Virus record (IMG/VR): IMGVR_UViG_3300005512_000043
Coordinates: 1 to 56,401 of that record
Origin: a virus
Reading direction: 5' to 3' (one strand)
DNA: 56,401 nt
In this document: in pieces, positions 1-56,401 of the stretch
Position numbering within the stretch: position 1 is the first letter of the stretch
Layout of the letters: the number at the start of each line of letters is the position of its first letter
Program-made: the position numbers and the translations under genes
The notes under the pieces: model-generated
Database searches by the model: none
The model's input: the letters and a program-made list of their open reading frames with translations, nothing else
Told to the model about the DNA's origin: nothing

Positions 1-123
1 GCCCTCGGTTCGCTCTATCCTCGAGCACAGCGAGTTGCTTATCGTGCGCATTCGTCTTGCGATGCGCCTCGTTGAGCGATACCTCGAGGCGCCCAACGGT
101 TGTATTCAGGCTGGCTATCGCGC
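1..123. repeat. Terminal direct repeat, left copy (identical to 56279-56401)
   Basis: Bases 1-123 (gccctcggttcgctctatcc...ggctggctatcgcgc) recur exactly as the last 123 bases of the window. Identity is bounded by the window end. Unit genome length is 56278 bp. Confidence 0.95.
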
Positions 124-238
124 CGGCTACTCGATCGACGCTTCTGTTCACCTTACCGACGGCCCACGTGGCGCCGACGGTAATGGTGACTAGATTGACG
201 ACGAGTGCGATGACGGCAAGCATAATTGTTGCATCCAT
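1..238 (-). CDS. Small membrane-anchored coiled-coil protein, 5' part (ORF crosses the repeat junction)
   Basis: ATG at 238-236 shares one base with the TGA of the upstream gene (TGATG). It translates to MDATIMLAVIALVVNLVTITVGATWAVGKVNRSVDRVAGAIASLNTTVGRLEVSLNEAHRKTNAHDKQLAVLEDRANRG.., one N-terminal hydrophobic helix followed by a helical segment. There is no stop before base 1. On a circular map it continues in frame to TAG at 56231-56229 (about 96 aa). Not listed in the ORF track. Confidence 0.55.
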   Translation of the reverse strand, partial: MDATIMLAVIALVVNLVTITVGATWAVGKVNRSVDRVAGAIASLNTTVGRLEVSLNEAHRKTNAHDKQLAVLEDRANRG

Positions 239-1224
239 CAGCTCGCTGCTCCCGAGTTCGAGGATGATCGCACGACGAAGTCACCGTGCACGAGCACGTA
301 CTCCTCATTCTCAGTGGTAACATCCCACAAGCGCCAGAGGAACTTCCCGCTCCCCCAGTCGGCGTCGATCATCGGATTCGCTATCTCATTACCGCTCCCG
401 GTAATGCTGATGTCGGCATCCTCGACGGTGTCCTTGCGAGTCCCACCCTCGCCTTCTACGATGAAGCGAAGCGTTAAACTGCTCAGGTCTACGGCAACGT
501 CGTCCTCGTCTGTCACCTCGATTGGCTTCGTGCGAGCCTCGTGTTCAAACATCTCGAGGCGCGTCCCGCTGCCGACCTGTTGACCCGGAACAGTACCCGC
601 CACGAGTGGCCCAGCGACCACCTGCAGCCCAGATGCCACAGCTTCTGCGACGGCTTCTGTCGAGTCGGCCGCAGGGTCGAACGTCCCGCCGACGTCGCTC
701 GGCGTAGCAGCTGCCTTGCTGAGCAGCGCCTTGAAGAGGCCGAGCACGGTATTATCACCGGAGCCGGTAATCGCCCCCATGACGGCGATCAACGCGTCGA
801 GGTCCGTCTGATTGTCCGCGACATCGCTCAGCAGATCGGTCACGTCAGACACCACGTCGTCCACGTTCGTGTCAATGCCGTCTACGATGCCGTCTACGAT
901 GCCGATGTCCGTGATCGCGTCGTCGATGTCGCCGTCGGTCATACGGAACATCACGAAGCTATCTGCGCCGTTCGTCGAGGTGAGCTTGATGAGCACATAG
1001 TCGTGGTTCATCTCACCCGCGGTGAGGTCGATCTCGTACACGCCCGTGCTGCCGATCTGCGTAAACGTATCCGTAATCGCCAGGCTCGTCCAGCTGCCGT
1101 CCGCGTCCTTGTAGTACGCGGTGTCAGCCACCGTCTCACCTGCTTTGAAGCTCGCGGGCGACGCACTGTCCACCATCGGCATCGCAAGGTAGAACGCGGT
1201 GTTTTTCTTGTGCGGGATAATCAT
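238..1224 (-). CDS. Hypothetical protein, possibly virion or tail-fibre associated
   Basis: 328-aa ORF with ATGA overlap to the upstream gene at 1221-1224. It has an acidic central linker (DGIVDGIVDGID) produced by a 12-bp tandem duplication at 877-900. No domain recognised by eye. Confidence 0.65.
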   Translation of the reverse strand: MIIPHKKNTAFYLAMPMVDSASPASFKAGETVADTAYYKDADGSWTSLAITDTFTQIGSTGVYEIDLTAGEMNHDYVLIKLTSTNGADSFVMFRMTDGDIDDAITDIGIVDGIVDGIDTNVDDVVSDVTDLLSDVADNQTDLDALIAVMGAITGSGDNTVLGLFKALLSKAAATPSDVGGTFDPAADSTEAVAEAVASGLQVVAGPLVAGTVPGQQVGSGTRLEMFEHEARTKPIEVTDEDDVAVDLSSLTLRFIVEGEGGTRKDTVEDADISITGSGNEIANPMIDADWGSGKFLWRLWDVTTENEEYVLVHGDFVVRSSSNSGAAS

Positions 1225-2366
1225 GCTGCACCTCTCATAGTGCCGCGACCGACACCGCGCACCGCGCGTTCGTAGTCAAGAATTGTTTCAGTCACTGCGG
1301 TGTAGGTCAGTTTTGGCTCGCGATTGGTCACGCCGGGCATCACCATACGAGTGTTTGAGGCATTCACAAACAGGTTCCAATACTCAGTGGCTTCCATAAA
1401 TACGAACGGCATCCACTGCGATTGCCATCGTGCATCGGGCACTGTAATCGTGCCAAAATCGCCGCCGATTGCAGTAAACACGCCAAGGTCACCGTCAGTG
1501 CCGAGTGCATCAAACGCCGATCGGTAGTTGCCGCCCGTGTAGGTCGAGACAGGGTATTGCAGCACCTTATCGTCGACTCCGGGGTTTGGCTTTGATGTCA
1601 GGCACGCAACACTAGAAATATCTCCGCTCGCTCCGCTGTGATACTGGCACGTTAACAGAATATCGGTGGCCGCTGCTGTTGCACCTACGTCGAAAAAGCA
1701 GCACGGACGGTAGAAGACGAATGGATTGCTCGCCCCCGTCCGAGTCTCAAAGCTGCTGGTTAGGACAGTCGCCCCGCTGTTGGCTTCCCGCGATGTTGTC
1801 CATGTAGCCGTTGAGACACGGTAGGTGCCCCAATCGTTTGTTACATCGTCAAGTAATGACGTCGGGTCAAGGTCGATCTCGCCTGTGCCGTCCGTCCGGG
1901 CCGCTGCCTTGGCTGCTCGAATGTCAAGGGCGTGCTTGCCGTTGCTGGTCTCTCGCAGTCCCATCGCTCGTAGGTCGCTGAGGCACAATCCAATACGTAC
2001 ACCGTCGATCACCGCCAGCAGAATGTCACCGTTCGACAGCCGCGTGGCTTGTGGGTGTGCGGTGACTTGGAACTCTAGATCATCGACACCATCGAGTTCG
2101 GCGACGTCGAGCACCTGCCCGAAGTGCCGGCCGACGGCGTGCCGCTTGGTGGCTCGGTCGAGTACGTTAGCGGTCTTTGTCGTGGCCTGCCATGCGGCCC
2201 ACAGCTTACTGCCAACCGGCTGAACGTGAAAACGATGCCCGGTAACTGTCGTGAACAGATCAATGGCTTCCCACGAACGGCCGTCGGGTCGCACCCATCG
2301 CGGGGCGACGGTCACCTCGACGCGGTTGTCGTCTCTCGCACGTGTTGTGGACTCAGGTTTAAACAT
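1221..2366 (-). CDS. Hypothetical protein (381 aa), possibly structural
   Basis: The track ORF starts at a TTG (2372). The ATG at 2366-2364 overlaps the upstream stop by 8 nt (ATGTTTAA). No domain recognised. Confidence 0.65.
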   Translation of the reverse strand: MFKPESTTRARDDNRVEVTVAPRWVRPDGRSWEAIDLFTTVTGHRFHVQPVGSKLWAAWQATTKTANVLDRATKRHAVGRHFGQVLDVAELDGVDDLEFQVTAHPQATRLSNGDILLAVIDGVRIGLCLSDLRAMGLRETSNGKHALDIRAAKAAARTDGTGEIDLDPTSLLDDVTNDWGTYRVSTATWTTSREANSGATVLTSSFETRTGASNPFVFYRPCCFFDVGATAAATDILLTCQYHSGASGDISSVACLTSKPNPGVDDKVLQYPVSTYTGGNYRSAFDALGTDGDLGVFTAIGGDFGTITVPDARWQSQWMPFVFMEATEYWNLFVNASNTRMVMPGVTNREPKLTYTAVTETILDYERAVRGVGRGTMRGAA

Positions 2367-2865
2367 GATCAATGATCAAACGCAGGTTTTCCCATTGACC
2401 TGTTTGTGTGTCGGGATACACGGGCGGCACATTGAAGCAATCAAGGATGTCGCAAATGCTGAACCAGACGACCGGCACGCCTTCCCATAGGTGCATCGGC
2501 ACGTTGCAGATTGGCATCGCTCCAATGTCGTGGCCCGGTCCACGGAGCTGTGCCCACCCTTCGGGTTTGGTGATATTCGGGCAACGGCGGAGAAGGCGCA
2601 CGACAGAGGTCGCACGGTTGACGATCGGTGTGCCCGCGAGTTGCACCTTTCTGACGCCCACGATCGATGGTAACTGGAATCGTACGCCGACACGTTCACC
2701 GCTGAACCCGTGATCGGGACCCACGTCTTCCCACGCGGATGTGGTCGCTTCGTCCAACGGCAGCGGAGAAAGTTGGGTCGCGGTTCGGCCCTTAACCACT
2801 TTGCTCCAGGTGGAGGCTCCGCGCTGCAATGTTCCACGAAACGAGCAGGGTATGATAGTTTTCAT
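2359..2865 (-). CDS. Hypothetical protein (168 aa)
   Basis: ATG at 2865-2863. The alternative frame 2376-2837 gives an Arg/Ser/Cys-rich product and was judged a shadow. This is the first gene after the putative terminator at 2903-2929. Confidence 0.55.
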   Translation of the reverse strand: MKTIIPCSFRGTLQRGASTWSKVVKGRTATQLSPLPLDEATTSAWEDVGPDHGFSGERVGVRFQLPSIVGVRKVQLAGTPIVNRATSVVRLLRRCPNITKPEGWAQLRGPGHDIGAMPICNVPMHLWEGVPVVWFSICDILDCFNVPPVYPDTQTGQWENLRLIIDHV

Positions 2866-2902
2866 AAGAAGGCTTGAGTTGAGGGTAGATTTGCTTCACG
2901 AT

Positions 2903-2929
2903 AAAACGGCCCGCCGCCATCGAGCGGCG
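2903..2929 (-). terminator. Candidate intrinsic terminator after the lipoprotein gene
   Basis: Minus strand reads CGCCGC-UCGAUG-GCGGCG followed by GGCCGUUUUAUC. It is a 6-bp GC stem with a short U tract displaced by 5 nt, lying 10 nt past the stop at 2939. Confidence 0.4.
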
Positions 2930-2938
2930 AACCATTGG

Positions 2939-3445
2939 TTACTTCGTGACCTCTTCGACGAAGCGCTTGCCGTCGTCGGTCATAGCGGAGGCAAGCTCAC
3001 ACTTCTTGGTCGGGTCCAGAGCTCCAGTCTTCTCGATGGCCCTGACGATTTCACGTCCAGCCGCAGTAGATCGTCTATACTTCCAGGTGCCGAGCGCCCC
3101 GAGAACGGTAGTGCCGAGCAACACGATGCTATTCCACGGAGGTGGCAAGACGGCGGCTATCCCAGCCCCGGTCTCCTGTATAGCGGGACCCGGGTCTTCG
3201 CCCGACGCGGCCACTTCCGCGACCTTCGAGACGCCCACGGCGATCGGCTGCGCTTTCGCCAGCATCTCCTCGACGGAAACCTTAATGTCGGACTCGTCCG
3301 GCAGCGCCGCGATCGTCGCACGCAGCGCTTCCATTTCGGCCTGAACGTCTCGGGCGACGCCGACGAGCTGGTCGTCCTGCTGCAGCGTCTCGCAGCCTAC
3401 GAGCGGCATGATCAGAATCACACATAGAATGAGAAAGCGTTTCAT
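2939..3445 (-). CDS. Lipoprotein with an additional C-proximal transmembrane helix (candidate unimolecular spanin or exclusion protein)
   Basis: MKRFLILCVILIMPLVGCETLQ carries a signal peptide and lipobox (LVGC). A second hydrophobic helix, WNSIVLLGTTVLGALGTW, lies about 45 aa from the C-terminus. SD GGGAG sits 6 nt upstream of the ATG. Confidence 0.75.
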   Translation of the reverse strand: MKRFLILCVILIMPLVGCETLQQDDQLVGVARDVQAEMEALRATIAALPDESDIKVSVEEMLAKAQPIAVGVSKVAEVAASGEDPGPAIQETGAGIAAVLPPPWNSIVLLGTTVLGALGTWKYRRSTAAGREIVRAIEKTGALDPTKKCELASAMTDDGKRFVEEVTK

Positions 3446-3528
3446 CGGATGACTCCCTATAAAGCCACAGCCGCGAGCTACGAGCTCCGCGACCGTGGCC
3501 GGAGGAGAAAGAGAACGTGCTCAACAGA

Positions 3529-3557
3529 ATTGTACCAGAGAGGTGACGCGGGGTCCA
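3529..3557 (-). promoter_or_regulatory. Sigma70-type promoter candidate (TGGACC-N17-TGgTACAAT)
   Basis: Minus strand reads TGGACC (3557-3552), a 17-nt spacer, then TACAAT (3534-3529) preceded by TGG (extended -10). It lies in the 120-bp gap upstream of the lipoprotein gene. Confidence 0.55.
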
Positions 3558-3565
3558 CCGAAAGA

Positions 3566-3823
3566 TCACTGTTTTGTGAATGTAACGGCTTGTTCTCCGG
3601 GCGACATCTCTAGCTCGAGGGCTCCCATGAGTCGACACAGGACGGCGTACGACACGGTCGTCTCGCGGTGCGACTCGATCTTGCACATGTAGCTCTTGCT
3701 GATGCGCGCTCTGCGTGCGACCTCGCTCGCCGTTACGTCTAGGTCGCTTCGACGAGCGACGACCTCCGTGCCACGAACGACCCACTTCGTAATCTCGTAC
3801 GGATAGGCGATTATCCCTGCCAT
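3566..3823 (-). CDS. XRE-family helix-turn-helix transcriptional regulator (85 aa)
   Basis: DLDVTASEVARRARISKSYMCKIESHRETTVSYAVLCRLMGAL has the classic XRE/Cro HTH pattern. Start moved to the ATG at 3823, which has GAGGAG 7 nt upstream. The track start at 3874 lies inside the upstream gene. Confidence 0.8.
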   Translation of the reverse strand: MAGIIAYPYEITKWVVRGTEVVARRSDLDVTASEVARRARISKSYMCKIESHRETTVSYAVLCRLMGALELEMSPGEQAVTFTKQ

Positions 3824-4152
3824 AAGACACTCCTCAGCTCGCCCATCGCACACGAGCGACAGACGGCGATCCACGGTCCACGGGTTCTCTTCATGACCTC
3901 GGGAAAGTCAACGAGCAGCATGCGACGAGCGACGACCCACTGGCGACTCTTTGTGCGTATGCGTCTACACACGGGGCAGCGTCTGTCGGGAACGAGGGCG
4001 TCGAGCTGGGCCTCTCTGTTCTTCACGCGACGAGCCTTCGCATACTGGCGTCGCTCGTCGGCGTCCCACCATTCGCATTTCAGTTCGCATGGGCGCAAAT
4101 GGTTTTCTTGCGACGAGCCATCTTCACTTGAGATTCTCTTAGTTTTGCTCAT
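3811..4152 (-). CDS. Hypothetical zinc-ribbon-like protein (113 aa)
   Basis: Contains a CPVC...CRSC cysteine pair and is Arg-rich. Its start codon lies inside the left inner arm of the palindrome, and its N-terminal coding region contains the left outer arm. Confidence 0.65.
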   Translation of the reverse strand: MSKTKRISSEDGSSQENHLRPCELKCEWWDADERRQYAKARRVKNREAQLDALVPDRRCPVCRRIRTKSRQWVVARRMLLVDFPEVMKRTRGPWIAVCRSCAMGELRSVLWQG

Positions 4153-4485
4153 GATTCAGTTCGCATAAGCGTCGATGCTAGACCACCGATCCGCTTGGTC
4201 CTCAGAAGCCGATGCACATGCACCGATAGGTAGTAGTATAGATGTATGCATAAGTAAAACTCCTTGATTAACTTATATCCTAACCAGTAGGCTACCCGGA
4301 CTTTCCCGGCAGATTCCGCGATAGTAGAAGTATCTAGTGGTGCACGTGCATCCAGTTCTATAGACTAGACCCGGTCGATGACCAACATCGACGCTTATGC
4401 GAACTGAACGGCGAGCAAAACTGCGGGCTATTTAAGCTCAGTCTTGTCAATCTCGCGACTCCCATTTACGCGCATGCGAACTGAA
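4079..4485. repeat. Nested inverted repeats around an AT-rich core (candidate origin or operator region)
   Basis: Outer arms are 4079-4102 (ttcagttcgcatgggcgcaaatgg) and 4462-4485 (reverse complement, 2 mismatches). Inner arms are 4142-4177 and 4386-4421: a 23-bp perfect match (ttcagttcgcataagcgtcgatg), a 4-nt mismatch, then 9 bp (gttttgctc). The 12-mer TTCAGTTCGCAT occurs four times (4079, 4155, and reverse complement at 4397 and 4474), symmetric about position ~4282. The core 4178-4385 is visibly AT-richer than the rest of the genome. Confidence 0.9.
4156..4251 (-). CDS. Possible 31-aa small ORF inside the AT-rich core
   Basis: AAGGAG (4265-4260), an 8-nt spacer, ATG (4251-4249), giving MHTSILLPIGACASASEDQADRWSSIDAYAN and a TGA at 4158-4156, 3 nt before the next ATG. 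The SD is strong, but the ORF is very short and not otherwise supported. Confidence 0.3.
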   Translation of the reverse strand: MHTSILLPIGACASASEDQADRWSSIDAYAN

Positions 4486-4866
4486 TCCATGCTCGATCAT
4501 TCGCCTGACGGCCTGCTGGATGCAGAGCCTCAAGTGCTTGCCGTCTTGCACGAAGTCCCAGAGCAGCCTCTGGTACTGCTTGTTGCGATAGTCCCACACC
4601 TCGAAGCTCGTCTTACTCCCGAGGTCTCTGAGTATCAGCACCGGTACGCCGGCCTTCAGGGCGCGCTCGTGCCACACCTTCTGTATCTCCCTGAGCTTCC
4701 CCTTGCCTCGCTTTGCCTCGATCCATAGCCCGGGGATGCCCGGTCCGACGACGTACCTGTCCGGGAAGCCGGCGGGTTGCATCTTACCCGCCACGAGTGG
4801 GTACACGTAGCACCCGACCTGCGTGAGCATCCTGCCCCACTCTCTCGTAAACTCATGCTCTGTCAT
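4447..4866 (-). CDS. VRR-NUC domain nuclease (PD-(D/E)XK fold)
   Basis: FPDRYVVGPGIPGLWIEAKRGKGKLREIQKVWHERALKAGVPVLILR matches the VRR-NUC D...E-x-K plus G-x-L-x3-Q-x2-W pattern. 139 aa. Confidence 0.75.
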   Translation of the reverse strand: MTEHEFTREWGRMLTQVGCYVYPLVAGKMQPAGFPDRYVVGPGIPGLWIEAKRGKGKLREIQKVWHERALKAGVPVLILRDLGSKTSFEVWDYRNKQYQRLLWDFVQDGKHLRLCIQQAVRRMIEHGFSSHARKWESRD

Positions 4867-5230
4867 AGAGATCTCCGATTCGCTTGAGTTCTCGGGCCCG
4901 GATCATCTTCTCGACGTCCGTCTCGATGAACTCACTCTCGGGCACGTAAACAGTCACTCGTATTTCACACCCGGCCTCCAGCACAGTCCGCTCGCAGTGA
5001 AAGCTCATCAGCTCCTCGCGTCGCGTGACCGTGATACCCTCCCGGGCGAGCTCCATGATCTTCTTGCCCTCAGGCGATAGGCCGCGCGTCCTTAGGCGGT
5101 CTACCTCCTGCGCCATCCTGTCGAGGTCACTCTGTGTTACTCGTCGCATCTCATCTGCTCCATACTCATCAATACCCGCGCGATATCGCCTTTCAGCCAC
5201 GCGGATACGAGCCATAACGTTGTCAGCCAT
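4853..5230 (-). CDS. Hypothetical protein (125 aa)
   Basis: Start moved to the ATG at 5230 (MADNVMARIRV...), which overlaps the upstream TGA by 8 nt. The upstream 81 codons of the track ORF overlap the preceding gene out of frame. Confidence 0.6.
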   Translation of the reverse strand: MADNVMARIRVAERRYRAGIDEYGADEMRRVTQSDLDRMAQEVDRLRTRGLSPEGKKIMELAREGITVTRREELMSFHCERTVLEAGCEIRVTVYVPESEFIETDVEKMIRARELKRIGDLYDRA

Positions 5231-5741
5231 CGCCAGGCCTCCAGAACTCGCACGTCTCGCAGTCTGGTTTCGTGCCGCCGTCAACGTGCATCGCCCAGCC
5301 GCAGCAGTAGCCAAGCGGCTCAGCCCGGAACGGGTACGTGCATCGCGGATTGGCGTTGCGGTACTTCTCGTAAGGGTTGGCGGCTTCACGGGTGGAGTAG
5401 AACGGGAAGTCGGACACATAGTTATGTCCACCCAACACACAGTGCCACGGTTTTGGATTAGGGTCTGGCCCAACTAATCCAGGTGCGGCGTTTGTCCATC
5501 CTCGCGGATCAATTTGCCACACAACGTCTACGCCCGGCACCACCGGCACCCCGTCCACCGTCCTGGGCAGCTTGTCCACGAGGGCCGTCAGCCGCTCGGA
5601 CATGACTGCAAGCTCCGCCTCAAGCTCGGCGATGCGATCCATCATGAAGTCAAAGCGACTCGCGACCCACTCAGGCTCTCGCCTGATCATGTCGCGTATG
5701 TTGCACTTCACATTATTGGAATCCATGTAGAGCCGTTCCAT
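5223..5741 (-). CDS. Hypothetical protein with a Cys-rich C-terminus (172 aa)
   Basis: ATG at 5741-5739 shares one base with the TGA of the upstream small ORF (TGATG); the GTG at 5744 is the alternative start. It has a coiled-coil N-terminus and C-terminal CTYPF...CCGW...CETC. Confidence 0.65.
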   Translation of the reverse strand: MERLYMDSNNVKCNIRDMIRREPEWVASRFDFMMDRIAELEAELAVMSERLTALVDKLPRTVDGVPVVPGVDVVWQIDPRGWTNAAPGLVGPDPNPKPWHCVLGGHNYVSDFPFYSTREAANPYEKYRNANPRCTYPFRAEPLGYCCGWAMHVDGGTKPDCETCEFWRPGDG

Positions 5742-5860
5742 CACTCACCTCGCCCGAAGTAGTCACGCATGATCTTGTCTATGTCGCGCTTCCACACCCA
5801 GTCGAGCAGGATGTATACGCCGAACAATGCGATCGCAATCCATTGGAGCACGTCGTTCAT
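5741..5860 (-). CDS. 39-aa small membrane protein
   Basis: MNDVLQWIAIALFGVYILLDWVWKRDIDKIMRDYFGRGE. Its ATG (5860-5858) overlaps the upstream TGA (ATGA), and its TGA (5743-5741) abuts the next start. It has a single hydrophobic helix and is too short for the ORF track. Confidence 0.55.
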   Translation of the reverse strand: MNDVLQWIAIALFGVYILLDWVWKRDIDKIMRDYFGRGE

Positions 5861-6057
5861 GCCTCACCGTCCTTTCTGTCCATCAATCGCTCTACCTTCA
5901 CAGCCCAATCGCCACGCACCGCGTCGTACCCGATATTACGCAGCGCGCGAAGTGCTCGGCGTAGCCCCGCTAGACCATGCACGACATGCGGCACACCGGG
6001 CTGCGGCGAGTAGCCATCGGTGCCAACATCCGCTGTCTCGATCGTGTAGCTTGCCAT
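5857..6057 (-). CDS. Hypothetical protein (66 aa)
   Basis: Start moved to the ATG at 6057 (MASYTIETADVG...), which shares one base with the upstream stop (TGATG). Confidence 0.55.
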   Translation of the reverse strand: MASYTIETADVGTDGYSPQPGVPHVVHGLAGLRRALRALRNIGYDAVRGDWAVKVERLMDRKDGEA

Positions 6058-6398
6058 CAGTTGGCCTCCATCACCGCGACGATGGCGCGGCAGAGGGCCA
6101 GGTTGAGGGTCGTCGCGGACACAGCAACAGCAGGCCCCGCTGTGATGATGTACCAACCACCTGCACATCGCAGGATGTTGACGATTGCGCAATGCTGCTC
6201 CAGCCACTTCACCATCTCGCCCACGAGCGAGTCGGCGCCCTCGTAGTCAGCAACACAGATTTCACCACCCGGCTTTAGCCAGGGCCGAATAAGGCTCCCT
6301 TGATGCCGCACGTTGTAGTTCAGTCGCTTCAGCCCCAGCGCCACCGCGACCCGTTCGGAGAGTGGGTCATGAGCATCGTTGAATGGGGTGTCAGCCAT
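6057..6398 (-). CDS. Hypothetical protein (113 aa)
   Basis: ORF track. TGATG coupling at both ends. Confidence 0.6.
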   Translation of the reverse strand: MADTPFNDAHDPLSERVAVALGLKRLNYNVRHQGSLIRPWLKPGGEICVADYEGADSLVGEMVKWLEQHCAIVNILRCAGGWYIITAGPAVAVSATTLNLALCRAIVAVMEAN

Positions 6399-6754
6399 CA
6401 GTTGTTCTCCAGGAACGCGCGGGCAACGGCCTCGGGGAAGGTTGTGCCGACGTACGACTTGATCTCATCACCGCCGTTGATCCACAGATCGCATCGGTAG
6501 CTCACCACGTCGCCGTTGTTACTGAAACTGTGCAAACTCGGTTGGTAGCCCGCCTTCACCAGCCGCCGCACCAGCTCCCCCATATTCGCCCAAGCTTCGT
6601 CGGTGTCGCCGGTGAAGTCTGAGCAATCATCCTGCGTCGCCCACGAACAATCATCACGCAGGCGTGCCCAGTACGATTGCATGAAGTGTGGTGGAGCCAC
6701 GTACTCCCACCCGCACGCCTTCGCGCACCGCTCGTTGACCTGGGCGTCAGTCAT
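6398..6754 (-). CDS. Hypothetical protein (118 aa)
   Basis: Start moved to the ATG at 6754 (MTDAQVNERCAKACGWEY...), with ATGA overlap to the upstream gene. The remaining 284 N-terminal codons of the 402-aa track ORF are an Arg-rich shadow of 6751-7950. Confidence 0.6.
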   Translation of the reverse strand: MTDAQVNERCAKACGWEYVAPPHFMQSYWARLRDDCSWATQDDCSDFTGDTDEAWANMGELVRRLVKAGYQPSLHSFSNNGDVVSYRCDLWINGGDEIKSYVGTTFPEAVARAFLENN

Positions 6755-7950
6755 CGTCTTCTCCTCAGGTGATAGCCGCCGATGTCCTCGCCGGCGATCG
6801 CTCTGTCGAGCATCGAGAAGTCGGGCCGCGATTGACGGAGCACCGCGTCGCAGTAGTGCTGTCTTCCCGCGGGGTCGCGATCGAACAGATCCGCCCAGCG
6901 TTCGAGGTCCATGCGGTTCATCACGCGATGCAAGGAGTCCGAGTTCCATACGCTGCGCAGCGGGTCGTAGCAGTTCTCGTGCTCGGGGTCCGTGCCCCAC
7001 GGCAGCGGGGCTGCTCCTTGCATCGCGTAGACGACGTGCTTCGTCGTCTGCCACCGGCGTCCGGCGGGAATCATCGGTCCGCAGGTAGTCTCCCTGAGTC
7101 GCTGATCTACCTCCGCGAGCGGCACCTGTCCGACGAAGACGTCCGGCCTGTAGCCGCTGAACTGCTCCCAATCTGCGCCCCATACGCGGGTCGTCGCCGG
7201 GTCCAGGTTGTCTAGCAGCCCGCTCCAGATCGCATCGCGGTGCCTCCACGGAAGGTTGCGCTCTTTCCGCAAGTGCGAGTGGGCCAGGACGCCGACCTTC
7301 CACGGTCGCGGTTCTGTATCCCTGTGCGGCTCGAGGCCATACTGAAACCAATTCTCGACGCCGGCGTAGACCGCCTCGACGTCGATGGCGTGATACTCGC
7401 GGCAAGTCTGCGTACGCTCCATGTTCTCCTGCGAGAGTACCGCTCGCGGGACGAAGTGCGGCCATATCAGCATCTCGTGGTGTCGCGGGTAGCATTTCGG
7501 ATCTGTCACGACGAGTATCCGACGCTGTACCTCGAGTTCCTTCGCCACTGCTAGGTACACGGTGCCGGTTTGCTGACAAGCGACGCGCTGCATCATGACG
7601 CCCCACGGGTTATCGACCACGAACATCGTTGAGTCGGTGCCCGGGAGCTCCACGAAGACATACGGTGGCGGCGCCTTTTCACGGATCTGTCTCGCGATCT
7701 CCTTGGCTGCTTCTTCCTGCGGAGCAGGCCCGTCCTCTGGCGTGACATGACCCACCGCCGTCTGGGCAACGGGACACGGCGCTGTGCCGAAGAGGCGACC
7801 CACGTAGCAGACGCTTTCATATTTGTCTGCGAGATAGCGTAACACACCCTGAGCATTGCGCGCGTCACCACGACTCGACGCTCGCGCCCCTGCAAGTGCA
7901 TCAGGCATCGTCAGGGCGGACCCGGTCTTGCTCACCAGTATCGACGTCAT
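6751..7950 (-). CDS. Putative glycosyltransferase, possibly DNA-modifying (399 aa)
   Basis: Start at the ATG 7950 (MTSILVSK...), with ATGA overlap to the upstream gene. The C-terminal half (GVLAHSHLRKE...VWGADWEQFSGYRPDVFVGQVPLAEV...TTKHVVYAMQGAAPL) resembles the nucleotide-sugar-binding half of GT-B enzymes such as T4 beta-glucosyltransferase. This is a by-eye judgement only. Confidence 0.35.
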   Translation of the reverse strand: MTSILVSKTGSALTMPDALAGARASSRGDARNAQGVLRYLADKYESVCYVGRLFGTAPCPVAQTAVGHVTPEDGPAPQEEAAKEIARQIREKAPPPYVFVELPGTDSTMFVVDNPWGVMMQRVACQQTGTVYLAVAKELEVQRRILVVTDPKCYPRHHEMLIWPHFVPRAVLSQENMERTQTCREYHAIDVEAVYAGVENWFQYGLEPHRDTEPRPWKVGVLAHSHLRKERNLPWRHRDAIWSGLLDNLDPATTRVWGADWEQFSGYRPDVFVGQVPLAEVDQRLRETTCGPMIPAGRRWQTTKHVVYAMQGAAPLPWGTDPEHENCYDPLRSVWNSDSLHRVMNRMDLERWADLFDRDPAGRQHYCDAVLRQSRPDFSMLDRAIAGEDIGGYHLRRRR

Positions 7951-8291
7951 TCGATTACCTCCACGAGTGGATGCCAGTGAAATACGTTCTTCTCTCTCGG
8001 TCCGAGCAGTACGACGCGCTTGCCGAGAGCGATCGCCGCGCCGATCTCGCTGTGTCTGCCGCCGCCGATGCTCTGATCGTCGCCCGTGAGGCAGTATACC
8101 GTATCGCAGCCTGCTAACTCCTCGAGGTCGCGCTCGGCCCACTCTCGGCAACGCTCGTCGCTCGGCTCCTCCGGATGCTCGACGTCGTGCCACGTACTCG
8201 TGACGTGGAACCCGGCGAGCCTGAGCCTGTCGGCTCTCGCTCTCGCCTCTCCGATGCGCGGCCAGCTCGCTGCTATGTAGATCTTCGACAT
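7947..8291 (-). CDS. Nucleoside 2-deoxyribosyltransferase-like protein (114 aa)
   Basis: MSKIYIAASWPR...ERDLEELAGCDTVYCLTGDDQSIGGGRHSEIGAAIALGKRVVLLG follows the NDT/DUF4406 Rossmann-like pattern (YIAg...D-l...cD...G-x-x-E-x-G-x-A). Start moved to the ATG at 8291. Confidence 0.55.
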   Translation of the reverse strand: MSKIYIAASWPRIGEARARADRLRLAGFHVTSTWHDVEHPEEPSDERCREWAERDLEELAGCDTVYCLTGDDQSIGGGRHSEIGAAIALGKRVVLLGPREKNVFHWHPLVEVIE

Positions 8292-8806
8292 TGCCTGATG
8301 ACCTCCGGTACGTGAACGTAACTCTCGAGCACCTGGTGAAAGAAGCTGTTGTACGTATCGCACGCGCGGCACGCCAGCTTGAACGTGTGACGGGCTATCT
8401 GCATTGCCTTCTGGCCATTGAGCGCGTAGGCGTGCAAGTTCAGCGTAGCGACGGCGATCTGCCAGCAGCCGCCCACGTATGGCTCGCTCGCCCTCACGCT
8501 GCCGCCGAACATGAGCATCTCCCACGTATCCGGCAGCGGATCGGGATAACCGACCCACTCGGCGTCGTCCTCGAGGATCATCACGCGTTGACACCCCGCC
8601 TGAAGAGCGTGCTCGATGGCCACCGCGTGGCTCTGTGTCACAGCGTAATACCGCGGCTGGTCCCGCCAGTAGCTCGGTGGCTCTATTTCACCGAGCACGA
8701 TCGCCTTTACGCGTAGGTCGGGCCACCGCTCATAAAACGAACTGACATCTTCGTGCAGGATCACGTACACGTTGTCGCCGAACGCATCGTTTAGCGCGTT
8801 TCCCAC
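8273..8806 (-). CDS. Glycosyltransferase family 25-like protein (177 aa)
   Basis: HAVAIEHALQAGCQRVMILEDDAEW resembles the GT25 (LPS galactosyl/glucosyltransferase) signature around ILEDD. Confidence 0.5.
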   Translation of the reverse strand: MGNALNDAFGDNVYVILHEDVSSFYERWPDLRVKAIVLGEIEPPSYWRDQPRYYAVTQSHAVAIEHALQAGCQRVMILEDDAEWVGYPDPLPDTWEMLMFGGSVRASEPYVGGCWQIAVATLNLHAYALNGQKAMQIARHTFKLACRACDTYNSFFHQVLESYVHVPEVIRQCRRST

Positions 8807-9150
8807 GATGTCTCCTTCCCGAAGCGTTCCAGCGCGGCGTTGTACACCGGCCAGTTGCTTATTCGCTTGTCCTCACCCGGAAAGTCTATGATGCTCGGAC
8901 GGTCATCTCGACGATCGGTGATTCCGCATGCGGCAAACTCCGCTTCTTCCGGCGCACGCTCCAGACAGTAGAATACGTCGACAAACGTTAAATCGTGGTA
9001 GATCGTCACACGCTTCGGTCGTACGACACCGACGGCCAGCGTGTTGTGGCGATTGAACGGGCGACAAAAGATCGCACTCGCGTCACCAGTGTTACCCGCC
9101 ATCAACATCGCTAGCTTCTTCACCTGCGATTCTGTTGCCTTGAAACGCAT
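8791..9150 (-). CDS. Hypothetical protein (119 aa)
   Basis: ATG at 9150 with GGAGA 6 nt upstream. It overlaps the 3' end of the upstream gene by 59 nt; internal ATGs at 9108 and 9102 are alternative starts. Confidence 0.55.
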   Translation of the reverse strand: MRFKATESQVKKLAMLMAGNTGDASAIFCRPFNRHNTLAVGVVRPKRVTIYHDLTFVDVFYCLERAPEEAEFAACGITDRRDDRPSIIDFPGEDKRISNWPVYNAALERFGKETSWETR

Positions 9151-9670
9151 CGATGCTCTCCTGCGCGGCCACCACCGCGATCGCCAACATTGAGTCGGGA
9201 ATGTTCACGAACTTGTCGCGTATTTTGTCCCACGGCACGCCGAACTGGAGTGCCATGCTCACCATCACAGCCCAGCCGTTGACGAACGAGGCCACGTCGC
9301 TGCCCTGCTTGGCGACCACGACAAACACCTCGCCTGGCTCACCGTCGTCGAAGAAGCCGACCGTTATGTACATGTCGATACCGTGCGCGACCTTCTTCGT
9401 AGTCATGCTCTTGCGGGTATCGGACAAGCGTCGGCGCCTGTTAGCGTCGAAGATCTTGAGCCATTGTCTCGCGATCGCTCGGTCGAAGCTCACTTCGTGC
9501 TCAGTGAGCTTTTCGTATGTCGCTTCGGCCCGGCGTCGCCAGTGCGAAACGAGATCCGACTTGATGAGTAGCGAGCCGTCGGTCTGCGGCTGCCCCACCT
9601 GTAACATAAAGACGATCCAGTCGCTCCACATCTTGTGGGCGTGAGCCGCTAGTCCCTCGATGTTAGCCAT
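9092..9670 (-). CDS. TSCPD-like domain protein (192 aa)
   Basis: The C-terminal GIDMYITVGFFDDGEPGEVFVVVAKQGSDVASFVNGWAVMVSMALQFGVPWDKIRDKF matches the TSCPD domain, the C-terminal module of class II ribonucleotide reductases. The eponymous Cys residues are absent. The N-terminal half is unknown. Confidence 0.55.
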   Translation of the reverse strand: MANIEGLAAHAHKMWSDWIVFMLQVGQPQTDGSLLIKSDLVSHWRRRAEATYEKLTEHEVSFDRAIARQWLKIFDANRRRRLSDTRKSMTTKKVAHGIDMYITVGFFDDGEPGEVFVVVAKQGSDVASFVNGWAVMVSMALQFGVPWDKIRDKFVNIPDSMLAIAVVAAQESIDAFQGNRIAGEEASDVDGG

Positions 9671-9897
9671 CGCTCTACGGCCTCCTTACTGCCCCACGAT
9701 CCACTAGGCAGCTCGTTGTAGCACCAGCAGACGATCTGGTACAGAGCCTTTTGATTCATGTCGTCGGCTCGCAGACACGCTTCCTTGAGATCGTTGCTCA
9801 GCACGGCTGCTAGGAAGCTGCCGGGCGTCGCGCGTTGATCGCGGTATGCCGTCAGCCCCGGCAGCGTGTGCGCAGGCACTTGGCTAGGATCGTACAT
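9649..9897 (-). CDS. Hypothetical protein (82 aa)
   Basis: Start moved to the ATG at 9897 (MYDPSQVPAHT...), with GAGGGA upstream. The upstream part of the track ORF is a Ser/Arg-rich shadow. Confidence 0.55.
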   Translation of the reverse strand: MYDPSQVPAHTLPGLTAYRDQRATPGSFLAAVLSNDLKEACLRADDMNQKALYQIVCWCYNELPSGSWGSKEAVERWLTSRD

Positions 9898-10342
9898 AGT
9901 GTTCCCTCGTGATGTGCGCGCACATACGCGCGGCAAGTTCTCGGTTCGCGGGCTCGTTCCACCACCGATTGCGGCCGCTCGAGTGCGGACAGCAGTAGTA
10001 CCACTTGTTATCTCGCTTTTGCCCCGCGCATATCGGCGAGTTGACGCCGAAGACTCGCTGGACATTGCGACCGCATAGGACGAACGCGTCGAAGTCGAGC
10101 GTCTGTACGTGTCTCGCCCTTGCGGCCGCGACGCGCGGATCCCAGGCGCCGTACGTCCCCGGCCACATGAGATTAACGCTCGCGTCCCACTTGAGACCGA
10201 GGCCGCTGAGCAGCTCATCCTTGATGAACGCGCCCATTTCCATGAGCCTCGCCACGGTCTCGGGCACGGCGTCCCACCACGGCGACGGTTCGGGCGCGCT
10301 AACTTCCTTGTTCGCCTGCTGTCCTACCAAGATGACGGTCAC
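9884..10342 (-). CDS. Uracil-DNA glycosylase superfamily-like protein with a non-canonical motif A
   Basis: VTVILVGQQAN occupies the place of the family-4 motif (vGEaPG), and CCPHSSGRNRWWN occupies the place of the HPS motif B. A GTG start at 10342 is preceded by AAGAGG; the track start at 10402 would overlap the SEC-C gene further. Confidence 0.45.
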   Translation of the reverse strand: MTVILVGQQANKEVSAPEPSPWWDAVPETVARLMEMGAFIKDELLSGLGLKWDASVNLMWPGTYGAWDPRVAAARARHVQTLDFDAFVLCGRNVQRVFGVNSPICAGQKRDNKWYYCCPHSSGRNRWWNEPANRELAARMCAHITREHYVRS

Positions 10343-10484
10343 GGCAGCACCTCTTGTATTTCTTGCCCGAGTTACAGGGACACGGATCGTTTCGCTTCGC
10401 ACGCGGGCGGCGTACGAGTTTCTCAGCTCGAGCGTCCTGGTCGTCGAGTCGCTTCAGTATGTGTGATACTAGGTGATTATGCAT
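10299..10484 (-). CDS. SEC-C motif small protein (61 aa)
   Basis: NDPCPCNSGKKYKRCC is a textbook SEC-C zinc-binding motif. Its 3' end overlaps the UDG-like gene in another frame. Confidence 0.7.
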   Translation of the reverse strand: MHNHLVSHILKRLDDQDARAEKLVRRPRAKRNDPCPCNSGKKYKRCCRDRHLGRTAGEQGS

Positions 10485-10885
10485 TGATAGACGATTCCAT
10501 AGTCGAGTGACTCGGGAATGCGCTTCGCCTCGGGGTGCGGGTCCCAGATCACGCCGACGCCGAGGCGCTCAGTCCTGACGCATACGACCGAATGGAGCAA
10601 GCCTCGTTCTCCCAGCCCGGTTCCGATGAATGACCCGCGGATTGCGCCGAAGCGCTTCGTCGTGATAGGCCAGAGCCCCGTGTGATCGTTCATCCACATC
10701 TGAAACTCGGACCACCAGTCGTCTAAGAGGGCGAAGTTCGGGGTATCCTGGATGTTTACGTCGTGCAGCGAGGCGACACACGCCGCGAGGCAGTTGCCCT
10801 CCTCACCGAACGACGTCTGGTGCACTTTGTGCGGCGGCTCGATCTGTCCGCGCCAGTCAAGTAAGTGAGTCACGCCATGCTCCAT
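10469..10885 (-). CDS. Hypothetical protein, possible papain-fold Cys/His peptidase (138 aa)
   Basis: EGNCLAACVASL resembles the catalytic Cys helix of C39-like/papain-fold peptidases, and a downstream LLHSVV supplies a candidate His. Weak by-eye call. Confidence 0.3.
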   Translation of the reverse strand: MEHGVTHLLDWRGQIEPPHKVHQTSFGEEGNCLAACVASLHDVNIQDTPNFALLDDWWSEFQMWMNDHTGLWPITTKRFGAIRGSFIGTGLGERGLLHSVVCVRTERLGVGVIWDPHPEAKRIPESLDYGIVYQCIIT

Positions 10886-11258
10886 GTAATACGCGACTCT
10901 CGTCGTCGGAGCCGATCGTGTGCTGACGAATAACGACTAGCGGCGCGTGCTTGATCTCTGTGCCGCTCGGAACGACGAACTCGAGGACCTGCCACTGGAT
11001 CAGTAGCTTGATGCACTCGGGACACGGACTGTGCGTCGCATAGAGTACGCATCTCGGTCCCGGCTCTCGCAGCGCGTTGGCCAGGGCGTTCGGAACCGCG
11101 TGCACGAGCAGCGTCTCGTTGAAGTGCGCTGGATGACTCAGGCCGCGTACGTAACCCGTGTAGCCGCACGAGAGAACGCGCTTGTTCTCATCGACGAGAA
11201 CGACGCCGTTCTTGTGCTGAGTCGGCGACCGCTGTGCCACGACCCATGCCATCGCCAT
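10857..11258 (-). CDS. dCMP/cytidine deaminase-fold protein lacking the catalytic Glu (133 aa)
   Basis: GVVLVDENKRVLSCGYTG, then HAVPNAL, then 22 aa to PCPEC. The spacing is identical to the HAE...PCxxC zinc motif of dCMP deaminases, but HAE is HAV here. Confidence 0.65.
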   Translation of the reverse strand: MAMAWVVAQRSPTQHKNGVVLVDENKRVLSCGYTGYVRGLSHPAHFNETLLVHAVPNALANALREPGPRCVLYATHSPCPECIKLLIQWQVLEFVVPSGTEIKHAPLVVIRQHTIGSDDESRVLHGAWRDSLT

Positions 11259-11284
11259 AAAATACTCGTCCCACGTTGCTCGTT

Positions 11285-11806
11285 TTATGATATTCTATCC
11301 AGTTCTGCCGCGATGAGCGCAGCGGCACGCACGAGGTTCTCACGCTTACCGCGCGGCTTGAACGTCCAGTCGTACGGTACGCGCTTTTCGTCACCTGTCA
11401 AATAAGCCACGGCGATTTCCACGAGCTCACCGCTCGTGTGCTCGTCGTCGTGCTTCCACATGCGACGCTGCTTGGCCCGCTCCATCGCGATCGCGCGGCA
11501 CGCCTCGGTCCACGCCGGCGTTTCGCGCGTTTCGTCGGCGAACGCGAGCACGCGATAGAGCGCGTCGCCGTGCTGTGCACCCGCGATCTCATAAGCGTTT
11601 GCATCGACGCCACCCGATAGCCTCTCTGCCTCGAGCTTGTTCCAACGCTGATGCGCCCGGCAGAGATCAGTCAACGCGTCGTCGAGCTCGGTACGATCGC
11701 GCTTGTCGGTGAGAGCTTGAATAGCGTCGTTTACCGCGCGTCGCTGCTCGCTACTCAGATGACCGCGAATCTTTCGTAGACCCATGATTACTTGATCTTT
11801 AGTCAT
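11285..11806 (-). CDS. Hypothetical all-helical protein (173 aa)
   Basis: ORF track. The C-terminal HDDEHTSGELVEIAVAYL...NLVRAAALIAAELDRI is reminiscent of phage NTP-pyrophosphohydrolase-like helical domains. Not confidently assignable. Confidence 0.55.
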   Translation of the reverse strand: MTKDQVIMGLRKIRGHLSSEQRRAVNDAIQALTDKRDRTELDDALTDLCRAHQRWNKLEAERLSGGVDANAYEIAGAQHGDALYRVLAFADETRETPAWTEACRAIAMERAKQRRMWKHDDEHTSGELVEIAVAYLTGDEKRVPYDWTFKPRGKRENLVRAAALIAAELDRIS

Positions 11807-11809
11807 GAG

Positions 11810-12082
11810 TCATGAGATAAACACCGTTTTCGTTCGGTGTTCCCACCCGTAGTTGCGATCTTCCCATCTTCCGTTCATCGGGTAGCGATACCTTTGCAAC
11901 GTCACTGTCACGTGTTCACACTCGAGGAACTCTGGCTTAGCGATTGGCGGCCAAACGTTAAGACGCTCGAACGCCTGCACGATGCAGTGGGCCACGCGAC
12001 GACCGTCGGCGTACTCTACGACATGATTCGCCACGGGACACCAGTCCATGAACATCGCGCTATGATTTTGCTGCTCTAACAT
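11810..12082 (-). CDS. Hypothetical protein (90 aa)
   Basis: ORF track. Contiguous with its neighbours on the minus strand. Confidence 0.55.
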   Translation of the reverse strand: MLEQQNHSAMFMDWCPVANHVVEYADGRRVAHCIVQAFERLNVWPPIAKPEFLECEHVTVTLQRYRYPMNGRWEDRNYGWEHRTKTVFIS

Positions 12083-12254
12083 CGATCATCTTGATCTCAT
12101 TAAGGTCGAGAATCGGCGGCCCTAAACCTTGTACGCGCAAGATAGTCTGAGCACCGAGTGCTTTGATCTCTTCTGCCTCGACGAGATGAGCATACACCAC
12201 ACCTCGATCGTGGTCGATCTCTAATTCGCACATTACCTTTGTGACTCTACGCAT
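12060..12254 (-). CDS. Hypothetical protein (64 aa)
   Basis: ATG at 12254 overlaps the ligase stop by 8 nt (MRRVTKVMCELEIDHDRG...). The rest of the 136-aa track ORF is a shadow of the ligase gene. Confidence 0.45.
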   Translation of the reverse strand: MRRVTKVMCELEIDHDRGVVYAHLVEAEEIKALGAQTILRVQGLGPPILDLNEIKMIDVRAAKS

Positions 12255-13092
12255 CGAGTTGCTCCCACGTGCACTCCACGTCGTCCTTGTCCGGTCTCCA
12301 CCTGTTAAAGCGCGCGTGCTGCAGTCGGCCGTGCGGCGTCTTGGCCTGATACTCGACCTCAACCACACGGCCGACGCAGTGCTCGCCCATGGCCTCTCTC
12401 TCAATGTCCGCCATGCCGCCGGCCCACCCCACTTGAACCAAGCCTTTCGTGGGGTGGAGCAGGCTGACACCCAGCGATCCCACCATGCCGCGGTACTTAC
12501 CCTTGCCCGGCTTGATCGACGTCACGACGCAGTCCACGGTTTTCTCAATCTTGAGCTTGAACCACCCGGAGTAGTTGAACTGCTTGAGAACCCAGCCCTC
12601 GAGGTGACAGCTTGCGGCTTGGAGTAGCAGCGCGTCGCGATCCTGCGGCATGAACTGGTGCAACATTCTCACGCTGCACTTGACGCCGGCGTTCTCCGCT
12701 ATGCGAAGAGCCGCGTCGACGTCCGAGTACTTGAGGTTGCCACCCTTCCAGTACGGTACGGCGAACGTCACATACGACAAGGCACGCGGCTTCTCCTTGA
12801 GGAGAGTCGGCACCTGGCTCGGGTGAGAGCCGTCAGTTGGACACAACTCGCCGTCTACTGCAGAAAGCGGCGGAGCGTTGCGAACGAACTCGTTGATGTT
12901 AGGCAGCTCAGCGAGCGTCGGACAGTACTTGAGATACTCCTCCGTGACTCGCAGGCTCTTTCCGTAGATGGACGTGTGACCGAGTTGATTCTTGAAGAGT
13001 GTGACGTGCCAGCCGTTGTGCTTAGGTTGAGCCCACTGCCACGGCTCACCTCGCCAGGCTCTCGGCTTAAGTCGCTCGAAGACAAATCGCAT
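12247..13092 (-). CDS. ATP-dependent DNA ligase (281 aa)
   Basis: Nucleotidyltransferase motifs appear in order: AQPKHNGWH (motif I, KxxG), VDGELC (III), FAVPYW (IIIa), EGWVLK (IV), WFKLK (V). Size and layout are T7-like. Confidence 0.85.
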   Translation of the reverse strand: MRFVFERLKPRAWRGEPWQWAQPKHNGWHVTLFKNQLGHTSIYGKSLRVTEEYLKYCPTLAELPNINEFVRNAPPLSAVDGELCPTDGSHPSQVPTLLKEKPRALSYVTFAVPYWKGGNLKYSDVDAALRIAENAGVKCSVRMLHQFMPQDRDALLLQAASCHLEGWVLKQFNYSGWFKLKIEKTVDCVVTSIKPGKGKYRGMVGSLGVSLLHPTKGLVQVGWAGGMADIEREAMGEHCVGRVVEVEYQAKTPHGRLQHARFNRWRPDKDDVECTWEQLDA

Positions 13093-13114
13093 CCTTTCGT
13101 CCTTTCGAGCTACT

Positions 13115-13143
13115 ATTATACCAAGTTTTCACTCCACTGTCAA
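13115..13143 (-). promoter_or_regulatory. Consensus sigma70 promoter upstream of the ligase gene
   Basis: Minus strand reads TTGACA (13143-13138), a 17-nt spacer, then TATAAT (13120-13115) preceded by TGG (extended -10). The ligase ATG is at 13092. Confidence 0.7.
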
Positions 13144-13455
13144 CTGAGCTTGCAGCTCGAGTAGCTGTGCTATCTCACGACGGGCGCGATGTCGCTGCAG
13201 TCGCCTGAGGGCCTTCTCGTGGGCCTTTTTCGCCGCCGCGATGCCCTGCGTAAGAGCAAAGTCGCGGGCCGCCTTGACCTCATCGACGCGATCGCGTGCT
13301 CTTTCGATGATTGCTTCTTGTGCCTCGACGAGCGCGTTGAATCTTCGATCGTCGGCCGCGTTGAGCTGTTCGTCTAGTAGACCTTTCGTGATACGAACGT
13401 TGATCTTGAGTTGCTCGGCGACTTCTGAGGGGCGCATCCGCGCTTTCTTTGCCAT
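13129..13455 (-). CDS. Hypothetical helical protein (108 aa)
   Basis: ORF track. GAAAGGAG SD upstream of the ATG at 13455. Confidence 0.65.
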   Translation of the reverse strand: MAKKARMRPSEVAEQLKINVRITKGLLDEQLNAADDRRFNALVEAQEAIIERARDRVDEVKAARDFALTQGIAAAKKAHEKALRRLQRHRARREIAQLLELQAQLTVE

Positions 13456-13477
13456 CGTTGACTCCTTTCGAGTTCTT

Positions 13478-13511
13478 AAAAGAGGCGGTTGGTCTCTCGA
13501 CCAACCGCCTC
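13478..13511 (-). terminator. Rho-independent terminator
   Basis: Minus strand reads GAGGCGGUUGGUC-GAGA-GACCAACCGCCUC followed by UUUU. It is a 13-bp perfect stem lying between 13554-14003 and 13129-13455. Confidence 0.75.
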
Positions 13512-13553
13512 AATGGTCGCTGCTGACGGGTGTACCGCCAGGTCCTTGCGGTG

Positions 13554-14003
13554 TTACTCGTCTTCGGAGATTTCCTCGCCGGCCAGGAGCGAGTCCACGT
13601 CGAAGCCCTGGGCCTCGAGCTTCTTCCGAAGCGTGCCCATCCGCTCCGCCATCCGCTTCAGATTCTTGACGGTGGCCTTCTGGCGCTTGCCGCCAGTCTT
13701 CTTGAGCTCCTCGGCTTCCTCGCGAAGCTTCTTGGCCTTGAGCTCGTGCTCCTCGGCCCGGTGGACGCAGTACTGCACGTCGTCCACGAAGTCCTTCTTC
13801 TTGAGGGCCTTGTGCTTGTCCCAGTCGAAGTCCGCCGGCGTTTCCTTGAACGGATACGTCCCGCCGTCGGTCATGCTCTGGAGCGCCGTCTCGTCGAACT
13901 GCTCGACATAGTCGGCGCGCTTCGCCTTGTTCTCCTCGGGCTTGGTCTCCTCGGGCTTGGTCTCGGGAGCCTTCGCCGACGCTTTCGCTTTGCCTTTCGC
14001 CAT
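13554..14003 (-). CDS. Hypothetical highly charged Lys/Glu-rich protein (149 aa)
   Basis: MAKGKAKASAKAPETKPEETKPEENK... This is the only one of three overlapping frames with a non-degenerate composition. It is the first gene after the 314-bp gap. Confidence 0.65.
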   Translation of the reverse strand: MAKGKAKASAKAPETKPEETKPEENKAKRADYVEQFDETALQSMTDGGTYPFKETPADFDWDKHKALKKKDFVDDVQYCVHRAEEHELKAKKLREEAEELKKTGGKRQKATVKNLKRMAERMGTLRKKLEAQGFDVDSLLAGEEISEDE

Positions 14004-14231
14004 GATCCGATCTCCATGTTCTTGCGGTCACCTACGAGGCGACCTGGTTCTGTCGAGTAAGCTATATCGTAGCACAACCACGGAGTACTGACACCGATCC
14101 TGCTCAACTCGGCGATAAATCTCACGCCGCTGCGGTCGGGGCGACCTCGCGGATGGCCTGTCGAACAGCCGAATCGAACCCAGGTATAAGTTGTTTCATA
14201 CCTTAGACTTATGATGATAGCCTGAAAAGGC

Positions 14232-14261
14232 CTGTTTAAGTCTAGTGTTTACAGGCACTTA
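14232..14261 (-). promoter_or_regulatory. Conserved intergenic motif, copy 1 (candidate phage promoter or regulator site)
   Basis: Minus strand reads TAAGTGCCTGTAAACACTAGACTTAAACAG. Its two halves (19-mer and 12-mer, sharing one base here) recur at 33626-33644 and 33538-33549. An 8-bp inverted partner, TAGACTTA, lies at 14204-14211. Confidence 0.45.
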
Positions 14262-14317
14262 TAAAGCCGCTAGGTTGGCTTCTAAGGCCCTCGATCCGGG
14301 GCCAGGCAATCTATCGA

Positions 14318-14593
14318 CTACGCGACTGGCGTAGCTCCTGGATCATCCTGGTGGTCGGGCTCCGACGATCCACCTGTTCCGAGATCTAGCCGCTCGGCTT
14401 CGGCCATCTCGGTAGTCGATCGGATCAGAGCAGTGAGCTCAAGACCGAGAACGCTGAGCTCTGCGAGGCGATCCTGCAACCACTCGAGTCGCGTGGTCGT
14501 GAGACGCTTCTTGTAGCCCTCACGAGCTCGCTCGAACGCAGTAATCGTGGCTTTATACTGGCTCGTAAGATGACGTAGGCGTACGTCGGTCAC
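14318..14593 (-). CDS. Hypothetical protein (91 aa)
   Basis: ORF track. ATGA-type overlap with the polymerase gene stop. Confidence 0.6.
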   Translation of the reverse strand: MTDVRLRHLTSQYKATITAFERAREGYKKRLTTTRLEWLQDRLAELSVLGLELTALIRSTTEMAEAERLDLGTGGSSEPDHQDDPGATPVA

Positions 14594-16530
14594 AGTAGGC
14601 TCCCTTCATCCCCGGATGCAGTTTTCCAGTCTTGATCCGACCAGCCCGCGGACGTCTTGATCGGCACGCGAAACTCGGCCTGTACGTCCTCGAGCGTTTC
14701 GGTGATCAGCTTGACGGTCTCCGGCGCTCGCGTTACCTCACGATCGCCCACGAAAAGTGTCTCATCGTGAACCGATGCGCAGATGCGAAGACCAAGGGCT
14801 CGTACGTCGGCGTTATACCGCGGTGCCACGGCTACGGTGCGCTCTTTCATCACGTCCGCCGCGCAGCTTTGAATCAGCCGATTAAACGCGATGTGCGCGG
14901 CCTTCTCGATCAGGTGAAGATGACGACCGTACGCGTTCTTGACGTAGCCGCGCTGGCGAATCCTAGAGGCAGCTCGACGAGAGGTCGGTCGCAGGCCGGG
15001 GAGCGCGCCGTGATACGAGTGATACACCTTCGTGGCTCGCTCGAGACACAAGGACGCGAACAGCTGAGCACGCTTACTCGGTTCGACCTCACCGTCTTCG
15101 ATCATGCGATCCATGCGCTCGACGACGTCGGTCATCAGCTCCATGACGCCGGCGAGCATGGACGTGACTCGCGTCTTTCCCGCGCCGTAGCCTATGGCGA
15201 AGTTGACGTTCTTCGCCGGCCGACGTGGAATGCCACACATCTCGGCGACCCACGTGTGGAAGTCGGTGTTCGGGTCATCGTTGTACGCCCTGATCGCCGC
15301 GATGTCCTTGATGTAGTGAACGATGAGTCTGAACTCGATCTGCGAATAGTCACACGACAAGAACGCCTCGCCGGCGTGCGGCAGCACGAGTCGCTTTGCC
15401 TCGGCCGAGAGTTGCTGCGCGTTCGGTCGCTTGCACGACAGCCGCCCCGATCTCACTGCCTGATTGTAGTCGGGGTGCATCACGCCGTCTACCTCATGCT
15501 CGAGATAGGGCTTGATGAAGAACGACAATACAGTATTCGACTTGCGGTAAGTCTGTATGAGCTTAACGACGTGCACGCGTTTGTCGTCCGAGACAACATC
15601 GGGGTGATTCGAGTATTGAACCAGCGAGTCCTTGTCGAACGACGGTTCGCCCTTGTCCGTTCGCGAGAGAACCGGTAGGCCGTAGTGGTTGCACAGCACG
15701 TCGAAGCAGTCGTCGCTGCTCGCCGGATTCGCGGGCGTACCGATGAGACCCTGTAGCTTCTCCTCGATGCGGGCAAGCTTTGCCACGGTCTTGAACTCGA
15801 CGAGCTCAAGCATCTGTCGATCTACGTGTAGCCCCTCACGCTCGATGTCATAGAGAACCGGCGTGAGCTTGATCTCAGTGCCCCAGACTGACTGACACTC
15901 CTCTGGCATACGCCGCTGAACGTACCGGTATAGCTCACGAGTCGTCAGCACATCCTGACAGCCGTAGGCGCACATTACGTCCGCGGGTATGAGCCCGTAG
16001 TCCTGAGCCTTCTTGTTCCGCGACAGCTTGACGCCGGCGAGGAACTGCTTGAGTTCTTTCTCGTAGTCAGAGATGTCATCGTCGAGCCAAGCTGCACTGA
16101 GCTTGTCGAGCCCGTAACCGCCCTTGTAGAGTCGGTCTGAGTCGAGTACCTTCGCGGCTGTGAGAGTGTCGACGAGACGCCCCTGGAACTCAAAGCCCTC
16201 GACCGCGGCAAAGTGCGCGTCGAACTTGACGTTGTGATTGACCCAGTCCTCGCACGTTGTTATCGCGTCTCGAAGCCATCTGAGACCGGCGTCGACGTCG
16301 ATGTTCCATTGTTCATCGCGGTGGCGCAGCGGCACGTAGTACGCGGTCGGGTCATCGTCTCTCGTGGCGCACACGCCGGCGATGCGATGACCCTTGTAGG
16401 GGTTGAGCGCTTTGTCCCCATCAACGAAGCTCGTGGTCTCAAAGTCCACGAATAGCTCACGCGCCTTGCTCATGTCAGGGAGCTCAGATGCTCGCTCGAT
16501 CAATATCTTGTTCGGCGACAGGTTTACCAT
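14590..16530 (-). CDS. Family A DNA polymerase with 3'-5' exonuclease domain (646 aa)
   Basis: Exo motifs are FVDFETTSF (I), NVKFDAHF (II) and YGCQDVLTTRELY (III). Pol motifs are DYSQIEFRL (A), RRPAKNVNFAIGYGAG (B) and SVHDETL (C). Confidence 0.92.
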   Translation of the reverse strand: MVNLSPNKILIERASELPDMSKARELFVDFETTSFVDGDKALNPYKGHRIAGVCATRDDDPTAYYVPLRHRDEQWNIDVDAGLRWLRDAITTCEDWVNHNVKFDAHFAAVEGFEFQGRLVDTLTAAKVLDSDRLYKGGYGLDKLSAAWLDDDISDYEKELKQFLAGVKLSRNKKAQDYGLIPADVMCAYGCQDVLTTRELYRYVQRRMPEECQSVWGTEIKLTPVLYDIEREGLHVDRQMLELVEFKTVAKLARIEEKLQGLIGTPANPASSDDCFDVLCNHYGLPVLSRTDKGEPSFDKDSLVQYSNHPDVVSDDKRVHVVKLIQTYRKSNTVLSFFIKPYLEHEVDGVMHPDYNQAVRSGRLSCKRPNAQQLSAEAKRLVLPHAGEAFLSCDYSQIEFRLIVHYIKDIAAIRAYNDDPNTDFHTWVAEMCGIPRRPAKNVNFAIGYGAGKTRVTSMLAGVMELMTDVVERMDRMIEDGEVEPSKRAQLFASLCLERATKVYHSYHGALPGLRPTSRRAASRIRQRGYVKNAYGRHLHLIEKAAHIAFNRLIQSCAADVMKERTVAVAPRYNADVRALGLRICASVHDETLFVGDREVTRAPETVKLITETLEDVQAEFRVPIKTSAGWSDQDWKTASGDEGSLL

Positions 16531-17114
16531 GGGTTAAACGCCCTGTTGCCTTGCAGCGGATCGGCGAAGATGCATTGTGTGATAGCGACCTGTCGCTCGA
16601 GGTAGCGCTCGACGATGTCCTTCGTGTGGTCCGATGGCCAGCCTGCTTTTCCAACGGGAATGACATAGTCGAAGTCGTAGTCCCACGGATTTGAGTCGAC
16701 AATACGCTTGAACTCACCGTTGACCTTCACAATGCCGTCAAGCGGATACACTTCTTGCCGTGACGTCGGCAGATCAGCGTACTGCAGGCGAATGAACTCG
16801 TCGTCATCTGCTACGCACACGATCGTGAACCCACCGACGAGGCGCAGGGCCGCGTCGAGTATGCGATACTCCTCATCAGTTAGCACGTACTGGTTCTCAA
16901 ACGTGCGACCGTACGCTTGTCTCGACATGTAGAAGCGGTCCATCACCACCATTCGAGTCATAAACGGAAAGTAGTGCGCCGCCCAGTCGAAGCACTCGGG
17001 CAGCTTCGAGAAGTGCTGATAGATATGCGGCATCTCTGCAGCGTTGAGACGCTTGACGAGCTCGTGGCAGAGCGTCGTCTTACCAAGTAGATCGGTGCCC
17101 TCTACTACGATCAT
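16524..17114 (-). CDS. P-loop deoxynucleotide kinase-like protein (196 aa)
   Basis: MIVVEGTDLLGKTTLCHEL is a Walker A of the thymidylate/dNMP kinase type, and DRFYMSRQAY resembles the dNK family DR motif. Start moved to the ATG at 17114, with ATGA overlap to the ThyA-like gene. Confidence 0.7.
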   Translation of the reverse strand: MIVVEGTDLLGKTTLCHELVKRLNAAEMPHIYQHFSKLPECFDWAAHYFPFMTRMVVMDRFYMSRQAYGRTFENQYVLTDEEYRILDAALRLVGGFTIVCVADDDEFIRLQYADLPTSRQEVYPLDGIVKVNGEFKRIVDSNPWDYDFDYVIPVGKAGWPSDHTKDIVERYLERQVAITQCIFADPLQGNRAFNPW

Positions 17115-18106
17115 CTTGAGACCTCCTGTTCTGTTACGTTCCTCAGACTCGGATGCCAAATCCCCTCTACCGCGTATAGGTCGTGCTTGGCGCCGATGAC
17201 GTGTAGCCAGTCCGCGGCCATCGTATTCCGCCCGAGTAAGCGGCACGCGTCAGTCAGCGCGTGCGGATCGCCTTCTCGAATCAACGTTTCTGCTCGGCAG
17301 ACGAGAGTACATATGCGTCGAAGCGACTGCTCACTCGGTACGTACGGGTCATCGACGACTGTGCTCGGGCGCTGAAGAGGCTCGGCGACAGCCTCGACAG
17401 CCGCCTCGACGTTGCGCTGGTACAAGTGCATCGAGCCCGACTGATGTACGTACTCACCTATCTCTACACCTACTGAGTCCGCGATGAGTCGCTGCAGGCA
17501 CGTGAACGCGTACACGTCGTACGGCACGCCGAGCCACGCGTCATTCGAGCGCATCGTGGTGATGAGGTGCAGCTTGTCGTCGAGCAAGAACTGCAGAGAT
17601 AAGGTGCATGGAATGTCTTTCTTGGAGCCATGAAGAGCCCACACGAGATCACCGGCGTTCCACATTGTAACAATGCACTGGCGCGTCTCAGGCTTGCGAC
17701 TGAGCAGCTTGGCTGCGAACTCTAGCTGTGTCGCGTCGCCCACCTCAAGCTCAAGGCCCGATCGTTTGCGCGCGTTACAATAATGAGAGTCGTAGCGCCA
17801 GCGATACCCATAGGCTCCGTGCGCAAGTCCACCCTCGGCGAATTTCTCGTACTGCGGCGCATAGTGAACGATGCGGTCGATACGGCTTTCGCCGCTGAGG
17901 TACCAGATCATCTCTGCGACAGCGTAGGCGGCCGAGAGTTTACGCCTCTCGCACTCGACGACGTTGTCCTGCGGGTTCTGAATGCGAAATTGATAGCCGA
18001 GCATCTCGATCGAGTCACCGGCCCTCGATTCACGGCGCCTGCCGTGAGTCAAGATATCACTGAGCGCGCCCTTCCAAGCGGCCGTCGCGTTCGGATAGGT
18101 ATTCAT
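17111..18106 (-). CDS. Thymidylate synthase-fold pyrimidine hydroxymethylase, dCMP-type candidate (331 aa)
   Basis: ThyA-fold motifs are SAAYAVAEMIWYLSG, the catalytic Cys context KKDIPCTLSLQF, and MRSNDAWLGVPYD, which aligns to E. coli ThyA RSCDVFLGLPFN with Asp in place of Asn177. GAGGAG SD upstream. Confidence 0.8.
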   Translation of the reverse strand: MNTYPNATAAWKGALSDILTHGRRRESRAGDSIEMLGYQFRIQNPQDNVVECERRKLSAAYAVAEMIWYLSGESRIDRIVHYAPQYEKFAEGGLAHGAYGYRWRYDSHYCNARKRSGLELEVGDATQLEFAAKLLSRKPETRQCIVTMWNAGDLVWALHGSKKDIPCTLSLQFLLDDKLHLITTMRSNDAWLGVPYDVYAFTCLQRLIADSVGVEIGEYVHQSGSMHLYQRNVEAAVEAVAEPLQRPSTVVDDPYVPSEQSLRRICTLVCRAETLIREGDPHALTDACRLLGRNTMAADWLHVIGAKHDLYAVEGIWHPSLRNVTEQEVSR

Positions 18107-19262
18107 CGGGGCTCCTCTTGCTTAGTCTTGGTGGTGCGTATTTCGTAACGTTCATGGTCTTCTCGAGCGGTTCATCTTTGAGCCACGTACCTACCCATCG
18201 TCGTTTGCGCGCGTCATACGAGGTCTCCCAATCGTCTGTGCCCCACTCATCCTTGAGGCACTTGATGACCTGTCGCGCGATCCAGTCGCCGATAATCGGT
18301 ACGACTCCTTTTCCGATCTGACCGATGGGGTGGTCGCCCTTGGGCAACATGTCAGGCGGCCAGCCCATGAGTCTCGCCACCTCGCGTACAGTGAGACAGC
18401 GATCCTCCCACGGATGAACGTATCGGATAGCGCTCGAGCTGATGACAGGGCACGCGACCTCAGGCGCCAGGCGAAACGGTGAGTGCAACGAGAAGGGCAG
18501 CTTCGACGTTCGTCGCATCCACTTGCGTGCATAACGATCTGGCATCTCGTCGAGGCACCAGTCTGCGAACTTGTTGAAGTCGAAGCTCTGTGGAAGTCGT
18601 CGAATGATCTCCATCTCCGTGGGTGACCGTCGATGCCAACAATCAGCGTCATAGTCGAGCGAGTGCAAGTTCGCCGGCCGCGTTTTATACTGCTCGAACT
18701 CAGGCGTACAAATAACGTCCGCGACAGTCGTACGTCTTTCGACGAGCGGCGGCGCGCTCAGGTTGAAGCGCTTGCCGCGCGGATAGGCGACGAAGAAGTA
18801 TCGCTTGCGATCCTGCGCGTTACCGAATGACGCCGCATTGAGAAAGACGTGAGCTACGCGGTAGCCGTTAGGTCGACAGTACTTTTCGACGAGATAGTCG
18901 AGCAGTGGTCGGCCCACGGTGTAAGCTTGCTGTACTGACTCCCAGCAGAGCACGGGAACACCGTGCTCCGTGCCGTACGCCATGAATTGATGAATGTCGA
19001 TGGTCTGATGGCTCCACGGACCGTGACCCTTTTCGCAACCACCGGATAGACACGAGAAGCCCGTACATCGGGGATTCCCGAACAGCAATGCGGTGCCTGT
19101 CGGAGGTTCGGGCCACTCATCTGCGTCACAGCAGACAAAGTGATTCACGGGCGCCGTATCGACGCCGAGACCGTGAACCTCGAGTTGCATGTCGCAGGGC
19201 ATCGCGCTCTGCACGCCTGCGGTAAAACCACCGGCGAACACGTGACATCCGAGTGCTTTCAT
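18057..19262 (-). CDS. DNA cytosine-C5 methyltransferase family protein (401 aa)
   Basis: Motifs appear in order: HVFAGGFTAG (I), FGNPRCTGFS (IV, with RC instead of PC), CWESV (VI), FGNAQDRKRYFFV (VIII), REVARLMGWPPDM (IX), GKGVVPIIG (X). Confidence 0.8.
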   Translation of the reverse strand: MKALGCHVFAGGFTAGVQSAMPCDMQLEVHGLGVDTAPVNHFVCCDADEWPEPPTGTALLFGNPRCTGFSCLSGGCEKGHGPWSHQTIDIHQFMAYGTEHGVPVLCWESVQQAYTVGRPLLDYLVEKYCRPNGYRVAHVFLNAASFGNAQDRKRYFFVAYPRGKRFNLSAPPLVERRTTVADVICTPEFEQYKTRPANLHSLDYDADCWHRRSPTEMEIIRRLPQSFDFNKFADWCLDEMPDRYARKWMRRTSKLPFSLHSPFRLAPEVACPVISSSAIRYVHPWEDRCLTVREVARLMGWPPDMLPKGDHPIGQIGKGVVPIIGDWIARQVIKCLKDEWGTDDWETSYDARKRRWVGTWLKDEPLEKTMNVTKYAPPRLSKRSPDEYLSERDGRLEGRAQ

Positions 19263-19552
19263 CGAGGAGTCCTTCGTTTCTCTAGGGGCTTAAAGCGAAT
19301 AGCAAGAGGCCCGTCGAAGGCCAGTATGGCTCTGCGATTGCGAAAGCCTTTCATCGTCAACGCGTACTCGACGCGGTTGAGATCGCGGGTCACCGTCTCT
19401 CCGACTCGGAGAACGACCTCTTCGCGCGTCAGTGAGAGCCACAGTACGACGCTTCGGTTCGCGAGGTCTTCCCTGAGTCTGAGAACTCGAACGATGCAAT
19501 AGGGGCGCTCAGTCTCAGCGCCTACTATCAGCGTTCGGTCGTTTACGCCCAT
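19259..19552 (-). CDS. Hypothetical protein (97 aa)
   Basis: Start moved to the ATG at 19552 (MGVNDRTLIVG...). Its stop overlaps the methyltransferase start (ATGA). Confidence 0.5.
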   Translation of the reverse strand: MGVNDRTLIVGAETERPYCIVRVLRLREDLANRSVVLWLSLTREEVVLRVGETVTRDLNRVEYALTMKGFRNRRAILAFDGPLAIRFKPLEKRRTPR

Positions 19553-20066
19553 CTCTCTGATCCACACGATGCTTCTCCAAGATGCGACCGAGAGTAGGCG
19601 GCTCGTAGCTATCGCCCTTATTGCGACAGCGCATGTCCTTGTCACCGCCAGCGCCCACGGCCTTTGTCATGTTGCTCCGCTGCACCTCCGCGAACGCCTC
19701 ATGGAGTGGCAGATCGAACGCGACGCCGCTGCCGTACGTAACATAGAGCAGATCGGTCAGCGCGTCGAGAACCTCGACCTCGTCCTCCTCGGCCATAGCG
19801 AGAAGGAGCTCGCTCACCTCCTCGACGATCAGATGCGCGCGCATGAGTCGAGGGTCGTGCGTCTCGCCGGGATGGTTGTCGATCGTACGATTGGTCGTGC
19901 CATTCTCCCAGAGCTGCGAGATCGCGTAAAGTGTCCTCGAGGCCATGATGAGCTCGGCCTGAACTGCCTCGAGATAGCCGATCGTTAGCCGCGGGTCGAT
20001 CATCTCGACGCCTACATCGAACCCGTGCTTGCGGTGAAACTGTTCTACCTGTTCTTGTTCGTTCAC
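19515..20066 (-). CDS. MazG-like nucleoside triphosphate pyrophosphohydrolase (183 aa)
   Basis: LIVEEVSELLLAMAEEDEVEVLDALTDLLYVTYG is the MazG EExxE...D helix pair. The GTG start at 20066 overlaps the radical SAM stop (GTGA). The upstream part of the 297-aa track ORF is a shadow. Confidence 0.75.
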   Translation of the reverse strand: MNEQEQVEQFHRKHGFDVGVEMIDPRLTIGYLEAVQAELIMASRTLYAISQLWENGTTNRTIDNHPGETHDPRLMRAHLIVEEVSELLLAMAEEDEVEVLDALTDLLYVTYGSGVAFDLPLHEAFAEVQRSNMTKAVGAGGDKDMRCRNKGDSYEPPTLGRILEKHRVDQRDGRKRPNADSRR

Positions 20067-21061
20067 GGGATGACTCCTGTAAAGGCTCGTTTGTCTCCGG
20101 CTTCGTACGCACGAAGCTTCTCCTCCCACCCTACTGCAACCTCGTTCGGCACACGAATCTTTCGATGAACGTGCATGAACGCGTGCTTGTGATTGCACGT
20201 GTCGCACTCCGGCAGCACGCGTCGCTTGCTTTGCAGGAAGTACCGATAGATCGCGTACACCTTGCTGTTCCAGATCGAATGAAGAGACTGATCGTTCGCG
20301 TCGCCGGCGTACACCGAATCGTCGTCTGTCGCGTCGACGACACAGCAGATCGGCACAAGGCCATCGTATCGCACGACAAGATGACGCATCGGTCGCGCGC
20401 AGAACCATCGATGCGCGAGGCGGGTTTTTCGATCCTCGGTTGAGCGATTATTTACGCTCGCTGTTACTGAGCACGTGTCGCGCTCGAGTCGCATATCGGT
20501 AATCGTGATGAGTCGCTTCTTCGGACTATGCTTTCGGTACTTGCCCGCGTAACTCGTCTCCTCAGCTACACCCGCGGCTACAACCGCGTCCATGAACTTC
20601 TCGGTCGTGAGCAGCCTGTCTTCTCCGCGGTCATACACGTTGAGATTCACTACGTTCAAACCGCGAGTGTAGAGTGCGTTGAGTCGCGCGATCGCCTTGT
20701 CTTCGTCGAGGGCCAACAACACGTCGGCGTTCGTCGAGGTATAAAGCGTCACTCGAGGCAAGAACGCTCGAGCTGTCTCGATGAACCACGCGTACTCCGG
20801 GTTGATAAGCGGCTCGTCGAGGAGGAACATCTCGATAACGCCTGCGAAACCTAGTGTCTTCAACTCATCGCAGATCGTCGTGAACAGAGGCTTTCGCATG
20901 ACGACGTCGCCCTCGCGGCGTCCGTGATACTGCGGGCAGAAGCGACATCGTCGATTGCACCGTGAGTGCGTCTCGATGTTCATCCGCGTCCACAGCGGAT
21001 AGCTCTCCGTCCAGTCGAGCGGAGGCGCGCTCGGCAACTGCATGAATCCGTATTTCGCCAC
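20063..21061 (-). CDS. Radical SAM protein with a SPASM/twitch-like C-terminal Cys cluster (332 aa)
   Basis: Contains the CNRRCRFC (CxxxCxxC) cluster. The C-terminus has CARPMRHLVVRYDGLVPICC...LPECDTCNHK. The GTG start shares one base with the primase stop; an ATG at 21043 is the alternative. Confidence 0.8.
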   Translation of the reverse strand: MAKYGFMQLPSAPPLDWTESYPLWTRMNIETHSRCNRRCRFCPQYHGRREGDVVMRKPLFTTICDELKTLGFAGVIEMFLLDEPLINPEYAWFIETARAFLPRVTLYTSTNADVLLALDEDKAIARLNALYTRGLNVVNLNVYDRGEDRLLTTEKFMDAVVAAGVAEETSYAGKYRKHSPKKRLITITDMRLERDTCSVTASVNNRSTEDRKTRLAHRWFCARPMRHLVVRYDGLVPICCVVDATDDDSVYAGDANDQSLHSIWNSKVYAIYRYFLQSKRRVLPECDTCNHKHAFMHVHRKIRVPNEVAVGWEEKLRAYEAGDKRAFTGVIP

Positions 21062-23964
21062 TAGAAGTCCTCCTCGTCGGGATCACCGAGGTGCTTTGGT
21101 CTCACGATCTCCGGGTCACCCTGGGCCCGCTTGAGTAACTCAATGAACTCAGGCGTCTTTCGATACGATCGATCGTCGCGTACGAGCGCGTGCTTACGCA
21201 CGAAGAAACTCAGGAGCTCGAGCGCCTCACCCCGCTCCCAGCCGCACCAATCGCATAGGTCTCTGAGGTCGATCTCTGTCGCGTGCAGCATGTGAGCCAC
21301 GAAGTCCTGCGGGAACGGCAGAGCCGCGAGCTTCGATCTCAGTTTGTCGGGATCGAGCAGCGTGCGGGCGCTCCTGTAAGCGTCGCTAAACGCGAGATAG
21401 CCGCAGGTGGCGTTGCCGTACGCACGCTCGAGAAACTGAACGATATACTCGACGTGACACGGACGCACGACGATTACCCGGCGCGTCGGACCACACGAAA
21501 ACGTACGAGCCGCGAGCGCGGCCGACAGCCGAGCGAGCTTGTGTCGCATCGAGCCTCGATCGACGATCGGGATCGTCTCGTTATAGCGCTCGCAGAGTCG
21601 TGAGGCGGCCGACAGCGTCGCTTCCGTCGCCGCTTCTGTGAACTCTATCTCTTCTGTCTTGCGTGACCACGCCCACAGCACGCATCGCCGACAGAGCTTG
21701 CTCGTGAACGTTCGCTTTATCTTCGGGCGCATTCGCGTCAGCTTATTGAGCTCAGACGCCGATATGTCTCCCGCCGCTACGACGAGGCACGCGTCAAAAC
21801 GCCGCACGTCCTCCGGTGATCCGATGAGCTCTCGCACTGCATCGACGCCATAATTGTACGACGCGAGCGGCTGGTTGCTTCGAGGATTCGAGAGAGCTAC
21901 GAGGCGAGTGCGTGCTGTCGTGCGGCGCTTCTCAATCTTATCGAGCTCAGCGATGCCGGAGCTGCGCATGTCAGTGAGCTTGCTGATAGTCTCGTGGTTC
22001 GCGCCCTTGAGTTCCTCGAGGATCACCAGGCGTCGATCATTGAGCGGTATCTTTCCCCATGTCACGAACCACCGTCCGCCGAGCTGCTGTAAGCCGCCGA
22101 GTAGACCGGCTACACTGGCGTTCTTCGACTCCACCTTCTCACCTAGGCCGTAGTGTCGCTGGAGACCGATCGTAGTCTCAGACTTGCCCTGCGCTGAGTC
22201 ACCGACAATGAGCACTTCTGCCCAGCCCTTGACTGATCGATGATCGAAGTTCAAGATCAACGGCGAGTGGTATGCGAGATCGACGATGAGGTGCATGTCT
22301 CGTCGCTTGAAGATGCGCGTGACGTTGGCCTCTAGATCGTCGTAGATCGCATCGAGCTGGCGTGTCAGACCACCGAGCGTCCACTCTGTCGGCTGAAAAA
22401 GCGTGAGCTCCTCAAGCTCAGCGTCGGACGGCTCATAGAGACCGAGCGCGTCTCGCTCCGGCTGCCACTTAGACGCGAGGAACAAGGCGCGTTGTGACCG
22501 AGGATGCGGGTACACTCGCCCCTCGAAGCGATACAGCGTATTCCCCTCGATGCCATGCGATATAGCGAGCGTAGGAAGAAGACGCTCATCCACGCGATTC
22601 GCCTCAACGTCGAGGTCCGGAGCGAGACGCAGGTCCTCCACGTTATAGTGCGACTTGACAGTGAACTGAACGGTCTTACACGCGGGGATCTTGAGACCGT
22701 CCCGCAGAGCTTCCCGCTGCGCATCGAGACCCGCGTTCACCATCGAGACGATCGCCGGCGATTCGCACGGTACCTCGAGAGCAGTGAGGCCTGTCTTCTC
22801 ATCGGCTGGTGCCGCGAAGACTGGACAGAGTGCACAGAGCGGCTGATCGCGTTCACACTCGCAGTCCACGAGCTTGGGCACCAGGTAAGGATTGCTGTCG
22901 ATCGCAGTGACAAGGGCCGACACGCTAATTCGCTTCCCGGCGTGTTCTGCCTTGGTCACGTCGTTGATCTCTACGCTCGTGGCGGTCTCGTTGTCATCAA
23001 GAGTCTTGATCTTGAGTTCCCAAGGAGGCGCAGCCTCGATGAGACTCATGAGATCATCGCCCGTCGCACCAATCGCGGGGCCCAAGTAATCGTTGAGGTC
23101 TCCCGTGGGAAAATGCTCTGGATCGAGGGGCAGCTCAAGGATCGCGACGCGTTGAGCAACAGCCTTAAGCTGAGCCGCGAGCAACTCGGCCGCTCGGCGT
23201 CCCGGCTCGTCGACGTCCATGCATACCCAAATGCGCTTATCTGCGAACAGTGGCGTAAATGCAGATGACCACTTGCCTTCGCCGGCAGTCGCCGTGATAG
23301 CACCGACTTCGTGCGCGTTGAGAACGGAGGCCGCTACGATGGCCTTGATTTCCCCGCCGCACACCACGATGTCTTCATACTTGAGTTGATCGACGGGGTA
23401 GAGACGAATCTTCCCGCGACCTCGCATGTTGCGAACCTTGTCGCTCCCGGGAGCGCCGGGCATGTACTTGCGAACGTTGATGACTTGCCCCGACTCATTG
23501 TACACGGGGATCATCACGCGACCCGCGTTACACCCGAGTCGTCGTTCTCGCATAATCGCAGGTGTTACACCGCGTTTCTTGAGCTCTCGCAGCAGCGGCT
23601 TGGCCGTCTTAAGCGCGCCGTGCCATTGCTCGATCGTGCGTGACGAGACAGTTTTTTCAGCGCCCCCGAGTTCGTAGCGAGTAGAGAGATCAGCGAGAAC
23701 GGCAGACCTCGTCGTCTTGAGCACGACCGCGATGAACGAGACGATGTCACCGCTCCAGCCGCAGCTCGCGACGTGACAACCACCGACTCGCTTTTCAATG
23801 TTGAACGACAGTGAGGCGTGCTCGTCGCCATGGGTGGGTGAGGGGCAGCGACACTTGACCTCGTCATCGCCCACAAAAGCAAAGTCCCAGCCAAGCCGCT
23901 CGAGTTCAGCTGTCACGCTGATGTTTGAGAGTACTTCCGTGCGTCCCATGCACCCGCTCGCCAT
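21061..23964 (-). CDS. DNA primase (DnaG-type Zn finger plus TOPRIM) fused to an MCM-like AAA+ helicase (967 aa)
   Basis: The zinc finger is CRCPSPTHGDEHASLSFN...CHVASCGWSGD. TOPRIM is VVCGGEIKAIV...VCMDVDEPGRRAA. The AAA+ part reads LIVGDSAQGKSETT (Walker A), SVAGLLGG, RRLVILEELKG (Walker B), SSGIAELDKIEKRRTTARTRLVALSNP, RRFD, colinear with MCM motifs (GDPgtaKSq, savGLTA, IDEFDKM, isiaKAGi..L.aR.sVLAAaNP, SRFD). Confidence 0.8.
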   Translation of the reverse strand: MASGCMGRTEVLSNISVTAELERLGWDFAFVGDDEVKCRCPSPTHGDEHASLSFNIEKRVGGCHVASCGWSGDIVSFIAVVLKTTRSAVLADLSTRYELGGAEKTVSSRTIEQWHGALKTAKPLLRELKKRGVTPAIMRERRLGCNAGRVMIPVYNESGQVINVRKYMPGAPGSDKVRNMRGRGKIRLYPVDQLKYEDIVVCGGEIKAIVAASVLNAHEVGAITATAGEGKWSSAFTPLFADKRIWVCMDVDEPGRRAAELLAAQLKAVAQRVAILELPLDPEHFPTGDLNDYLGPAIGATGDDLMSLIEAAPPWELKIKTLDDNETATSVEINDVTKAEHAGKRISVSALVTAIDSNPYLVPKLVDCECERDQPLCALCPVFAAPADEKTGLTALEVPCESPAIVSMVNAGLDAQREALRDGLKIPACKTVQFTVKSHYNVEDLRLAPDLDVEANRVDERLLPTLAISHGIEGNTLYRFEGRVYPHPRSQRALFLASKWQPERDALGLYEPSDAELEELTLFQPTEWTLGGLTRQLDAIYDDLEANVTRIFKRRDMHLIVDLAYHSPLILNFDHRSVKGWAEVLIVGDSAQGKSETTIGLQRHYGLGEKVESKNASVAGLLGGLQQLGGRWFVTWGKIPLNDRRLVILEELKGANHETISKLTDMRSSGIAELDKIEKRRTTARTRLVALSNPRSNQPLASYNYGVDAVRELIGSPEDVRRFDACLVVAAGDISASELNKLTRMRPKIKRTFTSKLCRRCVLWAWSRKTEEIEFTEAATEATLSAASRLCERYNETIPIVDRGSMRHKLARLSAALAARTFSCGPTRRVIVVRPCHVEYIVQFLERAYGNATCGYLAFSDAYRSARTLLDPDKLRSKLAALPFPQDFVAHMLHATEIDLRDLCDWCGWERGEALELLSFFVRKHALVRDDRSYRKTPEFIELLKRAQGDPEIVRPKHLGDPDEEDF

Positions 23965-24008
23965 AAGATAAGAGCGACTCGCCCCTTTCGGTTTGAGTCG
24001 CCGCGTGT

Positions 24009-24839
24009 TCAGAACTCACCGGACTCCGGTGTCTCGGCCTCGTCCTCGGGCGTTTCGTCGGCGTCACCGTGAGCGACGCGAATACGACCGTCCTGGAAGA
24101 CCTTCGAGACCTCATCGAACTGCTCCTTGAGTGCCTCAAACTCTTCCTCTCCCACCCAAGGTGTGACACCCTCGACCGTCGGGTTCGTGACGTCGAGCCC
24201 GAACCACGAGCCCTTGTTGTTCTTCCTCGGCTCGGTGCCGACCTGCGCCTGGAACACGCAGGCGTAGATCGGGGCCTTGCGAGCCTTGATGAGACTCGCG
24301 AGGCGAGTACCGCTGCGGTGCTCACCGCGAGCGAACGACATGATCATCGGCTCACCAGCGAGTGGGTGGTTGTAGAGCGTGACCATGAAGTTCAAGTGCT
24401 GAACGTGCCGCACCTGGATCATTCGTCCCTCGTATTCTACATCCTCGTAGCGAGTGTCGGGGTTCGCGGACTTCACCGCGATTACGCCGTTGCGATCGTG
24501 ACTCCGACCGATGATTGCCGGCACCTGCCCGCGGAGCTCCTGCGGAGTCCACGTGCACCACTCCGGGAAGAAGAAGATAGGGACAAACAAGAACGGGTTG
24601 GGCCCGTCCTCGTGCGGCGCGATGAGCGACCGCGTGGGGAGAACGATGACGTCGCCGGCCTCGAAAGTCGACGTGATGTCATCGCTCGACTGCTTCTGAA
24701 CCACCTTCAGTATCGGCGGTTCAACGAACTGCGCCAGATCCTCGAGGCCTTGAACCTCTTGGCCGCCGAGGAAGTCCGGCAGTTTCATCTCAGGTTGCAC
24801 GTGCACGATGTCCGTGCTCGCGTCTTTCTTCTTTGCCAT
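24009..24839 (-). CDS. Hypothetical protein, possible ssDNA-binding protein with an acidic tail ending in Phe (276 aa)
   Basis: The C-terminus HGDADETPEDEAETPESGEF resembles the acidic, aromatic-terminated tails of phage SSBs such as T7 gp2.5. It lies between the helicase genes, with AGGAGA SD upstream. The fold is not verifiable by eye. Confidence 0.35.
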   Translation of the reverse strand: MAKKKDASTDIVHVQPEMKLPDFLGGQEVQGLEDLAQFVEPPILKVVQKQSSDDITSTFEAGDVIVLPTRSLIAPHEDGPNPFLFVPIFFFPEWCTWTPQELRGQVPAIIGRSHDRNGVIAVKSANPDTRYEDVEYEGRMIQVRHVQHLNFMVTLYNHPLAGEPMIMSFARGEHRSGTRLASLIKARKAPIYACVFQAQVGTEPRKNNKGSWFGLDVTNPTVEGVTPWVGEEEFEALKEQFDEVSKVFQDGRIRVAHGDADETPEDEAETPESGEF

Positions 24840-24889
24840 CTTTGAGTTCTCCTGTCTAACAGTTGTGCATTGGTACTACACGAGGTGTA

Positions 24890-25477
24890 CTATTGAGCGC
24901 CTCCTTTCTCTTGCTCGAGCACGTCCAGCGGATCGTGGTGCTCGCGAAGGGTCATCTTATAGACCGGATAGGTCTGAGCCGGGTCGATGCCCGCCAGTGG
25001 CGGGTGACCCTCGGCCGCTCGCATGGTCAGATACTCCACGAGCGAAGGCCAGTGCGGTCGCAGGACTCCGGCCTCGAGCATGTCATCGCGCACACCGAGG
25101 GCCGCCATCAACTGCGCGAATTGTTCGGGGTTCCTCTTGCGAGAGGGTAGCGACGCGCCTTCCTTGATGTCGGGCGTACCCGTCGCGATGCGGCCCTTTA
25201 CGTTGTTTTTGGGATCAACAGCGTTGATGTTCTCTTGCACATACACAGCGTCAGCGACGCGGATCAGAGTATCCTTTGAGGCCTCGGCTTCTTTTCGCTG
25301 GTCGTCCAGGGCTTCCGCGAGTCGCTTGAGCACATAGGCCGCGTCCACTCTTTCACCTTGCGACAGAGCGCCGACGACGTCCTTCTCGCGTATGCGAGTG
25401 ATCAGCTCGTAGGTTCGCTGGTATGATCGCTTCTGTTCCGCGAGGAGTTCGATGAGTTCGATGAGGGCAGCGTGCAC
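24890..25477 (-). CDS. Hypothetical protein (195 aa)
   Basis: GTG start at 25477 is preceded by GAAAGGA at an 8-nt spacing. The track start at 25531 has no RBS and overlaps the upstream gene further. Confidence 0.55.
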   Translation of the reverse strand: MHAALIELIELLAEQKRSYQRTYELITRIREKDVVGALSQGERVDAAYVLKRLAEALDDQRKEAEASKDTLIRVADAVYVQENINAVDPKNNVKGRIATGTPDIKEGASLPSRKRNPEQFAQLMAALGVRDDMLEAGVLRPHWPSLVEYLTMRAAEGHPPLAGIDPAQTYPVYKMTLREHHDPLDVLEQEKGGAQ

Positions 25478-25809
25478 GGTTCTCGTCCTTTCAGTTGCAT
25501 CTCGACGTATTCGCACGTCTGGGCATTCCAAGCGAGTACTCGTAGATCATCAGGCTGAATATACCGCATCGCCGCGACGAGACCCAGAGCCAGTGTTAGC
25601 GCTGAGCCCGTCAATACGAAGAAATCTTCTCGTGGATTAAACTGATGGCGATCGAGCGCTGCCACCACGGCTGCGACGTAGCCTTCGGCATTAAAGACGC
25701 TAGGTCTACGCGTGTCTTCCTCAAACAACACGTCAGCCGTGCCGAACACGTCGAGACCAGACAAGTCGAGATCACGACGTGGACGTTCTATGAGAAACGC
25801 TCGGACCAT
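25402..25809 (-). CDS. Hypothetical protein (135 aa)
   Basis: ATG at 25809 shares one base with the SNF2 gene stop (TGATG). Confidence 0.55.
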   Translation of the reverse strand: MVRAFLIERPRRDLDLSGLDVFGTADVLFEEDTRRPSVFNAEGYVAAVVAALDRHQFNPREDFFVLTGSALTLALGLVAAMRYIQPDDLRVLAWNAQTCEYVEMQLKGREPCTLPSSNSSNSSRNRSDHTSEPTS

Positions 25810-27809
25810 CAGTCTTCCTCTAGGTCAGTGTCCACGAGGCGCTGCAGGATGTTGCGAATATCCTGCACCGACGCGGCGGCGTCCTGCTTACTCAAGACGC
25901 GCTTTCTGATCTCTACGTCTATGGTCCCGGGCACCACGAGATCGTTATAGTGCACCGGAACACGGCAGCGGCCCTTTCCGTGGTTGCGTCCCTCGGCCTG
26001 CGAGCGCTTGATCATCGACCAGTCACAGGCATAGAACACGGTCTGTGACGCGTTGCATCCGTGGTCCTCGGACGTGCCTTCTCGGTCCGGCACGTACCCC
26101 GGGAGATTAAGGCCCTGCCCGCCGGCAGCTGGGTTACCCACGAAGACTTTTACGTCGGGGTCTTCGTTGAAGCGGCGAACGTGCTCATCGCGGTCTGTGT
26201 CCTTCGTCTTGCCGTAGTACGCGACGCACTCGACGCCCTCGTCGCGAAAACGCTGTTCGATCTGCTTGATCGCCGGCACCCAGCAGCACCAAACGATAAG
26301 CTTCTCCTCTACTGGAAGCTCTCGGCGGAACTGCACGAGCGCGTCGAGCTTCGGGTTAGCCTTGAAGTAATGGATGCGGTCCGAGCCGCCGTGCTCAAGA
26401 TCACCGTCCTCAGAGTACACGTTGTCTGACACGATGAAACCCGCGGTGATCTGCGAGAGCCGCAGCAGTTTCGTCAGGATGTTCGTCACGGTGAGACGAA
26501 TGTCCTTGCCCTGCTGCTCCGCTTCCTTGAGGTCGGCCTCGATCTCAACCGCGAGCTCGTGTCGTACCTTCTCGTAGTACTCAGCCTGTCGCGGACCCAT
26601 CGAGACTTCCCGTAGGCCCCAAGTTTGCTTCGGTAGGTCGGGCAGCACCTCCTTCTTGCTCGCTATGAAAGCGAGGCGCGCGAGACGCTCCTGCAAGATC
26701 GGTAGATTCTGGTAGCCGATTGAGACACGCCGACCGTGCTCATCGCGCTTTGACCATCTGTTGTAATACTCGCGAAACGTCTTGTCTGTTGAAAACCCGG
26801 ACAGGCCCTGTCCGAGGAACTCAAGTTGCGAATAGAGATCAAGAACGTTGTTCGCGACCGGAGTTCCGGTGAGAATCATTCGCGCTTTCGAGTGATCCCT
26901 GAGCTTCATCAGCGCAGCCGTGCGCTTCGCTCGTGGTGACTTGATGTAATGTGACTCGTCGGCCACCGCTAGGTCCCACTCGATCATTCGCATCGCGTTC
27001 CACGAGCGCTTGACTGTTTCATAGGAGCAGATGACAACGGCCCACTTCGCGCCGTTACTCGGTTCCATCACTTCGATCAGCAGCTTGATCCGGTGCAACG
27101 CACTGCCACGCAGCACGACGCACTGACCAGGTACTGTCGCGAAACGCTCGAGTTCGGCTGCCCAGTTAGACCGCACGTTCTTAGGGCACACGACTACTGC
27201 AGTGTAGAGCTGCGGGCCTTTCTTCAACGCTGCCTCGTGCATGATGCGCTGAATGACAATCGGAGTCTTGCCCGTACCTTGCTCCATAAAGAGGGCCGAG
27301 CCTTCGGCGCCGATGGCTGTAACGCAAGCCGTGTCCTGATATGGCGCCAGTGGGAGGGCTGGGTGAGTCGCGTATGACTCCGGCGTCTCCGGCACGACTC
27401 CGTTGATCTTAAAGTCGGCCTTCTGTTGGGCGAGAAGAGACTGTTGCAGAAAACGCAGCAGCAGGTACTCATACGTGAGCCGAGCGTCGGGCGTGAACGT
27501 CACGCGATCCGCAGGCCATAGCGCGTGGATCATGAGTGCCGCAAAGTCGGTGCACTTGAGTGTCCACCGCCCGTTGCCGGTCTCACGCCGCTCGGGGATA
27601 CGCTGTACCCAGCGTCGCTGAGCGTTCCAACTCGCGGGCCACCTGTTGCCCTGTTCAGTGAGCGCGTATGCGGTGACGTCGAACGCCTTGCCGTCCGCGG
27701 TAAGCGACACGTCGAGACGATCGTTGGGCTGAAACGCTACGGGCTCCAGCAACTTCTTCGTCTCGGGGCACAGCGGCTCAATGTCTGTGTCGATAAGAGC
27801 CTGAGACAT
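25809..27809 (-). CDS. SNF2-family DNA/RNA helicase (666 aa)
   Basis: Motifs are LFMEQGTGKTPIV (I), VADESHYIKS (II, DExH), LTGTPVANN (III) and the C-terminal helicase lobe GGQGLNL. Start moved to the ATG at 27809, with GAAAGGA upstream. Confidence 0.88.
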   Translation of the reverse strand: MSQALIDTDIEPLCPETKKLLEPVAFQPNDRLDVSLTADGKAFDVTAYALTEQGNRWPASWNAQRRWVQRIPERRETGNGRWTLKCTDFAALMIHALWPADRVTFTPDARLTYEYLLLRFLQQSLLAQQKADFKINGVVPETPESYATHPALPLAPYQDTACVTAIGAEGSALFMEQGTGKTPIVIQRIMHEAALKKGPQLYTAVVVCPKNVRSNWAAELERFATVPGQCVVLRGSALHRIKLLIEVMEPSNGAKWAVVICSYETVKRSWNAMRMIEWDLAVADESHYIKSPRAKRTAALMKLRDHSKARMILTGTPVANNVLDLYSQLEFLGQGLSGFSTDKTFREYYNRWSKRDEHGRRVSIGYQNLPILQERLARLAFIASKKEVLPDLPKQTWGLREVSMGPRQAEYYEKVRHELAVEIEADLKEAEQQGKDIRLTVTNILTKLLRLSQITAGFIVSDNVYSEDGDLEHGGSDRIHYFKANPKLDALVQFRRELPVEEKLIVWCCWVPAIKQIEQRFRDEGVECVAYYGKTKDTDRDEHVRRFNEDPDVKVFVGNPAAGGQGLNLPGYVPDREGTSEDHGCNASQTVFYACDWSMIKRSQAEGRNHGKGRCRVPVHYNDLVVPGTIDVEIRKRVLSKQDAAASVQDIRNILQRLVDTDLEED

Positions 27810-27837
27810 GGTTCTGTTGTCCTTTCGTGTAAGCACT

Positions 27838-27866
27838 ATTATACCAAAGTTTGAGTTACTTGTCCA
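27838..27866 (-). promoter_or_regulatory. Near-consensus sigma70 promoter upstream of the SNF2 gene
   Basis: Minus strand reads TGGACA (27866-27861), a 17-nt spacer, then TATAAT (27843-27838) preceded by TGG. It shares the core TTGGTATAATAGT with the promoter at 13115-13143. Confidence 0.65.
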
Positions 27867-28161
27867 CCCGTACAACTTCTCCGTTATCGCGCACGAGCAT
27901 CGTTCGCGCTTCAATCGGTGGTGTAAACGACTCACCAGCCACGACGGCTACGTCGTATTTCGCTTTTGCGTCGAGTCTGAAGTGAATACGCGTAAAGCCC
28001 GCGCTTTTCGCCAAGTCAATGAGTTCCACGCAGCTTGGTCCGTCTACTAATGCCGTATGCGCACCGAGTTGACGCTCGCGAGCAGCGAGATACTCTATCA
28101 TATCCCACTGCGCGCAAGTGAGCCCGTGCTCAGGTCGAGTGTCGTGTAGTAGCAGCTTCAT
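27856..28161 (-). CDS. Hypothetical protein (101 aa)
   Basis: ORF track. ATGA overlap with the upstream gene. Confidence 0.6.
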   Translation of the reverse strand: MKLLLHDTRPEHGLTCAQWDMIEYLAARERQLGAHTALVDGPSCVELIDLAKSAGFTRIHFRLDAKAKYDVAVVAGESFTPPIEARTMLVRDNGEVVRVDK

Positions 28162-28835
28162 ACCTTTTTCCTTTCTGCGAGAACACGCTCGATGTCCTCG
28201 TCGATAGTAGCGAACTTCGATTCCTCGTACGCAGCTTCGTCGTGCGGCAGGCCGTAGTGCTTCGCACAGACCGGCCCGTAGCCGAGCTCCACGCTGACGT
28301 GGTTCTCAAGCTCTCTCCCGCAAAAGCAGCAGTGGTTGAGCCGACGACCATAGAGTCGACAGGTGTTCACCGGGTCGGAGGCCAGAAGCTTGAGCTTGTC
28401 GAGCAGTGACTCGTCGCGAATATGCACCTCACCGCTGCGCAGAACTCGGCCCATCCACGAGCGATCCTCGGTTCGCACCGCGTTGATCGCGCCCGGAAAC
28501 CTCGAGCGCTCGCCGGCGAGCGTGAGCTTAACGACTGAGTCTCCGAGCTGCACGCGAATCGCGGGGTGCTTGATGCCGCACCGCCGAGCCTCGTCGAGCA
28601 TCTTAAATACTCGTCGCAGGTCGGCCGTGACCGCGTCCTTCTTGTCGAAGCCGTTCGCGAACCAGTGCAGCCACGGCTCTTGCTTGGGGCTCAAGCGCTC
28701 GGCGCTCGCGAGCTTGTCTACGAACTCACCGCGAACGAGGTCGCCGGTGCTGATCCTGCCGCGCATGACCTCTTGTGCCATCTCGAACGAAAGATCAGAC
28801 TCGAACGTCTTCCCTTTAAGCTCGAAAGTTCTCAT
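28158..28835 (-). CDS. Hypothetical protein with a DUF6011-like zinc ribbon (225 aa)
   Basis: CCFCGRELENHVSVELGYGPVCAKHYGL matches the CxxCGR-L-x-S-x3-GxGPxC pattern of DUF6011-type phage proteins. Confidence 0.6.
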   Translation of the reverse strand: MRTFELKGKTFESDLSFEMAQEVMRGRISTGDLVRGEFVDKLASAERLSPKQEPWLHWFANGFDKKDAVTADLRRVFKMLDEARRCGIKHPAIRVQLGDSVVKLTLAGERSRFPGAINAVRTEDRSWMGRVLRSGEVHIRDESLLDKLKLLASDPVNTCRLYGRRLNHCCFCGRELENHVSVELGYGPVCAKHYGLPHDEAAYEESKFATIDEDIERVLAERKKV

Positions 28836-29125
28836 AGCATTTCTCCTTTCGTAGTCGCCGCAAACTTATGGATCGTGCGACGAAAGCTAGTAACCTTTTC
28901 ACGGTCGGCCTCGTTCGGATGCACGTCCTCGATGACGCAGTATGCCTGTACGGCCGCCATGGCTCTCGCAGCGGCGCCGTCGATGCCCGGGTCCTCAGGC
29001 CACTCCCACTCCCATGTCGCCCACAGGCCATCGGGCATCTCCATGGTAATGGAGAACTTGGCTCTGTGAAAGAACATGTGAAAGAGACCTCGATTACCTT
29101 TCACGCCTATCGTGTGGAGTTGCAT
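28832..29125 (-). CDS. Hypothetical protein (97 aa)
   Basis: Start moved to the ATG at 29125 (MQLHTIGVKGN...). The upstream part overlaps the preceding gene. Confidence 0.5.
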   Translation of the reverse strand: MQLHTIGVKGNRGLFHMFFHRAKFSITMEMPDGLWATWEWEWPEDPGIDGAAARAMAAVQAYCVIEDVHPNEADREKVTSFRRTIHKFAATTKGEML

Positions 29126-29547
29126 CGCGTCGGCCTCCCTTCTTGGCGAATGCTGCCATCTCGAAAGACAATGATGATGTGTGTCAGCGTACGTCTCGCC
29201 ATCCGAACGGTCGCCCACGTGCCAGATCGCCGTGTTTCTTCGTAGCCCCTGGGGGTTGCGATCAGCAAGTCCGTCTCCAACGCGATGTCTTTGTTGCGAA
29301 CGAGATATTGCTTTGGCTGTCGAATGATATCGCCATCACACCGAGCGCGTAACTTGCTGTCAGTCGGTGGGTGTAAGACTACGGCGAGCCCATGTGAGCG
29401 GGCTAACGCATGGAACTCAGCATCAGCTCCGATGCAATCACCGTGGTGAACGCCCACGATGTCCTGCAAGCCACAAAGAAGTCGATCTACGGTGTCCCGC
29501 TGCGCCTGCGTCATGCCGGCGCGAGTTCCCGTGAATCCTATCTTCAT
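29107..29547 (-). CDS. SLOG/DprA-like Rossmann-fold protein (DUF2493-like, 146 aa)
   Basis: MKIGFTGTRAGMTQAQRDTVDRLL...VGVHHGDCIGADAEFHALA matches the GxTGtR...hGdc.GaD pattern of the YspA/DUF2493 SLOG group. Confidence 0.55.
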   Translation of the reverse strand: MKIGFTGTRAGMTQAQRDTVDRLLCGLQDIVGVHHGDCIGADAEFHALARSHGLAVVLHPPTDSKLRARCDGDIIRQPKQYLVRNKDIALETDLLIATPRGYEETRRSGTWATVRMARRTLTHIIIVFRDGSIRQEGRPTRCNSTR

Positions 29548-30371
29548 TGCTCTGTCCTTTCGAGTTGGGCGAGCACCACCTCGGTGGCACCCGCGAGCGT
29601 CCTAACGTCGGTGTCGATGAGCACGTCGTACCCACGTCGCATAGGCTCGGGTAACTTACGCACGCTACCGAGGCCTGGATTCGCGGGCTTGGGCACCACG
29701 CGATCGACCGCGGCGTGCGTAATGCGTCGAATGAACCCGACCTCGGCGCAGGCCTCGGCAACCGCCTCGATGTTCAGCGGCTCGTCGGGTTGCTTGACCA
29801 CGAGTTCCTGCACGAAGGATGAATTACCGTCCCAGAGTCGAGCCACCGACCAGAACGTCGTGATCTCAACCGCGACGCCCATCGAACCCAGAACGTCGGC
29901 GAGGACCACCGCGGCGGCTCCTCTATAGACCAGGTTCTCCGGTGACTCGAAGTGGATCGTGACTGAGTTAACCGCGATGCGCACGAGTGTCTTCTCGCGA
30001 AATACGCGAGTAAGGCCGCTCCAGCCCTGAGGATCACGCCGAAGCCAGGCCTCGGACTCTAGCTCATCGCCGTCCTCCAATCGCCGGCGCAGCTTGCGTC
30101 GCTTGCGCTCGGGCGGCTGGATCTGCCCCTCGATCCGCTCGCGCACCGCCTCGATGGCATCGCGTACTCGCGCGTTGCCGCGCTGCAGGTGCGACTCGAG
30201 GTCGCCGAGGGTCATGTAGTTGTAGAACTTGTTCGCGCGATCGTGCAAGTGGCGGCTTGCCTCGTGAGCCCCGTACGGTGTGTTCGCCTCGCCCTTGCAC
30301 GCGTACTCGAACAGCGCGCTGAGCGAGTCGAACGTCACCACGTCGATGTCGTTTGTTCTCGTGGGCTTCAT
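29544..30371 (-). CDS. Partner of the AAA+ ATPase, degenerate vWA/CobT-like (275 aa)
   Basis: ATGA-coupled to the AAA+ gene. The beta-alpha segment TLVRIAVNSVTIHFESPEN...AAAVVLADVLGSMGVAVEI looks vWA-like but lacks a clear DxSxS MIDAS motif. Confidence 0.4.
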   Translation of the reverse strand: MKPTRTNDIDVVTFDSLSALFEYACKGEANTPYGAHEASRHLHDRANKFYNYMTLGDLESHLQRGNARVRDAIEAVRERIEGQIQPPERKRRKLRRRLEDGDELESEAWLRRDPQGWSGLTRVFREKTLVRIAVNSVTIHFESPENLVYRGAAAVVLADVLGSMGVAVEITTFWSVARLWDGNSSFVQELVVKQPDEPLNIEAVAEACAEVGFIRRITHAAVDRVVPKPANPGLGSVRKLPEPMRRGYDVLIDTDVRTLAGATEVVLAQLERTEQ

Positions 30372-31618
30372 GCGTCACCTCTGATTCTGCGCTGCTCGTC
30401 GGCGGACCAGCCCTCGAAAAACGTGCTCTTCACGAGCGCGAAGTCGGCACCGGCTTTGAGTAGCTTGGCGCCGTCCTCTACGTTGCGAGTGGACATGAGT
30501 CGCTGTAGCTTCGCTTCCGCGATCCGCATACGCACGCCCCAGCACCACGCGAGCCACTGCCCCGCGGTCGCCTCATCGTCCAGAATGGCCTCGACGATCG
30601 CACGCTCGAGATCCTGGTCGAAGTCCACGGTCACGGTGCCCATCGTGAACCGATTCAGCGTCGCCGCGTCGAGACGATTGCGACCGACGTACACGCGATC
30701 GGCCCCGTGGCCGTACGTGTTCGCCGCCGCGATGATGACGCAGTCGGGGTGCTGCTCGTATGGCTCGGGTCGAGCGAACGGAATGGACAGCTTGCGATTT
30801 GCGATCGCAGCGTTGACTTGCACGAGCAGATTCGGGTCGGAGCCGTCGATCTCATCGAGCAAGTGCACGCCGCCGCTCGTGTACGTGTGCACGAACGGAG
30901 ACGGCGCATACTTCCAGTTACCGTCCTCGTCTGGCAGCGTGCGACCCAGAAGAACCGACTCGCTCACGCCCTCACTCATGGAGTTGAACGTGAACGGAAG
31001 CTCGAGGGCCTTCGCGAGTTGAGCTGCGAGAAACGTCTTCCCGGAGCCCGATGGACCCACGAGTAGAAGCGGTAGCCCCGCGGATACCTTGAGCATGGAC
31101 TCACGAAAGCTCTTGTGAAGCGTCTCGCCGTCGAGCTCAACCTTGGAGTCGCGCTGCTGCACGACCACGGTGATGTTCGGCTTCTTGCCGACCTCATCTC
31201 GCACGATGGCGCGAACGTCGTCCTCCGTCGTGATCGCGTCCTCGTCCTCGACGTTCAACTCGTCGAACACCTGTCTCGCGAGTCGCTTGATGTCGGCCTC
31301 GTCCACGTAGGCTTTCTTCTCGCCAACGTCCTCGATGCTGACAGTCACCTCGCCGGGGAGCTTGTTGCCCTCGCTATCGTACGCGTACGACATGCGGAGT
31401 CCCCGCTCGCGTGCAGAGCCGACGCGCTTCCACGCGCCCGAGCCCTCGTTGAACTGCTTGCGTCGCCGAGCGACCTTCGCCGGCGACCGCACGGAGGAGT
31501 CGGGGTAGTGGGACTGTACAATCGTAACGATCTCCTCGTCCGTGAGCTTAGGCGAGTCGTCCGCCTGCTCGTTGCGCATGAGGAGCCTCTCTAGCAATCT
31601 GTTCACCGTCCTTGCCAT
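30368..31618 (-). CDS. AAA+ ATPase of the MoxR/CobS (AAA_5) type (416 aa)
   Basis: Motifs are LLLVGPSGSGKTFLAAQLAKAL (Walker A), GGVHLLDEIDGSDPN (Walker B) and RLDAATLNRF (sensor/arginine region). ATG at 31618 shares one base with the upstream stop. Confidence 0.8.
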   Translation of the reverse strand: MARTVNRLLERLLMRNEQADDSPKLTDEEIVTIVQSHYPDSSVRSPAKVARRRKQFNEGSGAWKRVGSARERGLRMSYAYDSEGNKLPGEVTVSIEDVGEKKAYVDEADIKRLARQVFDELNVEDEDAITTEDDVRAIVRDEVGKKPNITVVVQQRDSKVELDGETLHKSFRESMLKVSAGLPLLLVGPSGSGKTFLAAQLAKALELPFTFNSMSEGVSESVLLGRTLPDEDGNWKYAPSPFVHTYTSGGVHLLDEIDGSDPNLLVQVNAAIANRKLSIPFARPEPYEQHPDCVIIAAANTYGHGADRVYVGRNRLDAATLNRFTMGTVTVDFDQDLERAIVEAILDDEATAGQWLAWCWGVRMRIAEAKLQRLMSTRNVEDGAKLLKAGADFALVKSTFFEGWSADEQRRIRGDA

Positions 31619-31908
31619 CACGCACCCCCGATCTGCGCCGCCAGGCGCTTGATCTCGTCGATCGTCGGGGCTGCGGCCTTAACCTGCAACGCCTTGAGAG
31701 CCTCGCGGACCTCGGGGAGTTGCTGTTTCGCCGTAGCGTTGGCGGCCACCATGGCCTCCTTCTTCGCTACGGCTGCGGCGATGATCTCGTCCTGGGCCGC
31801 CAAGCGGCGTTCCAGCAGCGAGTCATCCGCATCCCGCTCAAGATTCCTGACTCTCGCTCTCGCGATCTTCAGGTTAATCCTGAGCGCCTCGTCATCGATG
31901 CGCTTCAT
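31618..31908 (-). CDS. Hypothetical coiled-coil protein (96 aa)
   Basis: AAGGAG SD upstream of the ATG at 31908. This is the first cistron downstream of hammerhead copy 31926-31989. Confidence 0.65.
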   Translation of the reverse strand: MKRIDDEALRINLKIARARVRNLERDADDSLLERRLAAQDEIIAAAVAKKEAMVAANATAKQQLPEVREALKALQVKAAAPTIDEIKRLAAQIGGA

Positions 31909-31925
31909 GACTGTCTCCTTTCTGT

Positions 31926-31989
31926 CGGCCTGTCTCGTCAGCGCCCGCTAGGCCACGGCGGGCGGACGGGCCCCGCGGCCCGTTTCGAC
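31926..31989 (-). ncRNA. Type II hammerhead ribozyme candidate (copy D)
   Basis: Minus strand reads GUC GAAAC GGGCC-GCGG-GGCCC GUC CGCCCGC-CGUGGCCUA-GCGGGCG CUGACGA GAC AGGCCG. The core is complete, with stem III 7 bp, stem I 7 bp and stem II 3 bp. The stem I loop UGGCCU pairs with the 3' tail AGGCCG. It starts 1 nt after the stop at 31991; predicted cleavage is 3' of the C encoded at 31965. Confidence 0.8.
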
Positions 31990-31990
31990 G

Positions 31991-32221
31991 CTAGTCATTG
32001 AGGACGTGCACGATCTTGTTGCTGGAGTGGCAGTTGTAGGCCCAGCCAGCGACCTCGTTGCTTCCCGCGTAGTAGATGCGGTGGCACTTACGCATCACGT
32101 AGCCGTCCACCTTGAACGTCGTCGGGAAATAACCAGGCGGCCACTCCAAGTCCGACGCTTCCACGACTCCAAGCCGCGCGGTCTGCCAGTCTACTACGCT
32201 CTTGTCTGTGACTAACACCAT
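31991..32221 (-). CDS. Hypothetical protein (76 aa)
   Basis: AAGGAG SD 9 nt upstream of the ATG at 32221. Flanked on both sides by hammerhead candidates. Confidence 0.65.
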   Translation of the reverse strand: MVLVTDKSVVDWQTARLGVVEASDLEWPPGYFPTTFKVDGYVMRKCHRIYYAGSNEVAGWAYNCHSSNKIVHVLND

Positions 32222-32239
32222 GTTCTATGCTCCTTTCGT

Positions 32240-32299
32240 CGGGCTGCTCATCAGGTCGGCCTCGCCCAAGGGCCGACGACGCCCCGAAGGGCGTTTCGC
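32240..32299 (-). ncRNA. Type II hammerhead ribozyme candidate (copy C)
   Basis: Minus strand reads GC GAAAC GCCC-UUCG-GGGC GUC GUCGGCC-CUUGGGCGA-GGCCGAC CUGAUGA GCA GCCCG. The core is complete, with stem III 6 bp, stem I 7 bp and stem II 2 bp. The loop UGGGC pairs with the tail GCCCG. It starts 1 nt after the stop at 32301; predicted cleavage is 3' of the C encoded at 32278. Confidence 0.75.
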
Positions 32300-32300
32300 T

Positions 32301-32582
32301 TCACTGCTCGCGCTTCTCCCACTCCTCGAGGAGTGCGAGACCGTTGTTCACGGCCTCGAGCTGGATCGTTAGGTGCATCCGCACCTGCTGCAGGTACACG
32401 CTCGCGGCACGAGCGTTGCCGTCGCGAAGGCGATGGCTGACCTTGATCGGGTTGGCACGGGCCACGAACGTCGTAAACTTGTTCAGCCACTTGCCCGTGC
32501 CGAGAACTCTCTCGACTGCCGCGGAGAATAAGTGCGGCGTCCTGAGCTCCTCGACCCACTTGGTGCTCTCGATCGTTGACAT
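32301..32582 (-). CDS. Hypothetical protein (93 aa)
   Basis: Start moved to the ATG at 32582 (MSTIESTKW...), with AAAGGA 7 nt upstream. The track start at 32612 is the AUG inside the CUGAUGA ribozyme core. Confidence 0.65.
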   Translation of the reverse strand: MSTIESTKWVEELRTPHLFSAAVERVLGTGKWLNKFTTFVARANPIKVSHRLRDGNARAASVYLQQVRMHLTIQLEAVNNGLALLEEWEKREQ

Positions 32583-32598
32583 GCTGTCATCCTTTCGT

Positions 32599-32665
32599 TC
32601 GAGCTGGCTCATCAGGCCGCGAGTGCTCGATGCTCGCGACGACGGGCCCGAAGGCCCGTTTCGCC
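32599..32665 (-). ncRNA. Type II hammerhead ribozyme candidate (copy B)
   Basis: Minus strand reads GGC GAAAC GGGCC-UUCG-GGCCC GUC GUCGCGAG-CAUCGAGCA-CUCGCGGC CUGAUGA GCCA GCUCGA. The core is complete, with stem III 7 bp, stem I 8 bp (one G-U) and stem II 3 bp. The loop UCGAGC pairs with the tail GCUCGA (6 bp). It starts 4 nt after the stop at 32670; predicted cleavage is 3' of the C encoded at 32641. Confidence 0.8.
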
Positions 32666-32669
32666 GAGT

Positions 32670-33098
32670 TTACTTCTTGATCAGCTCCGCGATCTCCGTC
32701 TGGGTGAGACCCGCGTCGACGAGCTGCTGCTTGAGGTCGCGCATCCGATCCTTCGCGCGCTTGACCTTCTCGGCCTTCTTCGCCCCGCGTATCTTCTCGC
32801 GCTCGGCCTTCTTCGCCTCGCGCTCGGCCTTCTTCGCCTCGTGCTCAGCCGCGGTGTTCAGGCGGACAACCTTCTTGTCTACCTGATCCTGGAGCTTGCC
32901 GGCGAACTCCTTCACGGCGCCGACGCGCTTCAGGGCCGCGTTGGTGTCCACACCCTTCTTGAGTGCGGCCCCGAGTTCACTGATCAAGTCGTCGCATGCC
33001 TTGCGGAATGCGGCAATCGACAACTCGACCTTGACGGCTCGGTCATCGTTCTTGGTCTCAGCCTTCTTGGCCACAGTAGCTTTGCTCTTCTTCGACAT
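32670..33098 (-). CDS. Lys/Ala/Glu-rich basic protein, possibly nucleic-acid binding (142 aa)
   Basis: MSKKSKATVAKKAETKNDD...KKAEREAKKAEREKIRGAKKAEKVKRAKD. AAAAGGA SD upstream. This is the first cistron after the long leader. Confidence 0.65.
   Translation of the reverse strand: MSKKSKATVAKKAETKNDDRAVKVELSIAAFRKACDDLISELGAALKKGVDTNAALKRVGAVKEFAGKLQDQVDKKVVRLNTAAEHEAKKAEREAKKAEREKIRGAKKAEKVKRAKDRMRDLKQQLVDAGLTQTEIAELIKK
32798..32839. repeat. Perfect 21-bp tandem duplication inside the basic-protein gene
   Basis: cgcgctcggccttcttcgcct occurs twice (32798-32818 and 32819-32839), encoding the repeated AKKAERE heptad. Confidence 0.9.
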
Positions 33099-33158
33099 GA
33101 CTGTTGTCCTTTTGCGAGCGAGTGTATTCCGCCGCGATGCTCGCCGATCGCGGTAGAG

Positions 33159-33219
33159 CGAGCTGTCATCATCAGGCCGGGTAGCTCATCTCCCGACGAC
33201 GGGCCTTGCGGCCCGTTTC
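33159..33219 (-). ncRNA. Hammerhead-like element in the 5' leader (copy A, stem II degenerate)
   Basis: Minus strand reads (AAAUC) GAAAC GGGCC-GCAA-GGCCC GUC GUCGGG-AGAUGAGCUA-CCCGGC CUGAUGA UGAC AGCUCG. The core, stem III (7 bp), stem I (6 bp) and the loop/tail pairing (UGAGCU:AGCUCG) are present. Positions 10.1/11.1 are U/C and no stem II is evident. Confidence 0.55.
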
Positions 33220-33537
33220 GATTTGGTAGGAGAACAGGTGCATGTCCGTCCGCTTCGCTACTCAGTCGAGTCTGCTGCGTGCGCTTTACGCCTCCCGCCT
33301 CTCGGCCATCGGCAACGCCGCGAACCAGCATTCGTGCGCCGGTGCTCCGGCTCCAGCTCGCTCGCCTTTCGCTCGTCGGCTAACTTGTCAATTCGACCCG
33401 ACTGGCCCGCCCCGCCAAGCGCCCAGAATCGCAAGGCTAGCGGCTACACGATCAACGCCCCGGGAGCAAGCGGCCGTGTTGGTCAATCCAAAACTCATAG
33501 CTGTATTATCGACCAAACAGGCCCCGGCTGTCCATAG

Positions 33538-33644
33538 CTGTTTAAGTCTCGGCGAAATCACAAGTTATAGAGGCTATACCCGCGGCTTCCCCGGCTCCCG
33601 AAGGCGAGGCCGCTTGAGCTAACTATAGTGTTTTCAGGCACTTA
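33538..33644 (-). promoter_or_regulatory. Conserved intergenic motif, copy 2 (split version)
   Basis: Minus strand has TAAGTGCCTGAAAACACTA (33644-33626) and, 76 nt downstream, AGACTTAAACAG (33549-33538). The same two blocks are joined, sharing one base, at 14232-14261. It lies about 530 nt upstream of the first early cistron. Confidence 0.45.
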
Positions 33645-33747
33645 GCGACGTAGTCTATGCGAGAAAAACGCCTCTAAGTCGTGACATGCACCGGGTTTAT
33701 CGGGGTCCATACGCGGCCGCTGCGGGCCGCCGCCCCGGATCGGCTGG

Positions 33748-33954
33748 CTAGTCGACTTCCGCGTCGGCGTCGATTCTATCGGCTGCCAAGCGGCATACGC
33801 GGGAGGCCTCGGCCTCCTCGACCGTGTATAGAATCGAGAGGACTCGCTCATCTCCGACCTTCGCACGTTTCTGCATGATCACGACAGCATGCTCGCATCG
33901 TTGATCGAGTTCTCGCACGAGGTCGTCTGTCTCAACCAGCTCAAGCTCCGACAT
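33748..33954 (-). CDS. Hypothetical protein (68 aa), last gene of the structural block
   Basis: Start moved to the ATG at 33954 (MSELELVETDD...), with a 14-nt overlap of the upstream gene. Confidence 0.5.
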   Translation of the reverse strand: MSELELVETDDLVRELDQRCEHAVVIMQKRAKVGDERVLSILYTVEEAEASRVCRLAADRIDADAEVD

Positions 33955-34579
33955 GCTTATACCAGCTCGTCGCGTCGACGGCAAAGAAGATCGCGTACTT
34001 CAGCGTAGCCAGCGTGGTGCTCGCGTCCGTGGACCCGTCGTCGATGTCATCGCCCGACGCCGGAAAAATCTGGAGCGTGTTTGCGCCGCGATTAAGGACC
34101 GAGACAACCTTGCCAGCGGCCGCCACGGGAAGGGTGACCACATCATTCGCGTTGGCGACGGTCGCAACATGGCTGATCTCCTTCGTCAGCGGCTGCTGGC
34201 CCTGCGACTGCGTAGTGCTCGCGGTGATCCCGGTCTCGACCGTTTGCATCGCGAGTTGTACCTTGACCCACGCGCTCCCATCGTAGACCAGCAGAACGTT
34301 CTCATCGTCCACCCACATGCGCCAGCCCTCGAGCACGGTAAAGAAGACCCAGCCCGCGTAGTACGCAGCGATCTCACCGTCGTGACCCGACCAAGCACCA
34401 GTTGCACCAGTCGCCACTAGATAGCGGTCTCCGTCTGCCTCGCCGCCAGGAGGAGCGGTGAGGTCTCGGTCTTTAACCGTCAAAAGCACTGCAGCGTCGA
34501 GCCGGTTAAACGCATCATTCACGGTTATTTCACCGCCGGCTTGACCAGTCACCAAGGCAGTTAGATCAAGATTGCTCAT
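33941..34579 (-). CDS. DUF2793-type tail fibre/receptor-binding-like protein (212 aa)
   Basis: ITVNDAFNRLDAAVLLTVKDRDLTAPPGGEADGDRYLVATGATGAWSGHDGEIAAYYAGWVFF matches the DUF2793 pattern found next to GTA-like host-specificity genes. Confidence 0.7.
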   Translation of the reverse strand: MSNLDLTALVTGQAGGEITVNDAFNRLDAAVLLTVKDRDLTAPPGGEADGDRYLVATGATGAWSGHDGEIAAYYAGWVFFTVLEGWRMWVDDENVLLVYDGSAWVKVQLAMQTVETGITASTTQSQGQQPLTKEISHVATVANANDVVTLPVAAAGKVVSVLNRGANTLQIFPASGDDIDDGSTDASTTLATLKYAIFFAVDATSWYKHVGA

Positions 34580-36891
34580 ATCGTTTCCTCTATGGTTCGA
34601 CCGTACCCGTACACCTGAGAGACCTGGCGGATTCGCACATTGACATCGTCGCCGGGTGTGCCACCATCAGCCGTTTGCTGCGCCGCGGTATACGACAAGG
34701 TGACCGCCGCGGTGACGGTTGTAGAACGGAGAACTGTCGCTCCGTCCATTATTTCCACTAAGTATTCTTCCACAGGCTCGATGAGCGGCACTACGTCACC
34801 GCTGAACATGCGGTACGGGAGTCGAGTAACCCTGACCCAATCAATGGTCAAGTTGTTTGACCCATCGCGCGTCCCAGTCACGTGAGCTGGTGCAAAACAT
34901 TGAGTGGAGCGCATGCTAAGAGCCTGACTGAACGAAGCCACGTCGGCCAATGCTTGGCCGACTGCAACTCCTTTCCAATACCGCGTGACGCCTTTGTACG
35001 AGAGGCTGCTTGACAACCACTGCACGCTGCCGGCGGCAAGAGCGGTGAACGCCTCAGCCGCTCCGTGCCCATCAGTCGCATCGTTGGTCGCGCGTCGGCC
35101 ACGCAGTAGGATAGACAAGTCATACGTAGTGCCAGAGATCAAAGTAGCAGTCTGGTATCCGATCACTTCATCGCCTACATACGCATGGTTTTCGCCTCGC
35201 AGTACTTCGATCGAAGTCTTCGACTCCAACGTACCGTCGTACAGTGTGACTCGAAGAGTGTTTTTTCGATCCCAAAACCCGACTGGCCCATCGGCCAGCG
35301 TGGTATCGCAGACACCGGCAGTGGCTTCATTATCACTTGAGCCAATGTCAGAGAACGAGAGATCATCCACGCTGTCGTACACTGAGGCGCCTCGCCAGTC
35401 AGGCGTAGTGCTCTGTCGGCTTACCGCGTAGTAGAACCCAACCGAGGTCGCATCGGAGTCAGTAAGCGGCCCGACGTCGATAATCGTAAGTGTGATCGTA
35501 GGCAGAGTATCAACCACGCGAGTCCACACCGGCGGGGAATCCGCGTCTGCAGTTTCAGTGGCAGTCTGTGTCTCTTCGACGACACCTTCAATGTGCATAA
35601 CATAGTTAAGACCTCGCTCAACTGTCATAGCTCGCACAGTGTACGTTTCGTCAGCGTACGTAAGGGCGACCAAGTCACCTTCCTCTATGTGAATATAGCG
35701 ACGAGGCAGAGTAAAGTCGGCCTTCAATCGCTGCGCCCAAGTCGTCCAGAGCAATCGTTTCGCGAGCGCTCTAGCGATGTCGGCGTCTAGAGTCAAAGGA
35801 ATGTCGAAGTTCGCTGATTCTAGCCCCACGCAATCCACACGGGCTTCCCGTTGGAGGCCTGCCTGGTAGTCGCGCTCCGGGTCGAGATGCCTAACCGTAA
35901 CTTCGTGCGGTAGCTTGTACGAAGACAAGTCAGTGAGCGTAAACGGGCGCGAAACGCTGTCGTCGTCGTACGCACGAACAGCGAGCTCAGTGTCATCTGG
36001 AGAAATGGTCTCGACCTCATCTCGATCGTAGAAGTACAAGATGCCATTTGACTCGCGAGCGGAAATGTCGTATACGAGCATCAGAGGCTCAAGCAGCTTA
36101 CTCGCTTCTTGTAAGCCAGAGTAGGAATAGCCTTGAAGGTTGCCCGACACATCAGTCGTATCGTACTCTGCTTCAACCAGACCTGCCTGTTCACAGATAG
36201 CTGTGATCGCTGAAGCTCGCGTCTTGGTCTCCGACTCTCGCACAAGAAATGAGAACTGTGGAATGCGATTTCCAAAGTCCGCGAGTTTGAGAGCTTCTAC
36301 GACGATGTACGCTAAGCCGCGAAACGCGGGGACATTGCCGGCGCCTTCCTCCGCTTCAATCACGGAATCAGCGGTCTGGGTTGCACTTCCTAGGTATATG
36401 CTCAAGCTCTCATACCGATCATCATCGTCTCCGTCGTCGTATATGAGCTTCGAGTCCGCCCAAATCTTTGTGATCTCGGCTATTTCTCCCTTGCAGACTC
36501 CAATTGCGAGGCTGACCGAATACCAGTACGTCGTGCTGGACGAACTGCCGCCCATACCCTTCCCACCTGACTTTTGAGTCTTCTTGTGCTCAACTAAATC
36601 GGTGCACCAGATGACGGTGCCCGCTGTTCGGTTTTCTGGGCCGAGACAGGTCACGACTGCGCTGCCTTCGCTCGCCGTCTGTACGCGCACGTCGTCTAGG
36701 CGCGGCCCTGATACGTCATTGTTAGGCCGCCCGAATAGAGCCGGGAATAAATACGCTTGATCGATGTAGTTGCCCACCACGGCGCCCACAGCTTGTCCGA
36801 TCACCGCGCCCACCGCGATGCCGGCGATCGTAGTGCCTATCGCGGCGCCACCGATTGCGCCACCGACTGCTCCGAGGACTACTGTAGCCAT
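34576..36891 (-). CDS. Host-specificity / central tail protein, RcGTA g15-like (771 aa)
   Basis: It has a Gly-rich hydrophobic N-terminus, then VIWCTDLVEHKK...GGKG...TTYWYSVSLAIGVCKGEI and NRIPQFSFLV, typical of the GTA-type phage tail protein. Its position after the NlpC/P60 gene agrees. Confidence 0.8.
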   Translation of the reverse strand: MATVVLGAVGGAIGGAAIGTTIAGIAVGAVIGQAVGAVVGNYIDQAYLFPALFGRPNNDVSGPRLDDVRVQTASEGSAVVTCLGPENRTAGTVIWCTDLVEHKKTQKSGGKGMGGSSSSTTYWYSVSLAIGVCKGEIAEITKIWADSKLIYDDGDDDDRYESLSIYLGSATQTADSVIEAEEGAGNVPAFRGLAYIVVEALKLADFGNRIPQFSFLVRESETKTRASAITAICEQAGLVEAEYDTTDVSGNLQGYSYSGLQEASKLLEPLMLVYDISARESNGILYFYDRDEVETISPDDTELAVRAYDDDSVSRPFTLTDLSSYKLPHEVTVRHLDPERDYQAGLQREARVDCVGLESANFDIPLTLDADIARALAKRLLWTTWAQRLKADFTLPRRYIHIEEGDLVALTYADETYTVRAMTVERGLNYVMHIEGVVEETQTATETADADSPPVWTRVVDTLPTITLTIIDVGPLTDSDATSVGFYYAVSRQSTTPDWRGASVYDSVDDLSFSDIGSSDNEATAGVCDTTLADGPVGFWDRKNTLRVTLYDGTLESKTSIEVLRGENHAYVGDEVIGYQTATLISGTTYDLSILLRGRRATNDATDGHGAAEAFTALAAGSVQWLSSSLSYKGVTRYWKGVAVGQALADVASFSQALSMRSTQCFAPAHVTGTRDGSNNLTIDWVRVTRLPYRMFSGDVVPLIEPVEEYLVEIMDGATVLRSTTVTAAVTLSYTAAQQTADGGTPGDDVNVRIRQVSQVYGYGRTIEETI

Positions 36892-37302
36892 TTAATCCAC
36901 TCCTGGGAACTTGTAAGCGGCTACGACTTGTCGCTGCCATCGAGGGGAGAACCCGTGCTCAACTACTCGGCCCAAGCTAGAGTGCGCGTGTACAAGGCCG
37001 GTCTGTGTACGAATGCCTACGTGCTGTGGTCGCTGATTACTACCGATCCAGAACAGCAGAATGTCGCCCGGTTGAACTTCATCGAGCAAAACGCGAATAT
37101 AGTGCTGCTCAAGACCAAGTCGTAATCGCTTTCCATCGGGCTCCCGTGGGTACACCGTTTCGTCATACGACATAAGACCGAGGTCTTGCCCGATTATCGC
37201 AAGGATACCAACGCAATCGAGACCGTGCCCAGGCACCCGACCTTGATGCACGAAAGGAGTCCCGATGAACGATTGCGCAAGTTCTACGATCTTAGACCTC
37301 AC
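36892..37302 (-). CDS. NlpC/P60 cell-wall peptidase, tail-associated (RcGTA g14-like, 136 aa)
   Basis: GTPFVHQGRVPGHGLDCVGIL carries the catalytic Cys. The downstream GDILLF...PQHVGI...LVHA supplies the His residues. GTGA overlap with the upstream gene. Confidence 0.8.
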   Translation of the reverse strand: MRSKIVELAQSFIGTPFVHQGRVPGHGLDCVGILAIIGQDLGLMSYDETVYPREPDGKRLRLGLEQHYIRVLLDEVQPGDILLFWIGSNQRPQHVGIRTQTGLVHAHSSLGRVVEHGFSPRWQRQVVAAYKFPGVD

Positions 37303-38141
37303 GGCGTCTCCAACAGCTTGTCGTTGCCTGGGATGAATGGGAAACCTCCGAAGTTCACAAGGTTAGAGAACTTAGTTTTGCACGTTGCGGCTAGTTTATC
37401 GCAGCCCGCGCATACTGAGAACTCATCATCCACTGCTACGTCGAACGGCGTCTTAAGTTGAAGCTCAAATATGCCGAGGGTCTGTGTGTAAGTTTTCACC
37501 TCACTCGTTAACCCAGTGTTCGCTCCGACTGTCCAGGTGATAAGACCGTAATCGTAGTAGTTATCCGTCTGCGCAACGTTGTCACTCTGGAAGATCAAGC
37601 GCGAAGAATCCACAACAGTGACCACGCAGGCGGTGGTGAACGACGAAAGTGTCACGCCGCAGGCAGCGCTGCCGAGGCTCCAGCGGCATGTACGATTGTA
37701 GAGATCGCCTACACGTTGGTGCAATCTACGCGTGAGACCAGCGAGCGCAACTTCCCAGTGAGCGCCGGTATACGTAGCGGATTCCATCCAGTATACAGCG
37801 GTGAATATTGCGCCGGCGAACGGATAAAACCAGTCAACGATTCGCTCCGTCACTTTAGCGTCTTGGTACCGGCCCGCTCGTAGATCGTCGTGGGTGATAA
37901 GACTTGAATCGATCACACCTACTGCTTCTAAGTTTTGACTTTGAAGCTCAGGTTGTTTCTGTCGAGCAGACGCAGACAACCCGGAGACTGGCGAAAACGT
38001 TTCGCTCTCAAACTCCAACTCGCGGTCGTGATCGGTAAAGCGAAAAATCGTACCGTCAACCCGCTCTATCTCCCACAGCACCGCGAGACGCGCGGTCTTT
38101 GATTCAAGCAGTTGGCGCCGCGATTCAGTTACGTCAAACAT
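37299..38141 (-). CDS. DUF2163 (BR0599-like) tail protein, RcGTA g13-like (280 aa)
   Basis: ARLAVLWEIERVDGTIFRFTDHDRELEF is the characteristic N-terminal DUF2163 signature. Confidence 0.8.
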   Translation of the reverse strand: MFDVTESRRQLLESKTARLAVLWEIERVDGTIFRFTDHDRELEFESETFSPVSGLSASARQKQPELQSQNLEAVGVIDSSLITHDDLRAGRYQDAKVTERIVDWFYPFAGAIFTAVYWMESATYTGAHWEVALAGLTRRLHQRVGDLYNRTCRWSLGSAACGVTLSSFTTACVVTVVDSSRLIFQSDNVAQTDNYYDYGLITWTVGANTGLTSEVKTYTQTLGIFELQLKTPFDVAVDDEFSVCAGCDKLAATCKTKFSNLVNFGGFPFIPGNDKLLETP

Positions 38142-38367
38142 GGTAAGGGAACCGTTTATTCATCACAATCATACGAGTAATGCAACCGGGACAAGGCTTA
38201 ACGCCAACCGCGCTTGTCACTTTTTTCACTGTGTCACCTAAGCCGCGAGACGGACCGCAGTACGAAGCGCAAACCGAGCAAGTAAACGCCGTAATGTGAC
38301 CTTTGACGACGCCGATTTCGCACGTGCCCAATGCTTCACCTCTTGTCGCCCAGTGTTCACACGTCAT
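38134..38367 (-). CDS. Cys-rich small protein inserted in the tail block (77 aa)
   Basis: Start moved to the ATG at 38367, with ATGA overlap. MTCEHW...GTCEIG...FTCSVCASYCGPSRGLGDTVKKVTSAVGVKPCPGCITR contains 8 Cys and a GLGD...CxGC zinc-ribbon-like end. Confidence 0.55.
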   Translation of the reverse strand: MTCEHWATRGEALGTCEIGVVKGHITAFTCSVCASYCGPSRGLGDTVKKVTSAVGVKPCPGCITRMIVMNKRFPYHV

Positions 38368-39326
38368 GGCGTTGGCACAATGTAAAGGTGAGACGGGAAT
38401 GTAACCCCGAGCGAATCGAGAAAACACGATGATACCGAGTACAAAGTGTACACGCCTTCAATGCTCTCGCCCATGTATTTGCGGTATTGCACTTGGCTGT
38501 AAGTCAACGAAGGAGGCGGTATAACGCCAATGATGGAAATAGTGACTTGAATCCAGCACAAGCCGCCGCCTGCCGCACCGCGAAGATCTGCACCATGAGG
38601 TGTGATGGCGCTAGGTGAAAATACTCCATCCGTGTAATAGCTCAGCTTCCAATTTTTGAAGTTGAGAAAATTGCTTCCGGCTTGATCGCCTGACCCTTTA
38701 ATAAGGCCCGTGCCGTAAAATGCGCAATTCCAGTTCGTTAGAGTCCCGGGCGCAGTGTACGAGCCGCATGAGTTCGTACCGTAGCTGGCGAGCGCTGTAG
38801 GCCACGCCTCGATTGAAGCGTCGCTCAACGAAAACGAAGCGGTGTCTACATCTGGTGGACCGTCTACGTCGCACGTGTTTATCGGAGCGGGGTCGGGGTT
38901 ATGTTCGTCGTCGATAGGCTCGTCGTCAACAGGCCACCCGCCCGTCTCCTCGGACGGGACGCAAATCGACGCGCGACTTGCTGACATAAACCACGACTTG
39001 CCCGGCGTACTTTTTACCATCACGTGCCAGTCGCCGGCGGTATCCGAATTATCGGAAAGCACGACGGTCGCCATTTCATCTGCTGCCACTGTTCCAACGG
39101 TCACCCCGTCAGCGTTCTTGACGGTAAACGTCTCAGGACCAAGAGAGACGAAATAGTAATGCGGCCCTCCGGTCAATACGGTGCGAGCATCCGGGAGAGT
39201 GACTGTCTTACTCGCGGCGATATTGTAGAAAGTTTGACAGCGAGTCGCACTCTGCGATAGCGTCACATTCGCTGTTAACGCCGTATGCGTCGCCCCGCCC
39301 ATCCACTCTGCAAGACTGCTGCTCAT
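38364..39326 (-). CDS. Hypothetical tail-module protein (320 aa)
   Basis: It lies between the DUF2460 and DUF2163 genes, which are adjacent in RcGTA-type clusters. Its N-terminal ~85 aa repeat the C-terminal domain of the preceding DUF2460 protein. Confidence 0.65.
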   Translation of the reverse strand: MSSSLAEWMGGATHTALTANVTLSQSATRCQTFYNIAASKTVTLPDARTVLTGGPHYYFVSLGPETFTVKNADGVTVGTVAADEMATVVLSDNSDTAGDWHVMVKSTPGKSWFMSASRASICVPSEETGGWPVDDEPIDDEHNPDPAPINTCDVDGPPDVDTASFSLSDASIEAWPTALASYGTNSCGSYTAPGTLTNWNCAFYGTGLIKGSGDQAGSNFLNFKNWKLSYYTDGVFSPSAITPHGADLRGAAGGGLCWIQVTISIIGVIPPPSLTYSQVQYRKYMGESIEGVYTLYSVSSCFLDSLGVTFPSHLYIVPTP

Positions 39327-40285
39327 TTAACGTACCACGTCAAAGCGCCACTTGCGCTCTTAGAGTTAACGACGACGACACCCTCCCCGGGCATGACTAC
39401 GAGAATCGGGGTTTCATCGTACTCCGCAAGGGTGAACGACTCGGTGTCATCGATGTTGATGATGTAGAAGAACGGGCCGCCGTCAGGGTAGCTACTCGCT
39501 TGCGGTAGCTTTACAAGATACCCACTGTTAGTTGGCTCAAATACCCAGACGCGGGCGGTCAATGGGTTGATAAGAACATTCGCGGCGAGGCACGCCTCGT
39601 ACGATCCTCCGTACCAGTACGCGTAGTTGATGTCAGCGTTCGCGGCGTCTTCTTTAACCTCGATCAACGGAATACTGGGTATGCCACCGCCTTCAAAGAA
39701 CTCGTGTGAAGCAACGAGCGCTTCATCCGCCTCTTCTCCAAAGCGCACAGGCACATCGAACTCGTAGCCCGCGGTGACATCCAAACCGTCGCCGGGGGCG
39801 GCAGTGAATGTCACGATCCCGGTCGTGGTGTCAACAGTCCAGCCGGCCGCCTGGTTCACCCCGTCAATGCCAATCAGAACGGAGGCCGCAACCGGCTTTG
39901 TGATCGCACGAGTGTGACTTTCAGATCCGCTGGTGTAGACTTTCGCCAGCTGAAACGTAGTCGTGCTCGCGTCGCCGACTCCAATCGTTTGATCGTCAAA
40001 CGCGTGAGCTGAAATGCCATCGCTTGCGGAGGTGAAGTCTGAAAAGTCTTTGTACCGGAAGCCGTGAGCTGCACCCATGCGAGCCATAAAGAACGTTTTG
40101 ACTTCTGCTAGGTGCTCTTGGGATTTAACCCCAAAGCTCACATCGAATTGATGACGGGCTCCGCTCCATCTGGCCACTCGCTGCTCCGACCCACTGTCGA
40201 GAACCACAATATCCGTGCTAAACCCCGGGCCGCCGCGGCTGCCGTAGCTGATATTCGTGGGAAATTGTACCTCGTGAAAGGCCAT
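39323..40285 (-). CDS. DUF2460 distal tail protein, RcGTA g12-like, with an extra C-terminal domain (320 aa)
   Basis: MAFHEVQFPTNISYGSRGGPGFSTDIVVLDSGSEQRVARWSGARHQFDV is the canonical DUF2460 N-terminus. It follows the tape measure gene directly. Confidence 0.85.
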   Translation of the reverse strand: MAFHEVQFPTNISYGSRGGPGFSTDIVVLDSGSEQRVARWSGARHQFDVSFGVKSQEHLAEVKTFFMARMGAAHGFRYKDFSDFTSASDGISAHAFDDQTIGVGDASTTTFQLAKVYTSGSESHTRAITKPVAASVLIGIDGVNQAAGWTVDTTTGIVTFTAAPGDGLDVTAGYEFDVPVRFGEEADEALVASHEFFEGGGIPSIPLIEVKEDAANADINYAYWYGGSYEACLAANVLINPLTARVWVFEPTNSGYLVKLPQASSYPDGGPFFYIINIDDTESFTLAEYDETPILVVMPGEGVVVVNSKSASGALTWYVK

Positions 40286-40286
40286 G

Positions 40287-43200
40287 TCACGTGCTCCTCA
40301 CGGCGCTCTGACCGATTCGCTGCAGGTCGGCTGCTATCTGTCGACGCGAGCGACGGAAGCTATCCGCATCCTTCGCGTGAACGTGCATGGTGACGTTCAC
40401 AGTGGTGCCGCCGCCTGCTACGCCGAGGTTGCCGGCCTCGTCTCGCTGAAGCGGTAGAATTGCCTCGGGACCAGCCTCCCCGGCCAAGCCTCGCCCGCTG
40501 CCCATCGGAAACGTAATAGGCCGATCAATGATACCACCGTGAGCGAATGGCGCTACGGGCGTCTTCGCCGGTACAGGGGACAAGCCACCGAGCAAGCTCG
40601 TAAAGACATTCGACGCTAGATTAGCGAGAGGCTGCGTGATTTGCTGTCGCACGAACATCTCGAGGATCGTCATTCCGAGATTACGCATCACGTCGGCTAC
40701 GCTGTTAGCGCCCAGGATGATCTCGGTGAACGCATCTTCAAACGCCGACTCGATGGCTTGCGCAGCTCGCTCGATGTCTTTTGCGCTATCACTGAGTGCG
40801 TCAACCTCGATCTTCGCCGCTTTCTTGGCAGCGCGTACTCGAGCTTCTTCCTTGTCAATGAGCTGCTGGTTCAGCTCGAGTTCCTTGCGGAGCGCGTCGA
40901 GCTTTGCATCAATGCCCTCAACCCCGACCTTTTCCATTTGCCGACGTAGATTCCACAGAGTCGCCGCGATGCGCTGCTGATCAGAGTCGAGACCGATCCA
41001 CTCTCGCTCGGCCCTCGTGCGGCTCATGAGTTCGTTGTAGCTCTGCTTGATCTGCAGACGCTGACGATCTAACTCGAGTTCCGCTTGTTTCTCGGCGCGC
41101 GTCTGAATCGTGAGCTGTAGCCGCTGGCGAATCAAGTCGAGCGATTCTTCGTCGAGCTTGATGCCGGCGTCCTTCGCGAGCTTCTGGGCCTGCAAGAGAC
41201 CTAACTCTACCTCACGCTCGTCCGCGGTCATCCCGGCGAGTCTCAACTCGAGGCCGAGTTGGCTTATGTAGGCATAGAACGTACGAGCTTTCTTTTCCAT
41301 GGCCGCGAAGGCCTTCTCATCGGCCTCTTCATCGAACATCCCCGCCATTTCACCACCGGCCTCCGCAGCCTTTTCGCGTGTATCCTCGAGCGCCTTGTTG
41401 AGAGCGATGATGCGCTCCTCGATCGCGGCAATAAGCGGCTCAACCTTTACGAAGTCCCGTTGCACCGGAACGGGCATATCCTCATACTCGGGCATCGACT
41501 CGCCGAAAAGACCCGTCCACTCATCCGGCGTAGGAACCGTGCGACCCGTAGGACGCGGGCGCGTGACAATCGGTTGAGCAGCCTGCTGAACCGCCTCGAC
41601 GGCCCAGATACCCAACTGCTTGGCCGTCGCCTCATAGTCTTCGTAATGAAGCTCGCCCGATTGGCGCTTTCTCAGCCCCGGCCCCTCCCACCATCGACGC
41701 TCGTCACCCGGCTCTTCAAGAACTTCTCGAAGCGCAATAGACGCGTCCTTCAGCGCCACGATCTGCGCCTGGATTGCTCCGACTTGATCTCGTAGATCTC
41801 GAACCTCAAGCGCCCTATTCAGGCGAGCCTGTGCGTCCGCAAATCGTTCCACGGCACCGGCGGCATCGGTCGCCGCGTCCTGGTAGAGACGCATGCTATC
41901 CGTCGCTCCGAACAACTCTTCCTTGAACGAATAGAGCAAACCTATGACCGCGGATAGCGCTACTGCGAGTACGCCCAGAGGATTCGTCATCAGTGCGTAC
42001 TTGAGCGCGAACAGCGCGTACGATACAGATTGAATCGCCCCGACCATCGCGACGAACCACCCGATGAGCTTCAAGGCCATGAACGCCATGAACGCTACGG
42101 CCACCGTGGTAATTGCCTTACCGAGCACTACGGCAGTGAGCGACAGCTCGAGACCCTCCTTGTTCAGACCGAGCATCGCGCGACCAGTCTGCGTGATCAG
42201 GTCAACGGACGTTCGCAGTAAGCCCGCGAAACCGGCGTCACCAAGCGAGTGGTACGCTTCCTCGATCGTTGACTTGAGATTGCGGAACGAGCCACCGAGC
42301 GTGTTCTCCATGGCTCGAGCCTGAGCCTCCGCGGCTCCCTGATTGCGGATGATAACCTCGGTAAGCTCTTCGATTTCATCCGCGCTGCGCGACAGGATCA
42401 AGGCAGCCGCCGCGTTTCGTCTGCCGAAGATCGTAACTGCGTCCGCAGCGCCGAGATTGGCCTCCCCAAGCGCCCGCATGGAACCAATGATACCGTGTCG
42501 CTGCGGATCAACGTCTCGTAGCTTGAGCCCGAGCTTCTCGATGCGCTCCTTCGCGGCGTCTACCGGCCCGAGAAGCGCTGCGAAAACGCCTCGCAGATTC
42601 GTGCCAGCCATCGTCGCCTGAATGCCGCTGTCGCCGAGCTTGCCGATAGCGGCTGACGTTTCCTCGACGGTGATACCGAGTGCGCCAGACACTGGGCCGA
42701 CCATCTTCATTGCCTCGGCGAGCTGACGTACGTCGGTGTTCGCGTTGTTCGCGGTTACCACGAGCGCGTCGACGACTCTGTTGAGGTTTGCCGCCTGCCC
42801 AGCCGCGTCCTCGACGTTGAGCTGGAACTGACTCATGATGTTCGACGCGATGTCGGCCGCCTCGCCGAGCTCAAGAGAGCCCGCGGTCGCCAGAGTCAAG
42901 GTTCCGCGAACGGCACCGAGCGCCTGATCTACCGTGAAGCCTGCTCGCGCGAGAAACAGCAAAGCGTCACCTGCCTGTGACGCAGTGTAGCGAGTCGTAG
43001 CGCCGAGCAAACGCGCGGTCTTAGTGAGTTCTGCGAATTGAGTCTCGGTGGCCCCGGTGACCGCCTTAACGGTAGCCATCGTGTCCTGAAACTCTACGAG
43101 GATCGTCGTGGCTTGCTTGAGAACGAGAAAGGCTGTAAAGCCTGCGGCTAGAGCCTTGATCTTCGTAGCGGCTGATGAAGCGGCTTCTCCGCCTTGCTTC

Positions 43201-43340
43201 ATCGCCCGCGTCGTGCGATCAGTCGCGGCGGCGGCGGCTGTTGCAGACGCAGCTACACGACTCGTAGCCGCCGACGCCTGAGCGGCGCCGGCAACCATCT
43301 TCCGCGCATCAAGACCTAATCTCAGACTTTCTTCGGCCAC
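40287..43340 (-). CDS. Tail tape measure protein (1017 aa)
   Basis: Its size, position after the G/GT chaperones, long helical Ala/Glu/Arg-rich sequence and central hydrophobic block (VVLGKAITTVAVAFMAFMALKLIGWFVAMVGAI...) all fit. Confidence 0.88.
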   Translation of the reverse strand: MAEESLRLGLDARKMVAGAAQASAATSRVAASATAAAAATDRTTRAMKQGGEAASSAATKIKALAAGFTAFLVLKQATTILVEFQDTMATVKAVTGATETQFAELTKTARLLGATTRYTASQAGDALLFLARAGFTVDQALGAVRGTLTLATAGSLELGEAADIASNIMSQFQLNVEDAAGQAANLNRVVDALVVTANNANTDVRQLAEAMKMVGPVSGALGITVEETSAAIGKLGDSGIQATMAGTNLRGVFAALLGPVDAAKERIEKLGLKLRDVDPQRHGIIGSMRALGEANLGAADAVTIFGRRNAAAALILSRSADEIEELTEVIIRNQGAAEAQARAMENTLGGSFRNLKSTIEEAYHSLGDAGFAGLLRTSVDLITQTGRAMLGLNKEGLELSLTAVVLGKAITTVAVAFMAFMALKLIGWFVAMVGAIQSVSYALFALKYALMTNPLGVLAVALSAVIGLLYSFKEELFGATDSMRLYQDAATDAAGAVERFADAQARLNRALEVRDLRDQVGAIQAQIVALKDASIALREVLEEPGDERRWWEGPGLRKRQSGELHYEDYEATAKQLGIWAVEAVQQAAQPIVTRPRPTGRTVPTPDEWTGLFGESMPEYEDMPVPVQRDFVKVEPLIAAIEERIIALNKALEDTREKAAEAGGEMAGMFDEEADEKAFAAMEKKARTFYAYISQLGLELRLAGMTADEREVELGLLQAQKLAKDAGIKLDEESLDLIRQRLQLTIQTRAEKQAELELDRQRLQIKQSYNELMSRTRAEREWIGLDSDQQRIAATLWNLRRQMEKVGVEGIDAKLDALRKELELNQQLIDKEEARVRAAKKAAKIEVDALSDSAKDIERAAQAIESAFEDAFTEIILGANSVADVMRNLGMTILEMFVRQQITQPLANLASNVFTSLLGGLSPVPAKTPVAPFAHGGIIDRPITFPMGSGRGLAGEAGPEAILPLQRDEAGNLGVAGGGTTVNVTMHVHAKDADSFRRSRRQIAADLQRIGQSAVRST

Positions 43341-44096
43341 GCGTTGCGCTCCTGCGCTTCTCAGCCTTGTCGTGGAATACCTTCACGTAGGCTGAGTCCA
43401 TCGCAGCGATCATCGCGTGCAAGTACTGACGCAGATCGCTACTGATTACTTCGTTTAAGTCGCACCACGCGGTAAACTCGATGAGCGCGATTCGCTGGGG
43501 CCCGGCCTGGTTATACTCTCGCAGCGCCGAGAGCTTAAAGAAGACCGACCAGACGTAAAGTAAGTCTTCTCTGAGCTCCGGCCTGCGGTCTAGAGCCGGA
43601 GTAGGGAGTCCCTTCACGCGTCTCTTCTCAAGAACGTGAAGGAACTCTCCCCACTCCAGCTCCCAGGTCAGGCACTCGATAAGTTTCCCGCGTCTTCCTC
43701 CTCAGCTTCCTCGCGGAACAACGCTTCGTCGGAGGCGAACTGCAGAATGAGCTCGTAGAAGTCCTGATACGCCGGATCTTCCAGCAACTCCTCGGCCTTC
43801 TGCTGCGAATACGGGATGACCTCACCGTCGCTCGTAAAGCCCTCCCAGTCGAGGAGAACATGTCGAGCCATGGCTTTCTTCATCGCTCGCGTTCGCAGCT
43901 CGGGGTCCTGCGTTCGCCGAATCGTTGAGCCAGAGATACGACGCCCGGTAACTCCCATGAGCTCAGCCAGACAGGCTTGGTACGCGGGATTACCGAGACG
44001 CGCGACTCTAACTCGCACGCTGCCGTCCGGGTCAACGTCGACCCAAACGCCCTTCTTGGCTTTGTCGAGATCGGTGCGGAACTGTTTGATGTCCAT
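43309..44096 (-). CDS. Tail assembly chaperone GT fusion produced by a -1 programmed frameshift
   Basis: The zero frame reads ...GAC GCG GGA AAC TTA... A -1 slip on G GGA AAC continues as GGG AAA CTT ATC GAG TGC CTG ACC TGG... with no stop, running into ORF 43309-43617 (VKGLPTPALDRRPELRED...). Confidence 0.75.
43668..44096 (-). CDS. Tail assembly chaperone G (142 aa)
   Basis: Start moved to the ATG at 44096 (MDIKQFRTDLDK...), with AGGAG upstream. It has an acidic C-terminus and sits between the major tail and tape measure genes. Confidence 0.75.
   Translation of the reverse strand: MDIKQFRTDLDKAKKGVWVDVDPDGSVRVRVARLGNPAYQACLAELMGVTGRRISGSTIRRTQDPELRTRAMKKAMARHVLLDWEGFTSDGEVIPYSQQKAEELLEDPAYQDFYELILQFASDEALFREEAEEEDAGNLSSA
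43683..43689 (-). promoter_or_regulatory. Slippery heptamer GGGAAAC (-1 ribosomal frameshift site)
   Basis: It has X XXY YYZ phasing in the G frame (G GGA AAC), 13 nt before the G stop codon. Lambda G/GT uses GGGAAAG at the equivalent place. Confidence 0.7.
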
Positions 44097-44110
44097 GACT
44101 GCTCCTGTTC

Positions 44111-45271
44111 TTATGCTGCCGCGAACCGCGCGATGCGCATCGTGATTCCCTCGGTCGCGTGTCTGTACGCGCGCCACGTGAGGTCCGCGATGATGTCGGT
44201 CTCTTCGCCGCCGGCAACTCGCTGGCCCGTACCGTACTTGATTCGCGGCCAGTCTAAGATGTAAGCGTTACCGGCGTCATCGGTCACGCGAACCGAGAGC
44301 GAACTCTCGGTCTGGTCCAAGTACTTGTCCATCAGCGTCGCCGTGGCGAAGTACTGCTGCAGTACGCCGGTGACGTTACACTTGCCGGCGCCGTAGCCCA
44401 CGGGTCCGAGATTCGCGATCTGCGGCTTGCCGCGAAGCCCGTTTGCAAGGGCAAAGTTGAGCTGCGTAATGCTGATAGACGCAGCGTTCTCAAGGGCCTC
44501 GGCGACGTTGTCAATCGAGTTCATCACCTCGTTCGTGTTCGCATCTGTGATGGCCGTGCTGAACACCGTGCTGGTCGTCGAGTCTTCGTCCTTGCCGGCG
44601 AAGCCCAGAGACCCAGTGATGATGTTGTCGGACGGAATCTCAAGCGAAAGAGTATCGACCGTCATACCCGAGAAGAGCGCATAGGTCGATGCAATATCTG
44701 AATAACCGCGCTCGAGCGTGTAGTGATTGAACGTCGTACCGTTGACGATCTGCGGGCCCATCTTGTACGTCAGAGCGACCGGCCCTTCGGTAACCGAAGA
44801 GCTGTTCGTGGTCGTAATACTCGCGCCGCTGCCTCCGACCGCGGTGATCTTAAAGTAACCGTTGTTCGCCGCATTCGACGCACCGGTGATCTTCACCCAC
44901 TGATTCGCGGCCATGCTGGAGAAAGGCGTACCAGCCGCAGCGGTATAAATGCCATCGCCGTTGCCGACGCTCGTGGACTCAGCAGCCACATCCACGACGC
45001 TGGACCAGGCCGACGCGAACAAAGCCGCCTGGAAGAAGTCGTCCAGTGTACCGTAACTCAGCTCGAACCCGAGATCACCCATCGCTCGGATGCTCGTGCG
45101 AATGACATCCGTGATCTGCCGGTCGTCTCGAATCTCCTTTGAGGTTACAACGGTCGTGTCCTGTCGCAGAGACTCACTGGTGAATCGTAGCTCCTGCCCG
45201 GTTGTTGCCGAGAGTACTCCATACGAGTCCTCCTCAGCGTAAGCCAGTCGTACGCGATCTGCATCGCTCAT
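44111..45271 (-). CDS. Major tail (tube) protein candidate (386 aa)
   Basis: Its position immediately upstream of the G/GT chaperone pair and downstream of the tail terminator is the conserved siphovirus order. No enzymatic motifs were seen. Confidence 0.65.
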   Translation of the reverse strand: MSDADRVRLAYAEEDSYGVLSATTGQELRFTSESLRQDTTVVTSKEIRDDRQITDVIRTSIRAMGDLGFELSYGTLDDFFQAALFASAWSSVVDVAAESTSVGNGDGIYTAAAGTPFSSMAANQWVKITGASNAANNGYFKITAVGGSGASITTTNSSSVTEGPVALTYKMGPQIVNGTTFNHYTLERGYSDIASTYALFSGMTVDTLSLEIPSDNIITGSLGFAGKDEDSTTSTVFSTAITDANTNEVMNSIDNVAEALENAASISITQLNFALANGLRGKPQIANLGPVGYGAGKCNVTGVLQQYFATATLMDKYLDQTESSLSVRVTDDAGNAYILDWPRIKYGTGQRVAGGEETDIIADLTWRAYRHATEGITMRIARFAAA

Positions 45272-45285
45272 GGCGTGTCTCCTAC

Positions 45286-45684
45286 TTAGGACACTTCATC
45301 GGAATAGAACGGGCAAATCACGTCGATCTGCCACTCGTTCTGGTCCCTTCCTCGTTCTTCGATTCGAGGCATCTGATACGTAACTTGATTCGCACTCACC
45401 GCGCGAAAAGCTGCCGCAATCCAATCTGCCATTTCGGTAGCGTCTGCGTCCCCTTCATTCACAGGATCGAACACCTGCGCAACAATTAAACCGGTGACCC
45501 TCTGGCGCTTCGTGCCGCCGGTCTCGACCTGCCGTGACTCGCCAAACTGAAGCGTGCAGCGAACCCACAGCGCCTCGGGTCGCTCGAACGGATGATCGCC
45601 GTACTGCACCTTAACATCACGAGTCACGCCGATCTCAGCGTTAAAACGTCGACGAATCGCTTGTTTAATCTCAGCATGCGTCAC
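45286..45684 (-). CDS. Tail terminator-like protein (132 aa)
   Basis: Position and size fit. The pattern WVRCTLQFGESRQ...RVTGLIVAQVF...WQIDVICPFYSD resembles DUF4128/gpU-like terminators. GTGA overlap upstream. Confidence 0.55.
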   Translation of the reverse strand: MTHAEIKQAIRRRFNAEIGVTRDVKVQYGDHPFERPEALWVRCTLQFGESRQVETGGTKRQRVTGLIVAQVFDPVNEGDADATEMADWIAAAFRAVSANQVTYQMPRIEERGRDQNEWQIDVICPFYSDEVS

Positions 45685-46088
45685 TTGAGCATCCTCATGA
45701 TCTGAATGAGATCGTTGACCGTGACTCTAAACATACCCTTCGGCGCCTGCTTCTTCGAGTGACCTTCCTCGAGTCGCACGATATACTCGACGTTATTCGC
45801 GATCCATACTACACAACCGAACGGTAGACTGCCGAGTTTCTCAAGGCCCTTTCCGATTGTCGCCGCGCCCTTCTTATCCTTATCGTCGATCTGGCCCTTT
45901 GGTCTCGCGTTTATCGCGAGCTGCCAGCCGCCGCGAGCACGTCCAGTCCTGACTGGCGTACGCAGAACGAGGCGCCTGAGAGCCTCTAGTGCCAGCGTAC
46001 GCTGAAGCAACCGGCCTCGTTCAACGCCGTGTTTCTTCGTCCAAGCGATGATGCGCCTGTTGAACTCGCGTACCTCGTGGCTCGGCAC
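45681..46088 (-). CDS. HK97 gp10-family head-tail joining protein (135 aa)
   Basis: LVLRTPVRTGRARGGWQL is the HK97 gp10 TPVdTGrlrgsW signature. GTG start. Confidence 0.7.
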   Translation of the reverse strand: MPSHEVREFNRRIIAWTKKHGVERGRLLQRTLALEALRRLVLRTPVRTGRARGGWQLAINARPKGQIDDKDKKGAATIGKGLEKLGSLPFGCVVWIANNVEYIVRLEEGHSKKQAPKGMFRVTVNDLIQIMRMLK

Positions 46089-46092
46089 ATCG

Positions 46093-46464
46093 CTACCTCC
46101 GAAGTTGCAAGCGATACGCGGCTATGTCATCGCCAGACCGAAGCGTCTCAATGCTGACTACCTGCCATGTCTGTCCGCTTACTGCAACCTTCGTATCTTC
46201 AGTCGGTGTTACTGCGAGACCTTGACCGGCGATGAAGCAATAGCAGTCTCCGCGCAGCACTACGTCGCCGTCGATCGTGTCCTCCGTATACTCAAGCAGC
46301 GGCGAAATCGTAACCGATGTCTCGGTTTCACCGCCGTGAATGACGTCACCATGCTCCACGTCGAACGCCGGCGAATCACGAGTCAATAGAGTCGCTGAAA
46401 CTCCAACGCGGTTGAGTACGCTGGCGACCTTAGGCACCACCTTTGCATCGAGCTCCGTCGTCAT
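46093..46464 (-). CDS. Head closure / head-tail joining protein candidate (123 aa)
   Basis: It sits between the adaptor and the gp10-like gene, is beta-rich, and ends with WQVVSIETLRSGDDIAAYRLQLRR, typical of SPP1 gp16-like proteins. Confidence 0.5.
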   Translation of the reverse strand: MTTELDAKVVPKVASVLNRVGVSATLLTRDSPAFDVEHGDVIHGGETETSVTISPLLEYTEDTIDGDVVLRGDCYCFIAGQGLAVTPTEDTKVAVSGQTWQVVSIETLRSGDDIAAYRLQLRR

Positions 46465-46979
46465 GCTCGTCTGAGCTCCGTCGGGCTCTCGACCAAGTCG
46501 GTAATCAGCCGATCCACAATCACAAACTTCGTTCCAGCGGGCTCAGCGCCCGCAAACTTCTGATTCAATTCGATGGGACCGATCTTGATCTTCTCTGACT
46601 CGAGCGACGAGCTAGTCGCTTGGTCGGGCATGATTCCATCGGTCTCTGTAATGTGACGCAACGCCATCTCTGCCGTTGCGTCCACAAGAGCTTGTGGTAG
46701 CGCGTCGCTGTCGAAAGCATAGCCGTCTCGATCTTCGGCACCGGAACGCGGCCAGTCGAGCGCTTGATCGGTGTTCGCTCGAAGACCCTTCCACCGCTGA
46801 CCGTACTTCAGGTCGAGATACTGCGTCGCAAGACGCAGCGCCTCTTCCTTGTCGCTCGTCGAGGCGCCCGACCAATCAGTCGAGTTACCATGAGCGGCGA
46901 CGTACGTGTCAGCGTCAGCTTCGCTCAGGTAGCTGTCAGCGTCGTCCTTGCCGGTTCCGTCTTCGACAGTAAGCGCCAT
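46461..46979 (-). CDS. Head-tail adaptor (gp6-like connector, 172 aa)
   Basis: SYLSEADADTYVAAHGNSTDWSGASTSDKEEALRLATQYLDLKYGQRWKG matches the phage gp6-like adaptor N-terminal pattern. Confidence 0.65.
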   Translation of the reverse strand: MALTVEDGTGKDDADSYLSEADADTYVAAHGNSTDWSGASTSDKEEALRLATQYLDLKYGQRWKGLRANTDQALDWPRSGAEDRDGYAFDSDALPQALVDATAEMALRHITETDGIMPDQATSSSLESEKIKIGPIELNQKFAGAEPAGTKFVIVDRLITDLVESPTELRRA

Positions 46980-46982
46980 GAG

Positions 46983-47153
46983 CTAGTCCTCGTCTTCTTC
47001 GTCGTCCGGCTCTTCGGCAGTCTCTTCCTCAAGGACTTCCTCAGCTTCGACGACCTCGTAGCCCTTGCTCGTGTACCGCTTGAGGTCCTCCTGGTTGATG
47101 ATGATGCGCCCTTCCGGGCCCTTGACTTCGACTGTTTTCAGAACTTTTGCCAT
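46983..47153 (-). CDS. Small acidic-tailed head-module protein (56 aa)
   Basis: Start moved to the ATG at 47153 (MAKVLKTVEVKGPEGRIIINQEDLKRY...EEPDDEEDED), with GAAGGAAGGA upstream. Confidence 0.5.
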   Translation of the reverse strand: MAKVLKTVEVKGPEGRIIINQEDLKRYTSKGYEVVEAEEVLEEETAEEPDDEEDED

Positions 47154-47266
47154 TTGCTGTCCTTCCTTCGAGTCTAACGTCCCGCCGTTACCCATGCCGA
47201 GGCGACTCAGACCTCGACCCCATCGGACCTCGCATCAGCGCGGCACCGACCAAACCAGAAGGCTCA

Positions 47267-48409
47267 CTACTCAGTGACCGCTCGACAGGCGAGAGCCTCA
47301 TCGAGCGTGATCACTCCGTACAGGATGTCCAGGGCGACGTGCACCTCCGAGGAGTTGCCGACGTAGTAGATGCGCGACCGGATGCTCAGACCCGTGATCG
47401 GGTCGGTCACCGTCACGACCTTCGCGCCGAGCTCGCTGGCCATGTCGGGCAACGGAGCCATGCAGAGCGCGAACGCGTTGCGGTGGAACATCAGGCACGC
47501 GTCGTGGTCCGTCGAGTACACCGTCACAGCCGCTTCCGCGGTCATCTCGGCTGCCGCCGGCGGCGAGAACGCGATCGTGATCTCATTGGAAGCCGCGGTC
47601 GCGAGCGCGGTGACCACGTACTTCTGGGTACTTCCGGCCACCGAGAAGATATCACCGACGGTGAGCGTGCCCGTCAGGGTCGCGTGATCGACGATGACCT
47701 CTTCGCCGCCGGCGTCGACTGTGGTCTTGACCACCGGAGCCACGCACGCAAACGTGCCGGACGTATGGGCGGCGACGTTCTGGTTCGCGAACACCTCGAC
47801 GCCGTACTTCCAGCCGAGCGAGCCGGCTCGCTGCGACTCGGCGCCCGTCGGACCAGCGCCCTGGTACTGCGTGAACGCCGACAGACCGAGGAACCCGGCC
47901 TCGAGCGCGCCGTCGATCATGAAGTGCATGTTTGCCATGTCCTTCACCGGCGCCTTGTTGTCGAACAGAACCTTTCGCGGGTTCGTGATGTCCGTCACCG
48001 CCGTGGTCGTCGCGTTGGTTGTGTACCACGGGATGTCGTCGTACAGAGCTGCGAGCTTGGTATCGACGTCGTCGGCGAGTGCGACAGCCGCGGGCCGAAT
48101 GTGGTCCTCGATGATCTTCTCTGACGTGAACGCCAGCTCCTTGTCCGTGAGCTTGAACTTCACCTCACGCCAGTAGGCCAGCTGAAGCTGGACCGACTCC
48201 GTGGTGATGTCACTCGCGGTGCTCGGAGCGTTGGCCGCCGTGAACGAACTCGGCCGGCGAATGTTGACGTACTCGCCCTTCTCATAGGACCGTCGCTCTT
48301 CCTCGTAGCCGCGATGAACGCGGGAGGCCATGCCCATCGCTGCCTCAAGTTGGATCAGCGCTTCCTGCGCGTAGAATACCGGGTTGTAATACCCGAGTGT
48401 GTTAGACAT
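47267..48409 (-). CDS. Major capsid protein, P22 coat-like (380 aa)
   Basis: It follows the scaffold gene. The N-terminus MSNTLGYYNPVFYAQEALIQLEAAMGMASRVHRGYEEE...GEYVNIRRPSSFT follows the P22-coat family pattern (n.l.f...v.r.y...f...G.tv.IRkP.rft). Confidence 0.75.
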   Translation of the reverse strand: MSNTLGYYNPVFYAQEALIQLEAAMGMASRVHRGYEEERRSYEKGEYVNIRRPSSFTAANAPSTASDITTESVQLQLAYWREVKFKLTDKELAFTSEKIIEDHIRPAAVALADDVDTKLAALYDDIPWYTTNATTTAVTDITNPRKVLFDNKAPVKDMANMHFMIDGALEAGFLGLSAFTQYQGAGPTGAESQRAGSLGWKYGVEVFANQNVAAHTSGTFACVAPVVKTTVDAGGEEVIVDHATLTGTLTVGDIFSVAGSTQKYVVTALATAASNEITIAFSPPAAAEMTAEAAVTVYSTDHDACLMFHRNAFALCMAPLPDMASELGAKVVTVTDPITGLSIRSRIYYVGNSSEVHVALDILYGVITLDEALACRAVTE

Positions 48410-48448
48410 CAGTTACCTCAATCCTGGAGCGTGATACCGCAATGAGTA

Positions 48449-49318
48449 TCAGGCCGGCGTCAAGACCTTAAGACTTGCTCCGGCTTTCGCTGCGGCTTCT
48501 TTCGCCACGCGATACTTCACCGGATCCTTGGCGTCTTCGTACGAGAGCGTGTGCGCACCTCGCTTGCTTGACCCGCCTGAATCGCCCGAGCCCGCGCCGC
48601 TCCCGGCTGCGTTCTCGGCGTCGAAGGCACGCCCAAAAGACTCGTTGTCTCGGAGCGTCTCGACGAATTCTCCGATGGTCATGGGCTCCGTGCCGCTTCC
48701 CGACTTCTGACTCAGACGCGGGGTGCCGGAGTCATCCACGATCTGAACGTGGAACTCGCCGGACGATTCGTCCTGAGCCATCTTCGCGTTACCGCGAACG
48801 ATCGGAAGCAACAGCTCCACTGAGCCCTTAGCCGCAGAGATCGCCTGAACGGCCGCTTGATCGATGAGAGATCGCTGGAGTTGCCCGGTCAACTGCTCGT
48901 TCGACGTCGTGAGCTGACGAACTTGCTCGTCGTGCTTCTTGAGAAGTTGCTTCTCCTGCGCGTCAAACTTGTCCTGCAGTTGCTTCTCCTTGACCACTAG
49001 GCCTTCCTTGATCTTGTCATCGACTGAGGCATCGTCGCCGAGTTGGTCGAGCTTGGCGATAGCATCGCGAGCTGATTCCGCGTCGAGCAACTCACCGTTC
49101 TCGTCACGGAATACCACGAGCTTGGACTTGAGATCCTTGCTCGTCTTGCGCTCGTCCTGCAACGCCTTCTGCAGCCCGCCGACATCGGCCAACTGCAAAC
49201 CCTGCACCGCCTCGACATCCAAGCGATACGACCCGTCGTCCTGTTTGACGTACTCTGCCTTCAGAGTATCGTCGAGGCCCTCAAAGACCTCTTCTGTAAT
49301 TCGTGCCTTCAAACTCAT
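48449..49318 (-). CDS. Scaffolding protein candidate (289 aa)
   Basis: It lies immediately upstream of the capsid gene and has a helical, charged, low-complexity sequence. Start moved to the ATG at 49318, with AGGAGA upstream. Confidence 0.6.
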   Translation of the reverse strand: MSLKARITEEVFEGLDDTLKAEYVKQDDGSYRLDVEAVQGLQLADVGGLQKALQDERKTSKDLKSKLVVFRDENGELLDAESARDAIAKLDQLGDDASVDDKIKEGLVVKEKQLQDKFDAQEKQLLKKHDEQVRQLTTSNEQLTGQLQRSLIDQAAVQAISAAKGSVELLLPIVRGNAKMAQDESSGEFHVQIVDDSGTPRLSQKSGSGTEPMTIGEFVETLRDNESFGRAFDAENAAGSGAGSGDSGGSSKRGAHTLSYEDAKDPVKYRVAKEAAAKAGASLKVLTPA

Positions 49319-49447
49319 CGACTTTTCTCCTGGCAGCATCACGCTGCGTGCACGCCAGTCTCTGACGCTTAAGTCTACGCATCCTGCAACATGAGTAAGT
49401 CACCGTCAATATTGTACCGCGAGATCACTCGCGTGTCCATTGAAAGT

Positions 49448-49669
49448 TCACTCGGCTTCTAACTCCTCGTCGATCTCAGTGATCAGAACCTCCGCGTCGG
49501 CGTAGTCCCAGCCGGCGAGCCATGACGCACTCTTGTCTGCGTCGCGCGGTTCGTCGTTGAGTCTCGCCTCGGCGCCTGCTACATAGTCGGGAGACGCCGT
49601 GTCGACGACGTCCTCCTCGTCTACTTCCTCGAAGACAAGCGGTTCGATGAACCTATCCGGCGCGCTCAT
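49448..49669 (-). CDS. Small strongly acidic protein (73 aa)
   Basis: Start moved to the ATG at 49669, with GGAGG 8 nt upstream. The sequence is rich in Asp/Glu (EEVDEEDVVD...EIDEELEAE). Confidence 0.5.
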   Translation of the reverse strand: MSAPDRFIEPLVFEEVDEEDVVDTASPDYVAGAEARLNDEPRDADKSASWLAGWDYADAEVLITEIDEELEAE

Positions 49670-49856
49670 AGCGAATACCTCCATCGCCCTCTACGGGCTT
49701 GTCGTGCGGATTATCCCCATACGCGATGTCGTTGGGTATGCCGTCCGGAAACGCATCGCAGGTGACGCGCTCGGTATCTTCCCGGTCTTGATCCTGCTTC
49801 ACGCCGCGAAAATGAACACACCGTCGTGCGAAGCACTTGGGTTCTTCTATGCTCAT
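49653..49856 (-). CDS. Hypothetical protein (67 aa)
   Basis: ATGA overlap with the stop of the MuF-like gene. Confidence 0.5.
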   Translation of the reverse strand: MSIEEPKCFARRCVHFRGVKQDQDREDTERVTCDAFPDGIPNDIAYGDNPHDKPVEGDGGIRYERAG

Positions 49857-52800
49857 GACGCGCCTCCGACGTACTTAGCGAGGAGATCTATGACGCTCTT
49901 CGGCAATCGTTTACCGGCGCTCTCATAGAGCGGCGACGACCGAATACTCAGCGCCTCAGCGAAGAGTTCCTTGTGATTCATATTCACCCCATAGTATGAC
50001 ACTTGCTTCGCTCTGAGTGTGGGGCGAAGCGCGTAGAGCGCCTCGTTTAACTCAGCCATATTCGGAGCAACAGAATGCAGTGCATGAGCAAACTCGTGGC
50101 GCGCGATGTCTGGCACGTAGCGATAAGAAGCGTTAAACGATCCTATCGCTGGCGCGTTCGAGCCAGTCGGTCTAGCCGCCGCGATCTTCATCGTTCGCGT
50201 GCTACCACTCCATGTACCGGCTGACATCCCGCCCTTGCTGTTTGCATAAGCCGTCTCGTTACGCATCTCGATCCAGTTAACCGTGCGTCGGCCCCGCTTG
50301 ATGCCAGCCAGCGACGCATCGCGAAGAGTCGGAGCCGTATCGTACACCGCGTCGATAGACTCTTCTACAGCTCGAAGCTTTTCTAGCTTTAACGAATCAG
50401 GCACATCCTCGAACCCAACCCATCGCACCTTGGCCCCGGTCTTCTTTCGGAGCCTGTTCTCGATCGCACGCAGACCACCAGAGGGCACCGACACAGGCGG
50501 CTTCGCTGTCACCTTCGGCACGGGCGGCGCGACCGCCTCGCCCTTAGCCGCGGCGAGCTTTGTCTTGAGATCCATGAGCTCTTTGCGGGCTGCTTTCTTC
50601 GCAGGACCCGCGAGCAGCGACCGATACGCCTTGCGAGCCTCGCGCGTCTGCGCCTGAAGCGCCTTCACGGATGAGCTCACGGTGCTCTTGGTCACCGGTG
50701 GCTTGATCAGCGAGGCGAGATCGTCGGCCGCGGACGGCGGAATGAACTCAACCTGGTAGACCGTCTTCATCACATGCGACGGACCAGAGATGCCGTATCG
50801 CACGTTCTTCTTAACCGCTATGACGCGAAACTGAGCTTTGTCGTGGAAAAGCCACTCAGTTTCCCCGGAATTGAAACCGCGAACGACGCCTCGGTCACCC
50901 TTACGAACGAATATCTCAATACAAGCACGACCGTCTTGGGCGAAATAATTCTGAGGATATGTGCCCACGGACGTGAAACCTCGGACGCGATACGCCTTGC
51001 CTGTCTCCCACCGCGGATCTGTCTTTACGAAGCGATACAAGACGCGATCCTTCGGCACCGGCGGCGTCTCACGCATCGCCGCCTTGATCCACTTCACGTT
51101 TTCTTTCACGGTAGCGGCATTCTGCTTGACGCCAAGAGTCGAACCCGTACGCAGATACTTGTTGATCGCCTTGTACCCCGGTCCCGAGTTGTAGTTGCGA
51201 AATGACCGCTCGACTCTCTCGGCGTCGCCGAGCTTCTTTTTGAGCTTTTCGTAGGCCGGCACGTCTTGCTTATGATACGTCTCTCGCGTCTTTCGCTCAT
51301 CTGCCCACGCCCAGCGACGCTTCGTTGGAAACTTAACGGGCGACCGTCTGGTGATCTTCGTCGGCGCAATCTTGAACTTTGCCTTCGTGACCTGAGTCGA
51401 GGGACGAAGAGGCACGAAGATCTGCACCTTTTGCCCAGGACCGACATACTCCCACGACATCGCGCTGTCGAAGCCCTCAGCGATCAAGGCTTTTCGTACT
51501 TTTGCAATATGAAGTTCGTCCGCGCCCTCGAGTAAGGCCATCCCGTGATCGGTGACCCAGTCGTCTACGTCGTCGGCTGTCACGCCGACTTGTTTCGCTA
51601 TGCGAGCGACATCTTTATCTGTGGCTACTTTGCCGAGCTTAGCGCTGACAGGCTTGATCTTCGCCGGCTCGTCTGAAAATGAACTCCAATGCGCCGCAAG
51701 ATCGTCCTCGCTCGACGCGAGTATATGCACACCTTCAGCATGAGCCTCAAACATCGGCTTCACGTCACCCTTAACCACTCCAACATGCACTTTCTTGACT
51801 GGTGCAGGCCCCGACTTGGCTTCCTCGAGTGCCGCCTTGAGCTCCATGAGCTTCTTGCGAGCAGCTGCTTTCTCAGGGCCCTTGGGAAGAGACTTCCACA
51901 GCTTGCGGGCTTGCTTGGTCGCCTCCTTGAGTTCCTCGAGCGTCTGCGGCACGACCGATGCGAGCTCGCCGAGGCCCGCCTCGAGTCGAATCTGCGCAAG
52001 CGTCAGCGGCTTGTAGTCGCCGCTCACGAACGCGGTGATCGGCAGCTTGTTCTCGAGGAATAACTTCGCTCGTCCGGGCCCGAGCACCTGTCGCACGAAC
52101 GGCGGCTTCTGCTGACGCAGCCATTTGCCGTACGTCAGTCGCGCGGGCACTTGCCCGTTCATGCTCGCCCGCGTAGCCGCGGGTAGTTTATTAGGATCGA
52201 GGCCGAGCTCCTGCCACGACGCGATCACCGGAATCGTAAACGACCGACACTGATGATGCATTGGCGGCCTGGGTCCTTGGTTCGTCTTGAACGTCTTGCC
52301 GTCTAGCGACATGCAGATGTCGGTCGTTCGTGCGTCGAGCGTCGAGACGAATTGCACCTCTTTCACGATGTCAGCGTTGGCTTTGTACGTCTCCTCGGCC
52401 GCGTGATTCACCGTGTGAGACACCGCGGTCCGCACCGTCGCCTCGACGTCGCGTCGCAACTGCGCGATCGGGCCCTTGCGAAAAGCGTTGGCCGCCGAGC
52501 CAATAACTCGACGTCTGATCTTTCCAACGCTCTCACCAGTCGCCATGCCGATGTTGATCTCGCGCTTGACAGCGGCTCTCGCCTTTGCGTTCGCCCCGTC
52601 CCACCACTTCTTGAGCAACTGTCCGCGCATCGGTCGCGAGGTCACGATGCTGTTGAGTAGCCCCGGGGTCGGCGTCACGGTGTCCCACTGGAGCGGCATC
52701 GCCTCTCGCAGCATAGCTGCCGACTTTTCGGCCTGCGTGAGGGCCACTTGCTTCAGCTCGTCCCTGACCTGCGGGTAGACCCGACTCATGCTCGTAGAAA

Positions 52801-53041
52801 TAGTAGTGTCGACCGCCTGCGTCAGCTCCTTCATGCGCGCGGTGACCTTCGGACCTCGATCGAGTGCAAACTCTGAGGCCGCGATGCGCTTGAGACGCTT
52901 GTTGAGCTCCCGCCTGAGATGAGGTCGCACGTCGCGATCGAGCATGCGCACGACCTTCGTCGTTACACCGCTCTTGTATCGCTCCATAGCGACAGCGTGG
53001 GCGATCGCCTTGTCCTGGAGTAATTCATTCGTCGTCGGCAT
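49853..53041 (-). CDS. Polyvalent head protein: MuF/SPP1 gp7 domain + ADP-ribosyltransferase domain + HExxH metallopeptidase-like domain (1062 aa)
   Basis: The MuF motif is STLDARTTDICMSLDGKTF...PPMHHQCRSFTIPV (about 52350-52225). The ART motifs are YKAINKYLR, VLYRF (Arg), GFTSVG (S-T-S like) and GETEWLF (ExE), at about 51210-50800. HEFAHALH lies at 50098-50075. Start moved to the ATG at 53041. Confidence 0.8.
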   Translation of the reverse strand: MPTTNELLQDKAIAHAVAMERYKSGVTTKVVRMLDRDVRPHLRRELNKRLKRIAASEFALDRGPKVTARMKELTQAVDTTISTSMSRVYPQVRDELKQVALTQAEKSAAMLREAMPLQWDTVTPTPGLLNSIVTSRPMRGQLLKKWWDGANAKARAAVKREINIGMATGESVGKIRRRVIGSAANAFRKGPIAQLRRDVEATVRTAVSHTVNHAAEETYKANADIVKEVQFVSTLDARTTDICMSLDGKTFKTNQGPRPPMHHQCRSFTIPVIASWQELGLDPNKLPAATRASMNGQVPARLTYGKWLRQQKPPFVRQVLGPGRAKLFLENKLPITAFVSGDYKPLTLAQIRLEAGLGELASVVPQTLEELKEATKQARKLWKSLPKGPEKAAARKKLMELKAALEEAKSGPAPVKKVHVGVVKGDVKPMFEAHAEGVHILASSEDDLAAHWSSFSDEPAKIKPVSAKLGKVATDKDVARIAKQVGVTADDVDDWVTDHGMALLEGADELHIAKVRKALIAEGFDSAMSWEYVGPGQKVQIFVPLRPSTQVTKAKFKIAPTKITRRSPVKFPTKRRWAWADERKTRETYHKQDVPAYEKLKKKLGDAERVERSFRNYNSGPGYKAINKYLRTGSTLGVKQNAATVKENVKWIKAAMRETPPVPKDRVLYRFVKTDPRWETGKAYRVRGFTSVGTYPQNYFAQDGRACIEIFVRKGDRGVVRGFNSGETEWLFHDKAQFRVIAVKKNVRYGISGPSHVMKTVYQVEFIPPSAADDLASLIKPPVTKSTVSSSVKALQAQTREARKAYRSLLAGPAKKAARKELMDLKTKLAAAKGEAVAPPVPKVTAKPPVSVPSGGLRAIENRLRKKTGAKVRWVGFEDVPDSLKLEKLRAVEESIDAVYDTAPTLRDASLAGIKRGRRTVNWIEMRNETAYANSKGGMSAGTWSGSTRTMKIAAARPTGSNAPAIGSFNASYRYVPDIARHEFAHALHSVAPNMAELNEALYALRPTLRAKQVSYYGVNMNHKELFAEALSIRSSPLYESAGKRLPKSVIDLLAKYVGGAS

Positions 53042-54440
53042 CTGCGTCGTCGTCTTCCTCAGGTGTATAACCCAAGTTTGCCTCTTCGGCCTCGAGGGCC
53101 TCGATCTCAGCATCGACGTCCAGTGTATCTGCGAGCAAGCCGCGGCGCTTGAGTTCATAGAGCAGCTGCCGGCGAGTGATGTCCTTGTTCTTGCGAGCCT
53201 CGAGTAGTTGCTTGACGTCCGTTGCCTCTCGTGCGCTAAGCAAGAAGTCGCTGTACACGTCGAAGCTCACGTCGTCCGACAGCTCGACGTTGAGCCACTT
53301 GCCCGCCACCTCAAACATGCGACGCAGCCCGGTCTCCATCGCTCTGATCCACGCCTGTATCTCCGCGTGTGCCCGCGACTCGCTGATGGCCTGACCAGTT
53401 GCGGTCGGGTTCCCCGAGCGCTTGAGTAAGGGCTGCAGCCCGAGCGTCTCCATCTCTTCGCGGAGCATCGAGAGATCACGCTCGCCGGCCGCGATTGCCG
53501 CGCCTGTGTGCTCCACGTAGTCGAGCGTCGCGTCGGCGTTAGTCGATGAGATCAAGCGATTGGGTCCGATCTCAAAGCCCTTCTCTTGCTCTTCCTCGCT
53601 GATGCCCGAGGCAAACAACAGCGCGAACCTCGAGAAGCGAAGCACGTTACGCTGATCAGAGCCCGACTGATAGTGCTCAAGGTTCTTCCAAGCAAGGTCC
53701 TCTAGCGGCGGATCGGCGACCATGAACCCGGTCTTGTTGAAGTACACGGTCACCAACGGGATTCCGTTGGGATACGTGAACTTTCCCTCGTCTGTCAAAA
53801 CGTACTTCTTCTCTTCCACGTTGAAGGCGTAGAGGCGCCACTTGCCGGGCTCGAGTACCCTGACGTAGCTCACCTTCTTGTCACCGAAGTCACCGTCTGA
53901 CTCAATGCGCGTCTCGGTGATGCGCACTTGCGTGAGCTTGACGTCGCCGAGTGTGTTCTCCTCAGTCTGCCATCCGATGAGATCATCGGGATGAATCTTC
54001 ACGAAGATCGGTCGAAGCCCGAGCTTGCGTTGATCCTCGAGCGTCTGCGCTTGTACCCGCGGGTAATCCACGAGCACGTGACACAGCCCGCGATCGATGG
54101 CCGTATTCATCACGTCGCGAGCAAAATCACCGAGACTCGTCGAGGAACGATCGACGGCATCCACGAGTGGCTGCAGGGCCTCGGGTAACTGACCGTTTAC
54201 CGACAGCGGCTTTGCGAACGGCTTGCCGGCGAGCTTGGTCACAGTGTCGTCGTATGCGTTGAACAGGAACGTTCGGTTGAGACGCACCTCGTACGCCGAT
54301 GTGGACTCCTTGGTCTCCTTGGGGAGATAGGTCTCACCCGCGTCGCGCATCGACTGCGTACCTCCACGGAGCGCCCTCAGGAGCCCCCACTTCGCTTCCA
54401 TCTCCAGGTACGCCGTCCCTTTATCATTTACGTCGGCCAT
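53025..54440 (-). CDS. Portal protein (471 aa)
   Basis: It lies between the large terminase and the MuF-like gene, and its size and acidic C-terminal tail fit. The N-terminus (KWGLLRALRGGTQSMRDAGETYLPKE) resembles DUF4055-type portals. Confidence 0.75.
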   Translation of the reverse strand: MADVNDKGTAYLEMEAKWGLLRALRGGTQSMRDAGETYLPKETKESTSAYEVRLNRTFLFNAYDDTVTKLAGKPFAKPLSVNGQLPEALQPLVDAVDRSSTSLGDFARDVMNTAIDRGLCHVLVDYPRVQAQTLEDQRKLGLRPIFVKIHPDDLIGWQTEENTLGDVKLTQVRITETRIESDGDFGDKKVSYVRVLEPGKWRLYAFNVEEKKYVLTDEGKFTYPNGIPLVTVYFNKTGFMVADPPLEDLAWKNLEHYQSGSDQRNVLRFSRFALLFASGISEEEQEKGFEIGPNRLISSTNADATLDYVEHTGAAIAAGERDLSMLREEMETLGLQPLLKRSGNPTATGQAISESRAHAEIQAWIRAMETGLRRMFEVAGKWLNVELSDDVSFDVYSDFLLSAREATDVKQLLEARKNKDITRRQLLYELKRRGLLADTLDVDAEIEALEAEEANLGYTPEEDDDADADDE

Positions 54441-55820
54441 TTACGCGGCCTCCCTCGACACGATCTTCTGGCCCTTGCCCGACGTGCCGTATCGCTTGTG
54501 CGTGAAGTATCCTACGCCGTCCGTGAGATGCGTGAGCTTCTTGTCATGCTTCTTGTCGATCTCGCCCGAACCGCCCTTGATCAGCATGACGCCCTCGAGA
54601 TCCTTGACGGTCATCGGCGCGTTCACCGGATCGACGAAGAAGCGTCTGACGCCGGTCGAGCTCTTGAGTCTCGAGTTGAGCGAGTTTACCCGAGCGCGCT
54701 CACTGGGATTGCTTCGTGGAACGTTGATGCTAAGACGGTCGCCGAACGCCGGCCTCAGGTGATCGCGGATCAAGTCCCAGTCGCTGCCTCGTACCTTCGC
54801 CGTCCCACGGGCGCCACCGGTCTGATCGCCGTAGCACCTGACCCGACCCTTGTGCTTGCCCCAGTTCTTAAGGACGCGATGACAGATGATCTCGGTGTTC
54901 GAGTTTCGAGGCACATAGACCTCGCCGAACACCCCGTCGCCGAACTCATACGTGTGCCCGGCCGCGCAGACGCCGGGCTCAACGTTGAAGTCGAACATGA
55001 GAAGAAGATCGGCCTCGTCGTCGTACGCCAGGCGACGCTTGTTCTCCTCGGCGAAACAGTAGTACGCGAGCCCCGAGTAAGTAACGAACGACGCGTTGTA
55101 CTCCTGGTCATACGTCAGCTCGTCGAGCGTATCGGCCGCGTCGGCCAGCTCCTCCTCGGCTTGCTCTCGCCCGAGATAGAGATGCAGGATGTCGGCCGTC
55201 GTCCAGTGAAAGAGCGCCCAGTTGTCTCGGCCGCTGACGAGCTGCGCGAGCTCGTAGTAGTGATTGCGACCCTCGGGCGCGCCGATGAAATCCATCCACC
55301 CGTTACGCTCGGAGAGCATCGGGCGAAGGTGCTCCGGCCACGTCTCGGGTCTCATGTTACCGTACTCATCGAGTACGCCGCCGTTGATCGGCTGACCCTC
55401 GATGCGCTCCGGCACGTCGAGGCCGGCGACCATAATCTCGGCGCCGTTGATCAGCCTGATCACCAGCTCCGACTCGCTGGGCTTGCCGTCTAGCATCTCA
55501 GGCGGCGTGAATCGCTTCAGGTCCTTCCAGAAGATTCGCTTCGCCTGCAGATGCGTCGGCGCACCAGCGAGATAGCGAGCGTCGGCATACTGCGTCGGGC
55601 TCATCGCTCGCTCGATGAGACGACGCTTCGCCAACTCGGTCTTCCCAGAGCGCCGACCGGCCGGGACTACGTTAAAGCGAGCGGTGGACTTATAGAACGC
55701 GCGCTGTTTCGGGTGCAGGCACATCGGCGTCCACCGCTCTGGAAGTGGCATCGGCACGAACGACGGCTGGACGGACTCCGGCGACTCGTCGTACAGCGAC
55801 CAGTCATCCATGAGCTCCAC
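54441..55820 (-). CDS. Terminase large subunit (459 aa)
   Basis: The Walker A-like motif is VVPAGRRSGKTELAKR. The Walker B/coupling region is GGVLDEYGNM, and the C-terminal nuclease-like half has conserved Asp residues. The track start is a GTG at 55820; an ATG at 55811 is the alternative. Confidence 0.85.
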   Translation of the reverse strand: MELMDDWSLYDESPESVQPSFVPMPLPERWTPMCLHPKQRAFYKSTARFNVVPAGRRSGKTELAKRRLIERAMSPTQYADARYLAGAPTHLQAKRIFWKDLKRFTPPEMLDGKPSESELVIRLINGAEIMVAGLDVPERIEGQPINGGVLDEYGNMRPETWPEHLRPMLSERNGWMDFIGAPEGRNHYYELAQLVSGRDNWALFHWTTADILHLYLGREQAEEELADAADTLDELTYDQEYNASFVTYSGLAYYCFAEENKRRLAYDDEADLLLMFDFNVEPGVCAAGHTYEFGDGVFGEVYVPRNSNTEIICHRVLKNWGKHKGRVRCYGDQTGGARGTAKVRGSDWDLIRDHLRPAFGDRLSINVPRSNPSERARVNSLNSRLKSSTGVRRFFVDPVNAPMTVKDLEGVMLIKGGSGEIDKKHDKKLTHLTDGVGYFTHKRYGTSGKGQKIVSREAA

Positions 55821-55833
55821 TTGTCGCAGAGCG

Positions 55834-56253
55834 CTAGTCAGCTTCGTCGCTAGCCGAGTCAGTTGATCTCTCCATCTTGTGCATCATATCTCGGATCGCC
55901 CGAGCTCGCTCGATGGTCGAACCGCCCCGATCGCCCCGGTCGAGCCTGAGCATCTCGCGCAGCGCCTTCTGCGCGTCCATCTGCTCCTTGACCGGCACCG
56001 TATCATCGGCGACGATACTCTTGTAGAACGCTACGGCCTTCGCACGCTCCTCGTCTTCCTCGAGGTTCGCGTCTTTCATCAAGACAGCGCGCGCTTTCGT
56101 CAGCAGCGTCTCAACAGTACCGCGAGCGACGCGACGACCCGCGACCTCGTAGATGAGCTTCTTGATCTGGCCCTTCTTCCAGTGGTGCGCAAGGCACGTG
56201 GCAACCAGATCGACTAGCTCATCGCAGACTACTTGTGGTCCGGTGGCTGGCAT
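55834..56253 (-). CDS. Terminase small subunit candidate (139 aa)
   Basis: It is the gene immediately upstream of the large terminase and is small and helical. Start taken at the ATG 56253; the track GTG at 56277 is the alternative. Confidence 0.5.
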   Translation of the reverse strand: MPATGPQVVCDELVDLVATCLAHHWKKGQIKKLIYEVAGRRVARGTVETLLTKARAVLMKDANLEEDEERAKAVAFYKSIVADDTVPVKEQMDAQKALREMLRLDRGDRGGSTIERARAIRDMMHKMERSTDSASDEAD

Positions 56254-56401
56254 TCTGCTTCTACCGCAAACGGGCACCGCCCTCGGTTCGCTCTATCCTC
56301 GAGCACAGCGAGTTGCTTATCGTGCGCATTCGTCTTGCGATGCGCCTCGTTGAGCGATACCTCGAGGCGCCCAACGGTTGTATTCAGGCTGGCTATCGCG
56401 C
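56229..56401 (-). CDS. 3' part of the junction-spanning membrane-protein ORF (see 1-238)
   Basis: The frame entering from the repeat (56401-56279, equal to 123-1) continues CGG TGC CCG TTT GCG GTA GAA GCA GAA TGC CAG CCA CCG GAC CAC AAG TAG, with its stop at 56231-56229. Confidence 0.5.
   Translation of the reverse strand, partial: AIASLNTTVGRLEVSLNEAHRKTNAHDKQLAVLEDRANRGRCPFAVEAECQPPDHK
56279..56401. repeat. Terminal direct repeat, right copy (identical to 1-123)
   Basis: Exact 123-bp identity with the start of the window. Confidence 0.95.

What the first reader, a model, noticed from the sequence alone, without database searches (positions are those of the whole stretch)
16524..20066. T4-style hydroxymethyl-dC supply module (dCMP-type ThyA homologue, kinase, MazG) next to the DNA polymerase
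Gene 17111-18106 has the thymidylate synthase fold, including the catalytic Cys context (KKDIPCTLSLQF). E. coli ThyA has Asn177, which reads the uracil face, in RSCDVFLGLPFN. This protein has Asp at the colinear position (RSNDAWLGVPYD). That is the substitution known from T4 gp42 dCMP hydroxymethylase (Asp179).

The gene is ATGA-coupled to a P-loop dNMP-kinase-like gene (16524-17114) and lies directly upstream of the family A polymerase. A MazG-type NTP pyrophosphohydrolase (19515-20066) lies 1.4 kb away.

This reproduces the logic of T4 gp42, gp1 and gp56: make hm-dCMP, phosphorylate it, and remove the canonical dNTP. Here it occurs in a phage with an RcGTA-like siphovirus tail rather than in a T-even myovirus.
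Basis: partly seen in the sequence, partly recalled or inferred. Interest (0 to 1): 0.7.

Follow-up and report, generated by a model that had tools for sequence, protein, structure and literature searches.

The report
Phage hydroxymethyl-cytosine nucleotide supply module
An uncultured tailed phage carries a gene set that most likely replaces the cytosine in its DNA with 5-hydroxymethylcytosine before replication; this kind of module is already known from environmental viromes, and the one new element is an odd methyltransferase-like gene inside it.

Summary
Gene 17111-18106 (- strand) is a thymidylate-synthase-fold enzyme with Asp where E. coli ThyA has Asn177. It is ATGA-coupled to a thymidylate-kinase-like P-loop kinase (16524-17114), lies just upstream of the family A polymerase, and a MazG/PRA-PH pyrophosphohydrolase lies at 19515-20066.

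The residues that separate product types match the hydroxymethylases T4 gp42 and MilA: D143, T147, M165, N168, D169, D177. They do not match the 5-methyl-dCMP synthases of Xp12 and PaMx74 (N143, P147, L165, S168, with a DHFR gene beside them). They also do not match the RB69 5-hydroxy-dCMP synthase (D169N). Asp177 and Asp169 are invariant in 120 metagenomic homologues, and Asp143 is present in 118.

The closest relatives place an HMUDK-domain kinase and a TET-associated glycosyltransferase next to the same enzyme. Both act on a hydroxymethyl group.

The kinase and MazG are functional analogues of T4 gp1 and gp56, not orthologues.

This architecture (Asp177 TS, PRA-PH, dCMP deaminase, PolA) has been published as the leading marker of cytosine-modified virome DNA, so this is a new member of a known kind.

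It has Lys at the position that selects carboxy-SAM in CmoX. That gene is the real open question.

The parts
17111..18106 (-). Thymidylate-synthase-fold enzyme, predicted dCMP 5-hydroxymethylase (5hm-dCMP synthase)
   Evidence: Pfam PF00303 E 3.5e-32. The best solved relative is MilA CMP hydroxymethylase, 5jnh, E 1.4e-25. Active-site residues in E. coli numbering are C146, E58, Y94, D143, T147, M165, S167, N168, D169 and D177, the same as T4 gp42. NCBIfam thymidylate-synthase equivalog models all score far below their cutoffs.
16524..17114 (-). Thymidylate-kinase-like P-loop nucleotide kinase, predicted to convert 5hm-dCMP to 5hm-dCDP
   Evidence: ATGA overlap with the ThyA-like stop. P-loop EGTDLLGKTT and the DRF..S..AY motif are invariant in 14 homologues. 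The AlphaFold model has pLDDT 89. Foldseek top hits are YorR (2axp/3kb2, E 1.6e-5) followed by many thymidylate kinases. Weak similarity to the RB69 gp45 nucleotide kinase beside its TS homologue. Present in 56 of 84 related loci.
19515..20066 (-). MazG/PRA-PH all-alpha NTP pyrophosphohydrolase, predicted to remove the canonical dCTP and/or dUTP
   Evidence: PF01503 E 9e-17, phrog_671. PDB hit DR2231 MazG-like dUTPase, E 2e-5. Homologous to the PaMx74 gp53 pyrophosphohydrolase, which sits beside that phage's dCMP methylase. No similarity to T4 gp56. Present in 57 of 84 related loci.
18057..19262 (-). DNA cytosine-C5 methyltransferase-fold enzyme of an atypical subfamily, function unresolved
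   Evidence: PF00145 E 4e-12. The AlphaFold model has pLDDT 93, and the Foldseek top hit is M.HaeIII at 6e-16, with CmoX 8yf3 at 1e-12. Invariant in the family: NPRC instead of PPC, ESV instead of ENV, and Lys318 at the M.HhaI N304 / SpCmoX R350 position. It lies directly upstream of the TS gene in 35 of 85 loci. It never occurs together with the HMUDK-like or TAGT genes.
20063..21061 (-). Radical-SAM/SPASM enzyme (BtrN-like), an accessory gene in a variable slot
   Evidence: PF13186 SPASM E 3e-11 and Radical_SAM. BtrN 4m7t E 1.9e-12. Translationally coupled to the primase stop and the MazG start. Found in only 1 of 84 related loci. The same slot holds ThyX in L007, L017 and L021 and is empty in L008 and L009.
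10857..11258 (-). dCMP-deaminase-family enzyme (the T4 cd analogue); in relatives it lies between the kinase and PolA
   Evidence: PF00383 E 9.5e-14. Similar to the PaMx74 cd, E 4e-10. In L007, L008 and L009 the deaminase follows the kinase directly.
14590..16530 (-). Family A DNA polymerase with 3'-5' exonuclease, the enzyme that would incorporate 5hm-dCTP
   Evidence: PF00476 E 1.4e-41, PF01612, phrog_17 E 1.6e-89. Its start overlaps the kinase stop.
21061..23964 (-). Primase/helicase heading the operon (context)
   Evidence: Toprim and MCM-like hits, phrog_18685 and phrog_47. Syntenic in 53 of 84 related loci.

Best explanation
This is a pre-replicative modified-cytosine supply module embedded in the replication operon of an uncultured siphovirus.

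Shown:
- The gene order, on the - strand, is primase, radical-SAM enzyme, MazG, C5-MTase-like enzyme, TS-fold enzyme, TMK-like kinase, PolA.
- The genes are tightly coupled.
- The TS-fold enzyme has the complete active-site signature of a cytosine-specific, deoxyribose-specific hydroxymethylase.

Inferred mechanism:
1. The enzyme attacks C6 of dCMP with its catalytic Cys (residue 167 of the protein, equivalent to E. coli Cys146).
2. It takes the one-carbon unit from methylene-THF.
3. An Asp three residues upstream of the Cys activates water, which hydrates the exocyclic methylene instead of a hydride reducing it. The product is 5hm-dCMP plus THF.
4. The coupled TMK-like kinase makes 5hm-dCDP, and host NDK makes the triphosphate.
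5. MazG hydrolyses the competing canonical dNTP (dCTP and/or dUTP).
6. The dCMP deaminase feeds dUMP to the host thymidylate synthase.
7. The phage PolA incorporates 5hm-dC.

The C5-MTase-like enzyme probably adds a second layer of cytosine modification on DNA. The radical-SAM enzyme may contribute too, but its chemistry is unknown.
For: - Fold and catalytic residues.
- Discriminating residues: D177, D143, T147, M165, N168 and D169 are identical to T4 gp42, and at all six positions MilA has the same residues. The 5mC enzymes of Xp12 and PaMx74 have N143, P147, L165 and S168, and RB69 has N169.
- Asp177 and Asp169 are invariant in 120 of 120 homologues, and D143 is present in 118 of 120.
- Mechanistic grounding from the literature: Asp145 of T4 dCH activates the substrate water and D145N makes no 5hm-dCMP (PMC6400193); N177D switches the enzyme to dCMP (PMC8670742, PMC13326640); Ser167 and Arg126 select deoxyribose (PMC5175136).
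- No DHFR, ThyX or second ThyA is present in the window, whereas Xp12 and PaMx74 have a DHFR gene next to their methylase. A hydroxymethylase releases THF and needs no DHFR.
- In the closest IMG/VR relatives (TS 43-49% identical) the TS gene is followed by an HMUDK_hel-domain protein (PF18723, 8e-39) and a TET-associated glycosyltransferase (PF20691). Both families act on a 5-hydroxymethyl group. Those loci keep the TMK-like kinase and MazG beside PolA.
- The module is conserved across related loci: kinase in 56 of 84, MazG in 57 of 84, PolA in 68 of 84.
- The same TMK/YorR-like kinase type sits beside the TS homologues of RB69, DLP3 and RL38JI.
- The same Pfam set (PF00303 with Asp177 and a non-His residue at 147, PF01503, PF00383, PF14743, DNA_pol_A) was found experimentally enriched in cytosine-modified virome DNA.
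Against: - No biochemistry or virion DNA exists for this lineage, and no cultured relative was found.
- Overall sequence similarity to the Xp12 5m-dCMP synthase is higher (81 bits) than to T4 gp42 (38.5 bits). The product call therefore rests on a few active-site positions.
- The Ser94 signature of T4 dCH is not present. The family has HGAYG, as does the dUMP hydroxymethylase of ZC01.
- The specificities of MazG and the kinase are unknown. The nearest solved MazG relative is a dUTPase.
- A conserved DNA C5-transferase fits poorly with complete replacement of C, because C5 would already be occupied.
- In the NEB preprint, five of the seven deaminase-linked Asp177 TS homologues that were tested made 5m-dCMP.
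Confidence: 0.7

Rival explanations
1. The TS-fold enzyme is a dCMP methylase (5m-dCMP synthase), as in Xanthomonas phage Xp12 and Pseudomonas phage PaMx74. The phage would replace C with 5-methylcytosine, and the deaminase would make dTTP or dTMP from the methylated nucleotide.
For: - Asp177 alone does not separate methylases from hydroxymethylases.
- Overall similarity to the Xp12 enzyme is 81 bits, 28% identity over 220 aa, higher than to T4 gp42.
- The NTP-PPase, TS, deaminase arrangement is the same in PaMx74 and Xp12, and MazG is homologous to PaMx74 gp53.
- Five of the seven deaminase-linked Asp177 TS homologues that were tested made 5m-dCMP.
Against: - At the four positions where Xp12 and PaMx74 differ from T4 gp42 and MilA (143, 147, 165, 168), the window and its family carry the hydroxymethylase residues.
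- T4 dCH D145N, which is the Xp12-type residue, cannot make 5hm-dCMP.
- There is no DHFR in the window, whereas both 5mC phages encode one beside the TS gene.
- The closest relatives link the TS gene to the HMUDK-like and TAGT enzymes, which need a hydroxyl group.
Confidence: 0.12
2. 5hm-dC is only a handle. The adjacent C5-MTase-fold enzyme (Arg65 and Lys318 variant), possibly with the radical-SAM enzyme, converts hydroxymethylcytosine or residual cytosine in DNA into a further modified base, so the virion base is not plain 5hmC. This extends the best explanation and is compatible with it.
For: - The MTase-like gene overlaps the TS gene. All 29 loci found by scanning for the MTase-like family also carry the TS gene.
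- The MTase-like gene is mutually exclusive with the HMUDK-like/TAGT pair, which occupies the equivalent place beside the TS gene in sister lineages: 35 loci against 13, none with both.
- Lys318 aligns with R350 of CmoX, which binds the carboxymethyl group, and with engineered M.MpeI N374K.
- It has a DNA-MTase fold with a target-recognition domain.
Against: - No CmoA homologue is present in the window or in any related locus.
- The CmoX defining motifs SPPC and R350 are not met.
- The association lies within one phage lineage, so it may reflect shared ancestry rather than function.
- It could be an ordinary sequence-specific methylase acting on residual C.
- The radical-SAM gene is present in only 2 of about 90 phages.
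Confidence: 0.3
3. The enzyme is a 5-hydroxy-dCMP synthase (flavin- and O2-dependent, RB69 gp48/DLP3 gp80 type) that feeds glycosylated 5-hydroxycytosine.
For: It shares N177D and an acidic residue at position 143 with those enzymes, and a TMK-like kinase sits next to them too.
Against: The diagnostic D169N substitution is absent. Asp169 is kept in the window and in 120 of 120 homologues. No glycosyltransferase or NDP-sugar genes were detected in the window.
Confidence: 0.03
4. The enzyme is an ordinary thymidylate synthase or a dUMP hydroxymethylase, and the kinase is a plain dTMP kinase, so this would be routine nucleotide metabolism.
For: Automated annotation calls the family thymidylate synthase. 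The kinase's only family hits are dTMP kinase models.
Against: Asn177 is replaced by Asp in every family member. All NCBIfam thymidylate-synthase equivalog models score 22-94 bits against cutoffs of 108-576. Some relatives carry a separate ThyX for dTMP synthesis.
Confidence: 0.03

Closest known systems
T4 gp42 dCMP hydroxymethylase with gp1 dNMP kinase, gp56 dCTPase/dUTPase and cd dCMP deaminase
   Same: [quoted passage not shown]
   Different: - The window enzyme is only about 22% identical to gp42 over the aligned columns; BLASTP aligns just 77 residues, at 38.5 bits.
- It has a 90-aa C-terminal extension.
- It lacks the Ser94 signature.
- The kinase is TMK/YorR-like rather than gp1-like.
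- MazG is PRA-PH-type and has no detectable similarity to gp56.
- No glucosyltransferase is present.
- The virion is a siphovirus and the polymerase is family A.
Asp177 thymidylate-synthase neighbourhoods of cytosine-modified virome contigs (MetaGPA, Yang et al. eLife 2021, PMC8670742; mSCD deaminase preprint 10.1101/2024.12.05.627091)
   Same: The domain set is identical: PF00303 with Asp177 and a non-His residue at 147, PF01503 PRA-PH, PF00383 and MafB19 deaminase, DNA_pol_A with its exonuclease, and ligase PF14743.
   Different: Those studies did not describe the TMK-like kinase or the C5-MTase-like partner; searches of the eLife 2021 text for both found nothing. The partners they characterised were carbamoyltransferases and 5mC-selective deaminases. 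Many of the TS homologues they tested made 5m-dCMP.
MilA CMP 5-hydroxymethylase (mildiomycin pathway, PDB 5jnh/5b6d)
   Same: It is the closest solved structure by sequence (E 1.4e-25). It has the same D143, T147, M165, N168, D169 and D177, and it also has a C-terminal extension.
   Different: MilA has Ala176 and Lys133, which favour ribo-CMP. The window enzyme has Ser and Arg, as the deoxy-specific enzymes do. MilA serves antibiotic synthesis, not DNA.
Xp12 / PaMx74 5-methyl-dCMP synthase module (NTP-PPase, TS, dCMP deaminase, DHFR)
   Same: These are siphoviruses of similar genome size with the same gene neighbourhood. MazG is homologous to PaMx74 gp53, and both TS enzymes carry Asp177.
   Different: Their TS has N143, P147, L165 and S168 and an adjacent DHFR gene. 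The window has D, T, M and N at those positions and no DHFR.
CmoX DNA cytosine C5-carboxymethyltransferase (Synechococcus phage S-B43, PDB 8yf3) and engineered M.MpeI N374K
   Same: For the 18057-19262 gene: a DNA C5-MTase fold with a cationic residue replacing the motif X Asn. Lys318 aligns with R350.
   Different: The residue is Lys, not Arg. The motif is NPRC, not SPPC. No CmoA or CmoY is nearby. The gene is linked instead to a dCMP hydroxymethylase.

Membership tests
dCMP hydroxymethylase (5hm-dCMP synthase) branch of the thymidylate synthase superfamily | Thymidylate synthase fold with the catalytic Cys, Glu58, Tyr94 and the phosphate-binding Arg residues | tested here: met
   PF00303 E 3.5e-32. 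C146, E58, Y94, R21, R126 and R166 are conserved.
dCMP hydroxymethylase (5hm-dCMP synthase) branch of the thymidylate synthase superfamily | Asp at E. coli Asn177 (T4 Asp179), giving cytosine specificity | tested here: met
   Asp in the window and in 120 of 120 homologues.
dCMP hydroxymethylase (5hm-dCMP synthase) branch of the thymidylate synthase superfamily | Acidic residue three positions upstream of the catalytic Cys (T4 Asp145, E. coli Leu143) that activates the substrate water | tested here: met
   KKDIPC has D at position 143, and 118 of 120 homologues have D. The criterion comes from PMC6400193 and PMC13326640.
dCMP hydroxymethylase (5hm-dCMP synthase) branch of the thymidylate synthase superfamily | Ser/Thr equivalent to T4 Ser94, which partners Asp145 | tested here: not met
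   The window and its family have AHGAYG (Gly/Ala). MilA has T-A-Y-G. The dUMP hydroxymethylase homologue of ZC01 also has HGAYG, so this feature is not universal among hydroxymethylases.
dCMP hydroxymethylase (5hm-dCMP synthase) branch of the thymidylate synthase superfamily | Deoxyribose-type residues Ser167 and Arg126' (rather than Ala and Lys as in MilA) | tested here: met
   S187 and R142 in the window. The criterion comes from PMC5175136.
dCMP hydroxymethylase (5hm-dCMP synthase) branch of the thymidylate synthase superfamily | Catalytic production of 5hm-dCMP and THF from dCMP and methylene-THF | not testable with these tools
   Needs recombinant enzyme or an in vivo LC-MS assay.
5-methyl-dCMP synthase (Xp12/PaMx74 type) | Asp177 together with a non-acidic residue at 143 (Asn), Pro147, Leu165 and Ser168, with a DHFR gene in cis | tested here: not met
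   The window has D143, T147, M165 and N168. tblastn with the PaMx74 and Xp12 DHFRs finds nothing.
5-hydroxy-dCMP synthase (RB69 gp48 type) | Asn at E. coli Asp169 (D169N) | tested here: not met
   Asp169 is retained in the window and in 120 of 120 homologues; RB69 has Asn.
T4 gp1 dNMP kinase family | Sequence or fold similarity to gp1 (PDB 1DEK/1DEL) | tested here: not met
   The Foldseek top 50 are YorR and thymidylate kinases, with no gp1 entry. The kinase may work like gp1 but is not a member of its family.
Thymidylate kinase-like NMP kinases | P-loop ExxDGxGK(S/T)T, a DR(Y/F/H) motif, and the NMP-kinase fold | tested here: met
   EGTDLLGKTT and MDRFYMSRQAY are invariant in the family. Model pLDDT is 89, with TMK hits at E 1e-4 to 1e-3 and YorR at 1.6e-5. 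The Pfam score of 23 bits is below the 27-bit cutoff, so this is a divergent member.
5-hmdU DNA kinase (5-HMUDK) | HMUDK helical domain (PF18723) and an amino-acid:DNA transferase partner | tested here: not met
   No PF18723 or AADT hit in the window. hhalign against M6 gp54 gives probability 61% over the P-loop region only. Relatives that do have an HMUDK-domain gene keep this TMK-like kinase as a separate gene.
MazG / PRA-PH all-alpha NTP pyrophosphohydrolases | PRA-PH domain with the acidic metal-binding helices | tested here: met
   PF01503 scores 61.7 bits against a cutoff of 21.3. DR2231 alignment. Similarity to T4 gp56 was tested and not found. Substrate specificity was not testable.
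CmoX DNA cytosine C5-carboxymethyltransferase | SPPC catalytic motif, Arg350 contacting the carboxymethyl group, and CmoA in the neighbourhood | tested here: not met
   The window has NPRC. Lys, not Arg, sits at the R350 position. No CmoA homologue in the window or in about 120 related loci. It resembles CmoX in having a cationic residue at that site, but it is not a member by the published definition.
Canonical DNA (cytosine-5) methyltransferases | Motifs I (FxGxG), IV (PC), VI (ENV), VIII (QxRxR), IX and X (GN), and the MTase fold | tested here: inconclusive
   The fold and motifs IV-Cys, VI-Glu, VIII and IX are present. However, FAGGF, PRC, ESV and GKG deviate invariantly across the aligned family: they hold in the consensus of 120 homologues and are invariant in the 43-sequence alignment.

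The most novel reading that the evidence does not exclude
The conserved C5-methyltransferase-fold enzyme that overlaps the hydroxymethylase gene is a new kind of DNA cytosine-C5 transferase. It has an invariant Arg before the catalytic Cys, and an invariant Lys at the site that binds the carboxymethyl group in CmoX.

It could be a Lys-type carboxymethyl (or other anionic SAM analogue) transferase that relies on host Cx-SAM. Alternatively, it could be an enzyme that uses covalent C6 catalysis to derivatise 5-hydroxymethylcytosine already in the DNA. In that case it would fill the same slot as the HMUDK-like and TAGT pair of sister phages, and the virion base would be an undescribed cytosine hypermodification.
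Probability: 0.25. Interest if true: 0.75.

Novelty: new member of a known kind. Interest (0 to 1): 0.42.

Why it matters
If the prediction holds, this phage and a large uncultured lineage use non-orthologous parts to achieve T4-style replacement of cytosine. The lineage comprises 389 Asp177-type TS hits in IMG/VR, on contigs of roughly 45-75 kb that share a primase, PolA and SNF2 replication module. That bears on resistance to restriction and CRISPR, on how such DNA behaves in sequencing and metagenomic surveys, and on enzyme mining for 5hmC tools.

For the core module, the practical value is mainly a cleaner residue rule separating 5hm, 5m and 5ho products: positions 143, 147, 165, 168 and 169.

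The more valuable lead is that the same TS family is paired with one of two alternative partners and never with both. One partner is the HMUDK-like and TAGT enzymes. The other is an atypical C5-MTase-like enzyme with a CmoX-like cationic substitution. This points to an uncharacterised second-layer cytosine modification.

Tried and rejected
- Nucleotide search of 14000-24000 against 50,697 phage records found no match, so there is no cultured close relative.
- tblastn of the kinase, the MTase-like gene and the radical-SAM gene against phage records found only MW202657/MW202864 (kinase), two cyanophage methylases at 26% identity, and Campylobacter phage BtrN-like genes at 24% identity. None was informative about function.
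- The single-protein scan of viral contigs found only two fragments. The alignment-based scan was needed.
- The kinase is not similar to ZC01_015, the 196-aa gene downstream of the ZC01 TS homologue.
- The radical-SAM protein is not similar to the M6 gp53 radical-SAM isomerase.
- I looked for DHFR, ThyX, a second ThyA, T4 beta-glucosyltransferase and CmoA in the window and found none.
- Pfam and PHROG scans of about 48 window ORFs found no glycosyltransferase, carbamoyltransferase, AADT or HMUDK domain. ORFs under 110 aa were mostly not scanned.
- The promoter and terminator scan of 14000-24500 gave counts no higher than shuffled controls, so the operon structure rests on gene overlaps alone.
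- The genome-contig scan did not identify a host. Only one mis-binned MAG contig carries the module.
- I considered the kinase as a DNA-base kinase and rejected that as the main reading.

Full report
**1. Observation**

All genes of the window lie on the - strand. The operon around the finding runs in this order:
- primase/helicase, 21061-23964
- radical-SAM/SPASM protein, 20063-21061
- MazG, 19515-20066
- C5-methyltransferase-like protein, 18057-19262
- thymidylate-synthase-like protein, 17111-18106
- P-loop kinase, 16524-17114
- family A polymerase, 14590-16530

Family assignments come from Pfam and PHROGs. The junctions were read directly:
- The kinase ATG overlaps the TS-like TGA (ATGA).
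- The kinase stop overlaps the PolA ATG.
- The MazG GTG overlaps the radical-SAM TGA.
- The radical-SAM GTG overlaps the primase TAG.
- The methyltransferase-like gene overlaps the TS-like start by 50 nt.

The quoted peptides are present, and in alignments the last Asp of RSNDAWLGVPYD is colinear with E. coli Asn177. The structural half of the window is an RcGTA-like siphovirus: Phage-tail_3 with Rcc01698_C, DUF2460, Gp84_N/BR0599, tail tube, P22-type coat and portal. The one omission is the 401-aa gene that fills the '1.4 kb' between the TS-like gene and MazG.

**2. What the TS-like enzyme is**

Its closest solved relative is MilA, a CMP 5-hydroxymethylase (E 1.4e-25), ahead of all true thymidylate synthases. 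NCBIfam thymidylate-synthase equivalog models all score far below their cutoffs.

I collected enzymes whose products are known, or are inferred from the phage's known DNA base:

| Enzyme | Product |
|---|---|
| E. coli ThyA | dTMP |
| T4 gp42 | 5hm-dCMP |
| MilA | 5hm-CMP |
| RB69 gp48 | 5ho-dCMP |
| Xp12 and PaMx74 TS | 5m-dCMP |
| ZC01 (homologue from a phage family related to M6 and PaMx11) | 5hm-dUMP (as annotated) |

They were aligned with the window protein and 120 metagenomic homologues.

The literature gives mechanistic meaning to several positions:
- Asn177 to Asp switches the enzyme from dUMP to dCMP (PMC8670742, PMC13326640).
- The residue three positions before the catalytic Cys is Leu in methylating enzymes. 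In T4 dCH it is Asp145, which activates the water that hydrates the exocyclic methylene, and D145N makes no 5hm-dCMP (PMC6400193).
- Asp169 to Asn marks the flavin-dependent 5-hydroxy-dCMP synthases (PMC13326640).
- Ser167 and Arg126 favour deoxyribose, against Ala and Lys in MilA (PMC5175136).

The window enzyme has D143, T147, M165, S167, N168, D169 and D177, and R at position 126. This is identical to T4 gp42 at every one of these positions. The 5mC enzymes have N143, P147, L165 and S168, and RB69 has N169. Across the 120 homologues, D177 and D169 are invariant and D143 is present in 118.

One published dCH signature, Ser94, is not met. The same HGAYG motif occurs in the ZC01 dUMP hydroxymethylase homologue, so I give this little weight.

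Overall similarity is higher to the Xp12 methylase (81 bits) than to gp42 (38.5 bits). The product call therefore rests on active-site residues and genomic context, not on clade membership.

**3. Context evidence**

The window has no DHFR, ThyX or second ThyA. Both 5mC phages encode a DHFR immediately beside their TS gene. A methylase oxidises the folate to DHF; a hydroxymethylase does not (PMC6400193).

An alignment-based scan of IMG/VR found 389 relatives, of which 80 loci were fetched. With the loci, that gives 84 loci. Of these, 56 keep the TMK-like kinase, 57 keep MazG and 68 keep PolA, usually in the same order as in the window.

In the relatives most similar in TS sequence (43-49% identity), the TS gene is followed directly by an HMUDK_hel-domain protein (PF18723, E 8e-39) and then a TET-associated glycosyltransferase (PF20691). 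Both families act on a 5-hydroxymethyl group: HMUDK according to PMC8989533, TAGT from my own knowledge and its Pfam name. Those loci still keep the separate TMK-like kinase and MazG beside PolA. This supports two points: the product is a hydroxymethyl nucleotide, and the TMK-like kinase is a nucleotide kinase rather than a DNA-base kinase.

Some relatives carry ThyX in the slot where the window has the radical-SAM gene, and a dCMP deaminase between the kinase and PolA. That completes the T4-like set. In the window the deaminase lies at 10857-11258.

**4. The kinase and MazG**

The kinase has the thymidylate-kinase P-loop and DRF..S..AY motifs, invariant in its 14 homologues. A confident model (pLDDT 89) matches YorR and then thymidylate kinases; T4 gp1 is not among the top 50 hits. 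It is weakly similar to RB69 gp45. RB69 gp45, DLP3 gp78 and RL38JI gp214 are TMK/YorR-like 'nucleotide kinases' sitting beside cytosine-type TS homologues. Profile comparison with the M6 5-hmdU DNA kinase matches only the P-loop region.

MazG belongs to PRA-PH. Its nearest solved relative is the DR2231 dUTPase. It is homologous to PaMx74 gp53 and shows no similarity to T4 gp56.

Both proteins therefore work like gp1 and gp56 by inference, but they are not members of those families. Their substrates are untested.

**5. Comparison with what is known**

The neighbourhood of an Asp177, non-His147 TS with PRA-PH, dCMP and MafB19 deaminases, DNA_pol_A and ligase OB_2 is what MetaGPA found most strongly associated with cytosine-modified DNA in viromes. 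A follow-up found a TS gene within 3 kb of 70% of the deaminases on modified contigs. It also showed that several such TS homologues make 5m-dCMP. Xp12 and PaMx74 are siphoviruses with the sister 5mC module.

So cytosine replacement outside T-even myoviruses is established. This window is a new member of that kind, and no cultured relative exists.

**6. What the T4 analogy does not explain**

*(a) The methyltransferase-like gene.* It has a DNA C5-MTase fold (pLDDT 93; M.HaeIII at 6e-16). It keeps the catalytic Cys, the motif VI Glu and QxRxR. Its family nevertheless carries invariant deviations, seen in the consensus of 120 homologues and invariant in the 43-sequence alignment: NPRC instead of PPC, ESV instead of ENV, and GKG instead of GN.

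The Lys aligns with R350 of the natural carboxymethyltransferase CmoX and with the engineered M.MpeI N374K. In both, a cationic side chain binds the carboxylate of Cx-SAM. By the published CmoX definition (SPPC and R350) it is not a member, and no CmoA was found in the window or in any related locus.

A scan seeded on the MTase-like family returned 29 loci, and all of them carry the TS gene. Across 85 loci the MTase-like gene (35 loci) and the HMUDK-like gene (13 loci, 11 of them also with TAGT) never co-occur. I read the MTase-like enzyme as an alternative second-layer cytosine-modifying enzyme of unknown chemistry. Shared ancestry within one lineage could also produce this pattern. An ordinary methylase acting on residual C is not excluded either.

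*(b) The radical-SAM/SPASM protein.* It resembles the dehydrogenase BtrN (E 1.9e-12) but occurs in only about 2 of 90 related phages. I treat it as an accessory gene of unknown role.

**7. Verdict**

The best explanation is a pre-replicative 5hm-dC supply module (confidence 0.7). The main rival is a 5m-dCMP synthase module (0.12). The 5ho-dCMP and ordinary thymidylate synthase readings are largely excluded by residues 169 and 177.

The finding is correct but not new in kind, so interest is moderate (0.42). The atypical methyltransferase-like partner is the part worth experimental follow-up.

Noticed in passing
window 18057-19262 (-): A C5-methyltransferase-fold gene overlaps the TS-like gene. 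Its family has invariant NPRC, ESV and GKG motifs. Lys318 sits at the position of CmoX R350 and M.MpeI N374K, which selects carboxy-SAM. No CmoA is present nearby. The family has no member among cultured phages.
   Followed up: partly
window 20063-21061 (-): A BtrN-like radical-SAM/SPASM gene is translationally coupled between the primase and MazG. It sits in a slot that holds ThyX in L007, L017 and L021 and is empty in L008 and L009. It is almost unique to this phage within the lineage (one other case, L023/L094, downstream of PolA).
   Followed up: partly
L012-L016, L018-L020, L022, L030, L035 (e.g. L014:10974-13196): In sister phages the same Asp177 TS family is followed by an HMUDK_hel-domain protein (with an HNH_3 hit) and a TET-associated glycosyltransferase. 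This suggests phosphorylation and/or glycosylation of 5hmC in DNA. The pair is mutually exclusive with the MTase-like gene: 13 loci against 35, none with both.
   Followed up: partly
L129:7887-9873 (Ottowia beijingensis chromosome) and L072: Asp177-type TS homologues (29-37% identical) occur on chromosomal contigs of Burkholderiales and actinomycetes. In Ottowia, one lies 2 kb from a tyrosine integrase and is followed directly by an aGPT-Pplase3/AADT amino-acid:DNA transferase (PF18746, 2.7e-81). That family is known from thymidine hypermodification but here sits beside a cytosine-type enzyme.
   Followed up: partly
window 7947-8594 (-): This ORF has a weak nucleoside 2-deoxyribosyltransferase-like domain (PF05014, E 6.6e-6, below the cutoff). 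It also shows faint similarity to the MilB CMP N-glycosidase (4jen, E 0.18), which is the partner of MilA in mildiomycin synthesis. The gene start is uncertain.
   Followed up: partly
window 49853-53158 (-): A 1101-aa protein combines a Mu-F-like head morphogenesis domain with an ADP-ribosyltransferase exoenzyme domain (PF03496, E 9e-7). It is probably an ejected virion-borne toxin or effector.
   Followed up: no
window 9092-9670 (-): A stand-alone 192-aa TSCPD-domain protein resembles the C-terminal part of class II (B12-dependent) ribonucleotide reductases (NF005122, E 4.5e-21). No reductase catalytic domain was detected in the window.
   Followed up: no
window 16524-19262: The kinase and the MTase-like protein each have a 100% identical counterpart (P0121 and P0135), both with 5,703 bp as the longest contig in JGI metagenome data. 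This phage, or a near-identical one, has therefore been sampled before as a fragment.
   Followed up: no
L006 (Pseudoxanthomonas phage PW916) 3280-4098: The gene is annotated as deoxyuridylate hydroxymethyltransferase, but it carries Asp177, D143, T147, M165 and S168. It is therefore more likely a cytosine-specific enzyme, and the annotation is probably wrong. It is flanked by an NTP-PPase and a dCMP deaminase.
   Followed up: no

Follow-up and report, generated by a model that had tools for sequence, protein, structure and literature searches.

The window analysed here, by which we mean the whole stretch of DNA at its full length of 56.4 kb, is a tailed phage genome, apparently complete at ~56 kb. 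Its gene order runs from the capsid, portal, tape measure and tail genes, through an array of predicted ribozymes, to the genes of an ATPase, a SNF2 helicase, a primase and a DNA polymerase A. The array heads the early/replication module on the minus (coding) strand (31926-33221) and comprises four hammerhead copies, A to D, all on the minus strand and grouped inside 1.3 kb, with one ahead of each of the operon's first four genes. The earlier note on this DNA had counted three copies, B to D; the fourth, copy A, precedes the first small gene. The features of the locus are the following:

33224..33747, minus strand: non-coding leader/control region of 524 nt, with the tail module on one side and the early genes on the other; without coding signal
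33221-33159, minus strand: candidate hammerhead A (type II), preceding the 142-aa gene within the non-coding leader; Rfam RF02276, 40.3 bits, E 8.4e-05; also found by descriptor scan
33096-33113, minus strand: ribosome-binding site following A, equivalent to that following D
32670..33098, minus strand: 142-aa gene, Lys/Ala/Glu-rich, ORF between hammerheads A and B; GC3 0.85, positive in-frame codon score
32665-32599, minus strand: candidate hammerhead B (type II), separating the 142-aa and 93-aa genes; Rfam 41.7 bits, E 3.5e-05
32580-32596, minus strand: equivalent ribosome-binding site following B
32301..32582, minus strand: 93-aa gene, ORF between hammerheads B and C
32299-32239, minus strand: candidate hammerhead C (type II), separating the 93-aa and 76-aa genes; Rfam 50.3 bits, E 2e-07
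32219-32237, minus strand: equivalent ribosome-binding site following C
31991..32221, minus strand: 76-aa gene, ORF between hammerheads C and D
31989-31926, minus strand: candidate hammerhead D (type II), separating the 76-aa and 96-aa genes; Rfam 44.1 bits, E 8.5e-06
31906..31922, minus strand: ribosome-binding site GAAAGGAG and AUG of the 96-aa gene, 3 nt past the D pseudoknot
31618..31908, minus strand: 96-aa gene, first cistron 3' of hammerhead D, with a stop codon that overlaps the ATPase gene start
30368..31621, minus strand: CobS/MoxR-like AAA+ ATPase gene, 417 aa (AAA_5; phrog_249), predicted to share a cleavage fragment with the 96-aa gene

The leader contains a sigma-70-like site (TGGACA-18-GATAAT, 33534-33505), recognised by consensus match only, which is presumed to be the start of the four-ribozyme transcript. 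No terminator-like site was found on the minus strand between 31500 and 34000, and no tRNA gene in the window. Inspection of the other intergenic gaps of ~80 nt in the window revealed no degenerate hammerhead, two of these gaps being terminator-like hairpins. The ORFs flanked by the hammerheads display a strong coding signal. The 142-aa product had no Pfam or PHROG match, and the 76-aa protein matched only itself in a set of 5.8 billion proteins. Among 1.84 billion representatives, the 93-aa protein returned its self-match (100% identity) and otherwise only two partial matches, both weak (E 2.8e-05 and 8.4e-04), with proteins of more than 1,100 aa. The start at 32582 is preferred for the 93-aa gene; a longer ORF from 32612 would open inside the CUGAUGA core of copy B.

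An Rfam cmscan of the window gave exactly four Hammerhead_II (RF02276) matches, each full-length (model positions 1-66) and each over the curated gathering score of 37 bits, and no match to any other family on either strand, even at E<=1. An independent descriptor scan of both strands recovered the same four sites and nothing else, and returned no match in 1 Mb of shuffled controls. For B, C and D, which had previously been proposed as type II hammerheads from their sequence, the re-derived sequences, coordinates and parsing agree with the proposal, and the covariance scores bear it out (41.7, 50.3 and 44.1 bits, E 3.5e-05 to 2e-07), as do the criteria of Perreault et al. 2011 (PMC3088659), from which the core definition used here was taken. 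The consensus core (C3 U4 G5 A6 N7 G8 A9, G12 A13 A14, A15.1-U16.1 and H17) is complete in all four copies, N7 being U, U, U and C in A, B, C and D, respectively, and H17 being C throughout. The core-adjacent pairs G10.1-C11.1, G/C1.1-C/G2.1 and A15.1-U16.1 are all formed in B, C and D, whose cores are free of insertions; copy A carries one insertion (U 33168). The segments follow one another in the order stem II 5' strand, GAA, stem III hairpin, C17, stem I hairpin, CUGANGA and stem II 3' strand, which is the type II permutation: loops cap stems I and III, and stem II is open, holding the 5' and 3' ends. The pseudoknot between loop I and the 3' tail spans 6 bp in the four copies, for a criterion of at least 4 bp, and begins 0-1 nt past stem II.

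Within this shared architecture the copies differ from each other. Copy B has a stem II of 3 bp, a stem III of 7 bp with a UUCG loop and a stem I of 8 bp, its pseudoknot being UCGAGC:GCUCGA (6 bp, 3' strand 32604-32599) and its C17 lying at 32641. Copy C has stems II, III and I of 2, 6 and 7 bp, a UUCG loop, the 6-bp pseudoknot UUGGGC:GCCCGA (3' strand 32244-32239) and C17 at 32278. Copy D has stems of 3, 7 and 7 bp in the same order, a GCGG loop, the 6-bp pseudoknot UGGCCU:AGGCCG (3' strand 31931-31926) and C17 at 31965; the three C17 positions are those at which cuts had been predicted in the earlier note. Copy A combines a 2-bp stem II (UC/GA), a 7-bp stem III with a GCAA loop, a 6-bp stem I and the pseudoknot UGAGCU:AGCUCG, with C17 at 33198. 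Its additional U separates A9 from G10.1 and breaks the strict consensus. It is the lowest scorer of the four, with 40.3 bits for Rfam and 26.8 bits with a purpose-built covariance model, lacks an upstream gene and is separated from its start codon by 60 nt. Computation shows that the RNA is able to adopt a three-way junction in which loops close stems I and III, stem II stays open and loop I base-pairs with the 3' tail. Minimum free energy z-scores ranged from -2.0 to +0.2, which is not significant in such GC-rich RNA, and they were given no weight either way; for copy B, the nested minimum favours a competing helix built from the pseudoknot strands. The possibility that stem III acts as an intrinsic terminator was rejected, no U run being present after it.

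Relatives of the phage were sought for comparison. A megablast for close relatives gave 0 matches among 50,697 phage records, and a single-protein scan of IMG/VR for relatives gave none. The ATPase gene (30368..31621) was the anchor for finding distantly related phage contigs, its closest homologues being 45-59% identical. The sole other carrier of these genes, contig L087, matches the window at 100% identity and is hence uninformative, and Rhizobium phage RHph_X2_24 was dropped as a comparison genome because its gene order differs. A covariance model seeded with copy C and one relative (a gapless two-sequence seed) was searched against the window and 82 related loci (1.03 Mb), revealing 24 type II hammerheads, 20 of them outside the window and all on the gene strand. 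Across these 24 ribozymes 97.8% of the stem cells are paired, with compensatory changes in 14 of the 16 pairs, counts to be read with the caveat that the alignment was fitted to the model's own structure; controls slid out of register gave 31-55% paired cells. Only G10.1-C11.1 and A15.1-U16.1 are invariant. MAFFT alignments of the copies were structurally misregistered and were excluded from the pair counts. The pairing of loop I with the tail is also copy-specific, each copy forming its own 6-bp helix, and the observed mean was reached in none of 20000 permutations over 21 relatives.

Every test run supports the assignment of A-D as type II hammerhead ribozymes, and a chance origin of B, C and D is excluded. 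The four motifs might instead be relics or structural elements that no longer cleave, functionless or serving as stabilising hairpins, a reading which the core-adjacent insertion of copy A and the inactivity of some hammerhead-like sequences (Perreault et al., PMC3088659) would favour. We hold it to be very improbable, since all 13 consensus core positions are kept in four diverged copies whose stems and pseudoknot change by compensation, a pattern unexpected without selection on the catalytic fold. Moreover, a U inserted at the same site sped the cleavage of the CChMVd hammerhead 3-4-fold (PMC3705267).

In the descriptor-scanned set, 16 of the 21 related ribozymes begin between -1 and +6 nt from a stop codon and are followed, 13-40 nt past the motif end, by a start codon with a Shine-Dalgarno sequence. 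One relative (L072:4203) shares with copy A an additional nucleotide between A9 and G10.1. Related phages harbour either similar arrays or lone ribozymes between conserved genes. Several relatives (L002, L003) have no ribozymes in the equivalent region, which indicates that these are not essential to the module. In three others (L033, L036 and L045), a type II hammerhead lies between the conserved ATPase and DUF7192 genes, which overlap by 4 nt in the window, suggesting ribozyme turnover without gene gain. The DUF7192 domain was confirmed by Pfam in these three contigs, in which a tblastn with the window's DUF7192 protein gave no match. These observations bear on the idea that hammerhead, Shine-Dalgarno sequence and small ORF constitute a plug-in module, through which an early gene newly acquired by horizontal transfer, e.g. 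for host takeover or anti-defence, would be expressed independently of its position in the operon. The scarcity of matches to the 76-aa and 93-aa proteins (5.8 billion and 1.84 billion sequences searched, respectively) fits such a module, as do the small size and lack of conservation of hammerhead-flanked ORFs in general (PMC6155905) and a cluster flanking the anti-restriction gene ardA (PMC3088659). It nevertheless appears distinctly unlikely to us, given the three hammerheads inserted between conserved genes and given that no ribozyme-gene cassette common to two genomes was found.

The spacing of the copies relative to the translation signals is tight. B, C and D each fill the entire gap from the stop codon to the next ribosome-binding site: stem II begins 4, 1 and 1 nt past the stop codon, within the 1-4 nt announced by the earlier note, and the pseudoknot ends 16-17 nt before the start codon, the Shine-Dalgarno region being GAAAGGAG after C and D and GAAAGGAU after B. 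On steric grounds only, ribozyme folding might compete with ribosome loading. A Shine-Dalgarno sequestration switch was considered and rejected, as the base-pair probabilities for B-D did not shift consistently between precursor and 3' product. An overlap of ribosome and ribozymes may be deduced from the established size of the ribosome footprint. With a motif starting 1-4 nt past the stop codon, the mRNA channel of a terminating ribosome would hold the stem II 5' strand, G12-A14 and the early part of stem III, and with a pseudoknot 3' strand ending 16-17 nt before the AUG, an initiating 30S subunit would overlap the pseudoknot. The ribozymes might then be active, with a cleavage regulated by flanking ribosome traffic rather than constitutive. 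Such gating, consistent with the spacing in the window and with its recurrence next to stop codons for most of the motifs in distant relatives, seems unlikely: compact phage genomes have no spare intergenic sequence and the spacing may reflect economy only, copy A stands without an upstream gene and 60 nt from its start codon, and in nested folding the Shine-Dalgarno sequences following B-D do not change in accessibility upon cleavage. The more specific proposal that both spacings were selected, and that the hammerheads are ribosome-gated switches, held unfolded by terminating and initiating ribosomes and cutting only where and when translation lapses, we regard as quite unlikely; if true, the fate of each mRNA segment in early infection would follow from its translational status.

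Our preferred account is that of an operon processed by self-cleavage. From the known chemistry of the family, each ribozyme would cut itself after C17 (33198, 32641, 32278 and 31965). Cleavage would remove the leader and release three single-gene mRNAs (142, 93 and 76 aa), together with a fourth, longer 3' piece opening with the 96-aa gene followed by the ATPase gene. The earlier expectation of a monocistronic product 3' of D does not stand, the 96-aa gene overlapping the start of the 417-aa ATPase gene with no later ribozyme. The upstream pieces would have the GC-rich stem III tetraloop hairpin at their 3' ends, bearing a 2',3'-cyclic phosphate; the downstream pieces would start with a 5'-OH buried in stem I and the pseudoknot, 2-3 nt before the Shine-Dalgarno sequence. 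Neither new end would be readily attacked by 5'-end-dependent or 3'-exonucleolytic decay, and for each early cistron stability and translation would be independent of its neighbours. This end chemistry would also suit a re-ligation of the fragments into circular or spliced RNA, either through hammerhead reversal or with an RtcB-type ligase, as raised by Perreault et al. (PMC3088659). We consider this extremely improbable: the chimeric stem II formed across the ends of an excised fragment would have just 1, 2 and 1 bp, and the same authors detected no products of this kind when they examined tandem sets for them.

Insulation of the early cistrons is, we infer, the most likely purpose of the array, and the account as a whole is in our judgement likely. 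Gene-length cutting of an early transcript is the standard proposal for such clusters. A role in insulation or stability was never demonstrated for natural bacterial or phage hammerheads (reviewed in PMC6765202), whose biological role is still an open question (PMC6765202, PMC6155905).

Perreault et al. 2011 (PMC3088659) described pseudoknotted type II hammerheads in clusters that flank small phage genes lacking conservation, and reported efficient cleavage in vitro and in E. coli for clusters around single prophage genes, transcript cutting in vitro for three tandem sets, and a ~20-fold slower cleavage when the pseudoknot was shortened from 6 to 4 bp. Compared with this type (RF02276; PMC3088659), the present copies have the same permutation and core, a short stem II (2-3 bp) and a 6-bp pseudoknot; B, C and D present no difference, and copy A differs by the single U inserted after A9. 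As in the prophage clusters of Agrobacterium tumefaciens (a triple set around ardA), Azorhizobium caulinodans and Clostridium scindens (PMC3088659), several ribozymes occur on one polycistronic phage transcript, each bounding a gene or a short block, the identity of the genes is not conserved and the proposed role is processing to gene-length mRNAs. Unlike them, the array consists of four consecutive copies, all of type II, opening the early module of an uncultured phage, and its first copy is predicted to trim a non-coding leader; cleavage was demonstrated for the prophage clusters and is predicted for the array. In Desulfovibrio vulgaris, in vivo cleavage was shown by cyPhyRNA-seq for three type II hammerheads (PMC8782182); they resemble the array in lying next to hypothetical and phage-like genes, but occupy three separate loci.

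Two engineered or viroid systems provide further comparisons. The synthetic insulators RiboJ and VtmoJ (Lou et al. 2012, cited in PMC6993053) also place a hammerhead just upstream of the ribosome-binding site of every gene in an operon, remove the upstream RNA context and leave a 5' hairpin, and the array would work likewise under the preferred account. They are engineered, sTRSV-derived type III ribozymes with an added hairpin, of another permutation and with no pseudoknot. The CChMVd (+) hammerhead, with its extra A10 (De la Pena & Flores 2001, summarised in PMC3705267), has its insertion at the same site as copy A and L072:4203, and a U at this extra A9/G10.1 position was compatible with cleavage and even favourable. 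That ribozyme is a viroid type III hammerhead assayed in trans, whereas copy A is of type II with a 2-bp stem II.

The architecture and the genomic pattern of the array are thus already in the literature, and it reveals neither a new RNA class nor a new principle, although it illustrates very cleanly an arrangement on record since 2011. With four consecutive, consensus-quality type II ribozymes heading an early operon, the locus represents an unusually clean natural test bed, usable to ask whether such arrays provide cistron insulation, differential mRNA stability or a response to translation.

Scanning the whole window with Rfam 15 at curated thresholds (gathering score 37 bits) returned four matches, all to RF02276 (Hammerhead_II), all full length, all on the minus strand and with E-values of 8.4e-05 to 2e-07:

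Rfam RF02276 matches in the window
33223-33157, minus strand, copy A, 40.3 bits
32666-32598, minus strand, copy B, 41.7 bits
32301-32238, minus strand, copy C, 50.3 bits
31990-31924, minus strand, copy D, 44.1 bits

An earlier note, made from the sequence alone, had described three of these copies. Reading the minus strand of 31500-33200 recovered its strings for B, C and D at the coordinates it gave, and these three copies scored above the gathering score in the covariance-model check that it had proposed, but its count of three left out copy A (33159-33221), which precedes the first small gene within the non-coding leader. Cleavage is predicted 3' of C17, at 33198, 32641, 32278 and 31965 for copies A to D; the last three positions are identical to those of the note. 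A permissive Rfam scan (E<=1, both strands, 4227 families) gave no further match in the window. An independent descriptor (GAAA, stem III closed by A15.1-U16.1, H17, a hairpin for stem I, CUGANGA and 2 bp or more in stem II) retrieved the same four sites and no others on both strands of the 56 kb, and had zero matches when 1 Mb of related sequence was shuffled five times. The observation is thus real and its interpretation as type II hammerheads correct.

The predicted ribozymes B, C and D display every computationally testable feature defining the family. Their core corresponds to the full consensus of Perreault et al. (C3 U4 G5 A6 N7 G8 A9 G12 A13 A14 A15.1 U16.1 H17; PMC3088659), with zero mispairs among the core-adjacent pairs. 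In B, C and D respectively, stem II comprises 3, 2 and 3 bp, stem III 7, 6 and 7 bp (with UUCG, UUCG and GCGG as its loops) and stem I 8, 7 and 7 bp, its loop being 9 nt long. Within loop I, six nucleotides pair with the six that start 0-1 nt past stem II, forming a pseudoknot whose sequence is different in each of the four copies: each loop forms 6 bp with its own tail and 3-4 bp in most cross-combinations. Across 21 related ribozymes, none of 20000 tail permutations reached the observed mean. In copies A, C and D, nested minimum free energy folding recovered both stem I and stem III; the corresponding z-scores are unremarkable in such GC-rich RNA and are given no weight here.

In copy A, stem II is 2 bp long, and all the testable family features are present except that one additional U (33168) lies between A9 and G10.1. 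The CChMVd hammerhead also has an additional nucleotide there, and a U at that place made cleavage 3-4-fold faster (PMC3705267). Because the same insertion is present in an unrelated relative (L072:4203-4266) and is tolerated in CChMVd, copy A is a variant and not obviously a dead copy.

The minus strand carries every long ORF of the window, and the gene order puts the array at the start of the early/replication module of a tailed phage:

Genomic context of the array, in transcription order
minus strand, portal-like protein (DUF4055), first in transcription order
minus strand, MuF-like protein, then P22-type coat protein, then tape measure protein
minus strand, GTA-like tail protein and DUF2793 tail-fibre protein, after the tape measure
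33224-33747, minus strand, non-coding leader of 524 nt without coding signal, separating the tail module from the early genes
33534-33505, minus strand, sigma-70-like site TGGACA-18-GATAAT, the only one in the leader
minus strand, array: A, 142-aa gene (32670-33098), B, 93-aa gene (32301-32582), C, 76-aa gene (31991-32221), D, 96-aa gene (31618-31908)
minus strand, CobS/MoxR-like AAA+ ATPase gene, whose start overlaps the end of the 96-aa gene, then DUF7192
minus strand, SNF2 helicase, Toprim primase, C5 methylase and DNA polymerase A genes, downstream of DUF7192

The leader may contain an early promoter or other control elements, and two related contigs (L005 and L006) have gaps of 400-450 nt at the equivalent place. 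Elsewhere on the minus strand, strong intrinsic-terminator-like hairpins followed by U runs occur on the coding strand at 13478-13511 and 2903-2933, both in intergenic gaps of the replication/late-early region, and at 49853-53158 is a 1101-aa protein resembling a MuF-fused toxin, with both a head morphogenesis domain of the phage Mu F type and an ADP-ribosyltransferase exoenzyme domain.

GC3 is 0.80-0.85 in the four small ORFs, and their in-frame codon scores are clearly positive, which marks them as real genes. Pfam and PHROG searches gave no match for any of them. A word-indexed search of 5.8 billion proteins found the 76-aa protein only as itself, and an exhaustive phmmer search of 1.84 billion representatives retrieved for the 93-aa protein no more than itself and two weak partial matches, both to proteins of far greater length. 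The distance from the preceding stop codon to the ribozyme is 4, 1 and 1 nt for B, C and D, and that from the ribozyme to the following AUG is 16-17 nt. The Shine-Dalgarno region GAAAGGAG (GAAAGGAU for B) starts 2-3 nt past the pseudoknot, so that each of these spacers consists of a ribozyme and a ribosome-binding site and nothing else. The longest ORF of the 93-aa gene (32582-32612 region, minus strand) would start at an AUG within the CUGAUGA core of hammerhead B, which a longest-ORF gene caller would bury in coding sequence; L005:3351-3419 likewise falls within a called gene.

INPHARED contains no phage similar to this one at the DNA level, and homologues of its ATPase share at most 59% identity. 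Using this ATPase as anchor, 86 related loci (about 1 Mb) were collected, in which the descriptor identified another 17 type II hammerheads, each lying on the gene strand. A covariance model seeded with copy C and a single relative detected 24 across the window plus 82 loci, likewise without exception on the gene strand, and Rfam confirmed several of these hammerheads. On the alignment fitted to this model, 97.8% of cells hold standard pairs and 14 of the 16 pairs change on both sides, the invariant ones being G10.1-C11.1 and A15.1-U16.1, as expected of a hammerhead; when the 3' partners were shifted by 1-3 columns, pairing fell to 31-55%. The placement is also shared, as in 16 of the 21 descriptor matches the motif starts -1 to +6 nt past a stop codon, with a start codon and its Shine-Dalgarno 13-40 nt beyond the end of the motif.

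Four ribozymes were found by the covariance model in the early region of L005, and four distinct sites in L060 by the three methods combined, forming early-region arrays of about four copies (L005:1850-4925, L060:2106-8399). Several of these copies score 31-34 bits, under the Rfam gathering threshold, despite a perfect core; threshold-based annotation therefore under-counts such hammerheads. No hammerhead was found in L002 and L003. Three distant relatives carry one between the ATPase and DUF7192 genes (L033:7914-7973, L036:2121-2170, L045:7843-7892), which overlap by 4 nt in the window, and ribozymes are thus gained and lost at the junctions of conserved genes. Since loop I has only 3-5 nt in these three copies and in those of L040 and L061, and an adjacent pseudoknot of at least 5 bp is absent, a different tertiary contact is suggested.

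Computation establishes the sequence, fold potential, covariation, strand and position of the array, from which its action may be proposed. According to the chemistry of the family, each copy would cut just 3' of C17, producing one end with a 2',3'-cyclic phosphate and one with a 5'-OH. The leader would be cut away and three monocistronic RNAs released, plus a longer 3' RNA carrying the 96-aa gene, the ATPase gene and onward. Upstream products would end one nucleotide beyond a GC-rich tetraloop hairpin, and downstream products would have their first (5'-OH) nucleotide paired within stem I. Bacterial mRNA decay is stimulated by a 5'-monophosphate and requires a single-stranded 5' end, and 3' exonucleases require a single-stranded 3' end; because the cleavage products would offer none of these, both new ends should be protected. 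The array would then work like the ribozyme insulators of synthetic operons (PMC6993053).

The competition between folding and ribosome loading raised in the earlier note seems plausible on steric grounds: a ribosome positioned on the stop codon would cover about the next 10 nt, corresponding to the stem II 5' strand and GAA, and a 30S subunit at the next ribosome-binding site would extend to the pseudoknot. In nested folding, Shine-Dalgarno accessibility did not change consistently with cleavage for B-D. A 7-bp hairpin (CCGCGAU...AUCGCGG, 33132-33153, minus strand) separates copy A from the 142-aa gene's ribosome-binding site, and nested folding predicts a Shine-Dalgarno for this gene that is far more exposed once cleavage has occurred, with an unpaired probability of 0.27 before and 0.85 after.

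The array belongs to an already known kind of phage hammerhead arrangement. Perreault et al. demonstrated that three tandem sets cleave and proposed that transcripts are thereby processed to single-gene mRNAs (PMC3088659), and type II hammerheads near phage-like genes of Desulfovibrio vulgaris cleave in vivo (PMC8782182). Such ribozymes were reviewed in 2017 as flanking small non-conserved ORFs and persistently linked to phages (PMC6155905), and in 2019 as having a function that remains to be defined (PMC6765202). The present locus is of value as a clean four-ribozyme array in a phage genome that looks complete, and its wedged placement recurs in relatives; it could help to test the still-unproven function of phage hammerheads.

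Follow-up and report, generated by a model that had tools for sequence, protein, structure and literature searches.

The stretch of viral DNA analysed here (IMG/VR virus record IMGVR_UViG_3300005512_000043, 56,401 nucleotides, hereafter the window) carries four hammerhead ribozyme copies, one of which, HH4, raises the question of why a self-cleaving motif should stand in an untranslated leader instead of behind a stop codon, and whether it is complete when no second stem is evident beside its core. A sequence-only reading found no such stem and offered three explanations, namely a decayed copy, a ribozyme whose stem II is supplied from a distance or in trans, or a regulated version. We find a local stem II and propose, on the strength of sequence comparison, that HH4 is probably an active-type leader ribozyme whose two-pair stem II follows an inserted U and which constitutes a hybrid joint between gene cassettes.

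HH4 Belongs to the Type II Hammerhead Family

In the window, a phage genome, essentially every gene lies on the minus strand, in the order terminase, head and tail genes, a gap, four small genes of no known family, an ATPase gene, a DUF7192 gene and replication genes; tRNAs are absent. From the gap onward its layout reads promoter-like site, leader, HH4, 142-codon gene, HH3, 103-codon gene, HH1, 76-codon gene, HH2 and 96-codon gene. All four small genes are coding-like, with positive codon scores and a G+C content of 0.80–0.85 at the third codon position. The first of them (32670–33098, minus strand, with the start codon at 33098 as first read) belongs to no known family: the 142-codon frame has no Pfam or PHROG match, and its product has a single homologue, 68% identical, on the contig L353 discussed below.

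An Rfam scan of the whole window with curated thresholds returned exactly four matches, all to Hammerhead_II, all on the minus strand and within 1.3 kb. HH1 (32238–32301, predicted cleavage after C32278, stem II of 2 bp) scores 50.3 bits, HH2 (31924–31990, cleavage predicted after C31965) 44.1 bits and HH3 (32598–32666, cleavage predicted after C32641) 41.7 bits. HH4 (33157–33223), detected with RF02276 and also by our own descriptor scan, has the lowest score of the four at 40.3 bits, above the gathering score of 37 (E = 8e-5 for the whole window), and aligns to model positions 1–66 of 66; its identification as a fourth hammerhead of the same family thus holds. Shuffled sequences are expected to contain GAAACGGGCC..GGCCCGUC, the stem III pattern, 0.00 times, whereas the window has three occurrences.

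Read from 33223 to 33157 on the minus strand, HH4 consists of AAUC, GAAAC, GGGCC, GCAA, GGCCC, GUC, GUCGGG, AGAUGAGCUA, CCCGGC, CUGAUGA, U, GAC, AGCUCG and CU. The catalytic residues G12, A13 and A14 occupy 33217–33219, within a GAAAC at 33219–33215, and the family’s C3-U4-G5-A6-N7-G8-A9 consensus is present as CUGAUGA at 33175–33169. The stem III hairpin (33199–33216) pairs ACGGGCC with GGCCCGU across a GCAA loop, its 7 bp including A15.1–U16.1 (A33216:U33199), and leads into the N-U-H triplet GUC (33200–33198). C17 is C33198, so that the alignment of this triplet to the Rfam model and the mechanism common to the family predict cleavage between C33198 and G33197. Stem I (33176–33197) is a hairpin of GUCGGG (33197–33192) and CCCGGC (33181–33176) closed by the 10-nt loop AGAUGAGCUA (33191–33182). 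With both hairpins loop-closed and the 5′ and 3′ flanks left to form stem II, the topology is that of a type II hammerhead. Pairing probabilities predicted for the two hairpins are approximately 0.81–1.0 in all contexts folded: stem III reaches 0.81–1.0 in leader contexts of up to 668 nt and a mean of 0.97 with 120 nt on either side, and stem I reaches 0.84–0.88 and 0.96, respectively.

The 3′ tail AGCUCG (33164–33159) is complementary to UGAGCU (33188–33183) of loop I, as noted previously, and the predicted pseudoknot comprises five Watson–Crick pairs between GAGCU (33187–33183) and AGCUC (33164–33160) plus U33188·G33159. Such a loop I/tail pseudoknot is a typical type II feature (PMC3088659), and across the family a ribozyme’s own tail matches its loop over 4.73 complementary bases on average, compared with 2.41 for the tails of other ribozymes. 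Folding programs that leave pseudoknots out of account pair the HH4 tail with other segments instead. By sequence, then, HH4 is a complete type II hammerhead, a member of a known family predicted to self-cleave, and it is free of signs of decay in that core, hairpins and pseudoknot are all intact. Other type II copies cleave both in vitro and in vivo (PMC8782182, PMC3088659), with in vivo cleavage reported near phage-like genes in Desulfovibrio vulgaris (PMC8782182). As a ribozyme HH4 is ordinary and adds little beyond another type II hammerhead.

A Two-Pair Stem II Follows an Inserted U

The residues flanking the core are U33168 and C33220, as the sequence-only reading had it, but its conclusion that no stem II can be drawn does not stand. 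If U33168 is read as one extra base separating A9 from G10.1, the 3′ strand (33165–33167) and the 5′ strand (33220–33222) form G33167:C33220 (10.1:11.1) and A33166:U33221 (10.2:11.2), followed by a mismatch of A33222 (11.3) with C33165 (10.3), which stays unpaired. The family’s G10.1–C11.1 pair adjoining the core exists only in this register, since without the insertion just one possible G·U pair is left. Because stem II is present, the three explanations built on its absence are both unsupported and unneeded; for the regulated version in particular, we found no evidence.

How unusual this configuration is can be judged from a sample of 92 distinct phage type II sequences, collected by a pattern scan of viral contigs and a descriptor scan (GAAA, followed by a hairpin with U-H at its end, another hairpin and CUGANGA) over all fetched loci. 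A single U follows A9 in 30 of the 92, and in these ribozymes the three bases after the U pair with the three before GAAA in a covarying manner, as GCC:GGC (22 times), GUC:GAC (six) or GGC:GCC (one). HH4 is the sole member of the 30 with a mismatched third pair. A ribozyme on contig L055 is its near twin (GUC ... loop UGAGC ... CUGAUGA-U-GAC-A-GCUC), which places HH4 one base away from a common subtype. Among the 49 ribozymes without an insert, six likewise have a two-pair stem II, including HH1, the best scorer of the window, and stems of two base pairs have been described as common in type II hammerheads (PMC3088659). Judged by this sample, the U insert in HH4 is a frequent, if seldom remarked, covarying variant rather than damage, and its stem II, a G:C and an A:U pair beside the inserted base, lies at the weak end of the family. 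A U after A9 together with a two-pair stem II is hence a normal form of the ribozyme, and scans for hammerheads should allow that insertion.

No published test of such a U in type II hammerheads came to light, and the closest precedents come from other classes. In the plus-strand hammerhead of chrysanthemum chlorotic mottle viroid an extra A (A10) between A9 and G10.1 is tolerated and a U at this place cleaves 3–4 times faster (PMC3705267), and hammerheads of Penelope-like elements have a conserved nucleotide between the same two residues (PMC4209133). In both cases a single residue is inserted at the very core position of HH4; the viroid ribozyme is of type III and that of the Penelope-like elements of type I, whereas here the insert is a U in type II phage ribozymes and is polymorphic between orthologues.

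The same features bear on the view that HH4 is a decaying, inactive relic left behind after the loss of a gene, with the A·C mismatch and the extra U as early erosion. Such a reading would fit the lowest bit score of the four copies, the third-pair mismatch that is unique among the 30 U-insert ribozymes, and a setting that lacks the tight packing of stop codon, ribozyme and ribosome-binding site otherwise prevalent in the family (see below). It is countered by the intactness of every core position, both hairpins and the pseudoknot, by the frequency and covariation of the insert and by the commonness of two-pair stems in our own sample and in the literature, and comparison with a related phage, presented next, leads us to consider it improbable.

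A Related Phage Keeps a Hammerhead at the Same Leader Position

A nucleotide search of the region gave no match among GenBank phages, and protein searches against the same phages returned only distant ATPase relatives and nothing for a 126-codon plus-strand frame of the leader. Single-protein scans of viral contigs identified no relatives either, and the exact HH4 pattern and two leader patterns are absent from these contigs. ATPase-profile scans of viral, metagenome and genome collections yielded approximately 230 loci, of which only eight have the tail-to-ATPase gene order, and these eight lack both a hammerhead in the post-tail gap and the leader domain described below. The ATPase relatives are distant, with an amino-acid identity of at most ~59% (56–59% by two measures), and their type II hammerheads occur among the early genes at differing places, none of them in the post-tail gap; relatives found through the tail protein (66–56% identity) have a different downstream layout. 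Judging from where the ATPase relatives occur, the phage host may be a planctomycete.

The only related phage found with an HH4-type leader is represented by L353, which shares with the window the DUF2793 tail gene (77% nucleotide identity) and the leader. Its arrangement is present in four assemblies, as three more contigs from other samples are 99.4–99.7% identical, and window positions 30314–33806 have an identical copy on a separate JGI contig. The L353 layout comprises a promoter-like site, the leader, a hammerhead (HHA), a 166-codon gene, a second hammerhead (HHB), a 60-nt spacer, the homologue of the 142-codon gene, a third hammerhead (HHC) and the homologue of the 76-codon gene. HHB (2302–2368 of L353) and HHC (2871–2943) score 38.8 and 35.0 bits with the Rfam model, respectively, and HHA (1716–1784) scores 33.0 bits (E = 4e-4), below the gathering score of 37.

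HH4 and HHA occupy the same position in their leaders and share the flank ..CAUGCAC..CCA(A/G)AUC GAAAC, so that HHA has the same AUC as the 5′ strand of stem II, which is of two pairs in HHA as well. The pseudoknot differs by a compensatory change, GAGCU:AGCUC in HH4 and GAGCC:GGCUC in HHA, and stem III by one compensatory flip of G:C to C:G. The U insert is found in HHB and HHC of L353 and is missing from HH3, even though HH3 is orthologous to HHC. The other L353-type contigs, three that include the leader and two of these also HHA, show no single-nucleotide polymorphism in leader or HHA while their coding DNA varies. Conservation of the leader hammerhead extends to this one related phage lineage.

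The relic view is therefore confronted with a phage that keeps a hammerhead at the same leader position with compensatory changes, and with a position 10.2:11.2 that is paired in HH4 (A:U) and HHB (C:G) despite their unlike 5′ strands; the distant relatives of the same gene order that have no hammerhead in the gap would agree with it. The sequence-only reading had itself looked to related genomes to tell a non-functional relic from a working ribozyme, and by that measure the hammerhead retained in the L353 leader speaks against decay. We retain the interpretation of HH4 as a complete type II ribozyme.

The Leader Is Noncoding and Appears Structured

The gap between the tail genes and the four small genes spans 649 nt (33747–33099). 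All open frames within it, on both strands, have negative codon scores and a flat distribution of G+C across codon positions, which indicates that the HH4 leader is noncoding, as first read, and rules out a hidden gene in either orientation. No stop codon closes a coding-like frame just 5′ of HH4. This sets it apart from most of its kind: in 88 of 100 distinct hammerhead contexts with sufficient flank a frame of coding length ends within 10 nt of the GAAA, and HH4 falls among the other 12. On the 3′ side, HH1–HH3 are directly followed by GAAAGGA and a start codon, while HH4 is separated from its ribosome-binding site by ~55 nt and its predicted cleavage site from the AUG by 99 nt.

A consensus scan identified a promoter-like site, TGGACA and GATAAT 18 nt apart (33505–33534, minus strand, 10 of 12 positions), which coincides with a local dip in G+C content and of which both hexamers are kept in L353 with a 17-nt spacer. 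From this site we infer a transcript start near 33497. The leader would then measure about 400 nt, and HH4 would remove about 300 nt of it. The earlier estimate of a leader of roughly 0.5 kb is thereby upheld as to its presence and shortened as to its length.

Within this leader, conservation of the intergenic region peaks in blocks that lie in the 180 nt 5′ of the ribozyme (13 of 13 and 20 of 21 positions identical), and alignment with L353 outlines a conserved, apparently structured domain at 33224–33402 (minus strand). Its helices comprise 40 pairs, eight of them compensatory and none broken, a count taken over two sequences from which the structure was itself predicted. No Rfam family matches the leader, even at a permissive threshold, and neither the window leader (z = +0.27) nor the 3′ product (z = −0.60) is unusually stable. 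HH4 would thus release a conserved, apparently structured leader domain of ~180 nt.

These observations allow the emphasis to be reversed, such that the leader hammerhead would mainly generate the 3′ end of a stand-alone leader RNA of ~300 nt, spanning ~33497 to C33198 and terminated by the stem III hairpin and a 2′,3′-cyclic phosphate, and the trimming of the mRNA would be secondary. The highly conserved blocks, the shared multibranch fold with its compensatory and unbroken pairs, and the absence of polymorphism in leader and HHA of the other L353-type contigs would all be in keeping with such a product, as would the position of the hammerhead, which in both phages lies within ~10 nt 3′ of the domain whatever gene comes next. 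The pair counts, however, derive from two sequences and lean towards the structure predicted from them, the window leader taken alone is of ordinary stability, neither an Rfam match nor a further copy was found, and the conserved blocks could be DNA sites such as operators. A role of this kind would also leave room for mRNA processing. We regard a primarily leader-producing role as rather unlikely and keep to HH4 as a ribozyme that trims the mRNA of the first small gene.

The leader also contains a 10-nt segment, GAGCGAGCUG (33354–33363, minus strand), that is complementary to the HH4 tail (33165–33156), and this is the only distal candidate for a stem II completed or regulated from afar. By pairing with the tail, 33363–33354 would either lengthen stem II, with 132 nt intervening as an insertion, or tune cleavage through competition with the pseudoknot. 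The complement is perfect over 10 bp and starts exactly at position 10.3, its equilibrium probability is 0.3–1.0 (in folds unable to model the pseudoknot), the density of GCGAGC/GCTCGC reaches its window-wide maximum here, and only 11 of 500 shuffles equal the match when the tail alone is considered. For the whole ribozyme, by contrast, 86 of 500 shuffles are as good, in a test chosen after the match had been seen; the segment is phage-specific, the corresponding tails in L353 finding at most 5–6 complementary leader bases; 33363–33354 should, by prediction, already be held in a conserved local helix when transcription reaches the ribozyme; a different, conserved hairpin in the spacer accounts for two of the hexamers; and a stem II is available locally. 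The match is probably coincidental. HH4 thus has neither the missing local stem II nor the conserved distal complement that would characterize a split hammerhead, and the idea of a stem II supplied from a distance or in trans, for which a conserved partner was sought in the related L353 genome and none was found, is left with a marginal, nonconserved complement and seems to us highly improbable. We return to the local two-pair stem II as the more probable one.

The spacer hairpin just mentioned pairs GCGAGC (33144–33139) with GCUCGC (33119–33114) in the RNAalifold consensus with L353 (33114–33144, minus strand), and it includes one compensatory pair, G:C here and A:U in L353 (GCAAGC:GCUUGC), in a comparison of two sequences only. 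The Shine–Dalgarno sequence AAGGA (33111–33107) and the AUG (33098–33096) of the 142-codon gene (33096–33111 as a unit) follow it and are conserved in L353. An attenuator-like reading of the four GCGAGC/GCUCGC motifs, this hexamer being denser here than anywhere else in the window, was considered and discarded, as L353 supports only the spacer pair.

HH4 Resembles Two Different Ribozymes of the Related Phage

Comparison with the three L353 ribozymes reveals that the two sides of HH4 have different affinities. Over 85 alignment columns on the 5′ side of the core, to which the AU of the stem II strand AUC belongs, HH4 is 64% identical to HHA versus 33% to HHB, whereas in stem I and loop I it is 91% identical to HHB versus 62% to HHA. 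The 60-nt spacer with the ribosome-binding site is homologous between HH4 and HHB and absent at HHA, and the U insert is common to HH4 and HHB and absent from HHA. Together, the segment identities and the shared U place a breakpoint between the 5′ strand of stem II and stem I. This pattern suggests that a cassette was gained or lost at HH4 and that HH4 is the resulting joint, with the leader hammerhead as its 5′ side and an HHB-type ribozyme as its 3′ side; the 166-codon gene of L353 would either have been lost by exchange between two ribozymes or have been gained at the leader ribozyme. A hybrid origin would account for the lack of an upstream stop codon, the long spacer and the mismatched third pair of stem II alike. 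The pairing of position 10.2:11.2 in both HH4 and HHB, whose 5′ strands differ, suggests in turn that stem II has been kept functional.

HHC shows a comparable mosaic. Its 5′ side is 66% identical to HH3 versus 39% to HH1, while its tail is 85% identical to HH1 versus 60% to HH3, and the gene downstream follows suit (60% versus 25%). These mixed matches identify the 103-codon gene plus one ribozyme as a cassette present in the window only. Both indels that distinguish the window from L353, those of the 166-codon and the 103-codon genes, therefore have breakpoints inside hammerheads, in what is a sample of two events. In an unrelated viral lineage with 76 copies of one ribozyme, the downstream 200 nt are common to 71 copies and the upstream 200 nt comprise at least seven classes of gene ends with no relation to one another. 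An assembly artefact is an unlikely source of the hybrid, as exact runs between the copies measure only ~12 nt, and it is further disfavoured by the recurrence of both arrangements, that of the window in an identical contig and that of L353 in four contigs 99.4–100% identical.

The closest described parallel is PeSL (promoter-early stem-loop) of T4-type phages (Arbiol et al. 2010, PMC2839356). It is a repeated regulatory cassette through which modules are shuffled; its motif likewise lies between small non-essential genes of a variable region, and the breakpoints of indels between close relatives fall within the motif. Here the four ribozymes bound the 142-, 103- and 76-codon genes, with the 96-codon gene last, and none of the four has a homologue in distant relatives with the same tail genes and ATPase; a repeated motif between small variable genes is thus present. 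The PeSL motif is a promoter plus terminator, whereas a consensus scan detected no promoter- or terminator-like sites at the hammerhead copies, so that an early promoter and terminator of the PeSL kind are missing, and the evidence here amounts to two indels in two phage lineages. With a self-cleaving ribozyme as its motif, the system would be PeSL-like in its evolution, yet it is not PeSL.

Tentatively, and with somewhat less than even confidence, we extend these sequence comparisons to the proposal that the hammerheads of this phage group serve, beyond RNA processing, as recombination joints of a single-gene cassette system, with HH4 and HHC as hybrids. Under such exchange any 5′ half must work with any 3′ half, a demand that would explain both the short, stereotyped stem II (G-Y-C/G-R-C) and the tolerated U. 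A literature text search returned no paper proposing a cassette-joint role for hammerheads, which is not proof that there is none. In the pair formed by the window and L353, ribozyme copies mark both cassette gain or loss events, and the one visible hybrid still keeps its pairings; if general, this would mean that the long-noted tendency of self-cleaving ribozymes to cluster around small variable genes of phages has an explanation additional to mRNA processing. We consider the cassette-junction evidence modestly interesting and worth following up along with the leader domain.

Predicted Cleavage Products and Known Systems

In the proposed sequence of events HH4 would be transcribed as part of the ~400-nt noncoding leader starting near 33497, and its pseudoknot of 5–6 bp between loop I and the 3′ tail would hold stems I and II together. 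Cleavage after C33198 would then remove the ~300 nt of conserved, apparently structured leader as a 5′ product with the stem III hairpin at its end, in agreement with the original proposal that leader and mRNA body would be separated by an active HH4. The 142-codon gene would then be read from an mRNA whose 5′-hydroxyl end lies directly at the stem I hairpin; the spacer hairpin and a ribosome-binding site predicted to be unpaired would come next.

This configuration departs from the usual type II arrangement in its leader position (12 of 100 contexts), the gap of ~55 nt to the ribosome-binding site and the mismatched third pair; otherwise HH4 resembles the type II hammerheads of phages and prophages (RF02276; Perreault et al. 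2011, PMC3088659), with the same core, closed stems I and III and an open, short stem II, and with a loop I/3′ tail pseudoknot in several copies that flank single small genes on one transcript. A leader hammerhead has been described as HHphage in haloviruses HF1/HF2, where the ribozyme site coincides with a mapped transcript 5′ end (PMC3088659). Like HH4 it precedes the first gene of an early polycistronic transcript as part of its leader; unlike HH4, which has a consensus C3–A9 and a predicted cleavage site 99 nt from the start codon, it has insertions near C3 and is located 13 nt from the start codon. The RiboJ insulator, a satellite-RNA hammerhead plus hairpin in the 5′ UTR, raises transcript abundance about twofold in E. 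coli (PMC6206723), and HH4 is predicted to resemble it in removing a promoter-proximal leader, placing a hairpin before the ribosome-binding site and defining the 5′ end; RiboJ is engineered and is no type II hammerhead with such a pseudoknot.

For prophage hammerhead arrays, in which the ribozymes flank single genes, a processing role has been proposed (PMC3088659), and the predicted cutting of the transcript from HH4 to HH2 agrees with it. Cleavage at HH4, HH3, HH1 and HH2 would yield RNAs of 557, 363 and 313 nt with one gene apiece, each beginning with a stem I hairpin and ending with a stem III hairpin.

Conservation of the leader domain upstream of the ribozyme

Directly 5′ of HH4, the type II hammerhead in the non-coding leader, lies a conserved leader domain (window 33224–33402, minus strand), whose counterpart in L353, a related phage contig with the same leader, occupies positions 1534–1714. 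The best-conserved intergenic blocks between the window and L353 fall within this domain, where leader block TTGACAAGTTAGC is identical at 13 of 13 positions and leader block CGUAAA(G/C)CGCACGCAGCAGA at 20 of 21. A multibranch fold common to both leaders is predicted, with eight compensatory pairs and none broken in this comparison of only two sequences. The domain has no match in Rfam, and no copies were found beyond those in the window and L353. Among four L353-type contigs (L353, L360, L361 and L362), which are 99.4–100% identical and all derive from separate samples or assemblies, SNPs are confined to coding DNA, namely the tail gene and the 166-codon gene that L353 carries downstream of its leader hammerhead, HHA; the leader and HHA have none where covered (the leader in all three other contigs, HHA in two).

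Farther upstream, where the leader would begin, lies a promoter-like site, TGGACA-N18-GATAAT (window 33505–33534, minus strand), which is kept at L353 1363–1391 with a 17-nt spacer. The sequence ACAGCUAUG occurs twice around this site, at 33541–33533 and 33504–33496, in the window and not in L353.

Across the whole 56-kb window, the density of GCGAGC/GCTCGC hexamers peaks at 33114–33365, with five in 280 nt, a count seen in just 4 of 5612 sliding windows, every one at this locus; a conserved spacer hairpin accounts for two of the copies.

Hammerhead relationships and mosaic junctions

Over 54 nt, HH4 (window 33167–33220) shares 89% identity with the hammerheads of two unrelated viral contigs, L011 (19–71) and L108 (4854–4906), and only 80% with its own neighbor HH3. 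Such closeness could reflect strong constraint on the ribozyme sequence or its horizontal spread.

The window and L353 further differ by a cassette comprising the 103-codon gene and one hammerhead, which is present in the window (32238–32666, minus strand) and missing from L353. There, one ribozyme, HHC (2871–2943), resembles HH3 on its 5′ side and HH1, the copy beyond the 103-codon gene, on its 3′ side, and it carries an extra U between A9 and G10.1 that HH3 lacks despite an identical stem II. Elsewhere, one hammerhead sequence was found in 76 contexts on viral contigs (loci L002–L119). Its downstream 200 nt, with the conserved sequence beginning ACAGCGACAACAUGAGCGCCCCCCGG, are similar in 71 of the 76, and the 200 nt on its upstream side represent at least seven classes with no relation to one another, which places this recurrent hammerhead exactly at a mosaic junction.

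The Rfam RF02276 alignment does not by itself show the stem II register, since as printed it shifts the model's two stem II pairs by one column to the 5′ side of the canonical C11.1/G10.1 pair and treats a three-pair stem II or the U insert as insertions. In L123, a distant relative that shares the gene order, a below-threshold hammerhead-like match (6350–6419, 32.8 bits) lies within a called gene (6124–6441); either the gene call extends too far or ribozyme and coding sequence overlap.

Possible host phylum and the first gene after the ribozyme

Among genomic sequences, the nearest relatives of the phage ATPase (L271–L288) are carried for the most part by contigs that were binned with Planctomycetota (Phycisphaerae, Pirellulales and Planctomycetales), and this binning hints at Planctomycetota as the host phylum. 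The 142-codon protein encoded first after HH4 has no family match. It contains a tandem repeat, AKKAEREAKKAERE (window 32790–32850, minus strand), which is visible in the DNA as well and is kept in the L353 homologue.
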